Of a stretch of DNA of 64,000 nucleotides, positions 1-64,000 are shown piece after piece (position 1 is the first letter of the stretch; the number at the start of each line of letters is the position of its first letter). Origin of the DNA: Piromyces finnis finn. Taxonomy: Eukaryota > Fungi > Neocallimastigomycota. Made by a program: the position numbers and the translations under genes. The notes beneath the pieces are model-generated. The model saw only the letters and a program-made list of their open reading frames with translations. It was not told where the DNA came from and ran no database searches. The stretch is taken from assembly GCA_002104945.1 (NCBI GenBank), contig MCFH01000006.1, forward strand, positions 992,001 through 1,056,000. The letters run 5' to 3'.

Positions 1-2857
1 TACCAGAAAATTGAAGGAATGGAAGAAAATAAAGAAATTAAAATAAGTACTTCAATGGAATCTGTAAGTGAAACCAATAAAGAAAAAGAAAACAATAATG
101 ACATTTCAGGAAGTAACGACGGCAATATAAATAACTTTACCTTGGAAGAAAATAATTTAAAATATAATAATTTAAAATATAATAGTGCTGACGAAACTGA
201 AATTTGTGAAATTAAAGAAGTGAATATAAAGAGAAATGACGACAAGAAAAATAAAAATATAAACAGTAAAGACAATTCAAATATATCAAAGGATAATAAA
301 AGGAATAATAAATACCTGAATGCAAAAGGAAATGTTTATTTTATAGAAGAAAATTCAGACATTGTAAATAAAAATGAATTAATTGAAGAAGTATTAAAAA
401 TACCATCAGAAATGGAGATAAATGATTTAACTGGAGAAATTGACAATAATGATTTTTTAAATATCCTGAGTCCTGACATTGATTTAGGAACAAGAAAGAA
501 AATTGATTTTGAAAATATTGAGAGTGTCAAAAATAATATAAATAAAAATAATAGAAAAGAAATAGAAAATAATTATTCAAATGTAAAAGTAAATTATAAG
601 AATGAAGAATATTATAAGAAAAATTACATACCTATTAATGAGAATGAAATAAGAAGAAATTTGAATAAAGAAAATATCAATATTCCTGAAGAAAAGTCCA
701 AATTTAAAAATATTTCTGATGAAAAAGAAAGTAATTTAAATAATCAAAATAAAAAGGAATATAATTTGAGAAATTTAAAAAATAAAAATGAAATTAAAGA
801 TCCAATCAATAAAGATAAATCTAAGAAAAAATTTTTTGATAAGAAAAAGTTATTATCAAAACAAAATTTTTTGAATAAGAGAAATCTAAATAGAAAATTA
901 AAATCCAATAAAAATTTTAAATTAAATGAAAATCATCCACCAAAGGAAGAAAAATTCCCAAGAAAGCGGAAACTTGTTCCAAGTGAAGATGTCATAGAAG
1001 AAAAATTTAGTAAGCCACATGAACATGAACCAGAAAAGAAGAAAATTAAGGAAGTGGCGCTAACTATAGCACAAATCAAGGAGCCAAATTCCTATAATGA
1101 TATATTTAAAAGAAAAGATAAGGATAAGTGGATAAAAGCAATAGAAGCCGAATTGCTAAATATGAAAGAAAGAAAAGTGTTCAAAAGAATAGATGAAGTT
1201 CCAGAAGACGCCAATATTATTGATTCAAGATGGGTATTTAAGATAAAAAGGAATAGCACTGGTGAGATAGAAAAATACAAAGCTAGACTTGTAGCCAGAG
1301 GTTTTACACAAGAATATGGAGAAGACTACAATGAGACCTTTTCTCCTACTCTAAAACAAGACTCATTAAGAATCCTAATAGGAATAGCTGCAATTAATAA
1401 CTATAAAATCCATCAATTAGATGTTAAGGCCGCATATTTGTATGCAGATTTAAAGGAAGATATATATATGAAAGCACCTAAAGGAGATAAAATGTATAAA
1501 AAAGGATTATGGAAATTAAATAAAGCATTATATGGCTTAAAACAAGCAGCAAGAGAATGGAATAACAACATCAGCAATACTCTCATTGAACTAGGATTTC
1601 AGAAATTAGTTAGCGAACCATGCATATTTATAAAGACCAAAAACAATAAATTAGTATGTTTAGTTGGAATATATGTTGATGACATCCTAATAACTGGTAA
1701 AAAGGAAGAAATAGATAAAACTATTAAATTAATTAAAGAGAAATATGTTATCACGGATGTTGGTGATGCAAATTTCATCATAGGAATCAAAGTAGAAACG
1801 TTAAAAGATGGGTATTTGTTACATCAAGAAAGGTATTTAAAGGATATATTACACAAATTTGGTTTAGAAAACTGCAGAGGATCAAAGACAACTACACCAA
1901 TCAAGAATGATGAACAACTCAATCAGCCTTTTGACCCTACTACTTATAGAGCTGCAATAGGAAGTCTTTTATATTTAGCCATAGGTACTCGTCCAGATAT
2001 CTTATTTTCAGTAACCAAAGCATCTAGGTTCTCACAAAATCCTACTATCCAAAATTGGAAGAATGTATTACAAATATTCAAATATCTGAAAGAAAATCCT
2101 CATTATGGAATCCGTTTTGAAAGAAACTTAAATTTGAAGATTTTTGTAGATTCAGACTATGGGGGAGATGAAGAAACAAGAAAATCTACCACTGGATTTG
2201 TATTTTTATTGGGAAATGGACCAACAAGCTGGTACTCAAAACTGCAAAAATGTGTATCAACTTCAACCGCCGAAGCAGAATATTATGGACTTTGTGAATG
2301 CTCAAAGCAAGCTCTGTGGTATAGAAATATTTTTAGTGAATTAAAAATAAAGGAAGAATGCTTAAAAATCAATATTGATAATCAAGCAACTATTTACAAC
2401 GCAAATAATGAAACGATTAATCCAAAGTCAAAACATATTGATATTAAGTACCATAAAGTAAGAGAATTAATTAAAGAAAATAAAATCAGTCTAGAATATA
2501 TAAAATCAGAAGAAAATTTAGCAGATGGTTTTACTAAATACTTGAATAAAAATAAAATGAAAATATTTAGAGATAGTTTATTATATAAATACAAATAATG
2601 AATTTATAACTTTGGGGGAGTGTGAAAATAAAATACATTACAAAATAATATTTTATGTATTTTTTATGTATTTGTATTTTATAAAATTATAAATTAATAT
2701 TGTACTACATTTTTATTCTTTGGTTATTTTTTAATAAAAAGATTTTAAGAAAGTTACAATATTTATATTATAAAATAAATATAAATAAATAAAAGATTAT
2801 AAAAACCCAAATAGTTTTATAAATAAATTTAAGTGTAAACTAAATTTATCTGACACA
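1..2857 (+). mobile_element. Ty1/copia LTR retrotransposon, 3' half (starts before the window)
   Basis: Copia-type RT-RNase H ORF, then PPT tttgggggag (2611-2620), then TG-starting LTR at 2621. The LTR probably ends at ...tatctgacaca (2857), a loose inverted match to TGTGAAAATAAA; this end is tentative. Confidence 0.88.
19..2598 (+). CDS. Copia polyprotein, partial (N/K-rich linker, RT, RNase H)
   Basis: Motifs RWVFKIK, KYKARLVARGFTQ, QLDVKAAYL, LYGLKQAAREW, YVDD, FVDSDYGG, STAEAEY and SKHIDIKYH. The frame is open from base 1, so the Met at 19 is probably internal. Confidence 0.95.
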   Translation: MEENKEIKISTSMESVSETNKEKENNNDISGSNDGNINNFTLEENNLKYNNLKYNSADETEICEIKEVNIKRNDDKKNKNINSKDNSNISKDNKRNNKYLNAKGNVYFIEENSDIVNKNELIEEVLKIPSEMEINDLTGEIDNNDFLNILSPDIDLGTRKKIDFENIESVKNNINKNNRKEIENNYSNVKVNYKNEEYYKKNYIPINENEIRRNLNKENINIPEEKSKFKNISDEKESNLNNQNKKEYNLRNLKNKNEIKDPINKDKSKKKFFDKKKLLSKQNFLNKRNLNRKLKSNKNFKLNENHPPKEEKFPRKRKLVPSEDVIEEKFSKPHEHEPEKKKIKEVALTIAQIKEPNSYNDIFKRKDKDKWIKAIEAELLNMKERKVFKRIDEVPEDANIIDSRWVFKIKRNSTGEIEKYKARLVARGFTQEYGEDYNETFSPTLKQDSLRILIGIAAINNYKIHQLDVKAAYLYADLKEDIYMKAPKGDKMYKKGLWKLNKALYGLKQAAREWNNNISNTLIELGFQKLVSEPCIFIKTKNNKLVCLVGIYVDDILITGKKEEIDKTIKLIKEKYVITDVGDANFIIGIKVETLKDGYLLHQERYLKDILHKFGLENCRGSKTTTPIKNDEQLNQPFDPTTYRAAIGSLLYLAIGTRPDILFSVTKASRFSQNPTIQNWKNVLQIFKYLKENPHYGIRFERNLNLKIFVDSDYGGDEETRKSTTGFVFLLGNGPTSWYSKLQKCVSTSTAEAEYYGLCECSKQALWYRNIFSELKIKEECLKINIDNQATIYNANNETINPKSKHIDIKYHKVRELIKENKISLEYIKSEENLADGFTKYLNKNKMKIFRDSLLYKYK

Positions 2858-3071
2858 ATAATATTTATATATTTAAATAATACATAAAATAAAAATTATT
2901 TTTATTATAATTCTTCATATTTACTCTCATTTATTAATATGGAAAATATAGCAAATAATAAATATAAAAAGTAGAAATAAAAAAAATAAAATAAAATAAA
3001 TCTAATATTAATTAGATATATCCGTTTGAATATAATAATAAAGTTAACAACTCAAAGAAATAATTCCATCA

Positions 3072-3172
<101 letters not shown>

Positions 3173-3251
3173 TATTATTTTATATACTTGTAATTATTGA
3201 CATTCAAATTAATAATAATGATTTAAACGCCTATTCATTAATTAATTATAT

Positions 3252-3283
<32 letters not shown>

Positions 3284-3315
3284 AGTACAAATAAATATTT
3301 CTTTATTTTTTCAGT

Positions 3316-5011
3316 TTATGGACGTTGCTTAATTTTAAGCCAATCGTAAACAAGACGTTCTGCTAATATTCTTGACCAATTTTCACCGATCACAAATGCA
3401 TGAGGAATTCCTGTTTCATCTAAATGTAAATTATTATATTTAGTATATTCTGGTAACTTTTCTTTTAGTATTTCATAATGATCTTTAGTAGCCCATCCAT
3501 CATTTATACTATAAAAGAAGAAAAATTCATTCATGTGTTCATTAATAAAATCTACATGATCTTCAATTGATTTAATATCTTCACGTTCATATTTAGTTAA
3601 ATAAATAACATTATTTAATGCTTGAGAAGTATATTACAAAATTATAAATATATATATATATATATATTAAAATTAAAAATAATAAAATAATATTTAAAGT
3701 TTCTTTCCAAAATATACTATTAATAATAATAATAATATTTAATAAAAGGATATCTTAAAAGCTCGGCAGTAACTTCGCTTTCACCTTCACTTTGTTTTAC
3801 AACAGTTTTAACAAATGATTTTTTAAATGAAGTTGGTAGAAAATCAAGACCTTTTGTTATTATAGAGGCCATTTTTCTTTCAAAATCATGTTTTATAAAT
3901 CTAAAAGTGGAAATACCTCTTGGAGTTTTTTCAATCTCATGAATTGCTGGGAAAAGTAAAAATGATTTTGTAATTCCAGAATTTGGACGTTCTTCAAATA
4001 ACTATTTAATGTATAAAAATAGAAGTAATAAAATTATATGATGTATAATTAAATAAAATGAAATTTAAATAATTAATTTTTATAAAGTTGCTTGAAATTA
4101 TATTTACGTAATATAATATTAATTAAAACATAAAACATATATTTGATATAGCATTAAAAGAAATATATATTCATTAATATTACTCTTAGAACCATATAGG
4201 CACCAAGCGAATGGCCAATTAAATAAAATTTTGTATTTGGATGAGAATATTCCGGTTTTGCTTTTAATTTATCAAAGAATGCAATTTTTGATTCTATTTG
4301 TTGTTGATTTGAAAATAAAACATTATTACCTTCAAGTTTTCTATCAGTATGACCCATATGTTCAACTTTAGATTTATTGATTAATTATTTCAATTTATTA
4401 ATGTATTAAATAATAATATTTAGAGTATTATTGAAATTTATAAATTTTTGAATTTAAATTATAATAAAAATAAATAATAAGCAGATTTTAATAATATAAA
4501 TATAATTTAATATTTAATATTTTGTTTCAACCTTTAAATGTATAAAATAATGATAAATGTATTCTTACTTCCATAAATATCAATTTGTTTATCCCAAACA
4601 TCATATATTTGACCCATAAAACGACGATAATAATTTATAACACCAGGACTTCCTGTTTAATATTTTTTATTTATTATTTAAAAAAAAATACATAATTTTG
4701 AGATTCTCCATAAAATAATAATAAGTATTTTTAAAATAACACAAATTATTATTATATATCAATATATAAATTATTAATTTTTATAAAGCTCTATTGGATA
4801 TTTGAATAACAAAGAAACAAAGAAAATAAAAAAAATAGAAAATTGTATTACCTGGTACAATAATCACAACAGTCCTTGGTGAATCTTTTGGTATTTCTTT
4901 TGCTTTTATATAGAGAATCTTTGTTGAAGTACCATTTAAATCTAATATTTCTTCTTCACTATCAGTATAATCTAATTTTTTTTCATTTGATTCAGTCTTT
5001 TTTTCAGTCAT
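3316..5011 (-). CDS. LDAH: Lipid droplet-associated serine hydrolase (LDAH/DUF2305-like), multi-exon
   Basis: Manual splicing joins exon 5011-4852 (..VVIIVP-G) to an exon at about 4653-4570 (GSPGVINYYRRF). Later exons carry GHSLG and end YSINDGW...GIPHAFVI, stop at 3316. GT-AG boundaries were checked for the first introns only. Confidence 0.8.
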
Positions 5012-5849
5012 TTTCTATCAAAATATAAATACAATATATTAAAAGAAAAAGAAATAGTATAATACTACTCACTTTTAATCTTTTGGATTTAAATTTATTG
5101 GGTTAGGATACATTATATACTTTAACCCTTAAATTAATAACATTTATATGTAAATTTTTAAAAGAATACTATTAATATTTCTTATTCTATTTATTATTAT
5201 TGCTTTAAATATATCAGTTTAATCAATAATAATTTAAAAGTTTAAAAGTTAAGAAAAAACTAAGAACCTTTTAGACATTAATTTTATATCGTAACATGAT
5301 ATTATTATGTTTTTCAGTTAATGCTCATTTTTTTTTTTTTTAATATATAGTACTATAGAAAACTTTACAACAAAGTAAGCAATAATCAAAATAGAAGTTA
5401 ATAAATATAAAAAAAACTACTTTATTTAAAATATTTATAAAAAATATAGAAATTTCTTTCCATAATAAACATTTTTTTTTTTTTTTTTTTTTATAATTTG
5501 TAAATACCATTGGTAATATTAATATAATTAAACTATTATATAATTTCAAATGCTTGAATATAAAAATATATTAACATAAAAACTAATGTTAAAAAAATAA
5601 TAAATTATAATGAATGAATTTTATTTTAAAATGTTTTTTTAATTTTTTAATTTTTTATTTTTTTGAAAAGATTAAAAAACTAACATATTTTATTTTTTAA
5701 TATTAACTAAAAAATTTATATATTTATTTATACATTTTTAATTTATTTTTAATCTTATTATTCTTTAAATTATTAAATTTATTTTAATTTTGATATTAGC
5801 TTTTTTTTTTTTTAATATTACATTTATTATTAGTATTATTATTTAATAT

Positions 5850-5896
<47 letters not shown>

Positions 5897-6121
5897 AAAT
5901 TTCATATTTAATAAAAATCTATTTAATATTTTTGTTAAGAAAAAAAAAAAAAAAAAAAAGGGAAAAAGAAAATAATAATTTAATAATTAATTTATTAATA
6001 GTTCCTTCTAGAAAAACTAGAGAAAGAGAAATTAAATTATAAGAGTAATTAAATATTATTTAAAAAGGTTTATAAAATTATAATTTAAATTTATTTAATC
6101 ATAATCTTAAATATTATAATA

Positions 6122-8214
6122 TTATTTCGTTTTATTGTCCTTCATTCCCCCATACTCCGTTTTCACCTTGTGTTTCTACTGGCTGTGTCCATTGTTGTGC
6201 TTGATTCATATTCATAGCTTGATTATTTGTATTTATTGTTTGTTCACTTTCAGTATTTTGTTCGTCACTTTTAGATGAACCGAATATTTTTTTGATAATA
6301 GAAATAAAGTTAATAATATATGGTGATGCTAAGAATAAACCAATGGCAATAATAACAAATATGATACAAGTAATTATCCATAATTTCTATAATTTAAAAC
6401 AATTAGTAAATGTATATGCCTAATATCCTAATATATATTTAAATAATTAAATATGAATTTAGAATGTAGTTTTAATTATTTACTTTTCTACTACTCTTTC
6501 GAATTTCTATAGCTTTAGTTAATTCTTTTGATGCTTCTTCAACATTATATTCAGCTGTATCAACATTTTCTTCAATAATATTAATTGTTTCATTTTGGGT
6601 TACTAACATATTATTCATATCTTGGAAAAGGTCACATAATTCCTAAAATAATAACACAATAATAACAATAATAACGACATAAATATTAAATAAATTTAAT
6701 ATAAATTTATTAATAATGCTTAAGACAATAATTATAAATATGTTTACATTGATAGATTGATTGATTTGTTCCATTTGATTTTGTCTTTGTTGTGCTTCAT
6801 CGAATGCAGCTTTTGAACCGCTTAACATAGAATACTTATTATAATAATTATAATAAAAGTTATTAGTAAAATAATAAATAAAAACTAATTTCAATTAAGC
6901 AATAAAACATTTAATTGTTATTTACTTGTAATGAGCCACCTGGATGACTATCAACATATCTCTCTGCTTCTTCTTGAGTAGCATTTTTATGAACTATTTT
7001 TATTAAAAATTATTAATATATTAAAGAAAAACTTTTTTTTACAAATTTATTTTTTATAAACTTACTAATTTGATATTGTCTTATCATTTTATTTCTTCCT
7101 TGTTCAGTATAATTTATTCTTTTTTCATTATATAAATCAAAAACCTTTTTAAGATTATTTGAAGTATTATTAACCTGACTTATTACCATTCTTTTATCTC
7201 TTGGATTCGATATTCTTTCGGCTTCTGCCTTTATACCTTTTTTTTTATTAATAAAATTTTTTAATTTAATAATAATTAATTTTATTTTTTATAAATTCCA
7301 ATAAATAGTACCTTTTAATTGATTTGTTATTGTTTGAATTTCAGCTGTAATTCGTTCTTCCAATTCTGTAATTCTTCTAGTATTTTCAGCGTTTTCAGCT
7401 CTTCTTACTTCGCTATAATTTCTATTATATAATAAATCAAGTCTATCAACATAATTCCTAAGTGATTTTATATCTTGATTTAAATTATTTATCTTTTATA
7501 TATTTTATTTTTAAATTTTAAAATTTTATATTAACATATATAAATTCAATTTTAGTATATATAATTCAAAAGATTTTTATAATTTCTTATAATTACCTTT
7601 CCTGAGTATTGACTAGCAACATCTGCTCCTCCACCATTTCTAGAATATCCTGGACTTTCTGGAGGTGAATTGTATCCATATTGATTATTTCTTGAATTAT
7701 ATGAATCACCATTGTTGCGTGATTGATTATTTCTTGAATTGTATGAATCACCACCATTGTTACGTGATTGATTATTTCTTGAGTTATACGATTCACTATT
7801 GTTACGTGAGCCATAGGAATTTCCACCGTTATTACGTGAGCCATATGAACCTCCACCATTATTACGTGAACTATATGAGCCGTCATAATTTGAACGGCCT
7901 CCCCCATAATTACGATTATATTGATTATCATTTATTTGGTTATAACCTTGATTACCACCCTATCATAAAAAATTAAATACAATATTTATTAAGATATTAT
8001 TTATACTGAGCTATTTATCTTTGAAATTCCAATGTTATGTAAATATTTATTTTTTTATTTTTTTTTTATTTTTTATTATATTTATATATTTTAATATTTG
8101 AATATTATGTTTTTTTTTTTGTTCTTAAAGTAATTAATTTCAACAATTAAGCAATAACATTAATAACATTAATATTATTATTACCCTTAATTCTGTTAAA
8201 CGATCTCTATACAT
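6122..8214 (-). CDS. Syntaxin (Sso1-like Qa-SNARE), multi-exon
   Basis: Exon 8214-8185 encodes MYRDRLTELR (syntaxin N-peptide) and splices in phase to 7959. Later exons give Habc helices, the SNARE motif ELCDLFQDMNNMLVTQNETINIIEENV..AEYNVEEASKELTKA, and TM KLWIITCIIFVIIAIGLFLA. Stop at 6122-6124. Confidence 0.85.
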
Positions 8215-9936
8215 TTTAATATTTTATTGTATTTTTTCTCTTTTTTTTAAGTTTATATATTTTGTTTTAGATTTAATATTCTTTCAACTATTTCTTTGTT
8301 AAAGATTAAAAATTATATTTTCCTCGTATTCGAGAAAACAATAAGGAATAAGGAATATAATATAAATATTCTTTGTTTTTATAAAAATCCTGTTTACAAG
8401 TAAGAAAAAAAAATATGTAATAATTTTTCATTTATAAATTAATATATATTATAATAAATATTTTTAATGTTAATTATTTTTAAAATACATTTTGGTCATA
8501 CTTTTTTAATTATTATTTTGATAATTTATACATGTATTGTTTTGTTTTCTTATTTTTTTTTTAAAGTTGATTAAACATTATTCTTTTATTTGATAATTGT
8601 AAGATTTTATTTTACAATACTAATTTTACTTCTAAAAATTCTATTATAAGAATTTTTTATTTTATAAAAAAAGAAATAATTAAAAATGTTTATAATAAAT
8701 AAAAAAAAAACAATATTATTTAATTATGACAAATATATCATTAAACTTTTTTTTGTACAACCAATACTAATTAAAAATATTTAATAAACTTTTTTTTTAT
8801 AATCAAGAACAGTTGATAATTAGTGAATTCTAATTTATACAAAACAGATAATTCCAATTAAAATTAGATTTAATAATTTTAATAATAACCCATAAATTTT
8901 TTTATTATATATTATTAATATACATTAGAAAATTAGTAACAAAGTATATTCGTTTCTGTTTTGTTATAATTAGTATATTATTTTTATTATTAATCTTGAA
9001 ATTAATCTTTCTTAAATAAATATTTATTGTTTTAATAAAACATAAAAAGATATAGAAATTTAATATATTAAAAAAAATCCTTTAATTAATCAGCAATGCA
9101 TAATTATAAGTAATAAAGTTTTAATAAATTAAATTGTAATAAATGACATTACACTAATATATATTAAATTATAAAAGAATTTAAATAAACGGTAGTCTAT
9201 TTTCTAAATGAGATTAAATTATTCAATAATTGTATAATATATTCAATTATATAAAAATATATAATTAGCTTATATATTTTTTGTATTTAAAATATATTGT
9301 TTATTTTCATATTAAATAAAATTCTATATATGTGATTTGTTCATTAAATATATAATAAATTAAAATTGAATTTATTAATAAATAAGTTAATTGTACCTTA
9401 AAAAATTTATTTAGAAAAGGCAACAACATTCTATTATTACTCTTAAGAAATGTTAAAAAAATATAATTGAATTGGAAAGTGGTTATATATTTAAAAAAAA
9501 GAAAAAATTAAGTAGTAAAATAATACTAAAGTTATTAACAATTTTATGTATAAATAAAAACTTTATTATATATTAAAAAAAGAAAAAAAAAAAAACTATT
9601 TGTTACTAATTATGATAATATCACATGATATCATTAAATATTTATGTAGTAATACTTTATTAGGTATTAATGATAAAATATAAATATCATCAGTTATTCT
9701 TAATAAATGTATAGAAGTTATTCATTTTTATTTGTGATTAAATGTTTATAAATTTATATAAAATAATTTTAATAACCTTTAACAATTAGAAAAACAATCA
9801 TTTAATAAATGAAATGGGTACATGCATATGTTACTTTTTTTTTATGTGTAAAAATGTTTGAATTATCTTTAAAAATAATGGGAAAATTCAAATTTTTAAC
9901 ATTTTAGGATAATTTGAATTTCTTTTTATTTTTAAT

Positions 9937-10889
9937 TTAATCTAAAAAACCTAGATGATCTAATAAACCTACAGAACAACGAGTAACTTGGTCAAAACAA
10001 TGCGAAAATTCTAATAATTTAAAAATATAGTAAAGGAATTGATATTAAATTTTCTTTAACCAAAATTTAATTTTGATATTAATATAATACAAACCATTAA
10101 TTCCTTTAGAAAAATAAGGATCTCTAATGACAGTTTCTTCGTCTGGATCATATTCACCAAATAATTGAACTATTTTATTATTATTATTAATTGAAAAATT
10201 AATATTAAAAAAATATAAAAAATGTAAAAATATAAAGATATTGTTATTTTTATTTATTAATTACTTTGTGCTTTTGGTCTTGGTGGTGCTATTCTTAATA
10301 AATTGTCCAAATTTTTATAATCCATACAGAGAATATAATCAAATCTAGAGTAATCTTCCTTAAGAATCTAATGTTTTATTATTGAAATATTAGGGATAAA
10401 GCATTTTATTATAATCTTTTATTAAATTATATTATATTTAAATTAAAGTTAACATACTCTTCTAGCTCTATGATTTATTGGAACTTTATTATTTTTACAA
10501 ACTGTACGAGTACGACTATCTGGTACCCTTCCTGTGTGATAACCACCTGTACCGCAACTATCTATTATAAATTTGTCACTCAAATTACGTTTAGCAACTT
10601 CATGAGCAAAAACCGCTTCTGCCATTGGTGAACGACAAATATTTCCTAAGCAAACAAAAAGAACAGCAATCTTTTTCTTATCATCATTATTTAAATTATT
10701 ATTGTTATTGTTGGTGTAGGTATTATTACTATAATTACTGTAATTATTACTACTATTTTTATAAGTAGAATTTTTTTTAAATTTACTATTATTTCTATTA
10801 TTGTTATTATTATTGTTATTATTATTATTATTATTATTTCTATTATTATTTCTATTATAATTTCTATTATTTCTGTTATTACTATTCAT
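9937..10889 (-). CDS. LTP1: Low-molecular-weight protein tyrosine phosphatase with Asn-rich N-terminus, multi-exon
   Basis: P-loop VCLGNICRSPMAEAV; spliced exons give FDYILCMD and IRDPY. Likely start is the Met at 10889, not 11030. Stop at 9937-9939. Confidence 0.9.
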
Positions 10890-12780
10890 TGTGAGGGTAA
10901 ATATAAATAAAATGGATAAAAATATTTTAAAACAAATTTTACAAAAATATGAAATTTCAAGTAATAAAAGGCATATATATATTAAAGAAATATTTGTGTT
11001 ATATGAATATATGAATAATTTTATTAACATATAATCAAATATATTAATTCAATAAATATAAATATAATTAACTTTAATTAATATAAAAAATTAATATTTT
11101 ATTAAATATGTGAAATGTGGTGTAGTTATAGGTTACCAACCCACAATAAATTGAAATTGATGTTAAGAAGGTTACTAACCCACAATTATAGTAAGTTAAA
11201 ATAAATATAATAAAAATAACAATAAAAAACTCAAAATATTATTATTTTTTAATCTACTTTTTGAATAAACATAGTATATACATTTCAACTAATAGTTATT
11301 TCTTCAATGTAAAAAGAATTCAAAATGTATTACTAATGTAATTATTAATGTATTTACATTTTATAATTATTATTAAACTATTAGTAATTGAATTAAACAT
11401 AATAAATGGATGAATTAAAGAATAAGTAGCATTAAAAATGACTTTTTGTTTTAACAATCTGGTTATAGAATATATAATAGCAATAAAACTATTTATATAT
11501 TGTAGAGAAGAGAAAATAATATAGTATAATAATAAAATTTTATATGAAGAGCCATCAAAAAAAGTATAATTTTTATTATTAAGTATTAAGGTTTATATAT
11601 AAATTCTCAAAATCTATTGGAGTAAAACTGGAGGAAAGATACTAATACACTATTATTTAAAGTAATATAGTTATATGTAGTATACAGAAGGAAGAAACTT
11701 CTAATTGTTTTTATTTCTTTTTGAATTAGTATTTGATTTTGTATTAGAACTCATTTTTTTTTATCTTCTTATTATTTGATATAGATATTAGATATTTTAA
11801 TACTCAGATTTTTTTTTTTTTTTTTTTTTTTAAATTTTGTATTGTTTGAAAAACAATCAATATGAAAATCATAAAATAATTCATGCTAGAAAGATTTTGT
11901 AGAAGAAATTTGAAACATTTTATTCTGTATTTTATTAATGCATTTTAAAATTTTTTTTTAATATATATTCTAATTTCAGTAACTTTATAGTTCAAGAGTA
12001 ATGAAATATTAATATAGATTTAATAAAATATGATAATGCATATTTTATATTTAAATAATGTATCTGAACATTAATACAAATTAATTTTTTAAATTTGGTT
12101 TAGATACTTAAAATATAAACAATTCTTTTGATACATTATTATTTTAAAAGTATTTAAAGACCTATTTTGAAATTATAATTTTCAATGTACTTTTTAACTG
12201 AAGATTATTTATTCATGATCTTTTTTTTTTATATTTGATAGTAAAAAATATTTTTTATTTTAATTTTTTTTTTTTTTAGCAAGTATATAATAAGTATATT
12301 AGATATTTGATAAAAAAAATAAGGACATATATAAAAATAGAAAATACCACTATTACATTTGAGAATACTAATTATATTTGACTTATAATGTGAACAAAAG
12401 TTTGGATAAAGTTTTGTTTGGGTACTTGATGTTGATATATCCCAATATTTGGCTTTTTTTTTATTTTTTTTTTATTTTTTTTTTTTTTTATTTTTATTCA
12501 ATAACATTATACGTATTTATAATTTTTTTTTCTTTTTTTTTTTAATGGCATCAAATATTTTTAAACCTTATTATTAATTAAATTAAAATTATAATACATG
12601 TAATAAAAAAAATTAAAAATAAAAATGAAAAAAAAAAATATGTTTAAATAAACACAAATGAATAAAAATTGGGTATAATGTATTCTAGTAATTTTAATTA
12701 AAGTAAGAAAGCCACTATTATACTAAAATATAATTGTATTTGACTTCCAATGCGACACCGAGCCAAAGATCAAAATTTTG

Positions 12781-15700
12781 TCATGGAACAAAATTATGAT
12801 CTCCATTGGTTGCGCTGGCCCTCCTGGCCTGTCTTACTGTTTCTTCAGCATTGACGCTCTTGGATGTTGCTTCAAACCTTTTGAACATTGACCATTGCTG
12901 GCCAATAGCAAAAGGCATGATTTTGGTTAGAAGTTCCGCGGTTACCGTCAAGAATGGTGTTCCTTCGTTAGTACCAGATTGAATCTGACGCTTACAAAGT
13001 TCTTTCCATTCCCTTGAATTGTAATTGATATTGTTAAAACTTCTTCCCCCAAGAAGGAATTTAAATATTTTACTGCACACACTAGAATAATCATACACAT
13101 TAATATTCACCGGATTATTAGAACTATTACTATCATTAACTAAATTACTATCTAAATTAGAATTATTATCTTCACTATTGCTATCATTACTAATATTATT
13201 ATTTCTATTATTGTTATTATTACTATTGTTACTATTACTATTGTTACTATTACTATTGTTATTACTACTATTGTTACTATTACTATTAATGTTATTACTA
13301 TCTCTACTGATATTATCAATTTCATTATTATTGATAGGACTATTGGAATTACGTTGACTGAAAAAATTAAGTAGCTGGACTATGGAATCATAATGTTTAA
13401 TACGGATATCTCTAAATGTTGGACAATCTAATAACCAATGTTTAATACTTTGATCTCCACACTTGCAACATGGACAGTAGTTAGGACAAACTGGATCAAC
13501 AAATTTAGCAGCTTTGGCAACTCTAGCATCCAACTTGTATCCGCTTCTTGCTTTCAAGAGCCAGTAGAAGCCATAGGCAAACTCTGGGTACTCATAACAT
13601 AATTTGATAAAATCTTTAGTTTCAATAAATTTATTATCATCATAATATTGCGCTTTGATTGAATTCCCTTTGAGATCTTTCCAATAAAAAATTTTAACTG
13701 CTTTAACATCTCCATGTTTCTTTAATTTTTTATCAAGTGTCCTACTTGATTTGCACCACGTGTATTTTCTAAATTTAGGAATGTAATTGACAAGGTGTGA
13801 GATAATACAATTTGAGTTTTTCCATTTGTTAAAACATCTAACCTGAGCTAACGCACATTTGGCTGACAATGGAGGAATATTCAAATCTTTTGAGATAGAG
13901 TATAAAGATATAAACGATACAGCTTTATGAACTCCGGCAACCCATCGTATTCCTTTGTTAACATGCTTCTGAGCAATCCTAGACCTAGCTTTGTTGGATC
14001 CAAGTAATGGTGCAAAGTATGAAACTCTGCTAATCACTTGAGAGTTAAGTACTAGCTTTTTGAAAGGAATAGGAATATTAGGATTTCTTAAGAATTTACT
14101 GACTGAAAAAAGTCCTTTCAAAACTTTGTTATTAAGAGTTTTAATAACTGGTTTAAGGGACAGATTCTTATCAAATGGAACACCAAGATAAGTATAACAA
14201 TCAGTAGTTGGAATGGGTTGTCCTGCTAAGTAAAATGTTGGATCTCTCTTGTTCTGATTTTCTATTGATTCAGGACGAATCACCATCGTTGAACATTTCT
14301 GGATACCAAATTCCATTTCATTATACAAGGCCCATTCATTAACTCTTCTTAGCATCTTTTTTAAGCATCCTCTTGTTGGAGCACAAATAACTATATCATC
14401 TGCAAAAAGTCCACCACAGCATCGAGTGTCACCTAAACTGACTCCAAGATCTTCGCACTCTTTAAATATATCATTAATAAAGAGATTAAAGAGAATAGGA
14501 GAAAGAGGGCAACCTTGACGGACTCCTTTCTTCACATCAAAAGATTTCGAGAATTGTCCATCTAATTTGACATTAGCCTTAGATGTTAAATATAAATTTT
14601 TGATGAATTGTAAACTCTTACCTCGGATTCCTAAACAATCTAATTTATGGAGAATATTACCGATTGGGACTGAATCGTATGCTTTCCTGAGATCTAAAAA
14701 GGCCAAATATGTCTCTTTATTATCTAATTGACGTCTACGGCATATTTCTTGGATTGAAATGAAAAGACTAATACTTTCTTCCTTTTTTCGAAAACCAAAT
14801 TGTTCAGGTCTAATGAAATTATTCTTTAGACAATATTCTGAGATTCTAGTGGTGACAATTTTGGAAATCAACTTAATACCATTATTGATAAGTGATATAC
14901 CTCGATAGTTATCACAATCTGTCAAATCTCCCTTCTTAGGAATAGAAACAATACTGGATTCATTCCATGAGTTGGGGAAGTCTCCATCCCAAATACGGTT
15001 GAATAATTTAAGAATAAAATTTAAACCATGAGCATCATTATCTGAAGTGGTATTACCGGAAGAATTATTATCTGTAGCATTATTAGAATCATTACTTGAT
15101 GGAATTAATGCTTTGTAAAATTCAATTGGAATACCATCCGGACCTGATGCTTTATAATTTGGAGTAGAGAGGATAGCTGACTTGACTTCATCAATACTAA
15201 TATCTTGGTTGATATCCCACTCATCAAGCATAGGAAGTGAAAAACGTTTATTCATTGGTTCTTCATACCAATGCTCCAAATCAAGACTTATACCACTTGG
15301 GTCTGATGCAAGGTTTTCGAAATGATCATGCCACACTTCTAGTTGTTCTTCTGTAGCAACAACTAATTCTCCATTTTTATTTTTAATTGGTTGAGCATTA
15401 AAGAAAGAATCTTTTCCAATTTTTGCAGTTTTCTTGATCCATTTCCAGGCCTTTTTAGGATTATGACTCTTCATATACTCACATCCTGTTTTAATCCAAT
15501 GAAGATATTCTTGCTTCCTAAATTCATTACATCTTTTGTGGATGTAATCAATGAGCTTACGGTAGATTTTAATTCTTTTAATAAATTCATCTATATCATA
15601 AATTCTTTCTTTTTTAAATCTCTTATACAACTTCATTTTGATTTTTTGAAGATTAAAAATTTGTTGTGAAATATGAAATGAAGACTTTATAACATTATTT

Positions 15701-17280
15701 GCTGAGGTAATACTGAGCTCGTCTGCAATTGAAAAAGCAGTTGAAGTAAACTCTTTGGAAAGTTCATCTGTAGAAACATTAGGATCGTTGAATTTTGCTG
15801 AAAGTATTTGGAATTTATTATGACTGAGAATAGATTCCTTTTCCTCAATACATTTTAATCTATTCCATTTCAGAATTTTCTTAGGAACATTAAAGTCATT
15901 AGAAAAATCTTCCATAGGAATAATTTTACCATTAATAAGAAGTGGCTTATGGTCTGATACAGGATAAAAATTATTTATAAATGATCCTGAGTGAATAAGA
16001 TCTTTCATCTTCGAATTGATAAGAGCATGGTCAATGTCGGAAGATTGATCACCTCGAGTCCAAGAGATAGTCGACCCTCTAAGCGGAAGAATTTCCCAAT
16101 CTCCTAATCCATTAGTTGATAACCAGTTGGATAATTTTACTTTAGACATATTAAAATCACCAACAAGAATCGATGGATGGGATGAATGAGTTTGTAACCA
16201 CAAGCGAACTTCTAACTTTGCATGATCAACATAGATGTTGTGATGACTATGAGGCATATAAACATTTCCAATCGAGCATTTGAATCTATTCCAGAGACTA
16301 AAAGTATAAATAGAAATAATATACTTTCCAGAGAAGTTTTCAAGTGAGGCTTGACACGAATTGTGAAAACCTAAATATAAACCTCTCATTCCCGGAACTG
16401 ATTCGTCAGCTTTCTTGAAAAAGTGTCTATAGTTTCGCAAAGTAACACGACAAGGATAATCTGTATTCGAACCAGAACCATTACCAGTTTCTTGGAAACA
16501 TAAGAATAATGGTTTGAAAATAGCAGTGAAATAGCTAATACTATCTCTCTTTTCGTGATTCCACCCATTGGTGTTCCAACTAAGACAAAAAGAAAAGTTA
16601 TCAAGCTTGTTGGATGAGGAAGAATCGTTGCTATTATTATTATTATTAAAGTCATCGTTATTAATGGATGATGCATCAGAGGAATAAGTAGAACTATTAC
16701 TAGATGGCTGTGAAACTGAAGAACTATCAACTATAGAACTGTTATCAGAGTTGATAGAACTATTAGAATTAATTGTTGAATGTTGAAATTGAAATTGTGT
16801 TTGCTGTAGATCTGGAATATTTTCATGATGGGAAACTTGTTGAAGATCGGATTGTTGATGAGATTGTTGAACTGATTGTTGAAATGATTGTTGAATAGAA
16901 TGTTGATGTTTATTAGAAACTAAAATTTTACGTTTGAGAGTGGAAAAAGTGTATTTGTGATTCCTTCTACTACGAGCTGAAAAGGAAATTGAGGTAACTG
17001 AAAGTTTCTTCTTTAACATGTGTAAAATTTTAATACAATCTTTTGATGAACCATGAACCTTGACTAAGAAAAAGTGATCATTGAAAGTTTGAAAATATTT
17101 AACACTAATAACTGAATTAAATTTATCTTCTAGAATAACCTCGAGTTTTTCCCATAGCATATTTACTGACCATGATCGAATACCACGGATAAAGAAGGAG
17201 CGAATATCATCTAAGGGGATACCATAAGACCGGGTACCACGTCTGATATAATTCTTATCTTTAATATAAAGGACTGACAT
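12781..17280 (-). CDS. LINE polyprotein: N-terminal domain, AP endonuclease, RT, C-terminal Cys/His knuckle, Asn-rich tail
   Basis: Endonuclease motifs LSWNTNG, LCFQET, LVGDFN, DIDH, SDHKPL. RT motifs GPDGIP, NYRGISL, QFGFR, FLDLRKAYDSV, GVRQGCPLSPILF, FADD. Knuckle CPCCKCG..IKHWLLDCP. Confidence 0.95.
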   Translation of the reverse strand: MSVLYIKDKNYIRRGTRSYGIPLDDIRSFFIRGIRSWSVNMLWEKLEVILEDKFNSVISVKYFQTFNDHFFLVKVHGSSKDCIKILHMLKKKLSVTSISFSARSRRNHKYTFSTLKRKILVSNKHQHSIQQSFQQSVQQSHQQSDLQQVSHHENIPDLQQTQFQFQHSTINSNSSINSDNSSIVDSSSVSQPSSNSSTYSSDASSINNDDFNNNNNSNDSSSSNKLDNFSFCLSWNTNGWNHEKRDSISYFTAIFKPLFLCFQETGNGSGSNTDYPCRVTLRNYRHFFKKADESVPGMRGLYLGFHNSCQASLENFSGKYIISIYTFSLWNRFKCSIGNVYMPHSHHNIYVDHAKLEVRLWLQTHSSHPSILVGDFNMSKVKLSNWLSTNGLGDWEILPLRGSTISWTRGDQSSDIDHALINSKMKDLIHSGSFINNFYPVSDHKPLLINGKIIPMEDFSNDFNVPKKILKWNRLKCIEEKESILSHNKFQILSAKFNDPNVSTDELSKEFTSTAFSIADELSITSANNVIKSSFHISQQIFNLQKIKMKLYKRFKKERIYDIDEFIKRIKIYRKLIDYIHKRCNEFRKQEYLHWIKTGCEYMKSHNPKKAWKWIKKTAKIGKDSFFNAQPIKNKNGELVVATEEQLEVWHDHFENLASDPSGISLDLEHWYEEPMNKRFSLPMLDEWDINQDISIDEVKSAILSTPNYKASGPDGIPIEFYKALIPSSNDSNNATDNNSSGNTTSDNDAHGLNFILKLFNRIWDGDFPNSWNESSIVSIPKKGDLTDCDNYRGISLINNGIKLISKIVTTRISEYCLKNNFIRPEQFGFRKKEESISLFISIQEICRRRQLDNKETYLAFLDLRKAYDSVPIGNILHKLDCLGIRGKSLQFIKNLYLTSKANVKLDGQFSKSFDVKKGVRQGCPLSPILFNLFINDIFKECEDLGVSLGDTRCCGGLFADDIVICAPTRGCLKKMLRRVNEWALYNEMEFGIQKCSTMVIRPESIENQNKRDPTFYLAGQPIPTTDCYTYLGVPFDKNLSLKPVIKTLNNKVLKGLFSVSKFLRNPNIPIPFKKLVLNSQVISRVSYFAPLLGSNKARSRIAQKHVNKGIRWVAGVHKAVSFISLYSISKDLNIPPLSAKCALAQVRCFNKWKNSNCIISHLVNYIPKFRKYTWCKSSRTLDKKLKKHGDVKAVKIFYWKDLKGNSIKAQYYDDNKFIETKDFIKLCYEYPEFAYGFYWLLKARSGYKLDARVAKAAKFVDPVCPNYCPCCKCGDQSIKHWLLDCPTFRDIRIKHYDSIVQLLNFFSQRNSNSPINNNEIDNISRDSNNINSNSNNSSNNNSNSNNSNSNNSNNNNNRNNNISNDSNSEDNNSNLDSNLVNDSNSSNNPVNINVYDYSSVCSKIFKFLLGGRSFNNINYNSREWKELCKRQIQSGTNEGTPFLTVTAELLTKIMPFAIGQQWSMFKRFEATSKSVNAEETVRQARRASATNGDHNFVP

Positions 17281-17927
17281 GATAATAAATTCTAATTAAA
17301 AAATATTGAATATAAAATAAATACTAATAAAAATTACAAATATAACGTATATGGAAAAAAATCTGTATCTCTCTCTCTTCTTAAAAGTACTGGATGGTAC
17401 AAAAATTGTTACGATGCTTTGTTTAAAGTTTCTTTTTTTTTTGAATTCTAGTTGTAAATTTTCTTTAAAAATTCTAGTTTTGGTTTGTTGTTAGTAAATT
17501 CGATTCGTTTTTTGACACTAAAATTGTTTGACTTTACTTTTCATTAAATATTTAAATTGGTAAAAAATTTGAATCAAGAATGTTGACACCAGAAAGCTTG
17601 TGAATAGTATTTTTACATGATGTAGAGTGAATCAGTCTCTTACAAGAAACAATACAACAATAGCTACATGAATATAAAAATACAATGCAAATGCTAAAGT
17701 TGACTACATTGGATTCTTACAAGAGAAGAGTAGTACTACATGAATACATGAATAAAAGAAAAAAATACAGCAACAAAATGTATTACTCTTCTAATTAAAT
17801 ACTATACAAACTTACCTGAATATCAAACATTCAACTTATTCATCAAATACTTAAATTCGATGAATAAAATGTTTTTTAATCGCTCAGTACCATGAGCTTA
17901 GTCCTAATAATTTTCCCTTAAAGACTA

Positions 17928-18174
17928 ACCAAGCATCCATTGCGCAATGCTTGGATTTAATTCTTTCTACTCTCTCAGTACCATGAGCATGAGTAGACCC
18001 CCTTGAGAAACTACATTTATTAAATAAATGAAGGCACATTCCTAAGAGGGCACCAAGCATCCATTGCGCAATACTTGGATTTAATTCTTTCTACTCTCTC
18101 AGTACCATGAGCATGAGTAGACCCCCTTGAGAAACTACATTTATTAAATAAATGAAGGCACGTTCCCAAGAGGG
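17928..18174. repeat. Tandem duplication (2 x about 124 bp) of the 5' end of the LINE leader
   Basis: accaagcatccattgcgc...aagaggg occurs at 17928-18051 and 18052-18174; copy 3 has it only once (about 29808-29930). Confidence 0.9.
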
Positions 18175-20129
18175 GACACCGAGCCAAAGATCAAAATTTT
18201 ACCATGGAACAAAGTTATGATCTCCATTGGTTGCGCTGGCCCTCCTGGCCTATTTTACTGCTTCTTCAGTATTGACGCTCTTGGATATTGCTTCAAACCT
18301 TTTAAACATTGACCATTACTGGCCAATAGCAAAAGGCATGATTTTGGTTAGAAGTTCCGCGGTTACCGTCAAGAATGATGTTCCTTCGTTAGATCTTTCC
18401 AATAAAAATTTTTAACTGCTTTAACATCTCCGTGCTTTTTTAATTTTTTATCAAGTGTCCTACTTGATTTACACCATGTATATTTTCTAAATTTAGGATT
18501 GTAATTGACAAGGTATGAGATAATACAATTTGAGTTTTTCATTTGTTAAAACATCTAACCTGAGCTAATGCACATTTGACTGACAATGGAGGAATATTCA
18601 AATCTTTTGAGATAGAGTATAGAGATATAAATGATAAAACTTTATGAACTCCTGCAACCAATCGTATTCCTTTATTAACATGCTTCTGAGCAATCCTAGA
18701 CCTAGCTTTGTTGGATCCAAGTAATGGTGCAATGTATGAAATTCTACTGATCACTTGTGAGTTAAGTACTAGCTTTTTGAAAGGAATAAGAATATTAGGA
18801 TTTCTTAAGAATTTACTGATCGAGAAAAGTCCTTTCAAAACCTTGTTATTAAGAGCTTTAATTACTGGTTTAAGGGATAAATTATTATCAAATGAAACAC
18901 CAAGATAAGTGCAACAAACAGTAGTTGGAATGAGTTTTCCTGTTAAGTAAAATGTTGGATCTTTCTTGTTCTGATTTTCTATTGATTCAGGACGAATCAC
19001 TATTGTTGAACATTTCTGGATACTAAACTCCATTTCATTATACAATGCCCATTCATTAACTCTTTTTAGCATCTTTTTTAAGCATCTTCTTGATGGAGCA
19101 CAAATAACTATATCATCAGCAAAAAGTCCACCACAGCATCGAATGCCTCCTAAATTAACTTCGAAATCTTCGCACTCTTTAAATATATCATTAATAAAGA
19201 GATTAAAGAGAATAAGAGAATAAGAGAAAGTGGGAAACTTTGACGGACTCCTTTCTTCACATCAAAAGATTTTGAGAATTGTCCATCTAATTTGACATTA
19301 GTCTTAGATGTTAAATATTAGTTTTTGATAAATTGTAAACTCTTACCTCTGATTCCTAAACAATCTAATTTATGAAGAATATTACCGATTGGGACTAGAT
19401 CATATGCTTTCCTGAGATCTAAAAAGGCCAAATATGTTTCTTTATTATCTAATTGACGTCTACGGCATATTTTCTGAATTAAAATGAAAGGACTGATACT
19501 TTCTTCCTTTTTTCGAAAACCAAATTGTTCAGGTCTAATGAAATTATTCTTTAGACAATATTCTGAGATTCTAGTGGTGACAATTTTTGAAATCAACTTA
19601 ATACCATTATTGATAAGTGATATACCTCGATAGTTATCACAATCTGTCAAATCTCCCTTCTTAGGAATAGAAACAATACTGGATTCATTCCAAGAGCTGG
19701 GGAAGTCTCCATCCCAAATACGGTTGAATAATTTATGCTTAAAATTTAAACCATGGGTATCATTATCTGAAGGAATACCATCTGGACCTGATACTTTATA
19801 ATTTGGAGTAGAGAGGATAACTGACTTGACTTCATCAATACTAATATTTTGGTTGATATCCCATTCATCAAGCATAGGGAGTGAAAAACGCTTATTCGTT
19901 GGTTCTTCATACTAATGCTCCAAATCAAGACTTACACCACTTGAATCAGATGCAAGATTTTCGAAATGATCATGCCACACTTCTAGTTATTCTTCTGTAG
20001 CAACAACTAATTCTCCATTTTTATTTTTAATTAGTTGAGCAATAAAAAAAGAATCTTTTCCATTTTCAGGCCTTCTTAGGATTATGACTCTTCATATACT
20101 CACATTCTATTTTAATGCAATGAAGATAT
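18175..20129 (-). pseudogene. LINE copy 2, degenerate, truncated at both ends, with internal deletions
   Basis: Homologous to the RT and C-terminal regions of copy 1. Has stops and frameshifts, a large deletion at about 18390 (GTPF jumps to YWKDL), and no A-tail. Confidence 0.9.
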
Positions 20130-20572
20130 GTATTCATAAATAAACTTAAAATTACATAAGAAAAAAAAATTTTAAAGAAATAATAATTCTATTTATAAAA
20201 AGTAAAAAATATTAGGAATTTCAATTCGAAATTGAATCACAAATATAAAAAATTAACTAAAAATTAAATTCAAAATTAATTAGATGATAATTATTATTAT
20301 GCTATTTCTTACATAGCAATTTTAACAATTTCTATTGTTTCTATTAATACCATCTTTCTCATTCATTCATTAATAATAACTAACAATCAGATCAAATTCT
20401 AATATTAAAAAAACTTATTTAATTTATAATTGATAATTATAATTTTATTAATTATTAATTTTTTTATATTACATTAAAGATACATTTATATTTCTTAATC
20501 AAAATTATAAATTTATATTTTATAAACTAATTTATAAAAATAAATTTATTATTACATTTTATTGTTTTCAAC

Positions 20573-22870
20573 TTAACAGTTGGATGGCATACCACACCAG
20601 TTACCGTTTTCAACACCCCAGTCACCATCGGCATCAGTGTACCAGACATCACTGCAGGATGAACAGCACTTGTAACCTTGGGCAATGACATTAGCGTTAC
20701 ATTTAGCAGCTGGAGTAGAGGCTCCACCACAACCACACCATTGACCGTTTTCAACACCCCAGTCACCATCAGCATCAGTGTAAACAACTTGGCAGTTCTT
20801 GGAACAGCACTTGTAACCTTGGCTCATGATAGAAGCTGAGCACTTACCACTGCTACCAGTGTTGCTGTTGTTGTTACCACTGCTGCTACCACCGTTGGAG
20901 TAGCTACCTAAGTCGTAAATGGCAATAAGACCATTGGCAACCATAATTTCGGTTTGACCCCAGAATCTGTGGTAAGTGAAGGCTGGTGGGTTACCTCCGT
21001 TGAGGAAGTCTTCGACTTGAGCCCAATCTGGATCTTCCTTGTACTTTGGACGAATGTCAATGAAAGTAGCACCGCTCTTAATGTTGGCACCTTGAGCGTT
21101 CTTACCACTCCAGCCAGATGGAATGTAAGTTTCTTGACCGAAGTTGGCGTAGTCAAGACGTTCTTCGTAGGTAGCGTAACCAAGATCATCCTTGTAGTTT
21201 TCAAGGACTTCCATAACGTTAACAGCAAGAGAAAGACCTTCATCATCACCGTCCTTCATAGAAACCCACATTAAGGCCTTCATGATAGAGGCAAGAGTAC
21301 CAAGATCAATACCAGTGGCAGAAACAGTACCGTGGAGGGATCTGTTAAGGTTGCTCTTGTTGAAGTTGGAGGACTTCCATTCATCTGGATTACCAGACCA
21401 GGCTAAGTTAGTGGCGTGAATAACTTCGTTACCACTAATTTGAACATTGTCCTTAACCCACTTGGCCCAGTTTTGACAGACAAGTCCGGCTCTTTCATCA
21501 CCAGAAAGGTAGTACATGGAACAGACACGTTCCATACCCCAACCTTGCATACCAGTCCAGTTGTTGGATGGTGGGTCGTGGTAAACTGGTTGCCAGTCGT
21601 ACCACATACCGTAGAAGGAAGTAATGTCGCTGCTTGGTTGAGCGTAGTGACCTTGCCATGAGTTAGTGGCACCACCAGCAATACAACCTTCTGGAGTTTG
21701 TAACCATCTGAATAATTCTAATTGACGGTCCATGGAAGTAGCCCAATCCTTAGCACCAGTAGCAGACTTTGGCTTGAAAGCAGATTGAGTAGAAAGAATC
21801 CAGGCAGCTAATGGGGATTGGTAACCACTGTGAGTGTGGGAAGAACCAATTCTCCAAGACCAGTCACCTTGTAAACCTCCACCCCAGGCGAAGTACCAGG
21901 AGATAAGGTAGTGAGCTGAGTTCTTACCAGAACCAGCAGAACATCTGTCGTAACCAACACAGTTACCGATCTTCTTGAAGTATTTATCGTAGTGAGCGTA
22001 ACGTAAGTAATCACCAAGCTTAGAGGCTTTCTTGGCAACAGATGAAAGATCTTGTCCATCTTCATCAGCCCATAACCAACCGAAGTAAGCGGCTTGAATG
22101 GCACGAGCATCGGCATCTGGAGCAGCAGTGTATCTCCATTGCTTAGCGTAGGAGTTATCTAAGGTGAAAAGATCTAAGAAACCGTTCTTACCACCCCACT
22201 TCATGGTTTCCCAACATGGGTGTGGAACAGTCTTCCAGGCAGATTCTGAAGCACCACGTTGGAAGGTGTTAATGAAGGATGGCTTAGACTTACCATCACC
22301 TTGTTGACCGTAACCGTACCAGTTATCACCATCAATAATCCAGTGCATGGCGTAGATATCCCAGTTACCGTAGGCTTGGGAAAGTTCCTTGGCAATTGGA
22401 TCTTCACCAACAACACCGTTGACGAATTCGAGCTTGGCTGGGTAGTCTTCAATATCATCACTTTCTGGAGCATAGGTAGCTGGTGAGGAAGTGTTGTACT
22501 TGCTCATACCTGGTTGGTTCTTGCTGTCTGGAATTAAGTGCTTTTCTAAGTAGCTCCAGGCAGTTTCAACACCAGAGTAATCACCAGTAAGCTTACCGTT
22601 AACAGCTTCTAACCAAACCCAGAAGGAGTAGGTTTCAGAGACGGATTCGTGACCGTGATCTGGAGCTTCAACCATAAGAGTTTCAATAGAGTGGTATGGA
22701 ACGTTTTCTGGTGAGAAGTATTCAGATTGGTATGAACCATTACCAGTAATGATGTTGTAGTGGTCCATAGCACGTTCAGCGAACTTTTGAGAGGCACCAG
22801 AACGCTTCATTGGAGCGGCCATAACGGCAGAAGCACCAAGAAGAGCAATAGCAGATCTAATAGATGGCAT
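20573..22870 (-). CDS. cel48A: GH48 cellobiohydrolase with signal peptide and two C-terminal fungal dockerins (copy a)
   Basis: VEAPDHGHESVSETYSFW, INTFQRG, YAKQWRYTAAPDADAR, GGATNSW, YHRFWGQ; two QGYKCC...DADGDWGVENG.WCG dockerins; intronless. Confidence 0.97.
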   Translation of the reverse strand: MPSIRSAIALLGASAVMAAPMKRSGASQKFAERAMDHYNIITGNGSYQSEYFSPENVPYHSIETLMVEAPDHGHESVSETYSFWVWLEAVNGKLTGDYSGVETAWSYLEKHLIPDSKNQPGMSKYNTSSPATYAPESDDIEDYPAKLEFVNGVVGEDPIAKELSQAYGNWDIYAMHWIIDGDNWYGYGQQGDGKSKPSFINTFQRGASESAWKTVPHPCWETMKWGGKNGFLDLFTLDNSYAKQWRYTAAPDADARAIQAAYFGWLWADEDGQDLSSVAKKASKLGDYLRYAHYDKYFKKIGNCVGYDRCSAGSGKNSAHYLISWYFAWGGGLQGDWSWRIGSSHTHSGYQSPLAAWILSTQSAFKPKSATGAKDWATSMDRQLELFRWLQTPEGCIAGGATNSWQGHYAQPSSDITSFYGMWYDWQPVYHDPPSNNWTGMQGWGMERVCSMYYLSGDERAGLVCQNWAKWVKDNVQISGNEVIHATNLAWSGNPDEWKSSNFNKSNLNRSLHGTVSATGIDLGTLASIMKALMWVSMKDGDDEGLSLAVNVMEVLENYKDDLGYATYEERLDYANFGQETYIPSGWSGKNAQGANIKSGATFIDIRPKYKEDPDWAQVEDFLNGGNPPAFTYHRFWGQTEIMVANGLIAIYDLGSYSNGGSSSGNNNSNTGSSGKCSASIMSQGYKCCSKNCQVVYTDADGDWGVENGQWCGCGGASTPAAKCNANVIAQGYKCCSSCSDVWYTDADGDWGVENGNWCGMPSNC

Positions 22871-22912
22871 GTTTAAATTTTAATAAAATAAAATGTAATA
22901 TTTAAAATTAAA

Positions 22913-23094
22913 ATTGTTCGTTCCTGCAAACGAATATTATAAATAAAATTTATAAATGTAAGTTTGTTCCAGCAAACAATATAATATTAAAAAATATTAA
23001 ATTTTTTAATTATGAAGTTTTAAAATGGAAGGAAATTTTTCATTTTTATATAAATTTTTTTTTTTTTTAAATAAATAATATTATAAGCATTAAA
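22913..23094 (-). promoter_or_regulatory. GH48a core promoter and 5' UTR hairpins
   Basis: TATATAAAAA at 23052-23043; block at 23008-23026 identical in copy b; hairpins at 22962-22977 and 22913-22935; 16-mer at 23079-23094 shared with copy b. Confidence 0.6.
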
Positions 23095-24710
23095 GTTTTA
23101 TATTAATAACCGTAATGCTTAGAGATTAATGGAGATAAAAAACGTAGATCATTTTATTATTTTAATAATTTTATTTTATATATACTAAAACATAATTTAA
23201 TTTAATATATTTATTATAAAATATAAAACATGAAATTAAAATTAAATTAAATATTTTTATTATAAACTTTAATTATATATATTAATATATTAAAAAGGAG
23301 TAGTTATAATAACAATTTGTGATACATTATAACAGTAGACCACCAATAAACATAAATTGCCATTCCATTTAAATTATAAAATATGTAATATTATGAAAAT
23401 CCAACATCACAAATTCCAAAAAAGGATTTTTATTTCATGAAACGAAAACTCATGCCAAAGATTAAGTGACAATTATTTTTATATTAATAATTTAAATTTT
23501 GAGATAAAAATACATTATGAATATACTATGGCCTATGGCCAAAACTATAGTAGTATGAAGTAATATAATTAATAATTATAATAGTAAAGAACATGAACCT
23601 TTGAATATATTAATATTTCAATATTTCATATAATAATATTAATAATTAATTAATATTAGTATTATGTAATTTTAATAATTGAAGTTGAAAATTATATTTT
23701 CATCATATAAAATAAAATTGTAAAAATAAAAAATTAAAATTTTTTCAATTTATTGGTATATGTATATTATTTATAAAACAAAAATAAAAATTTTATTTTT
23801 GGATTTTTAAAGAATAGTTTTTTGAAATAAAATAATATTTAATTGAAACAAAAAATATATTATAAAAATTATTAAAATTTAATATAATAAAAGAAACTAA
23901 GATAAGGAAATTTAAATATTTTTAAAACATCATATTATTAAAATTCACAAAATAATTTATCTTTATTATTTTATTTAATTCAAATTTTTTTATTTATTTA
24001 ATACAATGATTAATATGATTAATTATTATTTATATTTTTATAAAATCATAATTGCGTATAGCTTTTTTAAGAAGCGTGACAAAAAGTGCTTTTTTTTTTT
24101 ATGGTATAATATAATATATATATGTTGTAAAGTTTAAATTTGTAGAAATGAAATATAAATATAAAAGAACACCAATTAGTAAAAAAAAGTAAATGTAATG
24201 TAGTATAAATGTATCATAATAATTTATATAAAAAATCGAAAAGGCAATTATTATTATTATAATTAAGCACAGTAATTCTACTTAATTTTTGGTGTGATTA
24301 AAAAGTCAAAGATCAAGTATTGATTTTTGATACTATTTGTTATTTCTTTAATAATGACTTCCTTATTAGAGTGTTGCTAATGATGCAAATAGTTTACTTT
24401 TGAAATACTTACATTACATTGAAGCTGTACTAGATCTTATTTTATTAAAATCAATTAAGGAATAAAAGCGTGATACTATATTTAAGGATTGAATATTATT
24501 TTTTAAAGTATGATAAAAATACTTTTTTTTTTTTTTTTTTTAAATTTACTAATAAATAAATAAGAAAAAAAAAATTTTCAGAAATTTTGTTATTATGAGT
24601 TTTAATAACTTGTTTAAATTTAAGAGACATTTTCTTATCAGTATGAAAACAAAAATGAGTGTATGCATATTTAAAAAAACCTTTTAAAATAACTAATTTT
24701 TATTTATTTA

Positions 24711-27700
24711 TCTTCAGCATTGACGCTCTTGGATGTTGCTTCAAACCTTTTGAACATTGTCCATTGCTGGCCAATAGCAAAAGGCATGATTTTGGTTAGA
24801 AGTTCCGCGGTTACCGTCAAGAATGGTGTTCCTTCGTTAGCGCCAGATTGAATCTGACGCTTGCAAAGTTCTTTCCATTCCCTTGAATTGTAATTAATAT
24901 TGTTAAAACTTCTTCCCCCAAGAAGGAATTTAAATATTTTACTGCACACACTAGAATAATCATACACATTAATATTCACCGGATTATTAGAACTATTACT
25001 ATTTTTATCTAAATTACTATCTAAATTAGAATTATTATCTTCACTATTGCTATCATTACTAATATTATTATTTCTACTACTATTATTGTTATTATTACTA
25101 TTGTTATTATTACTATTGTTATTATTATTACTACTACTATTATTATTATTAATATTATTACTATCTCTACTGATATTAACATTTTCATTATTATTGATAG
25201 GACTGTTGGAATTACGTTGACTGAAAAAATTTAATAGCTGGACTATGGAATCATAATGTTTAATACGGATATCTCTAAATGTTGGACAATCTAATAACCA
25301 ATGTTTAATACTTTGATCTCCACACTTGCAACATGGACAGTAGTTAGGACAAACTGGATCAACAAATTTAGCAGCTTTGGCAACTCTAGCATCCAACTTG
25401 TATCCGCTTCTTGCTTTCAATAGCCAGTAAAAGCCATAGGCAAACTCTGGGTACTCATAACATAATTTAATAAAATCTTTAGTTTCAATAAATTTATTAT
25501 CATCATAATATTGCGCTTTGATTGAATTCCCTTTGAGATCTTTCCAATAAAAGTTTTTAACTGCTTTAACATCTCCATGCTTCTTTAGTTTTTTATCAAG
25601 TGTCCTACTTGATTTGCACCATGTATATTTTCTAAATTTAGGAATGTAATTGACAAGGTGTGAGATAATACAATTCGAGTTTTTCATTTGTTAAAACATC
25701 TAACCTGAGCTAATGCACATTTGGCTGACAATGGAGGAATATTCAAATCTTTTGAGATAGAGTATAAAGATATAAACGATACAGCTTTATGAACTCCGGC
25801 AACCCATCGTATTCCTTTGTTAACATGCTTCTGAGCAATCCTAGACCTAGCTTTGTTGGATCCAAGTAATGGTGCAATGTATGAAATTCTACTGATCACT
25901 TGTGAGTTAAGTACTAGCTTTTTGAAAGGAATAGGAATATTAGGATTTCTTAAGAATTTACTGACTGAAAAAAGTCCTTTCAAAACTTTGTTATTAAGAG
26001 TTTTAATAACTGGTTTAAGGGACAGATTCTTATCAAATGGAACACCAAGATAAGTATAACAATCAGTAGTTGGAATGGGTTGTCCTGCTAAGTAAAATGT
26101 TGGATCTCTCTTGTTCTGATTTTCTATTGATTCAGGACGAATCACCATCGTTGAACATTTTTGGATACCAAATTCCATTTCATTATACAATGCCCATTAA
26201 TTAACTCTTCTAAGCATCTTTTTTAAGTATCCTCTTGTTGGAGCACAAATAACTATATCTGCAAAAAGTCCACCACAGCATCGAGTGTCACCTAAACTGA
26301 CTCCAAGATCTTCGCACTCTTTAAATATATCATTAATAAAGAGATTAAAGAGAATAGGAGAAAGAGGGCAACCTTGACGGACTCCTTTCTTCATATCAAA
26401 AGATTTCGAGAATTGTCCATCTAATTTGACATTAGCCTTAGATGTTAAATATAAATTTTTGATGAATTGTAAACTCTTACCTCGGATTCCTAAACAATCT
26501 AATTTATGGAGAATATTACCGATTGGGACTGAATCGTATGCTTTCCTGAGATCTAAAAAGGCCAAATATGTCTCTTTATTATCTAATTGACGTCTACGGC
26601 ATATTTCTTGGATTGAAATGAAAAGACTGATACTTTCTTCCTTTTTTCGAAAACCAAATTGTTCAGGTCTAATGAAATTATTCTTTAGACCATATTCTGA
26701 GATTCTAGTGGTGACAATTTTGGAAATCAACTTAATACCATTATTGATAAGTGATATACCTCGATAGTTATCACAATCTGTCAAATCTCCCTTCTTAGGA
26801 ATAGAAACAATACTGGATTCATTCCATGAGTTGGGGAAGTCTCCATCCCAAATACGGTTAAATAATTTAAGAATAAAATTTAAACCATGAGCGTCATTAT
26901 CTGAAGTGGTATTACCAGAAGAATTATTATCTGTAGCATTATTAGAATCATTACTTGATGGAATTAATGCTTTGTAAAATTCAATTGGAATACCATCCGG
27001 ACCTGATGCTTTATAATTTGGAGTAGAGAGGATAGCTGACTTGACTTCATCAATACTAATATCTTGGTTGATATCCCACTCATCAAGCATAGGAAGTGAA
27101 AAACGTTTATTCATTGGTTCTTCATACCAATGCTCCAAATCAAGACTTACACCACTTGGATCTGATGCAAGCTTTTCGAAATGATCATGCCACACATCTA
27201 GTTGTTCTTCCGTAGCAACAACTAATTCTCCATTTTTGTTTTTAATTGGTTGAGCAATAAAGAAAGAATCTTTTCCAATTTTTGCAGTTTTCTTGATCCA
27301 TTTCCAGGCCTTCTTAGGATTATGACTCTTCATATACTCACATCCTGTTTTAATCCAATGAAGATATTCTTGTTTCCTAAATTCATTACATCTTTTGTGG
27401 ATGTAATCAATGAGCTTACGGTAGATTTTAATTCTTTTAATAAATTCATCTATATCATAAATTCTTTCTTTTTTAAATCTCTTATACAACTTCATTTTGA
27501 TTTTTTGAAGATTAAAAATTTGTTGTGAAATATGAAATGAAGACTTTATAACATTATTTGCTGAGGTAATACTGAGCTCGTCTGCAATTGAAAAAGCAGT
27601 TGAAGTAAACTCTTTGGAAAGTTCATCTGTAGAAACATTAGGATCGTTGAATTTTGCTGAAAGAATTTGGAATTTATTATGACTAAGAATAGATTCCTTT

Positions 27701-29930
27701 TCCTCAATACATTTTAATCTATTCCATTTCAGAATTTTCTTAGGAACATTAAAGTCATTAGAAAAATCTTCCATAGGAATAATTTTACCATTAATAAGAA
27801 GTGGCTTATGGTCTGATACAGGATAAAAATTATTTATAAATGATCCTGAGTGAATAAGATCTTTCATCTTCGAATTGATAAGAGTATGGTCAATGTCGGA
27901 AGATTGATCACCTCGAGTCCAAGAGATAGTAGACCCTCTAAGCGGAAGAATTTCCCAATCTCCTAATCCATTAGTTGATAACCAGTTGGATAATTTTACT
28001 TTAGACATATTAAAATCACCAACAAGAATCGATGGATGGGATGAATGAGTTTGTAACCACAAGCGAACTTCTAACTTTGCATGATCAACATAGATGTTGT
28101 GATGACTATGAGGCATATAAACATTTCCAATCGAGCATTTGAATCTATTCCAAAGACTAAAAGTATAAATAGAAATAATATACTTTCCAGAGAAGTTTTC
28201 AAGTGAGGCTTGACACGAATTGTGAAAACCTAAATATAAACCTCTCATTCCCGGAACTGATTCGTCAGCTTTCTTGAAAAAGTGTCTATAGTTTCGCAAA
28301 GTAACACGACAAGGATAATCTGTATTCGAACCAGAACCATTACCAGTTTCTTGGAAACATAAAAATAATGGTTTGAAAATAGCAGTGAAATAGCTAATAC
28401 TATCTCTCTTTTCGTGATTCCACCCATTGGTGTTCCAACTAAGACAAAAAGAAAAGTTATCAGGCTTGTTGGATGAGGAAGAATCGTTGCTATTATTATT
28501 ATTATCAAGGTCATCATTATTAATGGATGATGCATCAGAGGAATAAGTAGAACTATTACTAGATGGCTGTGAAACTGAAGAACTATCAACTATTGAACTG
28601 TTATCAGAGTTGATAGAGCTATTAGAATTAATTGTTGAATGTTGAGATTGAAATTGTGTTTGCTGTAGATCTGGAATATTTTCATGATGGGAAACTTGTT
28701 GAAGATCCTGTTGAAGATCTTGTTGAAGATCGGATTGTTGATGAGATTGTTGAACTGATTGTTGAAGTGATTGTTGAATTGAAAGTTGATGTTTATTAGA
28801 AACTAAAATTTTACGTTTGAGTGTGGAAAAAGTGTATTTGTGATTCCTTCTACTACGAGCTGAAAAGGAAATTGAGGTAACTGAAAGTTTCTTCTTTAAC
28901 ATGTGTAAGATTTTAATACAATCTTTTGATGAACCATGAACCTTGACTAAGAAAAAGTGATCATTGAAAGTCTGAAAATATTTAACACTAATAACTGAAT
29001 TAAATTTATCTTCTAGAATAACCTCGAGTTTTTCCCATAGCATATTTACTGACCATGATCGAATACCACGGATAAAGAAGGAGCGAATATCATCTAAGGG
29101 GATACCAAAAGACCGGGTACCACGTCTGATATAATTCTTATCTTTAATATAAAGGACTGACATGATAATTAATTCTAATTAAAAAATATTGAATATAAAA
29201 TAAATACTAATAAAAATTACAAATATAACGTATATGGAAAAAAATCTGTATCTCTCTCTCTTCTTAAAAGTACTGGATAGTACAAAAATTGTTACGATGC
29301 TTTGTTTAAATTTTTTTTTTTTGAATTCTAGTTGTAAATTTTCTTTAAAAATTCTAGTTTTGGTTTGTTGTTAGTAAATTCGAATCGCTTTTTGACACTA
29401 AACTTGTTTGACTTTACTTTTCATTAAATATTTAAATTGGTAAAAAATTTGAATCAAGAATGTCGACACCAGAAAGCTTGTGAATAGTATTTTTACATGA
29501 TGTAGAGTGAATCAGTCTCTTACAAGAAACAATACAATAATAGCTACATGAATATAAAAATACAATGCAAATGCTAAAGTTGACTACATTGGATTCTTAC
29601 AAGAGAAGAGTAGTACTACATGAATACATGAATAAAAGAAAAAAATACAGCAACAAAATGTATTACTCTTCTAATTAAATACTATACAAACTTACCTGAG
29701 TATCAAACATTCAACTTATTCATCAAATACTTAAATTCGATGAATAAAATGTTTTTTAATCGCTCAGTACCATGAGCTTAGTCCTAATAATTTTCCCTTA
29801 AAGACTAACCAAGCATCCATTGCGCAATACTTGGATTTAATTCTTCCTACTCTCTCAGTACCATGAGCATGAGTAGACCCCCTTGATAAACTCCATTTAT
29901 TAAATAAATGAAGGCACGTTCCCAAGAGGG
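24711..29930 (-). mobile_element. LINE copy 3, complete leader, disrupted ORF, 3'-truncated
   Basis: ORF split into 26197-29163, 25684-26190 and 24704-25687 by a Glu-to-TAA change and a 1-nt deletion; FADD reduced to FAD. Homology stops at 24711; no 3' UTR or A-tail. Confidence 0.92.
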
Positions 29931-29939
29931 TGGAACATG

Positions 29940-29942
<3 letters not shown>

Positions 29943-29973
<31 letters not shown>

Positions 29974-32100
29974 GGCATCAAATATTTTAAACTTTATTAT
30001 TAATTTAATTAAAATTATAATACATGTAATAAAAAATTAAAAAATAAAAATAAAAATAAAAAAAATATGTTTAAATAAACACAAATGAATAAAATTTGGG
30101 TATAATGTATTCTAGTAATTTTAATTAAAGTAAGAAAGCCACTATCATACTAAAGTATAATAATTGTATTTGACTTCCAATGCGACACCGAGCCAAAGAT
30201 CAAAATTTTGTCATGGAACAAAATTATGATCTCCATTGGTTGCGCTGGCCCTCCTGGCCTGTCTTACTGTTTCTTCAGCATTGACGCTCTTGGATGTTGC
30301 TTCAAACCTTTTGAACATTGTCCATTGCTGGCCAATAGCAAAAGGCATGATTTTGGTTAGAAGTTCCGCGGTTACTGTCAAGAATGGTGTTCCTTCGTTA
30401 GTATCAGATTGAATCTGACGCTTACAAAGTTCTTTCCATTCCCTTGAATTGTAATTAATATTGTTAAAACTTCTTCCCCCAAGAAGGAATTTAAATATTT
30501 TACTGCACACACTAGAATAATCATACACATTAATATTCACCGGATTATTAGAACTATTACTATCATTAACTAAATTACTATCTAAAGTAGAATTATTATC
30601 TTCACTATTGCTATCATTACTAATATTATTATTTCTATTATTGTTATTATTACTATTGTTACTATTACTATTGTTACTATTACTATTGTTATTACTACTA
30701 TTGTTACTATTACTATTAATGTTATTACTATCTCTACTGATATTATCAATTTCATTATTATTGATAGGACTATTGGAATTACGTTGACTGAAAAAATTAA
30801 GTAGCTGGACTATGGAATCATAATGTTTAATACGGATATCTCTAAATGTTGGACAATCTAATAACCAATGTTTAATACTTTGATCTCCACACTTGCAACA
30901 TGGACAGTAGTTAGGACAAACTGGATCAACAAATTTGGCAGCTTTGGCAACTCTAGCATCCAACTTGTATCCGCTTCTTGCTTTCAATAGCCAGTAGAAG
31001 CCATAGGCAAACTCTGGGTATTCATAACATAATTTAATAAAATCTTTAGTTTCAATAAATTTATTATCATCATAATATTGCGCTTTGATTGAATTCCTTT
31101 TGAGATCTTTCCAATAAAAGTTTTTAACTGCTTTAACATCTCCATGTTTCTTTAATTTTTTATCAAGTGTCCTACTTGATTTGCACCACGTGTATTTTCT
31201 AAATTTAGGAATGTAATTGACAAGGTGTGAGATAATACAATTTGAGTTTTTCCATTTGTTAAAACATCTAACCTGAGCTAACGCACATTTGGCTGACAAT
31301 GGAGGAATATTCAAATCTTTTGAGATAGAGTATAAAGATATAAACGATACAGCTTTATGAACTCCGGCAACACATCGTATTCCTTTGTTAACATGCTTCT
31401 GAGCAATCCTAGACCTAGCTTTGTTGGATCCAAGTAATGGTGCAAAGTATGAAACTCTGCTAATCACTTGTGAGTTAAGTACTAGTTTTTTGAAAGGAAT
31501 AGGAATATTAGGATTTCTTAAGAATTTACTGACTGAGAATAGCCCTTTCAAAACTTTGTTATTAAGAGTTTTAATTACTGGTTTAAGGGACAGATTCTTA
31601 TCAAATGGAACACCAAGATAAGTATAGCAATCAGTAGTTGGAATGGGTTGTCCTGCTAAGTAAAATGTTGGATCTCTCTTGTTCTGATTTTCTATTGATT
31701 CAGGACGAATCACCATCGTTGAACATTTCTGGATACCAAATTCCATTTCATTATACAATGCCCATTCGTTAACTCTTCTAAGCATCTTTTTTAAGCATCC
31801 TCTTGTTGGAGCACAAATAACTATATCATCTGCAAAAAGTCCACCACAGCATCGAGTGTCACCTAAACTGACTCCTAGATCTTCGCACTCTCTAAATATA
31901 TCATTAATAAAGAGATTAAAGAGAATAGGAGAAAGAGGGCAACCTTGACGGACTCCTTTCTTCACATCAAAAGATTTCGAGAATTGTCCATCTAATTTGA
32001 CATTAGCCTTAGATGTTAAATATAAATTTTTGATAAATTGTAGACTCTTACCTCGGATTCCTAAACAATCTAATTTATGGAGAATATTACCGATTGGGAC
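29943..32100 (-). mobile_element. LINE copy 4, 5'-truncated, with A-tail and 12-bp TSD
   Basis: TSD tggaacatgaga at 29931-29942 and 32101-32112; T-run from 29943; 3' UTR matches copy 1. The ORF 30211-32142 begins in flanking DNA. Confidence 0.93.
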
Positions 32101-32606
32101 TGGAACATGAGACCCCGATGAACTGTAAAGCTGTTCATTCAAATGTCTTTGTTCCGACTTATCGATTTGTAGCTCATCATAAGCTAAAGATCCACCAAGA
32201 AGGAACGTGTAATCATAATAAAATTTAATAAATTTATTATCATCATAGACAAAAAAAATTAATACATAATATTAATTTCTTAATAAACCTAATAATAAAT
32301 TTTATAAATAATATAAATTTTCTATAAACTTAATAACAAATAATTAATTTTTATAACAAAAAAAACAAAACTTTTAAATCATAAAAAATTTGAATACATT
32401 TTTTATTTAATTTTAATTTTATTTTGTTTTTATTTTGTTTTACTTTTAATACTGAATTTATCAGAACAACTACATTTATAATTTTTATTTTATTTAATTT
32501 ATTTTTAATTTCATTTTATTAAATAACCTTTTTTCTTAAAAACACTATTGTTCTTAACATTAAGTTTATTGTTTAATATTTAACAGATATTAAATAATCA
32601 AACCAT

Positions 32607-34904
32607 TTAACAGTTGGATGGCATACCACACCAGTTACCGTTTTCAACACCCCAGTCACCATCGGCATCAGTGTACCAGACATCACTGCAGGATGAACAG
32701 CACTTGTAACCTTGGGCAATGACATTAGCGTTACATTTAGCAGCTGGAGTAGAGGCTCCACCACAACCACACCATTGACCGTTTTCAACACCCCAGTCAC
32801 CATCAGCATCAGTGTAAACAACTTGGCAGTTCTTGGAACAGCACTTGTAACCTTGGCTCATGATAGAAGCTGAGCACTTACCACTGCTACCAGTGTTGCT
32901 GTTGTTGTTACCACTGCTGCTACCACCGTTGGAGTAGCTACCTAAGTCGTAAATGGCAATAAGACCATTGGCAACCATAATTTCGGTTTGACCCCAGAAT
33001 CTGTGGTAAGTGAAGGCTGGTGGGTTACCTCCGTTGAGGAAGTCTTCGACTTGAGCCCAATCTGGATCTTCCTTGTACTTTGGACGAATGTCAATGAAAG
33101 TAGCACCGCTCTTAATGTTGGCACCTTGAGCGTTCTTACCACTCCAGCCAGATGGAATGTAAGTTTCTTGACCGAAGTTGGCGTAGTCAAGACGTTCTTC
33201 GTAGGTAGCGTAACCAAGATCATCCTTGTAGTTTTCAAGGACTTCCATAACGTTAACAGCAAGAGAAAGACCTTCATCATCACCGTCCTTCATAGAAACC
33301 CACATTAAGGCCTTCATGATAGAGGCAAGAGTACCAAGATCAATACCAGTGGCAGAAACAGTACCGTGGAGGGATCTGTTAAGGTTGCTCTTGTTGAAGT
33401 TGGAGGACTTCCATTCATCTGGATTACCAGACCAGGCTAAGTTAGTGGCGTGAATAACTTCGTTACCACTAATTTGAACATTGTCCTTAACCCACTTGGC
33501 CCAGTTTTGACAGACAAGTCCGGCTCTTTCATCACCAGAAAGGTAGTACATGGAACAGACACGTTCCATACCCCAACCTTGCATACCAGTCCAGTTGTTG
33601 GATGGTGGGTCGTGGTAAACTGGTTGCCAGTCGTACCACATACCGTAGAAGGAAGTAATGTCGCTGCTTGGTTGAGCGTAGTGACCTTGCCATGAGTTAG
33701 TGGCACCACCAGCAATACAACCTTCTGGAGTTTGTAACCATCTGAATAATTCTAATTGACGGTCCATGGAAGTAGCCCAATCCTTAGCACCAGTAGCAGA
33801 CTTTGGCTTGAAAGCAGATTGAGTAGAAAGAATCCAGGCAGCTAATGGGGATTGGTAACCACTGTGAGTGTGGGAAGAACCAATTCTCCAAGACCAGTCA
33901 CCTTGTAAACCTCCACCCCAGGCGAAGTACCAGGAGATAAGGTAGTGAGCTGAGTTCTTACCAGAACCAGCAGAACATCTGTCGTAACCAACACAGTTAC
34001 CGATCTTCTTGAAGTATTTATCGTAGTGAGCGTAACGTAAGTAATCACCAAGCTTAGAGGCTTTCTTGGCAACAGATGAAAGATCTTGTCCATCTTCATC
34101 AGCCCATAACCAACCGAAGTAAGCGGCTTGAATGGCACGAGCATCGGCATCTGGAGCAGCAGTGTATCTCCATTGCTTAGCGTAGGAGTTATCTAAGGTG
34201 AAAAGATCTAAGAAACCGTTCTTACCACCCCACTTCATGGTTTCCCAACATGGGTGTGGAACAGTCTTCCAGGCAGATTCTGAAGCACCACGTTGGAAGG
34301 TGTTAATGAAGGATGGCTTAGACTTACCATCACCTTGTTGACCGTAACCGTACCAGTTATCACCATCAATAATCCAGTGCATGGCGTAGATATCCCAGTT
34401 ACCGTAGGCTTGGGAAAGTTCCTTGGCAATTGGATCTTCACCAACAACACCGTTGACGAATTCGAGCTTGGCTGGGTAGTCTTCAATATCATCACTTTCT
34501 GGAGCATAGGTAGCTGGTGAGGAAGTGTTGTACTTGCTCATACCTGGTTGGTTCTTGCTGTCTGGAATTAAGTGCTTTTCTAAGTAGCTCCAGGCAGTTT
34601 CAACACCAGAGTAATCACCAGTAAGCTTACCGTTAACAGCTTCTAACCAAACCCAGAAGGAGTAGGTTTCAGAGACGGATTCGTGACCGTGATCTGGAGC
34701 TTCAACCATAAGAGTTTCAATAGAGTGGTATGGAACGTTTTCTGGTGAGAAGTATTCAGATTGGTATGAACCATTACCAGTAATGATGTTGTAGTGGTCC
34801 ATAGCACGTTCAGCGAACTTTTGAGAGGCACCAGAACGCTTCATTGGAGCGGCCATAACGGCAGAAGCACCAAGAAGAGCAATAGCAGATCTAATAGATG
34901 GCAT
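32607..34904 (-). CDS. cel48A: GH48 cellobiohydrolase with two fungal dockerins (copy b)
   Basis: Same 765-aa translation as copy a; the alternative-frame ORFs inside the CDS are also the same. Confidence 0.97.
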   Translation of the reverse strand: MPSIRSAIALLGASAVMAAPMKRSGASQKFAERAMDHYNIITGNGSYQSEYFSPENVPYHSIETLMVEAPDHGHESVSETYSFWVWLEAVNGKLTGDYSGVETAWSYLEKHLIPDSKNQPGMSKYNTSSPATYAPESDDIEDYPAKLEFVNGVVGEDPIAKELSQAYGNWDIYAMHWIIDGDNWYGYGQQGDGKSKPSFINTFQRGASESAWKTVPHPCWETMKWGGKNGFLDLFTLDNSYAKQWRYTAAPDADARAIQAAYFGWLWADEDGQDLSSVAKKASKLGDYLRYAHYDKYFKKIGNCVGYDRCSAGSGKNSAHYLISWYFAWGGGLQGDWSWRIGSSHTHSGYQSPLAAWILSTQSAFKPKSATGAKDWATSMDRQLELFRWLQTPEGCIAGGATNSWQGHYAQPSSDITSFYGMWYDWQPVYHDPPSNNWTGMQGWGMERVCSMYYLSGDERAGLVCQNWAKWVKDNVQISGNEVIHATNLAWSGNPDEWKSSNFNKSNLNRSLHGTVSATGIDLGTLASIMKALMWVSMKDGDDEGLSLAVNVMEVLENYKDDLGYATYEERLDYANFGQETYIPSGWSGKNAQGANIKSGATFIDIRPKYKEDPDWAQVEDFLNGGNPPAFTYHRFWGQTEIMVANGLIAIYDLGSYSNGGSSSGNNNSNTGSSGKCSASIMSQGYKCCSKNCQVVYTDADGDWGVENGQWCGCGGASTPAAKCNANVIAQGYKCCSSCSDVWYTDADGDWGVENGNWCGMPSNC

Positions 34905-34972
34905 GTTTTTATAAAAAAAGAATTTTTTTTTTAATTATTATTCAATAATAATAGAATTTTTATATTTTTAGA

Positions 34973-35264
34973 GTTTGTTCCAGCAAACAAATGTATTAAA
35001 AAATATAAAATTTTTTAATTATGAAGTTTTAAAATAGCAAGGAAAACCAAAACTATTTATATATTTTTTCTAAATAGAAAAAAAATTCTGAATTATATTA
35101 AAAATTTAGAAAATCTTTAGATAACAATTTAAAGATTCGTTAATTTAAATTAAAAATTTTAAAACCTATCACAAAACTTTAACTTAAATTAATAGAAATA
35201 TTTATATATTAAAATTGAAAAACATAAAAAATAATTTATTAACAATATTATTATAAGCATTAAA
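34973..35264 (-). promoter_or_regulatory. GH48b core promoter and 5' UTR hairpin
   Basis: Hairpin at 34973-34988, conserved block at 35017-35035, TATATAAA at 35063-35056, shared 16-mer at 35249-35264. Confidence 0.6.
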
Positions 35265-38200
35265 AAAAAAATTATGTAGTTTTTTAAGGGTAATACTCAA
35301 AACCTGTTTGCTTAAAATGATATTAATGCTATATTAAATAAAATTTAATTATTTATTATATAAACCAAATTTTTTTTATGAGATTATCTATACTAAAAAA
35401 AAAAAACAATAACAAACATGAATAAAGTATTAATAAAAAATGTGAAAAATATAAAATATTACTTCCAATATATTATTTTATTTTATTTAAAGTAAGATTG
35501 CAATAAATAATTAAATTAAAAAAAAAAATGAATAATTTTTATTAAGAAATAAGAAATATTAAATGATGTACATTATGAATGTTTCATTAATATTAAAAAT
35601 TTAATTAATTTTTTTTGAAACAATATAAATTTAATACATTTTCTATTATAGGTATAGAATTTCTTTTTTTATTTTAAAAAGGCGTATGGAAATAAGAATA
35701 TAATGTAAAAGGAATATTTTATAGTATAAAAAGTATTTAAAAATTAAAATGGACATTATAAAATATTTAAAATATAAAAATATAAATATAAAGATTTTTA
35801 AAAATATTTTAAGTTAGTAATTGATAATCATGGTGTGTAAGGTAATTTAATTGAAAAAAAAAGAAAAAAAAATGAAACAAATATTGATTAACATAAAAAA
35901 TTTAAAGAAAGCAAAAAAAAAAGTTTATTTATTATTATATCTCTTATTTTAAATTATAATTGTTACCCATAAATATATAAAATAATATTATATAAAGTAA
36001 AATAAATATAATTTTTTTGAGAAAATATAATGATTTTTAATTTAATAAATAATTAAATTAAATATATTAACTTTTAAATTTAAAAAAAAGAGAGGACAAA
36101 TATAATGAAAATCAATTGAATAAAATTCTTTTTATTTTATAACAAATCAAATGATATTTATTAATATATAAGAAAAAGAAGAAAATAAAAATTTTATATT
36201 CCATATTAAAAAATTAATATATTATAATAAAAAACTTCTACTCATACTGTTATTTTTTTGCTTTAATTATTGTTATGTTTTTAAATAGAAAAATTATATT
36301 TTGATAAATATTTAACCATTATTATAAAGTTTATTATTTTCATTGATTTTTCAATATTCAAAATATAGTGAAAATTTAAAATGAAAGAATAATGTAAGCC
36401 TTTTTTTTTTTTATTTTTTTTTAGAATAAGAGAACTTAATATGACGATCATACACATGTACAATACTAATGATTTTTTAATTAAAATAGGGATACTTTTT
36501 ATGATATATAAAATTTATCATATAATTCTATTTAAATTAAAGAATAAATTTATGTAAAAATTAATTTATATATTAATATATAATTAATATATAGCCCAAT
36601 AAATAAAAAAGTAAATATTAAAATATTGTAATTTAATTTATATTAAATTTTAGTGCCATTTAATGGAAGAAAACAAATGAATATCATTAATTCCACACTT
36701 TTTCTCTAGATATAAATTTATAATATTAAAAAAGATAATAACATATAATATATATAATATGGTGAATCTTTTATATCACTTTTTATATAATCTTAAATGT
36801 TCAAAATTGAAAAGTTTAAAAATTAACATATTTTTTATAATTATATATTATATTTTTTATATAAAATTAATATTAATAAGAACTTAGAGAAATTAATAAA
36901 AGTACTCCATTAAATATTAATTTTTTTTAAAAAAAGGGATGATAAATTTTCACCCAAAGTTATATTTATTTAAATTCTAAAAATAGTTTTATCTATATTA
37001 AATTATTAAATTAAAAATCACATCAATCAAAAACTATGAAAGATATTTTAAATAAATTATATTATATATAATTTTAAATTTATTTCTTATTATTATCATA
37101 CCTTACTATTCTTTATGATAATATTTTTTTTTATTGTTGAAAATTTAAAAATATAATTATAAAACTGAAGAATTATAATAATAAGATTAATACAATAACA
37201 ACGGATACTACTATTAATAATAATAATAACAATAATTGCAATAATAATACATTTTTTAATATTATTATTTAAAAGAATTATAAATATTATCATTTTATTA
37301 ATGTTTTATTTTTTTAAATAAATTTAATCATGAATCAATTATAAAAAATCTTATTCTTTGAATATACAATTTCTTCTTTTTATACATATAATATTTGTAA
37401 TTATAATAAATGTAATACATTGATAATTTATTTTATAATTATTATTAATTGGAATGGCCTAATTACTTTAATATTTAATTATAAAGAAGTATAATATTAA
37501 AATAAAAAATATGCCGTTATTATTAATATGACTACGGCAAAAAAGGATCTACAACCACAATATCATATTAAAATTTTATTTATCAATACATTACGACTTG
37601 TACATTTATAAAAATGTATGAGTTAATTACAATATATATTTTTTACTTTTTTTTTCGTTCTAAAAATCTTTAAATCTCTTAAAATAATATTTTATATTTT
37701 ATTCTTCTAAAAAAAAGATATTTTCGTATTTATATTTTATGATTTTTAGTAATTGGAGAATACTTTAACTTAATTATATTAATTTTGTTTCTAATTTAAA
37801 TTGTTTTCAACAATATTTCTTAATTTGAATAAATGTATATTCATATTATTTTTTTTCTTTCTTATAATTGAACTATAGTAATTTGGCAAAAAATTTTATT
37901 GAAAAATATATATTAGATTAGCCTTTACTACTATTAAAAAATTTAGTATAATTTATATAATTTATCTTAGATTATACAATAAAAATAGATTATACAATAA
38001 CAAAACAATATTTAAAGATTTCATTAGAGGGATTAATAGTTTCATTTTATAGTTATTATTACAAATAAAATTAGATACCTATTTCAATATAAATGGTTAA
38101 TATATTGAAAATATATTTTTTAACTTTATATTAATAGATTTACTATTAAATAACACATTCTAAAAAAATAATATCTTTTTTTTTTGTATTATTTATTTTA

Positions 38201-38509
38201 TTTATTTTATCCTAATCATTTAGACAAATTAATAATAATAATTAAGTAATATAAAAAACATAAAATATTCTTAAATCTTTCTATTTTATTAAATTACAAA
38301 TTATAATATATTTAATTTTCTAATAAAATTATATATAGAAATTATGAAGTTTTTTATTTTATTTTATTTTATTTTATTTTTAGCATATATTTAATGTTCT
38401 TTTTTGTTATTTTTTATTTCAATTTAAGGCTACAAAAGTATTTTTAATATAACTTTTTAATAATGTTGATAATGTACATTATTTATAAGATAATGTAGAT
38501 AATGTGGAT

Positions 38510-38725
38510 TGTTAGAATATGTGAAACGTTATGTCACATGTATTCAAATGTATTGAAATGTATTAAAACGTATTTGTATATATTGTATTTAATTATATGT
38601 TTAAGCCACAATGTAAATGTATAAATACATGTAGTTTGAGAAGAATGTAACGCAAGTAGTTCTTTATCATAAAATATATTAATAAAGTTGACATAATCAT
38701 AAATCCTAAATTACCACTCTTAATA
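38510..38725 (+). repeat. 5' LTR (216 bp)
   Basis: TGTTAGAAT...CTCTTAATA, identical to 43190-43405 by eye. Confidence 0.95.
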
Positions 38726-38739
38726 GATTAAGAGTCTCA
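38725..38739 (+). promoter_or_regulatory. Primer-binding site complementary to the tRNA-Lys(CUU) anticodon arm
   Basis: The reverse complement of GATTAAGAGTC is GACUCUUAAUC, the conserved anticodon stem-loop of eukaryotic tRNA-Lys(CUU) (recalled, not searched). Confidence 0.7.
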
Positions 38740-39498
38740 ATGACTCTCAAGAGAGAATCTCAATGACCCTCATTGACTCTCAAATGATTCTCTGAAAGAT
38801 GAATCAAACTGCCGGATACAGTATTATGTCAAAGGAGAAAACAGTAGGAAATTCTAACCATTACAATTAAATTATTTAATCTGAAATTATCTATGTTTGG
38901 TAAAACTGTTTTGAGATCTAGAATTTGAGATTTCAAAAATTTTGAAATTGAAATGGCAATCTAAAATTGAAAAACCACGAAATACCAAATAATCCAGTAA
39001 AATGAAAGAAAAACATTACCTGATATAAACAAAGTTTCCTTATACTAAAATAATATAGACAATTTTAAATTCCGAAAGCAAATTATTCTAAAATTGAATT
39101 TTGAATTTTTTAACTTTTAATTTAAATCTTTAAATTTAAAAATAAACAAAACAAATTGAACTCTAAATAATTTTGAACCAACATAAAATTTATTTTATTC
39201 AAATACAACCAATGCCTAAAACTCAGAAATAAATTAAAGTATTCAAAATTGAAAAGAATTAATTATTTTAGAAACTATTTATGAATAGATATTGTAAAAT
39301 TAAATTCAAAGTTAATAAAGTACAAATTCGAAATATAAATTTAGAATTAAATAAACAATAGAATTTCATTCTCAGTTTACCTTATTCACTACAAACAGTA
39401 TAAATTAACTAGTGAACTCTAAATTTATTTTATATAATTATTTACAATTGAGTTATTAAATTTCATCAAATATATTAATATTATAAATACTCCAAAGA

Positions 39499-40701
39499 AT
39501 GAGATTAAGAAGCAAAGTAATATATTTTTTAAATATTTTTTCGACAATTTTAATTCTACCATTGGTAATTGCTGAAAATCAAAAATGTCATGTAACCGAT
39601 GTCGGAACAGGTGTTTGCGTTAGAGAGGATCAATGTAAATTAAATGATAAACAAACTGGCAATGCTAAAGCATATGCAGGTTTTTGTACACATGACTCAG
39701 TTAATATTAAATGCTGTATAAAAGATGTCGATACACTTACAGATGGAACAGCTCTTCTAAATACAGGAAAATGTAAAAATATAAATGAAGATGACTGTTC
39801 AGAAGAATCTTACACGAGATATATGGACCAATGCCCAGGACCTAGTGTTATTCGACTATGCGTTCCAAATACAAATCAAAATAATGATCAATTAAAAGTA
39901 AGTGACAATATAATTAACATAATCAAAATTTTTGAAGGATGTGTATTAACTGCCTATTTAGATCCGGTTGGAGTATGGACTATTGGTTACGGTACTACCA
40001 GTGCTAACTATGATATTACTGGAACATATATCAACGAGGGCTTAACAATAGATGAAAAAACTGCAGAGAAATGGTTAAAACTTTCAATCGAAAAAAAATA
40101 TGGTCCTAATGTAAAATCTTTCAATTATAAATATAATTGGAATCAAAATGAATATGATGCATTATGTAGTTTTGCTTATAATGTTGGAAGTATTGATGGA
40201 TTAACTAATAATGGTCGGAGAACAAAGGAAGAAATTAATAAAAAGATTTTAGAATACAACAAAGGATATGTAAACGGTGTTTTAAAACCTCTTCCAGGAT
40301 TAGTAAGAAGAAGAGCAGCTGAGGCTGCACTATTTGCAGGTTGTGACTATTCAACCTATATCAATTTTGGTAAAACATATACTAAAATTGGTATAGAAAT
40401 TTGTGATCATATTGGTGAATTTTATATTAAAAAGTTATGCGATCTTGGTTATAAAGTTGACATTAGTAAAGTCAGTATATCCAAAATACCAATTATCTCT
40501 AACAATACCGATATAACTAATATTTCTAATGACATTAATATAGTTGATAGTGAATCTTGTGGTTATTATATTGTTGATAACCAACTTAATGACGAACAAG
40601 AAGATTCAAACGGAACTGTAAACTTCAAATATATTTCTCTCGCAAATGTATTTATTATTTTAATGTCAGTAATGTTTTGGCAAATAAACATTGTATATTA
40701 G
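39499..40701 (+). CDS. Secreted, probably membrane-anchored GH24 (T4/phage-type) lysozyme with N-terminal Cys-rich domain
   Basis: Signal peptide; Cys-rich module; FEGCVLTAYLDPVGVWTIGYGTT with E, D(+9), T(+6) as in T4 lysozyme E11/D20/T26; YDALCSFAYNVG; GLVRRRAAEAALF; hydrophobic C-terminus; intronless. Confidence 0.92.
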   Translation: MRLRSKVIYFLNIFSTILILPLVIAENQKCHVTDVGTGVCVREDQCKLNDKQTGNAKAYAGFCTHDSVNIKCCIKDVDTLTDGTALLNTGKCKNINEDDCSEESYTRYMDQCPGPSVIRLCVPNTNQNNDQLKVSDNIINIIKIFEGCVLTAYLDPVGVWTIGYGTTSANYDITGTYINEGLTIDEKTAEKWLKLSIEKKYGPNVKSFNYKYNWNQNEYDALCSFAYNVGSIDGLTNNGRRTKEEINKKILEYNKGYVNGVLKPLPGLVRRRAAEAALFAGCDYSTYINFGKTYTKIGIEICDHIGEFYIKKLCDLGYKVDISKVSISKIPIISNNTDITNISNDINIVDSESCGYYIVDNQLNDEQEDSNGTVNFKYISLANVFIILMSVMFWQINIVY

Positions 40702-41664
40702 AATTCTCCTAATTTACTCAATTTATTAAATTTATTAATTTGATTTTGATCTACTCATTATGTCAATTTACATTCATTATCATTTAAAAATCCATATATT
40801 CAATTATGTAAATATTCATAAACATACATACACCTACAAACATTCATTTTATTTTTAAAAGAATTAGTTTTATTAACATTCATAAAATAGCATTATCGTT
40901 ATTAAAAGCATACATATTTATTTCAAGTAAATAAATTGTTTGTGAAATATTCGAATATTTTAACTACTACTATTTTAATGAGATAATATCCTTTCCGCCA
41001 TAGGGGAAAGAATTGAAGAAAATAATTAATTTTTACAATTAGAAACAATAATTAGAATAATTAAACATTATTTGATAAGTTTATATAAAATATCCTATTA
41101 CAATGAAATTATACAAAAAGAATTGAACTATCCTTGTGAAAATGTCAAACAACTTCATCATGATAATATCACTCAAAATTAGTATATATTATTTAATCCA
41201 GTATACAACTCTTTGAATTGATTTACTATAACAACACATTAAGATAATATATTTAGCCTCAAAAGCATTATTAAAGTTATTGCTAATCTACAAAGCAAAT
41301 ATATTTCTGGTCAAATGCTCATCCCGTAGGCAATTATTAGTTATTGCTAATCTACAAAGCATATATTTTAAATGAGGTAATTTATTAAAGTTAGAAATGC
41401 TTAGCGTGAAATGAGCATATTCTACACATATATATTTAGAATGACCTAGCGTGAAATGGGTGCATTCAATAATATTTTAACAACTTATCATGATTTAACT
41501 TAGCGTGAAATGAGTTAAATTCATAGATATTTATTAATGATGGTTCAAGATCTACATATATTTAATTTGGTCCCATCAATAAAATGTAGCACCTTTATAG
41601 AAAGGGCTCCATAAATTTAGATGACATTGATTCATCATATATATTTATTACCAACATTCAAGAA

Positions 41665-41980
41665 TGTTGTGACGCCGTTTTAAAATTAAATTTACGGTGA
41701 TTTTAGAAACCCTCATATACATATCGCCACTTTAAACGTAGTGAGTGATCGCCGACCTATTAGCTGACATTCTAATTAACCGAGCCGACTTCGATATTGT
41801 TTAGAAGAACTTTATTCTCTTCAACAATCGATACTTTAAATGTCATTATCTTATCATATTAACTTGTTATAATCTTACTGGTATATTTACTTATTTTAAT
41901 TTGAAGTAAAGAAATAAATACTTGAAGTATATTTTAATTGTTTGATTGATTTTAATAATCATTTCATTAATTTCACAACA
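41665..41980. mobile_element. Probable solo LTR of a different family nested inside the element
   Basis: 316 bp bounded by perfect inverted termini TGTTGTGA...TCACAACA; no matching TSD (aagaa vs cttaa). Confidence 0.5.
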
Positions 41981-42576
41981 CTTAAAAGGATTAGTAATTG
42001 AGAAAAATGAATGAAAACATTAGAATATGTTATTTATTTTAATATAGGCATTAAAATTTATCGTATATGTTATGAAAATTTATTCATTATTATGAAAATT
42101 TGATGCAAAATGAATGAAATTTTATGAAATTTAAATTTCTCATTTTCAAATCTAAATATTTATTACTAAACATCTAGATTTGAGGGGGAAGTAGTGAATA
42201 TACGAAATTTAAAATTCAAGATAATAATTTTTGTTTCTAGTTAAACATTGGAAATAACTAAAACATTGCATAGAAACTAAGGCTTAATAAATAGAATGAA
42301 TTGAAATTCAAATGTAAAAATCTATAAGATTCAATATTCAATATGTAAAAATGAAAAGAACAAAATTTCAAATACAAAGTAAAATATTCTTAAATATTAT
42401 AAGAATAATTAATCAATACAAAAGGCATAAAAGGAAGGAAAAACACCTAAAAGAAAATGTTAAAATTCAATATACATAAACTAAATAACTATTAAGAATT
42501 TAATTAAAATTTTACCATTATTAATTAGTATTTACAAATAGATTGAAATACAATTATGCTAATATTCTAAAGAAAA

Positions 42577-42890
42577 TTGTAGTTATAAGGACATAAAACC
42601 AGAGAGTTATCCATAGGTTGTCCGAAGAACGTAAAACCAAGAAGATTAACCATAGGTTGTTAAGAGAACGTAAAACCAAAAGGAGTTATCCATATGTGTT
42701 GTCATAAGGACGTAAAATCAAAGGTTAACCATGAGTTGTTAAGAAAACGTAAAACCAAAGAGGTAAACCATGCGTTGTCATAAGGACGTAAAATCAAAGA
42801 GATAAACCATGTGTTGTCTATAATTCTGTGTAAATCTCAGAGAGATTACCAATATAGTTTATAGGATAATGTAAAACCGGAAGGGTTTTC
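42577..42890. repeat. Degenerate tandem array, about 8 units of 38-42 bp
   Basis: Approximate consensus GTTGTYAKAAGRACGTAAAACCAARGAGWTAACCAT; the GTAAAA anchor recurs at 42593, 42631, 42671, 42712, 42750, 42789, 42831 and 42871. Confidence 0.85.
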
Positions 42891-43189
42891 AATCCTTAAT
42901 GGATGGTATAACAATTTATGAATATCCAATCCAAATTTTAAACTTTAATACTACCCAATTATACAAAGGTTTTCAGTTTATCCATAAAAACGAAGTTATA
43001 GGGTAATATTTAAATTCTTTAAAGCAATTAGTGAATAATATATGTGAAATATTTTAAATTCCAGTTAATGAAATATAAAAATTTTAAACATTAGATTTAG
43101 TTTATAGTTAATAGTTTAGAAATAATAAAATGCACATATTCACCAGCAAACCAAATTTTACTTAGTAGAAAATTAGGTTTGAGGGGGAA

Positions 43190-43405
43190 TGTTAGAATAT
43201 GTGAAACGTTATGTCACATGTATTCAAATGTATTGAAATGTATTAAAACGTATTTGTATATATTGTATTTAATTATATGTTTAAGCCACAATGTAAATGT
43301 ATAAATACATGTAGTTTGAGAAGAATGTAACGCAAGTAGTTCTTTATCATAAAATATATTAATAAAGTTGACATAATCATAAATCCTAAATTACCACTCT
43401 TAATA
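43190..43405 (+). repeat. 3' LTR (216 bp)
   Basis: Preceded by the PPT, followed by the TSD TGGAT. Confidence 0.95.
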
Positions 43406-43502
43406 TGGATAATGGAAGATTGGAAATATTTAAAAAAATAAATTAAAATCTTTTCAAAATTAGTTATATATTGTTACTATAAATGGATAAATTGCTTATA
43501 AA

Positions 43503-43652
43503 TGTTTAGAATATGTGAAACGTATGTCACATGTATTGAAGTGTATTCAAACGTATTATAATGTATTATATTTTATTAGGTGATTAAATCATAATGTAAT
43601 AGAATGTAACAATAGTAGTTCTTTATCATAAATTATATTAATAAAGTTTGAC
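43503..43652 (+). mobile_element. Older, diverged LTR of the same family
   Basis: tgtttagaatatgtgaaacg-tatgtcacatgtatt...agtagttctttatcataaa.tatattaataaagt aligns to the 216-bp LTR with indels. Confidence 0.8.
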
Positions 43653-44407
43653 TCATGTTTTTTATGGTTAATGCTATATAACATAAAAGTTTGTGGTTCA
43701 TAGCAATTCTTATTTTATCTTAACCATTAAAAGTGTGACCATTTGAATAAATAGAATTAGGAAAAATAAAATCTTAAGTATGTGGTTCATAACAATTTTA
43801 ATTTTATTTTCATAAAATATCATTATTAATATAACTATTTAAATAATATAGATAAGAAAAAAAAAAAAATTATTCAAATTCATATATTTTTATAAGTTTA
43901 TTATTATATAATGTGTATTGGTATTAATAAAATTAATTTTATATATCAATTTTTAAAAATAAATTTATGCTAATTTTAGATGCTAAAATATTAAAAATAA
44001 TCTATATAATATTTATATCTTTTGTTTATTGTCTGAAATATTTACAAGTATTTTTGTTAAAAATAATATTTTACCTTTTTATTTTATATAAATATGTTAA
44101 ATATTTGTATAAAATCTGGCTTTAGAGAATTATTTCCAATAAATTTAGTAATTATTATGGATATAGTTTTTAATTCTTCACATACATTATTTACAGCAAA
44201 TGGCCATCCAGAATTCTTTAAAAGATAATTTCCTTACACTATCTAATATCGAGAAGGATATTATTTATTAAATACTTTCTTTTCTCAATTAAAATTTTTA
44301 AAACATTGTATTGTATACCTGAAAGAATACACAAAGCATGAAAGTTAATATTGCTTTTTAATATTTGTTGCATATACTTTAAAAAAATTTTTTTAAAAGT
44401 AAATTTT

Positions 44408-44463
44408 AATGAACACGATTGAATAAAAAACAGGTATAATATATTCTAGTAATTTTAATTAAA
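44408..44463 (-). repeat. Decayed fragment of the LINE 3' UTR
   Basis: gaataaaaaacaggtataatatattctagtaattttaattaaa resembles 12660-12703 gaataaaaattgggtataatgtattctagtaattttaattaaa. Confidence 0.6.
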
Positions 44464-45070
44464 ATAAACCAAAATATGAATTTATATATATATTGATTCA
44501 AGAGAGGTTACAAATATATGATCATATGTATTAAAACATTTAACATTTAAAGTTGATTTATAATTATCAACTATTTATAATTGGAGGTATTAATATTATT
44601 TATTATAGATTTCATTTAATTTAAAAATTATATTTTCTTTAATAAATGTAAATATTTTCATTTTTATTTTTAATTATTTGCCAATATTTATTATAATTAA
44701 AATTTTATAACTTTTTTACGACTAATTATACAATTGAAGAAATAAATAAAAAATAATTTTCTCCTTTGGTGTAAATTAAATATAAATAACAGAGTATCAT
44801 TTTTTATTGTATGTTTTATTTAGATTGGTAGTGATGAATGCTAGCTTAATATGTATAATATCTTTTATATAAATAATTATTAATGAAATTATATAATAAA
44901 GCTTTTATTTCTTATTTTTTTTCAAAAATCATTATTTTACTAATAAAAAAGCAATTTAATTTTCTACTAAATAAATAAAGTTCTTTATAATAATTTTATT
45001 TAAAATGTAAAAGCTATTTTTTATTTTTTGAAAAATAAAAAAAAAAAAAGGAATTTTAATAATTCGAGTG

Positions 45071-45209
45071 ATTAAGTGAGCGTCGAAGCTGAAGAAACAG
45101 TATGACAGACCAGGAGGGTCACAACCACCTAGCAATAGGAATGAGCCAACGTTTCTCTAAGAACCACCATTGGAGCTAACTCTGATCGATGGGAGAAATG
45201 CACTCGGAA

Positions 45210-45274
<65 letters not shown>
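45071..45274 (+). mobile_element. 5'-truncated SINE copy with long A-tail and 16-bp TSD
   Basis: TSD tttaataattcgagtg at 45055-45070 and 45275-45290. Body matches the 3' end of the 57779-58351 element. The empty site is present in the other inverted arm (49971-49986). Confidence 0.93.
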
Positions 45275-45277
<3 letters not shown>

Positions 45278-45856
45278 AATAATTCGAGTGTAACATTTAT
45301 CACTAATTAATATTTATTACTATTTTTCAAAAATATTTAAAATATTCCTTATGATATTATTGTGTTACGTTTATCATTCAAAATTGGCTCAAAATTCATT
45401 TTAAATATTTTTAAAGTTTGTTACTATCATTGATTTTCATTTTTTGTATTTATTAATATCACAACTACAAATTTTAATTATTATTATATTTTTATATTAA
45501 ATCATGTTAATATGATATTATTATTTCTTTCATAATAAAACTATTCTCCTTTTTTTTATCCTATTTTATGATATTTGTTATTAGAAATGAATAAATAATT
45601 GGTTTCAATTATAATCATATATAATAAGTTGTTTTAATATTATTCATTATTAAAATATATTATTAAAATACTATTAATACAATATGTTAATATTTATTAA
45701 AAAAAATATAAATAGGTAAAATTTTCTTTTCTTTTTTTTTAATAATTATAATACAATTCAAAATTTGTATATAATAATACTCTTTTATAAAAATAAAAAG
45801 AATAATAAATAAATAATTTTAAATTTAAAAAGTAAATTTATTACAAATATTTCAAA

Positions 45857-46981
45857 ATGCGTTTCTCTCTTGTTTTCGGTATTGTTCTTTCTTTATCTTT
45901 AAATGCTATCGGTTTACCAATTTCTGATGAAGAACCAACTCAAGTTGATATTGCACTGGTTGAACCAGTTGAACCAGTTGAACCAGTTGAACCAGTTGAA
46001 CCAGTTGAACCAATTGAACCAATTGTACCAGTAGTTCCATCTACTAAAACTTTACCACCAAAAGCTTTACTAGAAACTACAGTTGTTCCAGAAGCACCAG
46101 CTCCAAAGTCTTTACTTGAAGGTCCAGAAAGACCAGAAACACCAGCCCCAAAGTCATTAAAAGAACCAGTAGCTCCAGGAATTCAAGAAACTCCAATTGT
46201 TCCACCTACTAAGACTTTACATGCTAAAACTTTACCAACTGTTACTAATAATTTAATTGCTGAAGAAGATACTGAAATCCCAGCTCTAAAATCATTACCA
46301 GAACCAATAACTTCAGAACCAATAGCTTCAGAACCAATAGCTCCAGAACCAGTAGCTCCAGAAACACCAGCTTCAAAATCATTACCAGAACCAATAGCTT
46401 CAGAACCAATAGCTCCAGAACCAGTAGCTCCAGAAACACCAGCTTCAAAATCATTACCAGAACCAATAACTTCAGAACCAGTAGCTCCAGAAACACCAGC
46501 TTCAAAATCATTACCAGAACCAATAACTTCAGAACCAGTAGCTCCAGAAACACCAGCTTCAAAATCATTACCAGAACCAATAGCTCTAGAATCAGTAGCT
46601 CCAGAAACACCAGCTTCAAAATCATTACCAGAACCAGTAGCTCCAAAAGTCCCAGAAGCTTCAATTATTCAATCTACTAAGACTTTACCAGCTAAGGCTT
46701 TACCAACAAATAGTGGTTTAGCTGCTGAAGAAAATGTTGAAATTCCAGCTCCAAAAACTATACCTGAAACTCCAATTGTTCCAAATGCTCCAAATGCTCC
46801 AATTGCTCCAATTGCTTCAGAAACTTCAGCTCCAAAATCATTACCTGAAGCTTCTGAAACTCCTGAAGTACCAATTGCTCCAATTGTTCCAACTACTAAA
46901 ACAATTGTTATTCAAACTACTAAAACTTTACCTGTTATTAAAACTACTAAAACCTTACCAACTATCATTGAAACTAACTAA
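45857..46981 (+). CDS. Secreted Pro/Glu/Thr-rich repeat protein (KTLP/KSLP repeats), 374 aa
   Basis: Signal peptide MRFSLVFGIVLSLSLNAIG, (EPV)n, 19- and 24-aa SKSLPEPI..PETPA repeats; no catalytic domain recognised. Confidence 0.8.
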   Translation: MRFSLVFGIVLSLSLNAIGLPISDEEPTQVDIALVEPVEPVEPVEPVEPVEPIEPIVPVVPSTKTLPPKALLETTVVPEAPAPKSLLEGPERPETPAPKSLKEPVAPGIQETPIVPPTKTLHAKTLPTVTNNLIAEEDTEIPALKSLPEPITSEPIASEPIAPEPVAPETPASKSLPEPIASEPIAPEPVAPETPASKSLPEPITSEPVAPETPASKSLPEPITSEPVAPETPASKSLPEPIALESVAPETPASKSLPEPVAPKVPEASIIQSTKTLPAKALPTNSGLAAEENVEIPAPKTIPETPIVPNAPNAPIAPIASETSAPKSLPEASETPEVPIAPIVPTTKTIVIQTTKTLPVIKTTKTLPTIIETN

Positions 46982-48408
46982 ATAAAACAATTTTATTATT
47001 TTTAATTAAAATTTAAATTAACAATTATAAAATTAATTTTTTAAATTTTAGTATGATATTTATAATTTAAAAATTTTGAATAAATTGTATATATATTTTA
47101 ATATTAAATATTTTAATCGTATAAATAATAAAGAATAGAAAATGTTTATGAATTTTTTTTTTAATAAAATATAAATATAATAAAAATAAATAAAGTAAAA
47201 TAAAATATAAATTAATTTTTATTTATTTAAAACAGAATATATATTTCTTATTTACTTTTAAATTGTTAATAAATACAAATAATTTTATTTTTTTTTTTTT
47301 TATTTCATAATAAAGGTATTTCTTTAAAAATAAAAAATATAAAAATTTTTATGGTATAAACGAATGCACTGAAAAAATACTAAATCATTTAATGTAATAC
47401 AGTAAAAAAAATAATAATGAAATATTATTATAAATAAATTTTTTTTATTCGAAATTATTGTATCATAATATAATAACAATAATTTTTTTTTTTTTCTTTT
47501 TTTGAAATTGACATTTGTTATAATCTATTATATTATAAGATAAAATGTTAATAAAAGCTTACTATTAATAATAATAATAATATTTATATATTTTTCATTT
47601 CTTAGATTGTACTACATATAATCTAGTTACATTTTAGAATTTTGGAAATGCTTTTGGCTCATGACATAAATTATAAATAACAGATATTCTTATAGTATTC
47701 TTAATTCTACATAATAATTAAATATTATTTAAATAAATTGTTTATTAAATAAATTTTAAAATATAACAATATATATAATATTTTATATATATATATAAAT
47801 ATTTTGTTATAAACACTCAAAATATCCATATTGCTAAACTAGTTTATTTTGTTTGTCCTAATTAGCAATCTCCTTAAATAATCTTATATTATTATTTAGC
47901 ATTGGGCTATACTAATTAAACTTAAAAAAATTATGATATTTTTATGTATTCTAAAAAAAATTATTCCATACTATTTGAGAAATATAGAAAATAATGGTAT
48001 ATTAAAATATGTAAGTTTAAGTATAATAACTATATTGGAATTCAAGTATTACTAAAAAAATAATTATAATATTCTCTTATTTTAGCATATTTATTATTTT
48101 ATTAAATACTTAATAAATATTTCCTTTTTCATTTACACAAAAAAGTTCAAAAAGTATTTTAATATTAACAATAAGTCTAATTTACTATATTTTACTTTAT
48201 TTATTTTTATTATATTTATATTTTATTAAAAAAAAAATTCATAAACATTTTCTATTCTTTATTATTTATACGATTAAAATATTTAATATTAAAATATATA
48301 TACAATTTATTCAAAATTTTTAAATTATAAATATCATACTAAAATTTAAAAAATTAATTTTATAATTGTTAATTTAAATTTTAATTAAAAATAATAAAAT
48401 TGTTTTAT

Positions 48409-49404
48409 TTAGTTAGTTTCAATGATAGTTGGTAAGGTTTTAGTAGTTTTAATAACAGGTAAAGTTTTAGTAGTTTGAATAACAATTGTTTTAGTAGTTG
48501 GAACAATTGGAGCAATTGGTACTTCAGGAGTTTCAGAAGCTTCAGGTAATGATTTTGGAGCTGAAGTTTCTGAAGCAATTGGAGCAATTGGAGCATTTGG
48601 AGCATTTGGAACAATTGGAGTTTCAGGTATAGTTTTTGGAGCTGGAATTTCAACATTTTCTTCAGCAGCTAAACCACTATTTGTTGGTAAAGCCTTAGCT
48701 GGTAAAGTCTTAGTAGATTGAATAATTGAAGCTTCTGGGACTTTTGGAGCTACTGGTTCTGGTAATGATTTTGAAGCTGGTGTTTCTGGAGCTACTGATT
48801 CTAGAGCTATTGGTTCTGGTAATGATTTTGAAGCTGGTGTTTCTGGAGCTACTGGTTCTGAAGTTATTGGTTCTGGTAATGATTTTGAAGCTGGTGTTTC
48901 TGGAGCTACTGGTTCTGGAGCTATTGGTTCTGAAGCTATTGGTTCTGAAGTTATTGGTTCTGGTAATGATTTTAGAGCTGGGATTTCAGTATCTTCTTCA
49001 GCAATTAAATTATTAGTAACAGTTGGTAAAGTTTTAGCATGTAAAGTCTTAGTAGGTGGAACAATTGGAGTTTCTTGAATTCCTGGAGCTACTGGTTCTT
49101 TTAATGACTTTGGGGCTGGTGTTTCTGGTCTTTCTGGACCTTCAAGTAAAGACTTTGGAGCTGGTGCTTCTGGAACAACTGTAGTTTCTAGTAAAGCTTT
49201 TGGTGGTAAAGTTTTAGTAGATGGAACTACTGGTACAATTGGTTCAATTGGTTCAACTGGTTCAACTGGTTCAACTGGTTCAACTGGTTCAACTGGTTCA
49301 ACCAGTGCAATATCAACTTGAGTTGGTTCTTCATCAGAAATTGGTAAACCGATAGCATTTAAAGATAAAGAAAGAACAATACCGAAAACAAGAGAGAAAC
49401 GCAT
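48409..49404 (-). CDS. Inverted paralog of the secreted KTLP-repeat protein, 331 aa
   Basis: Same sequence minus 43 aa (one 24-aa plus one 19-aa unit). Confidence 0.8.
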   Translation of the reverse strand: MRFSLVFGIVLSLSLNAIGLPISDEEPTQVDIALVEPVEPVEPVEPVEPVEPIEPIVPVVPSTKTLPPKALLETTVVPEAPAPKSLLEGPERPETPAPKSLKEPVAPGIQETPIVPPTKTLHAKTLPTVTNNLIAEEDTEIPALKSLPEPITSEPIASEPIAPEPVAPETPASKSLPEPITSEPVAPETPASKSLPEPIALESVAPETPASKSLPEPVAPKVPEASIIQSTKTLPAKALPTNSGLAAEENVEIPAPKTIPETPIVPNAPNAPIAPIASETSAPKSLPEASETPEVPIAPIVPTTKTIVIQTTKTLPVIKTTKTLPTIIETN

Positions 49405-50512
49405 TTTGAAATATTTGTAATAAATTTACTTTTTAAATTTAAAATTATTTATTTATTATTCTTTTTATTTTTATAAAAGAGTATTATTATATACAAATTT
49501 TGAATTGTATTATAATTATTAAAAAAAAAGAAAAGAAAATTTTACCTATTTATATTTTTTTTAATAAATATTAACATATTGTATTAATAGTATTTTAATA
49601 ATATATTTTAATAATGAATAATATTAAAACAACTTATTATATATGATTATAATTGAAACCAATTATTTATTCATTTCTAATAACAAATATCATAAAATAG
49701 GATAAAAAAAAGGAGAATAGTTTTATTATGAAAGAAATAATAATATCATATTAACATGATTTAATATAAAAATATAATAATAATTAAAATTTGTAGTTGT
49801 GATATTAATAAATACAAAAAATGAAAATCAATGATAGTAACAAACTTTAAAAATATTTAAAATGAATTTTGAGCCAATTTTGAATGATAAACGTAACACA
49901 ATAATATCATAAGGAATATTTTAAATATTTTTGAAAAATAGTAATAAATATTAATTAGTGATAAATGTTACACTCGAATTATTAAAATTCCTTTTTTTAT
50001 ATTTAAATAAAGCATAAATTTATCATAGAAAGAATTTTACCATAAAGAACTTTATTTATTTAAATTAATAGAAAATAATTAATATTAGAGAATAATAAAG
50101 CTTTAAAAAAACCTTTATAATTTAATTAATTATTATGTAAATAATGGATTATATTTATCATCACTAAATAAAATAATATTATAATGAATTTATATTAGGA
50201 AATAAGCTTAAAATAAATTAATTTCCATTATGAAGTTTTATATAGGAAGAATAACACTAAAGGTTGAAAAAAGTAAGATATTAATATTATGATCTATTGA
50301 TTTATGAATAAATTTATTATATTTATTTAACTTTAATCTAATATGTAGTAGTTTTGAACAGGAGAAATAAAATAATAAATATGATTAAAAATTAAAATTA
50401 ACTAATAAAAAAAAAAAAAAACAACTATTCCATTGTCATAACTATTTTTTTTTTATAATTTAATTATTACATAATAATTAATAGTAAATTACATGACATA
50501 GTTAACTAAATG

Positions 50513-50557
<45 letters not shown>

Positions 50558-51193
50558 ATTTTATTATTTTATTTTATATTTTTAAAATTTATATATAAGT
50601 TGTAAAATGCTATTTATAAATATAAAAGAAATAATAATAATATTAATAATTACATCAACAATTAAAGAATAAATATATATATATTATTATAATAATAACG
50701 ATTTTATATTAAAAGTATTTATTAATTATTTATATACGATAAAATTGTTTAATGGTTTCATTGAATGTATGATTTGTATTTAAAATTAAATTTATAAGAA
50801 TATATTTTTTTTATTGAAAAAAAAAAAAATAAAAAAAATTAAATATATTAAATTAAAATATTAAGAGTATTAATAATATTAATAAATTACTTGAAAGAAA
50901 TAAAAAAAAAAAAAGGAAATTAAAAAATAATAAGTTTTATGAATCAGCAGTAATATTGTTGTTTACATTTCATAAAATAAAAAAATATGAATAAATTTAT
51001 TATTGATAAATAATGATCTTAATCATTACTTATCTATAATAAATAATATTTATATTTTTATTTATGATATTTTTTTTTTTTTTTTTTTTTTCGTTTTAAG
51101 ATTTCGTTATATACTTTTATATTGGACGCTATTCATCGATATATTAAATATATAATTTTAAATTAATATATTTTTCATTTTTAATGTAAAGAT

Positions 51194-54100
51194 TTAATTT
51201 GTAGAATTATTCATATTTTTAAATAAACTTACATTAGTTAATGGAGAGGCTGCAGTTATACCAGTTTTTATAGATGGTGACTCTTTTCGAAAAGTAATGG
51301 TATTAACAGCATTAGTTGATGACGTAAATTTAGTATTCATATAGGGTGAGCTTTTGCTACCCTTTAAGGATTTTGTCATATTTGACAATTGAACATATGG
51401 TGATCTCTGTGGTGGATTCATGCCTTTCATAATTTTATCATTGGTTGGTGTAGGTGGTTGTTGTTGTGGTTGACCATTTACTAATGAAATAGTTTGAGGC
51501 TGGGCCATTGTCATTTGATTTATTCCTTGAATGGTTTGTATTTGCCCTTGTTGTTGACCTGGATTTGAAATAAGTACTTGGGATGGTTGTACTTGATAAG
51601 GCTGGGGATTATTGGGTTGACCTGGAAGTTGTACCATTCTTACTTGTGGTACTTGCTGAGCCATACCAGGAGTAGTTTGTTGAATATAAGTTGGGGTTCG
51701 AGTAATTTGAATAATTTGTCCATTTGGTTGTTGAATGAGTTGAGGTTGATTTGATTGGAAATGTATTTGTTGTGGGTTAACTTGATGAATTTGTGATATT
51801 TGCATTGGTTGCGCCATATTTGCAGGATAGGATATATGTTGGACTTGTGGACCTTGAGGTTGCTGTATTTGGGGTTGTTGTGATTGTTGTAAAGTAGATA
51901 TTGGTATATTTTGAATTGGCATTGATGGTTGTTGTTGTTGAATTACTTGTACTTGTTGTGGTATCATTTGGATTTGTTGGGAAGGTTGTTGTATAATAAC
52001 TGGTTGTGATTGTGCTTGTATTTGGGTTTGAGGTTGATTTAATATTACTTGTTGACCTTGTATTTGACCTTGCATTTGGGCTGGCATACGGAAAGTTTGA
52101 ATTGATGGATTTGAAATAGTCTGTCTTTGTTGAGGTTGTTGAATTATTATAGGTTGGCCATTTTGTCCTGGTACTGCTTGTTGAACAACGATATTTTGAA
52201 CTGCTCTTTGACCTGGTATACCATTAATTGTAGTGGTAGTAAATGAACCATTTTTCTGAACTGGTGATATCATGGTCTGTACAGCAGTAGGAATATTAGT
52301 GATAACTGGCTTCGACTGAGCTTGTACTTGTGATTGAGGTTGAGATTGACTAGGTTGAGATATTGGTTGCATTGATTGTGGTTGTTGTACTTGATTTGAT
52401 ATAACTTTTGTTATCTTAGTTTGTTGCTGATTTAATGGTGAAAACATTGCTTGGTTAGGAATTTGTCCTTGAACAGATACGTTACCAGAGGTATTATTCT
52501 TTATTGCTTGTGATTGTTGTAATGTAACATTACCAGCACTATTCGCAACATATACAGAGGAAGGTTGAGGTGGTGTTGGCATAGCAGTAATGGATCCTTG
52601 TGGCATGGTTGGAACAGTTTGGCCTTGACCTACTGTCATGGCCTGACCTTGAAGAGTAGGAACTTGAGCTTGAACAGGTTGTGGTGCGTTTCCTTGCGTA
52701 CCAGGTGATGGTAACACTTGTTGTACAGGAATTCTTTGAACTTGAGATACTTGCTGAATTGGTGTAGTTGCAATTCTTTGAGCCGTATTATTTTGTGCTT
52801 GAACAGCTTGAACTGGTTGTATATCATTGACTTGATTTACTGTTGGATTATTTGGAAAAACAAAGGTTGCTTGTGGTTTTCCAGATAATATATATTGTTG
52901 TCCAGCTTGAACTATTGGCGCTTGCTGAATTTGAATTTGATTTTGACCTTGTCCTTGTGGATGTTGGAGAACTTGTATTTGTCCCGCAGATTGAGCTGGT
53001 GAAGCATTTGGTAAGCTCATATTTTGTTGAGATATGAAATTTTGCTGTAGTTGTTGTTGGCCGTTTTCGATAATAAATTGTTGTTGTCCATTAGTCATTT
53101 GATTATGAGTTTGTGGAATCATTGGATTAGGTATTTGTCCTTGGCCAGTACGATTCTGTGAAGCCATCATTGGTGAGTATTGAATTGCTTGGGATGGCGT
53201 AGGTGGCTGTGTCATTGATACACCCATAGATTGTTGAGGAGTTGGTGGATGAGATTGCATTTGTACTTGAACTGGTGAAGGCATTGGTATTTGGGTAGGA
53301 ATGTATGGACTTTGACTTACTGATCTTTGAACTGGTAATGGTTGTGATGATGAACGTTGTATTGAATTTAAAGATCCACTACTTGATACTGATGATAATA
53401 TAGCTCCTTGTTCTACTGCTTTATTTTGTTTAGAAGTTTTAGTAGCATTTACTGCAGGAGTTGAATTTATCTTTGATGCTGCTGTATTACTTACAGTGGT
53501 AGATACAGATGAATTTTTTGGTTTTGAAACTGATGATTCTGTAACAATTGATACTGAATTAGAAAGTGATGATGGTATGCTAGTTGTTGAAGTATTATTA
53601 ATAGTACCTGCTTTTTGGAATGGTGAGATAATATTAAAGTTATGTAATGCATTTTCTAGGTTATGAACCTTTGAACTCAATGGAGTTGATATTGGCTCAT
53701 CAGGTTTAGGATTATTTTTATTAATAAGATTTGATGTGCTTATTTTTAGTTCAGATGATGATGAAAATGATTTTGAAGATTTGTTACTTAATTCATTAGT
53801 AGTAGAAATTGATGTAGTTGATGGAACAGTAGGTACTGCTGTTACTGATGGCACTGTAGGAACTGTAGAAATCATAGATCCTGGATGACTTGTTTGTGTT
53901 CCAATAAATGAAGCATTTGACGATATATAACTCATTGTAGTTGGAATAGCAGATGTTGTATGAGCTACAGGTGTATTTGATGGTACTGTTTTAAGAACTG
54001 TCATGCTATTTGGAGTTGTGATAGTTGTTGCTGTTGTAGTAGTTGGATTTGCTACAGATGTAGGTGGAACAGTTGTTGTTACAACTGTTGCGGCTGTAGT

Positions 54101-54769
54101 GGCAGAATTTGTATTAGTTGATGGGACAGTTGAAGCGTCAGTAGCATTAGGAGCTACTATATTTGTTGTATTAGTTTTTGTGGAATCTATAATTTTTTCA
54201 TTCAAGAGTGTAGAATCAATATATTTAGTAATATCTGAAAAGTCAGCATCCATTGATATATCTTTCATTATATTTGAATCAATTTTACTACTATCAATTT
54301 GATTTAAATTAGTAGTTGTTCCAAGAGTTGTTGCCTGAGTATTTGTTTGATTTAAAAAATTTGTTGTGCTTGCGGAATCGATATTCATATTCATGTTAAA
54401 ATCTCCAATACCATTGTATATTTGAAGTGAATTTTGTAAAAATGGATCGAAAGTATTTGAACCTAGTGCATTTAATGAAGGATCTGTTCCATTTGAATTT
54501 ACTGTCATTATATTCCGATAATTCATGGTATTTAATAATTGATTATCTCCTGATAATTGACTGGCTTGATTATATAAACTTACTCCAGAAGAAATCATAT
54601 TAATATCACTGTATACTTGGTTATTAAATACTTGTGGAGAAAGAATTTGATTATTTTGATCCTTTATTTCGTCTCCATTTGAACCTTTTGCATTATTGTT
54701 TGCGTCTTTAATAATATTAATAGGGCTACTCATAGGGGTTAATGAAGCTATTGATTCTAATTTTGTCAT
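51194..54769 (-). CDS. Large low-complexity S/T-rich then Q/P-rich protein, function unknown
   Basis: 1191-aa uninterrupted ORF, clearly higher in GC than its flanks; no domain recognised. Confidence 0.75.
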   Translation of the reverse strand: MTKLESIASLTPMSSPINIIKDANNNAKGSNGDEIKDQNNQILSPQVFNNQVYSDINMISSGVSLYNQASQLSGDNQLLNTMNYRNIMTVNSNGTDPSLNALGSNTFDPFLQNSLQIYNGIGDFNMNMNIDSASTTNFLNQTNTQATTLGTTTNLNQIDSSKIDSNIMKDISMDADFSDITKYIDSTLLNEKIIDSTKTNTTNIVAPNATDASTVPSTNTNSATTAATVVTTTVPPTSVANPTTTTATTITTPNSMTVLKTVPSNTPVAHTTSAIPTTMSYISSNASFIGTQTSHPGSMISTVPTVPSVTAVPTVPSTTSISTTNELSNKSSKSFSSSSELKISTSNLINKNNPKPDEPISTPLSSKVHNLENALHNFNIISPFQKAGTINNTSTTSIPSSLSNSVSIVTESSVSKPKNSSVSTTVSNTAASKINSTPAVNATKTSKQNKAVEQGAILSSVSSSGSLNSIQRSSSQPLPVQRSVSQSPYIPTQIPMPSPVQVQMQSHPPTPQQSMGVSMTQPPTPSQAIQYSPMMASQNRTGQGQIPNPMIPQTHNQMTNGQQQFIIENGQQQLQQNFISQQNMSLPNASPAQSAGQIQVLQHPQGQGQNQIQIQQAPIVQAGQQYILSGKPQATFVFPNNPTVNQVNDIQPVQAVQAQNNTAQRIATTPIQQVSQVQRIPVQQVLPSPGTQGNAPQPVQAQVPTLQGQAMTVGQGQTVPTMPQGSITAMPTPPQPSSVYVANSAGNVTLQQSQAIKNNTSGNVSVQGQIPNQAMFSPLNQQQTKITKVISNQVQQPQSMQPISQPSQSQPQSQVQAQSKPVITNIPTAVQTMISPVQKNGSFTTTTINGIPGQRAVQNIVVQQAVPGQNGQPIIIQQPQQRQTISNPSIQTFRMPAQMQGQIQGQQVILNQPQTQIQAQSQPVIIQQPSQQIQMIPQQVQVIQQQQPSMPIQNIPISTLQQSQQPQIQQPQGPQVQHISYPANMAQPMQISQIHQVNPQQIHFQSNQPQLIQQPNGQIIQITRTPTYIQQTTPGMAQQVPQVRMVQLPGQPNNPQPYQVQPSQVLISNPGQQQGQIQTIQGINQMTMAQPQTISLVNGQPQQQPPTPTNDKIMKGMNPPQRSPYVQLSNMTKSLKGSKSSPYMNTKFTSSTNAVNTITFRKESPSIKTGITAASPLTNVSLFKNMNNSTN

Positions 54770-57425
54770 TTAATATTATATATTATATCTTTTTTTTTTT
54801 CGGTTTTCCCCCCCCTCTTATTCCTTATCTTTTTTCTTTAATATTCTATTTAATTCTATATGTTTTTTTTATTATTGTATATTTATTGTATGTATATTTT
54901 ACTGAAAATTTTTACAAAATAATATGAAATATAACTTTTTTTGATATACTTGTTAAAAAAACTTTTAATATTAATAGTTTGTATTTACTTTACTACTTAT
55001 ACAGTATTAAATTTATTTTAAATTTTATTTTATATTTGTATACGATTTTGTAAAATATGATAGTAATTATTTGTTTTCCATTGTCTTTTTTTTTCCTTAT
55101 ATATAATAAAATAAAATTTAGTGTAACAAAATTATTACAAGCTAAATTTATTTTTCAATAAACAATATATTATTAGTATTTAAATATTACGACTTTATTT
55201 TTTTTTTTTTAAAAAAAAAAATAGGAAATATCAAAAAACAATATATTTAATATAATACAATTTTTTAATATATATTCTTTGTATTTCTGGCTTCTTTTTT
55301 TCAATTTCTTTATTCTATTGTTTTGGTTGTACTTTATTTATAGATGTTTAATTGTATATATATACTTTAAATAAAAAATGTTTTGAAAATATAACTGAAA
55401 AAAGTATTTAACTGAAAAATATTTCAAAATACAATTTTTTTTGTTTTTGTTAAAAGTATAGTTTCCTTCTGATATATCTTCTATTTATTTAACGTGCTAA
55501 AATAGAAGAATAATCTCGACTTGCTCTCTGTTGTTTATATTTATCCTTTAATATTTTTATTTCTTTACTGCTGTATTTCAATTATTTTACAAATTATTAT
55601 GGTACTAAAATAATTGACTATGAAAATATGAATTATTTCAATTATAATAAAAACAAAAAATAACAATAAAATAAAAAAATAGAAATTTAATATTTTATTT
55701 TTTTTTTCCGTATATGAGAAATGTATTCAGGTAAAAGTGTTGTATAGTAATATCGTATAGTAATTAATGAACTATTATGATATGTTTTGGATTTAGCCTA
55801 GTGGTTATGTATTTTAATGACAAAAGTATAAACAGTTACGTTTATTTTCTTTTTTACTTAAAAAAAATATATTTATTTAATTTTATAATTGAATATTTGA
55901 TAATATTTAGATAATACTTTAAAAGTATATCTTTTATTTATTATTTACTTGCTATTTATTTGAAAAAAAAAATAGAAATGAAAAAATGAAAATAGAAAAC
56001 TTTTTAAAATGTATATTTACTTTATATTAGAATTAAAAAAAAAAAAAAAAAGGAATATATTAATAAAAATGTTTGTAATCAATATTTAAATTTCAAAAAA
56101 GATATTTAATATTTTTTCATATTTTTTAATAATAATAAAAATTATAAATTTATTATTAACTTTTTACATATAAATAATAATAGTGTAAATAAATAATCTA
56201 AACACAATATATTAATAGAATTGAAAAATAAATTTAAAAATTTTAAATGGTAATAATAAATAAATAATATACTAATATATAAAGGTAAATAAATAATAAT
56301 TGAATGTTTTATTATTATATTGATAGTATATTATTATTATATGATGTTATTTTATTTAATTTTAATTCTTTATATCAAAAATTCTTATTTAATTAATAAA
56401 TAGAATTACAATATTTACCGTAATATATGTGTGGTATATTTGCAATCATTTTGACAATAGATTAATAGTATTTCATATATTAAAATATAAATATATTATA
56501 TTAATAATATTTATTTTATAATATATTAATAACTTATTATTATATATTATATTTATATTGTATTATATATTATTTAATATTTTAATTTATTATTATTTCT
56601 ATTAATTAATGTATATTTTAATATTTTAGTAAGAACTAGGACGACAATCTACTTATTTGTTGCAAGAATTCACCAAAGGTTTTTTTTTAATTATAAGGAA
56701 AAAAATCCTATGTAATATATAATATTGGTAACAAAATTTAGTTAAAAGTAAAATCATCAATTCTACGATAATAGAAAGCATAAATAAAATTCAAATTTCA
56801 TTTATATATAAAATAAAAAATATTATTATTAAAATTAAAGCAGTTCATAGACATATTTATAATTTATAGGTAAAAAAAAATAATGTAATAATAATATTAT
56901 AGTATTAAATCAAAATTATGATTCATACTAAATATTATGACCTTTTATGATACTTTGATTATTTAATATTATAAAAGTAATAATTAAAAATAATAAAATG
57001 ATGGTTAGTAATGATATAATGAATGGTAGTAGTTTAGAGTTTAAAAACTCAGATGACTTTCAATTCACATACTATTTAATTTGAATTACATTATTTTATT
57101 TGTACATAAATGCTTTTTTAAAATATAAAAAGTATGTATATGTAAATAAAGCCATTAAAAATAAAAATATATAATTTTATTTTTATTTTCCAATTTTTAT
57201 ATTATTTAAATAATTAAAAAAAACTTTCAAGTTGCTCTATTTAAAATTAGAGTTTTGATATAAAAATTAATATTATTTAATATTGAAACTCTATAAAATA
57301 ATATATTAATATATAATGGTAATATATGGATATTTTAATAATAATTACTATGATATTTGTTATGATTAATAAGAATTTAAATTCTTGGTATAATATAAAA
57401 AACTATGATTTTAAATAAATAAAAT

Positions 57426-57535
<110 letters not shown>

Positions 57536-57775
57536 ACTATATCATTAATTTTTTTTTATAAGGATGCCATCAATATATTAATATTTTTTCGAAAATTTCA
57601 AACATTGTTATTTTTTGAAAAAAGTATTATGCAATATTATTCATATTTATGCATATATAATTTGTTATTATAAATTACGTAAATGTATAAAAGACCTTTA
57701 TTTAATTAAAAGTTATAATGCTTATTATTACAAACACTTTTTTTTATAAAACCTGTTTTAAAATAATATTTTTTT

Positions 57776-57778
<3 letters not shown>

Positions 57779-57819
<41 letters not shown>

Positions 57820-58351
57820 TTCCGAGTGCATTTCTCCCATCGATCAGAGTTAGCTCCAATGGTGGTTCTTAGAGAAACGTTGGCTCATTCCTATTGCTAG
57901 GTGGTTGTGACCCTCCTGGTCTGTCATACTGTTTCTTCAGCTTCGACGCTCACTTAATCCATGTACATTAGATGCATGTCGTTGTACGATATTTCACAAC
58001 TACAATGCTAAGCCTCTTATAGTCAATTTGATCACGTGTCAACCGCCCCCTAATGTTTACACTTAAATTGATTAAGGAATATTATGTGTTTTTGGCATAG
58101 CCTAAGTCACCACTTATTAAGTTCTAATTTGGAATGTACCATGTACACTAGACCCTCTCAGGCCGGCTAGACGAGTGTTATTATCATAGTAGTAAATTAG
58201 AAAGTTCATTTATACTTACCTGAATATCATAACCCAACCCATGGCAAACCCAGTGGGAAAATCCACAGGCACTGACATCTGCGGGGTCGAACCAGAAGCC
58301 TTATGTATGCTAAGGAAACGCCTTAACAACCAGGATAAAAACTGGAACGAC
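57779..58351 (-). mobile_element. Full-length tRNA-derived SINE with LINE-related 3' tail
   Basis: TSD atattttttttct at 57766-57778 and 58352-58364; A-tail at 57779-57816. Head has A-box-like TATCCTGGTTGTTAAGGCG, a 5-bp/7-nt stem-loop CCTTA-GCATACA-TAAGG, and B-box GGTTCGACCCC. Confidence 0.85.
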
Positions 58352-59039
58352 ATATTTTTTTTCTGAATTGGAAAATAGTATCCGTACATTCTCATTAATT
58401 TTATTTTAATTTTAAGAAGCGACTAAATATTCAATATATTATAATATATTCAGTCAATAGTAATAAAATTAGAGAATATTTAGATATGTAATTTCTTTCA
58501 AAATATGAAAATATTATTTTTTTATAATTATTGAATATATATTAAATAATATTTATTTTATCCATTTGATAGTTTTACACATTCTTACATTTACGAGTAT
58601 TTATGAATAAACTTTATCAAATTATTATTATTAGGAATCATAAAAAGCTAGCCTATTAAAATGATATATTAATTTAAATTACCTAATAAAACTTTTTATT
58701 TGATTCAATATAAATACTACAGCAATCGTTAATCAATTTTATTAAAATATATTAACTCAATATATATTTTATTATAATTGCTTAATATTTTATGATATTA
58801 AAAATTGTTATTTGATCATAACTTTTTTTTTATTAAATACAATCATTTTTATCCGCATTGATTGATGATTATTAATTAATTATTTAATTAATCAATTAAT
58901 TAATTTAATAAATTATACTCTATTTAGGAAAACAATACGTGATATACATAGATGTATAACTAATGTGAATAGGTTAATAAACTAAAAATAAATCTTTAAA
59001 AAAACGTTTGATGACAAAGTTTCTAAATTTAATAAAATG

Positions 59040-59144
<105 letters not shown>

Positions 59145-60588
59145 TTGAATTATTTTAATTAATTAATCGATGATTTTTTTATTTTTAAATATATTCATTA
59201 TTTTTTATTTTTCTTGTTTCAGTTTCGAGTAAGACAAAAGAACTTTAATATTTTTAATATTAAAAAAACACTATTTCATCCGATAATAGTATTATTCCTA
59301 TTTAAAAAAAAAAAGCTGGTTAGAAAATTTTAACTGAACGAATCAATATTAAAGAAATTAATTCAATAATTATAATTTTTATGTTATTTGTAGTAAAAGA
59401 AATTTATAATATTAACTTTAAAGCATTTATGAATCTATCTTTGTATTATTAAAATGTGAATTATTCAAAATAAATAAATAAAAAAAAAGCACTTTTTTAT
59501 TTTTTTTTTCTTTAAGATTTAACAAAAATCCGTTAATTTCATATTCTAATAAATTAATTAATAAATTAATTAATTAGTTAATATTAATAACAATAATATT
59601 ATTATTTAATATTTATTTCAATTATTTATTTTTAACATACTTCACATTACAATTATAATCTTTTTATAAACTTAAAGTGTTTTTTGAACATAATTTAAAA
59701 TATATTCTTTTTTCTTATTATTCGACTTAAAAATAATTACAAAACTTGTTTTTTTTATTTATTTTTTGTATTCTTGATAGTTTTTATTGTAAAGTGTAAA
59801 AAAAAAATAAATCGATCTAATATATTATATATATATTTATTATATATAAAAAATAAGTTGTTTTTTTCTTATAAAAGTATAAATTTGATGTACATTTATT
59901 TTTTCTTATAAAAGTATAAATTTGATGTACATTTAAAGAGAAATGAAGCCAGTCAATAATAAATAATACCAAATATAGTAATTATTTAAACTGTGGATAA
60001 TACAAAAATTTTATTTAAATAACAAAACTATAAAAATCAGTAGGTAAAATGCTATATTGACTGAGAATTTTCAAAGCAACTAACAATGTTTGAAAATTCG
60101 AAATAAAAAAAAGTTTACATGCATAATATATATTTCTTATAATATAATTTTTTTTTTAATATTATAAATCATAAATATATAATGAATATTTATATAAATA
60201 ATCTTATATGAAATCAAAAAGTATGTAAGGTTAATATTACTGTCTTTTTTTTTTTTTTTACTTTTATTTATATTTGATAAATGTCTTTATTCAAAAGGCA
60301 AAATGAAATAATTTGTATTATTGAATTTAAAATTTAATAAAAAAAAAAAGCATTCTTATATTATAATGTTAATTTATACAAAGAAAGTTAATATAAATAT
60401 TTTCTTTATAATATTTTTAATTTATACTGGTCCTATTTTAATATTAATGATATGAAACTATAGTAATGTAATATTGTAATAATTGAAATATTTCTTTTGA
60501 TAATAAAATTATTCACATTTTTATTTTTATTATTTTAAAATGTTATAGATAGAAAGTTAAATATTATTATATTATTAAAAATTATTGC

Positions 60589-60683
60589 TTTTTTTTTTTT
60601 TTAACTACCGAGTGCATTTCTCCCATCAATCAGAGTAAGTCCCAAATGGTGGTTCTTAGAGAAATGCTGTCTCCTTCCTATTG
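60589..60683 (-). mobile_element. Short diverged 3' fragment of the SINE family
   Basis: T-run then aactaccgagtgcatttctcccatcaatcagag...ggtggttcttagagaaa, similar to 57817-57895; no clear TSD. Confidence 0.8.
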
Positions 60684-61675
60684 ATTATTTTGGTAAACAC
60701 ACAGTTTATTAAAGTATACTTTGGTAGTTTGCTATATAAAAAATAATGATTTGATATAGTTTTACCTATTATTTAAAAATTTAAAAATCGATTTTATTTT
60801 ATGATAAAAAGTTAAATTAATAATACTTTTTTATATATATATTGTATTATTAAAATCTTAAAGAATATATTTATTATATTTATTATTAATTATATATAAA
60901 AAATATAAAAAATATATATAATAATAATTTACAAAAGTTTAATTAATATATAAATTATAATTTTATTTATTTATTTATTTTTTTTAAATAATTAAATAAT
61001 TGTAAGAGGTAATATTAAAAAAAATAATTATTGATTGATTTTATCAAATAATTAAATATTAAATTTTTAATTAAAAACTTATATTACTAAATTCAAATGA
61101 CAATAAAATAATCAATTAAACAAGCATTCTTAGTATTATTGTAAATTTATATATATTTTTTTTATTTAATTTCATATAAAAATTAATTATTTCTTTTTTG
61201 TAAATAATGAAGGAGAATCATTATTATCATTTTTATTTTGGGTTTTTAACTATTTAGTATTATATATTTTTTATATACTCGATGCTTAATAAAAATATAA
61301 ACTTTTTTTAAAAAGTGTATACAATGTAATTAGAGTTTCATTATAAAAAAAAATTGAAAATAGGTAAATATTAATGCAGAAATAAATAAATAAATACTTA
61401 TTTAATTAGAATCAATAGAATCCATCAATCAGTAAATGAGAATATAAATATATTATTTAATCATATGAAAATGACATAATTCATAAATTAATCATACCAT
61501 TTTGACAAATGTATTATATTATATATTAGAATAGACTATAATATATAGAAATGCATTTATGTTACAGGAAAATTAATATATAGAATTTTTTTGATAGGAT
61601 TTTATCCAATAGTTAAAAATAACTCCCATTTATTTTTAATTATGTTTAAATAAATTAATATTGGCAAAAATAAAA

Positions 61676-61915
<240 letters not shown>

Positions 61916-62679
61916 TTTAATTGATCAAAAGTTATTATAAGTTTTATTAAATGGATAAAGTAATTCATTTTTTATAAACTCTACAATATTATGGAAATAT
62001 AAGAAGAAAACAGATTTTGTATTCTATTACAAAAAATTTTTATAAAATGTTTTTTTTTATTATTATTATTAATTTTCATATATAAATTGAATAATTATGA
62101 AAAAAAAATTTTTTTTCAAAATTTACTTATTGTTTTAAATTTTACATGAAATGATATAACATACCACTTTCTTTTTTTTTTTTAAAAAAATAATTTATAT
62201 TTGATTTGTATAAAATCATAATTAAATGTTATTTGTATATATATATACTAATTTACTAGTTATAAATAAGTAAAATTACGTAAAAATAAAAAAAATTTTA
62301 ATGATTTATTTTGACTGATAATACTTATAACATAGATAATGATTATAATAGTTCCGCAATGCAACAGGAGGAGATGTCTACTTTCTTATAATTCTTAAAT
62401 TCTTTGGTTGACTAGTGTATTTTTTAATAATTAATAAATTATTTTGAATTATTATTTAATTATAATGTATATATTAATTATTATTATTATAGTTTAAAAA
62501 GAAACTTTCACAACTTTTCTTATAAATAGATAATAACATTATTATAGTATTAAAAGATAAAATTTTATATAAATTATATTTTTATAAAATAAGAATAATA
62601 ATATAAAAGAAATATATTTAACTTTAAATATATTCCTAAAATTTTTTATCTTTATCTCTATGTATATTAAAATTTCTAA

Positions 62680-63990
62680 TTACCCTCTTTTTTTCTGGCT
62701 TGAATTTTGATTTGAAGGATTTGTTGTTTTTGTCGCTGAATATATATAAGAATATTTGGGATGAGGATTATAATCCTCTTCATCAGAGGTTGATAAAATC
62801 TCTTCAATTTCTTTTTCAAGATTATTTGAAGAGATTGAATTTATTTTTTTTAAATTAGTATCATGTAAAATGGAATCTAAATTAAAAGATATAGTAGATG
62901 AAGCTGAAAAATTATTATGTTTTTTAGTGTCATTCGATGGTGAAATCCGTTGTTGTTTCGTCATTTTATTTGAGTATGTATTTGAATATTTGTATGGATA
63001 ATGGTGTTGTAATGGTTGCTGACCAGAATTATTGATATAAACATTAGATGATGTAATGGAAGAAGAAAAAATATTACTATTTGAATTTATTTTTTCTGTT
63101 GTTGTTATTGATGATGATGCTGGTGATATACTAATATCTGGTTCATGGTGGTAGTGATAGTAGTTATCAGAAGAATCATATGAATTTTTATTAGGTGATG
63201 AAGTAAACGAAAGTGAAGAAGATTGTGATGAAGAGATCTCGGTATCGAAAAACTGAGAATGATTCGATAATAATAAGGAGGAGGTTTGACTATGTATAGT
63301 ACAGTTTGAATTGGTCTTTTCATTATGTATTGATTTAGTGTTTGTTTTTGATATGATCGGTTCTGTTTTTTCATTTTTTGATAAAAGGGTGGCATTATTA
63401 TACATGGTTTCATTATTGAATTCATTCCTCGGATAATCTTTATTAAATAAAGGATGAAAGGCTTTAGATGGGGTATGACTATGGTCATGCTTTGATTTAT
63501 GAATAAAGTCATTTACTTCTTCATCATGAATTTGATTTTTAATAGGCTTTCGTTGAAATTGTTTTTGATTATTTTTTATATCTCGTTTTTGATGATGATG
63601 ATGACGATGAATTGATGATTGTAATTTCATGGAAGAAATATAAGTAATAGAAGGAATGTCAACTAAAACATCCATTTTTTCATCATCATTATAAATTGTA
63701 TCCATTTCGGTTATGGCTGGTTCTGCTATAATTTCATGCTCTGTTTTAATTTCATTATCAAAATCTAATGAATTTAGGCTAGGAATAAATAAATTTGATG
63801 AAAAAGCTGATGGATGCATCATTTTTTTCACTCTTCTATGAACAAAATGATCTGAATCTTCTGTATTAGATATAGCTTTTTTCTGTTTTTCCTTTTTAGA
63901 TACTAATGGTTCAACGCCTTTTTTTTGATAGGATGATACTTTTTTTTCTGTTACATTTTTAATAGGTAGAATAATATCATTTATTGGCAT
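62680..63990 (-). CDS. Ser/His-rich low-complexity protein, probably 5'-partial
   Basis: 436-aa ORF; the frame stays open to the window edge (CCT GGT GAT ATG); no domain recognised. Confidence 0.65.
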   Translation of the reverse strand: MPINDIILPIKNVTEKKVSSYQKKGVEPLVSKKEKQKKAISNTEDSDHFVHRRVKKMMHPSAFSSNLFIPSLNSLDFDNEIKTEHEIIAEPAITEMDTIYNDDEKMDVLVDIPSITYISSMKLQSSIHRHHHHQKRDIKNNQKQFQRKPIKNQIHDEEVNDFIHKSKHDHSHTPSKAFHPLFNKDYPRNEFNNETMYNNATLLSKNEKTEPIISKTNTKSIHNEKTNSNCTIHSQTSSLLLSNHSQFFDTEISSSQSSSLSFTSSPNKNSYDSSDNYYHYHHEPDISISPASSSITTTEKINSNSNIFSSSITSSNVYINNSGQQPLQHHYPYKYSNTYSNKMTKQQRISPSNDTKKHNNFSASSTISFNLDSILHDTNLKKINSISSNNLEKEIEEILSTSDEEDYNPHPKYSYIYSATKTTNPSNQNSSQKKRG

Positions 63991-64000
63991 ATCACCAGGA

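Follow-up and report, generated by a model that had tools for sequence, protein, structure and literature searches.

Structure of the element

Positions 38510-43405 of the window (the whole 64,000-nt stretch of Piromyces finnis DNA that was analysed) hold a 4.9 kb LTR element. Its features, together with the duplicated target site on either side, are as follows:

38505-38509, + strand: target-site duplication TGGAT, left copy (repeated at 43406-43410)
38510-38725, + strand: 5' LTR, 216 bp (TGTTAG...TTAATA), identical to the 3' LTR at 216 of 216 positions
38726-38739, + strand: primer-binding site GATTAAGAGTCTCA, adjoining the 5' LTR, complementary to the tRNA-Lys(CUU) anticodon stem-loop (nt 27-40)
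38726-39498, + strand: non-coding leader, 773 nt, 10 upstream ATGs
39499-40701, + strand: cargo ORF, 400 aa (GH24 muramidase part at nt 39925-40323)
40702-43180, + strand: non-coding 3' backbone, common to all subfamilies
43181-43189, + strand: polypurine tract GAGGGGGAA, adjoining the 3' LTR
43190-43405, + strand: 3' LTR, identical to the 5' LTR (216/216)
43406-43410, + strand: target-site duplication TGGAT, right copy

The cis signals reported in the initial annotation (two identical 216-bp LTRs, the TGGAT duplication, a primer-binding site and a polypurine tract) were all recovered at these positions. LTR boundaries were set by the target duplications, and the termini are TG...TA in every family member, unlike the canonical TG...CA; the RT-bearing copia families of the same genome likewise have LTRs ending in ...TA or ...AA, and the non-CA terminus is therefore a trait of the lineage. 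Motif reading of the 5' LTR gave a candidate promoter signal (TATAAATA, 38620-38627) and a candidate poly(A) signal (AATAAA, 38681-38686), both of putative function. The primer-binding site is complementary at 14 of 14 nt to nt 27-40 of the tRNA-Lys(CTT) gene of the same genome (L069:1485-1558, minus strand, sequence read directly), and this pairing with the anticodon stem-loop implies a putative copia-style half-tRNA primer.

The initial ~229 nt of the leader are common to all subfamilies, while in most copies the 3' backbone is 88-96% conserved (interior nt 2007-4464); it contains a conserved G+C-rich motif (41722-41789), an internal motif resembling a polypurine tract (42182-42192) and 39-nt tandem repeats (42606-42837). 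The earlier statement that the interior has no gag, reverse transcriptase or integrase also held: no gag/pol was found in the element, either by tblastn with copia and LINE polyproteins that P. finnis itself encodes or by inspection of all stop-free six-frame segments, and the cargo ORF is the only one of at least 60 aa within 37500-44500.

The lysozyme cargo

The 400-aa product comprises a signal peptide (aa 1-25), a Cys-rich module (aa 30-121), a GH24 muramidase domain (aa 143-275), a linker and a C-terminal hydrophobic tail (aa 378-399), with only two hydrophobic segments, one at each end. Its previous description as an intact, secreted lysozyme of GH24, a phage/bacterial muramidase family, agrees with the Pfam match to PF00959 Phage_lysozyme (residues 143-275, E 1.4e-25; 90.5 bits vs. 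a cut-off of 22.3), with a PHROG endolysin match (E 4.6e-42) and with the 55–64% identity of the domain to bacterial lysins; annotated relatives are named "lysozyme-like protein [Piromyces finnis]". Aligned with fungal and bacterial relatives, residues E146, D155, and T161 show no variation, and we take them to be the catalytic Glu/Asp/Thr, equivalent to E11, D20, and T26 of T4 lysozyme. We infer that the product is probably a muramidase, secreted or surface-anchored, acting on gut bacteria (the isolate presumably stems from horse gut and not from the rumen).

Copies and mobility of the family

The LTR has at least 42 matches at 96–100% identity in the P. finnis genome, which holds dozens of family members (hereafter vehicles) plus solo LTRs bearing target duplications of their own. 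Exact 5' junctions (n = 22) and exact 3' junctions (n = 28, counted genome-wide as exact matches to TTGAGGGGGAA joined to TGTTAGAATA) could be paired around interiors of 2.1–5.04 kb, none of them exceeding 5.04 kb, and the family is therefore non-autonomous.

Further lysozyme-bearing copies with different target duplications, which the initial annotation had proposed to look for, do exist: the genome contains six full copies including the one in the window, all in unrelated flanks. One of them (C43) was read on its 5' side only; in the five fully read copies the LTR pairs are 99.1–100% identical, and the four copies outside the window have the duplications TAAAC, GTTTC, CCCTC, and ATTAT. Three of the six are identical. 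A whole-genome PF00959 scan returned the six vehicle copies and one weak hit (27 bits) outside the family, i.e., strong GH24 genes of P. finnis are found only as retrotransposon cargo.

We give an almost negligible probability to the explanation that a resident gene lies between two LTRs by chance, or that segmental duplication or a redundant assembly, not retrotransposition, generated the copies. The interiors of C189 and C182 are 100% identical, which alone is compatible with a duplicated assembly, but the LTRs of every fully read copy are immediately bordered by a perfect 5-bp duplication peculiar to that copy, no relationship is seen among their 1-kb flanks, and GH24 outside the family amounts to the single weak hit. 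The distinct duplications and unrelated flanks of the fully read copies contradict such an origin, including the case, named earlier as a possible refutation, of LTRs that merely flank a resident gene.

Candidate helpers

The primer site, the polypurine tract and the LTR termini of the vehicle recur in autonomous Ty1/copia elements of P. finnis; in one family, encoding 1542 aa, the shared LTR ends are TGTTAGAA...TTAATA. The sequence in common with these candidate helpers is limited to 6–10 terminal LTR nucleotides, the primer site and the polypurine region, and no autonomous element with the same LTR body or leader was found in the genome. Compared with the originally postulated autonomous copia-like helper of the same LTR and primer-binding site, the candidates agree in the primer-binding site, polypurine tract and LTR termini but not in the LTR body.

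A slot with alternative cargos

The cargo lies in a slot between the conserved leader and the conserved 2.4-kb 3' backbone, and its contents differ by subfamily: the GH24 lysozyme (six copies), colicin-M-like secreted proteins, or a decayed copy of seryl-tRNA synthetase (SerRS). The initial annotation had overlooked that the slot is shared, the lysozyme being one of several alternative contents.

The colicin-M-like proteins have the same N- and C-terminal modules as the lysozyme. Their domain was modelled with a pLDDT of 87.6, and structural searches place its predicted fold with colicin M, syringacin M, PaeM, and pectocin M2: relatives of colicin M fill the top 12 places in Foldseek (best E 1.5e-3), and in VIA-align the ten best rows all belong either to colicin M-type bacteriocins or to the BtpeA toxin domain (Z 5.6–7.7, 131–141 residues aligned in the best rows), after which Z drops to 4.1. 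Atlas feature hits were Colicin_M, DUF3289, and DUF6402 (scores 0.85–0.87), while a Pfam profile search of this cargo returned no match. Based on the fold and on a D-x-[Y/W]-D-F motif, which we take to be the colicin M signature, the domain is predicted to be colicin-M-like. With an omega of ~0.75, these copies are uninformative on selection.

The majority subfamily is the one with SerRS, whose decayed copy is present in 11 vehicles and whose fragments match solved SerRS structures (E 1.8e-13 and 2.7e-9). The match at the host SerRS locus (C1:662903-663152) is broken into two collinear pieces by a gap of 91 nt; the vehicle copy runs through without interruption, which suggests that the gap is an intron apparently absent from the vehicle copy.

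The signal peptide and C-terminal hydrophobic tail resemble a type-I membrane glycoprotein, and the terminal modules are conserved across vehicle cargo types, so that the ORF could be read as an env-like accessory protein of the element itself (signal peptide, ectodomain, C-terminal anchor) that aids its own spread and not the host; LTR elements with additional ORFs have been described from rotifers (PMC5408684). We consider this very improbable, as the element has no gag/pol to profit from an envelope and the enzymatic domains would act on bacterial peptidoglycan or its precursor rather than on fungal walls. Moreover, ordinary genes unconnected with LTRs (GH25, Phage_lysozyme2, peptidase-like) carry the same N-terminal module, as does, in another fungus, a colicin-M-like gene that is not part of a vehicle.

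Divergence, probable expression and occurrence in another organism

Selection was assessed by comparing the window copy with C35, i.e., two lineages. Divergence in the ORF is 8.5% vs. 9.0% in the next 1 kb, with one indel (in-frame) vs. 10, and the ORF has no stop (P ~0.002 under the local mutation spectrum). Nonsynonymous and synonymous changes number 90:12 (expected nonsynonymous share 0.75, p = 6e-4), although divergence is mosaic (LTR 1–3%, ORF block 9%), which shows recombination, able to inflate apparent amino-acid change. The three identical lysozyme copies are too young to be informative. Taken on the sequence comparison, the lysozyme gene family is apparently under selection.

Contigs of runs X1, X2, and X4, taken as RNA by guess, cover 38830-39453 and 40036-40632 with 0–1 mismatch, with the flanks near zero; their depth rises ~3-fold at the ORF start, the ORF standing above the leader. 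Contigs of homologues start 38–85 nt before the ATG. Contigs cannot reveal transcript ends, but the depth step and these starts suggest an internal transcript start near the ORF, and a leader with 10 upstream ATGs means that translation needs one.

In another organism, a Logan contig (L070) contains a lysozyme homologue with an open frame, 77% identical at the nucleotide level in the GH24 region and followed by DNA homologous to the vehicle backbone. Judging from this contig, the linkage of cargo and backbone is present there too, a recurrence that the initial annotation had missed.

These data bear on the possibility that the vehicle is real and the ORF a neutral passenger, intact only through recent capture and amplification, with no protein made and no benefit to the host. 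Many insertions are indeed very young (three copies 100% identical, LTR pairs 99–100%), the ORF diverges at the rate of adjacent non-coding DNA, a dead SerRS copy is propagated by the same vehicle in 11 members, and the upstream ATGs burden the leader. Neutrality nevertheless seems unlikely in view of the frame kept free of stops across 8.5% divergence and the indel contrast with the neighbouring 1 kb, the catalytic positions invariant even with bacterial relatives included, the open-frame homologue on the same backbone in another organism, and the greater depth of probable-RNA contigs over the ORF than over the leader.

Interpretation and significance

We interpret 38510-43405 as a recently inserted member of a LARD-like LTR family, non-autonomous and derived from Ty1/copia, that acts as a gene vehicle, with a probability of roughly 80% for the explanation as a whole, i.e., vehicle, mobilisation in trans, cargo swapping and a secreted antibacterial product. 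Under this explanation, autonomous copia elements sharing the vehicle's termini, primer site and polypurine tract would act in trans to package, reverse-transcribe and integrate its RNA, cargo would be acquired and swapped via template switching between co-packaged RNAs, and the protein would be translated from a shorter mRNA starting just upstream of the ORF. Retrotransposition would amplify and diversify a muramidase used against gut bacteria.

A more far-reaching reading, which we put forward only tentatively, is that of a long-lived, host-beneficial retroelement cassette system, in which antibacterial genes (GH24 muramidase, colicin-M-like, peptidase-like) are swapped by template switching and amplified by retrotransposition, the errors of reverse transcription supplying variants on which positive selection acts. 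If true, the family would do in nature what synthetic Ty1-based in-vivo evolution does by design, and the vehicle itself would survive across species thanks to selection on its cargo.

An expansion of GH24 in Piromyces has already been recorded (PMC8778642), and the vehicle gives it a concrete mechanism, showing a route by which a gene gained through horizontal transfer can multiply and diversify. It also points to an anti-bacterial repertoire of herbivore-gut fungi, in which Cys modules are combined with GH24, GH25, Phage_lysozyme2, or colicin-M-like domains. As a natural vehicle with mapped primer site, polypurine tract and LTRs, it is a possible genetic tool for anaerobic fungi, for which we know of no such tools.

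Comparison with known systems

With LARDs and other non-autonomous LTR retrotransposons the vehicle shares LTRs, primer site, polypurine tract, target duplications, many copies, solo LTRs, the lack of gag/pol and a presumed mobilisation in trans. The interior of classical LARDs is non-coding, whereas the vehicle has a defined slot with intact secreted-protein genes that differ by subfamily, and no autonomous partner of the same LTR body was found in the genome. In Drosophila copia and yeast Ty5-type elements, priming is by an internal part of the initiator Met tRNA; the primer site of the vehicle similarly pairs with the anticodon stem-loop region and not with the 3' CCA end, but its tRNA is Lys(CUU).

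Gene capture by LTR retroelements is known chiefly from plant gene fragments and retroviral oncogenes, as exemplified by maize Bs1 and by helper-dependent, acutely transforming retroviruses with v-onc genes. As in these, coding capacity has been replaced by RNA-captured cellular sequence (the SerRS cargo apparently without the intron of the host gene) and a helper is needed. Plant transduction cases mostly involve gene fragments, whereas the lysozyme is a complete, frame-maintained gene of bacterial/phage type in six copies, and the alternative cargos share N- and C-terminal modules. The lysozyme passes the Pfam cut-off of GH24 T4-type lysozymes with invariant residues at catalytic positions and 55–64% identity to bacterial lysins, but, in contrast to GH24 lysozymes and to colicin M-type, lipid II-degrading bacteriocins, both antibacterial-type cargos come joined to Cys-rich modules of fungal kind and end in a hydrophobic tail.

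In fungi, Starship elements are cargo-carrying DNA elements. ToxB in Pyrenophora, located on a Helitron-like element, is a transposon-amplified effector (bioRxiv 10.1101/2025.11.13.688278). As in both, transposon carriage raises the copy number of a gene whose secreted product matters ecologically, but the vehicle is an RNA-copied LTR element and not a DNA element, and its products are directed at bacteria, not plants. The vehicle family is a form of LTR-mediated gene transduction.

Structure of the element

A repeat search of positions 37500-44500 returned a single long direct repeat (38506-38725 and 43186-43405), within which the following features, all of the same copia-type element, could be delimited:

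38510-38725, + strand: 5' LTR, 216 bp, TGTTAG...TTAATA, bounds set by sequence reading
38726-38739, + strand: primer-binding site GATTAAGAGTCTCA, adjoining the 5' LTR
39499-40701, + strand: cargo ORF of 400 aa; no other ORF reaches 60 aa
43181-43189, + strand: polypurine tract GAGGGGGAA, adjoining the 3' LTR
43190-43405, + strand: 3' LTR, 216 bp, TGTTAG...TTAATA, bounds set by sequence reading

The two LTRs are identical (216/216) and both are directly flanked on their outer side by TGGAT; the structural hallmarks of an LTR retrotransposon are present except for the canonical CA terminus, the LTR ending in TA. Residues 143-275 of the encoded protein match Pfam Phage_lysozyme (E 1.4e-25), the ORF also matches a PHROG endolysin (E 4.6e-42), and exactly two hydrophobic segments were found, one N-terminal and signal-like, the other at the extreme C-terminus. 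Neither gag nor pol or integrase remnants were found in the element; tblastn and tblastx comparisons of copia and LINE polyproteins, together with all cargo ORFs, against its non-ORF parts and against the majority subfamily of the same family gave no match, and an Rfam search gave nothing above noise. The initial annotation had described paired identical LTRs with target duplication, primer site and polypurine tract around an intact GH24 lysozyme as sole long ORF, in an interior lacking recognisable gag, reverse transcriptase or integrase, and each of these points was borne out.

Several further features were observed in and around the element. The G+C-rich block at 41722-41789 (ATCGCCACT...AGTGAGTGATCGCCGAC...CCGAGCCGAC) is kept in all subfamilies and in a Logan contig from another organism (L070, 2781-2919), which makes it a candidate cis signal, e.g., a packaging site; we claim no RNA structure for it, as compensatory pairs number just 3 in 5 sequences. 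The shared 3' backbone contains a unit of 39-40 nt repeated five times in tandem (42606-42837, 60-75% alike). In the stretch from 42174 onward, a second polypurine-like motif (TTGAGGGGGAA, 42182-42192) is followed by sequence loosely resembling an LTR start, and contig depth in one probable RNA run (X4) jumps there from about 0 to > 1,000, which may be the remnant of a nested LTR or the place where an abundant 3' transcript begins. Approximately 100 bp downstream of the element lies part of a degenerate LTR from a related family (43507-43648; 70% identity overall, patches of 79-92%), suggesting repeated insertion into an AT-rich intergenic spot. Elsewhere in the window, two cellulosomal GH48-CBM10 genes (20573-22870 and 32607-34904, minus strand) lie 12 kb apart, with LINE-like ORFs (RVT_1 and endonuclease) between them; both encode 765 aa and their Pfam scores are identical.

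Genome-wide distribution and lysozyme-bearing copies

In the 56.46 Mb assembly (232 contigs), at least 42 of 140 candidate LTR matches had 96-100% identity, and a junction pattern search recovered 22 exact LTR/primer-site and 28 exact polypurine/LTR junctions. Paired junctions delimit elements with interiors of 2.1-5.04 kb and none longer, which makes the family non-autonomous throughout. Solo LTRs with 5-bp duplications of their own are numerous (e.g., GGATT, CATTT, AAAAC, ATTCC). Judged from these sequences, the retrotransposon family is, or recently was, active. An array of three family LTRs on contig C200 (349990-351028), the first two 412 bp apart, each preceded by the polypurine tract and with an identical right flank, could represent a tandem or a recombinant arrangement.

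A translated genome search found six full-length lysozyme ORFs, all inside family members. Full copies were pieced together, the C200 copy with a 63-nt gap, while C43 and the copies with alternative cargos were read in part.

Lysozyme-bearing copies in the P. finnis genome (contig; amino acid identity to the C189 lysozyme; target duplication; LTR pair identity)
C189 (copy in the window); reference; TGGAT; 100%
C182; 100%; TAAAC; 100%
C200; 100%; GTTTC; 99.1%
C43; 96%; read on the 5' side only
C35; 83%; CCCTC; 100%
C222; 82%; ATTAT; 99.5%

The 1-kb flanks are unrelated among the five fully read lysozyme copies. Further lysozyme-bearing insertions, as had been expected, number five, of which the four fully read have different target duplications (TAAAC, GTTTC, CCCTC and ATTAT), and since all six genes lie inside family members, the possibility that no other copy carries the gene is excluded. 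A whole-genome scan with PF00959 returned these six lysozymes and one weak 27-bit match on C186, nothing else. The lysozyme gene has moved together with the vehicle. That GH24 counts are high in Piromyces had been reported earlier, with no mechanism given (PMC8778642). The C200 lysozyme copy (520711-522280) differs from C189 and C182 by approximately 570 extra bases in its 3' backbone and is otherwise identical to them.

A cargo slot with alternative cargos

Alignment of the interior against the genome showed that its first ~229 nt and last 2.4 kb are common to all subfamilies, while the middle differs. Copies on C46, C192 and C157 hold ORFs of 432-434 aa in this slot, whose products resemble the lysozyme protein over the N-terminal ~139 residues (79% identical) and in the C-terminal tail (83%) and differ in the centre; a 514-aa ORF on C151 has the same tail. 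The different central domain of the three copies has 51 relatives among 1.84 billion proteins, fused elsewhere to chitin-binding or ricin-lectin modules, and its AlphaFold model reached a pLDDT of 87.6 with an alignment of these relatives versus 35 from the single sequence. The top 12 Foldseek hits were colicin M, syringacin M, PaeM, pectocin M2 and the BtpeA toxin domain, VIA-align gave Z scores of 5.6-7.7 before a fall to 4.1, and an Atlas feature search also pointed to the colicin M type. On this structural prediction, the domain is probably a colicin-M-like, lipid II-directed antibacterial domain. A PHROGs search with the alternative cargos gave no match, and an Atlas search with the N-terminal Cys-rich region no usable one.

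In a sister LTR family (C152, C208), the ORF has 482 aa, the same module plan and a weak PPPDE-peptidase match. In the majority subfamily, the slot holds a copy of cytoplasmic seryl-tRNA synthetase (SerRS) in sense orientation and with its frame broken, pieces of which match solved SerRS structures (E 1.8e-13 and 2.7e-9); this copy is present in 11 vehicles, including one at C112:503883-504510 (L011:1-628). The host SerRS gene (C1:662903-663152) is matched in two collinear pieces separated by 91 nt, suggesting an intron that the vehicle copy lacks, and hence capture from spliced RNA.

The N-terminal Cys-rich module also heads genes outside LTR elements (C184:236173-248934, C146:154449-156847 and C180:303213-303860), where its partners are GH25 (six tandem paralogues, two broken), Phage_lysozyme2 and a papain-like domain, and a non-vehicle colicin-M-like gene with this module occurs in another AT-rich, fungal-like metagenomic contig. 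Its presence on such ordinary genes places the vehicle cargos in a wider family of secreted, putatively antibacterial enzymes.

Priming and candidate helpers

The 14-nt primer site is the exact complement of positions 27-40, the anticodon stem-loop, of tRNA-Lys(CTT), as read in a gene of the same genome located by pattern search and ARAGORN. Internal "half-tRNA" priming is known from Drosophila copia; the P. finnis element would be primed in the same manner, with tRNA-Lys. A 9-nt palindrome (ACTCTTAAT-AG-ATTAAGAGT, 38716-38735) spans the LTR/primer-site border, with the consequence that the LTR end mimics the tRNA sequence paired by the primer site. Tf1-like self-priming through this palindrome was judged less likely, because the complementary arm lies just 2 nt from the primer site, because the latter matches tRNA-Lys(CUU) over 14 nt, and because it is kept in copia families that have no such palindrome at their LTR ends. 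We favour tRNA-Lys priming, in which the hairpin may still matter.

At least 150 RVT_2 matches were found in the genome, with open frames of up to about 1,830 aa. The primer site adjoins the LTRs of reverse transcriptase-bearing copia families with LTR ends ...CATAAAA and ...ATTAATA. One family (1542 aa) shares both LTR termini (TGTTAGAA...TTAATA), primer site and polypurine tract with the element, another about 55 nt around the polypurine tract, and the CATAAAA family about 35 nt from the primer site onward; the copia element within the window has a different polypurine/LTR junction. A blastn comparison with the 5' and 3' ends of four such families found junction motifs only, with no shared LTR body or leader. 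The anticipated autonomous partner with the same LTR was not found among these families; the candidate helpers agree with the element in primer site, polypurine region or LTR termini, and their LTR bodies and leaders are unrelated to its own. The vehicle would be mobilised in trans by one of the copia families sharing these junction motifs.

Signs of maintenance of the lysozyme frame

Selection was assessed between the C189 and C35 copies, i.e., two lineages only; the three identical lysozyme copies hold no information on it. Divergence between the two is 1-3% in the LTRs, 4% in the leader, 8.5% in the ORF, 9.0% in the next 1 kb and 2.9% in the rest, a mosaic best read as recombination among lineages. 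Divergence of the ORF has thus kept pace with that of the neighbouring non-coding DNA. The ORF contains one in-frame 3-nt indel and no stop, compared with 10 indels in the next 1 kb. With a substitution spectrum taken from the element's non-coding parts, 6.1% of random changes would create a stop, giving P of about 0.002 for none in 102 changes. Of these changes, 90 are nonsynonymous and 12 synonymous, where a nonsynonymous share of 0.746 would be expected (p = 6e-4); omega by the Nei-Gojobori method is about 2.6, and the catalytic positions E146, D155 and T161 are invariant in the alignment. These are signs of frame maintenance together with an excess of amino acid change, to which recombination may contribute. 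The decayed SerRS cargo exemplifies how an unselected cargo looks in the same vehicle family. Among the colicin-M-like copies, dN/dS is about 0.75, an uninformative value, with the differences concentrated in a swapped tail.

Expression

With 5,801 nt as query, four small runs of the same organism, whose type was guessed to be RNA, contain 27-66% of the element's words, with depth near zero in the immediate flanks and in the hundreds to thousands within the element. Contigs from these probable RNA runs cover 38830-39453, 39357-39595 and 40036-40632 at 0-1 mismatch, depth increases ~3-fold at the start of the lysozyme ORF, and joints at 39477>40713 and 39365>40603 indicate that alternative-cargo versions are also present. 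A true metatranscriptome contains the 3' backbone and LTR. As the leader has 10 upstream ATGs and contigs of a homologue start 38-85 nt ahead of the ATG, the lysozyme would be translated from a shorter mRNA with an internal start, predicted to begin some 40-100 nt ahead of 39499 and to end in the 3' LTR, beside a genomic RNA running from LTR to LTR.

Relatives beyond this genome

A 658-aa protein (P0003) from two Logan-assembled runs shares the signal, Cys module, GH24 domain, post-domain motif and C-terminal tail with the lysozyme and has chitin-binding and NlpC/P60 domains in addition. On its 3.2-kb contig the GH24 region is 77% identical to the C189 copy, and the sequence downstream of the stop is homologous to the vehicle backbone (window 41451-41792 at 66%, 42118-42230 at 75%); the linkage of cargo and backbone therefore extends beyond the P. 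finnis assembly. Outside fungi, the nearest GH24 domains share 55-64% identity and are accompanied by choline-binding or SH3 modules, and one cluster among them is named as Clostridium lysozyme, which fits a bacterial or phage origin of the domain.

Comparison with known systems

The initial annotation knew of no description of the arrangement, and our search of the literature, in which few subscription journals are covered, likewise yielded no account of LTR elements with cargo in anaerobic fungi. The combination for which we found no description comprises a helper-dependent vehicle family with a slot for interchangeable intact antibacterial genes, the residence on that vehicle of the sole copies of a horizontally derived gene family, and signs of frame maintenance with excess amino acid change in the cargo. 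In terms of known systems, the element functions as a LARD that also performs gene transduction of the retroviral type.
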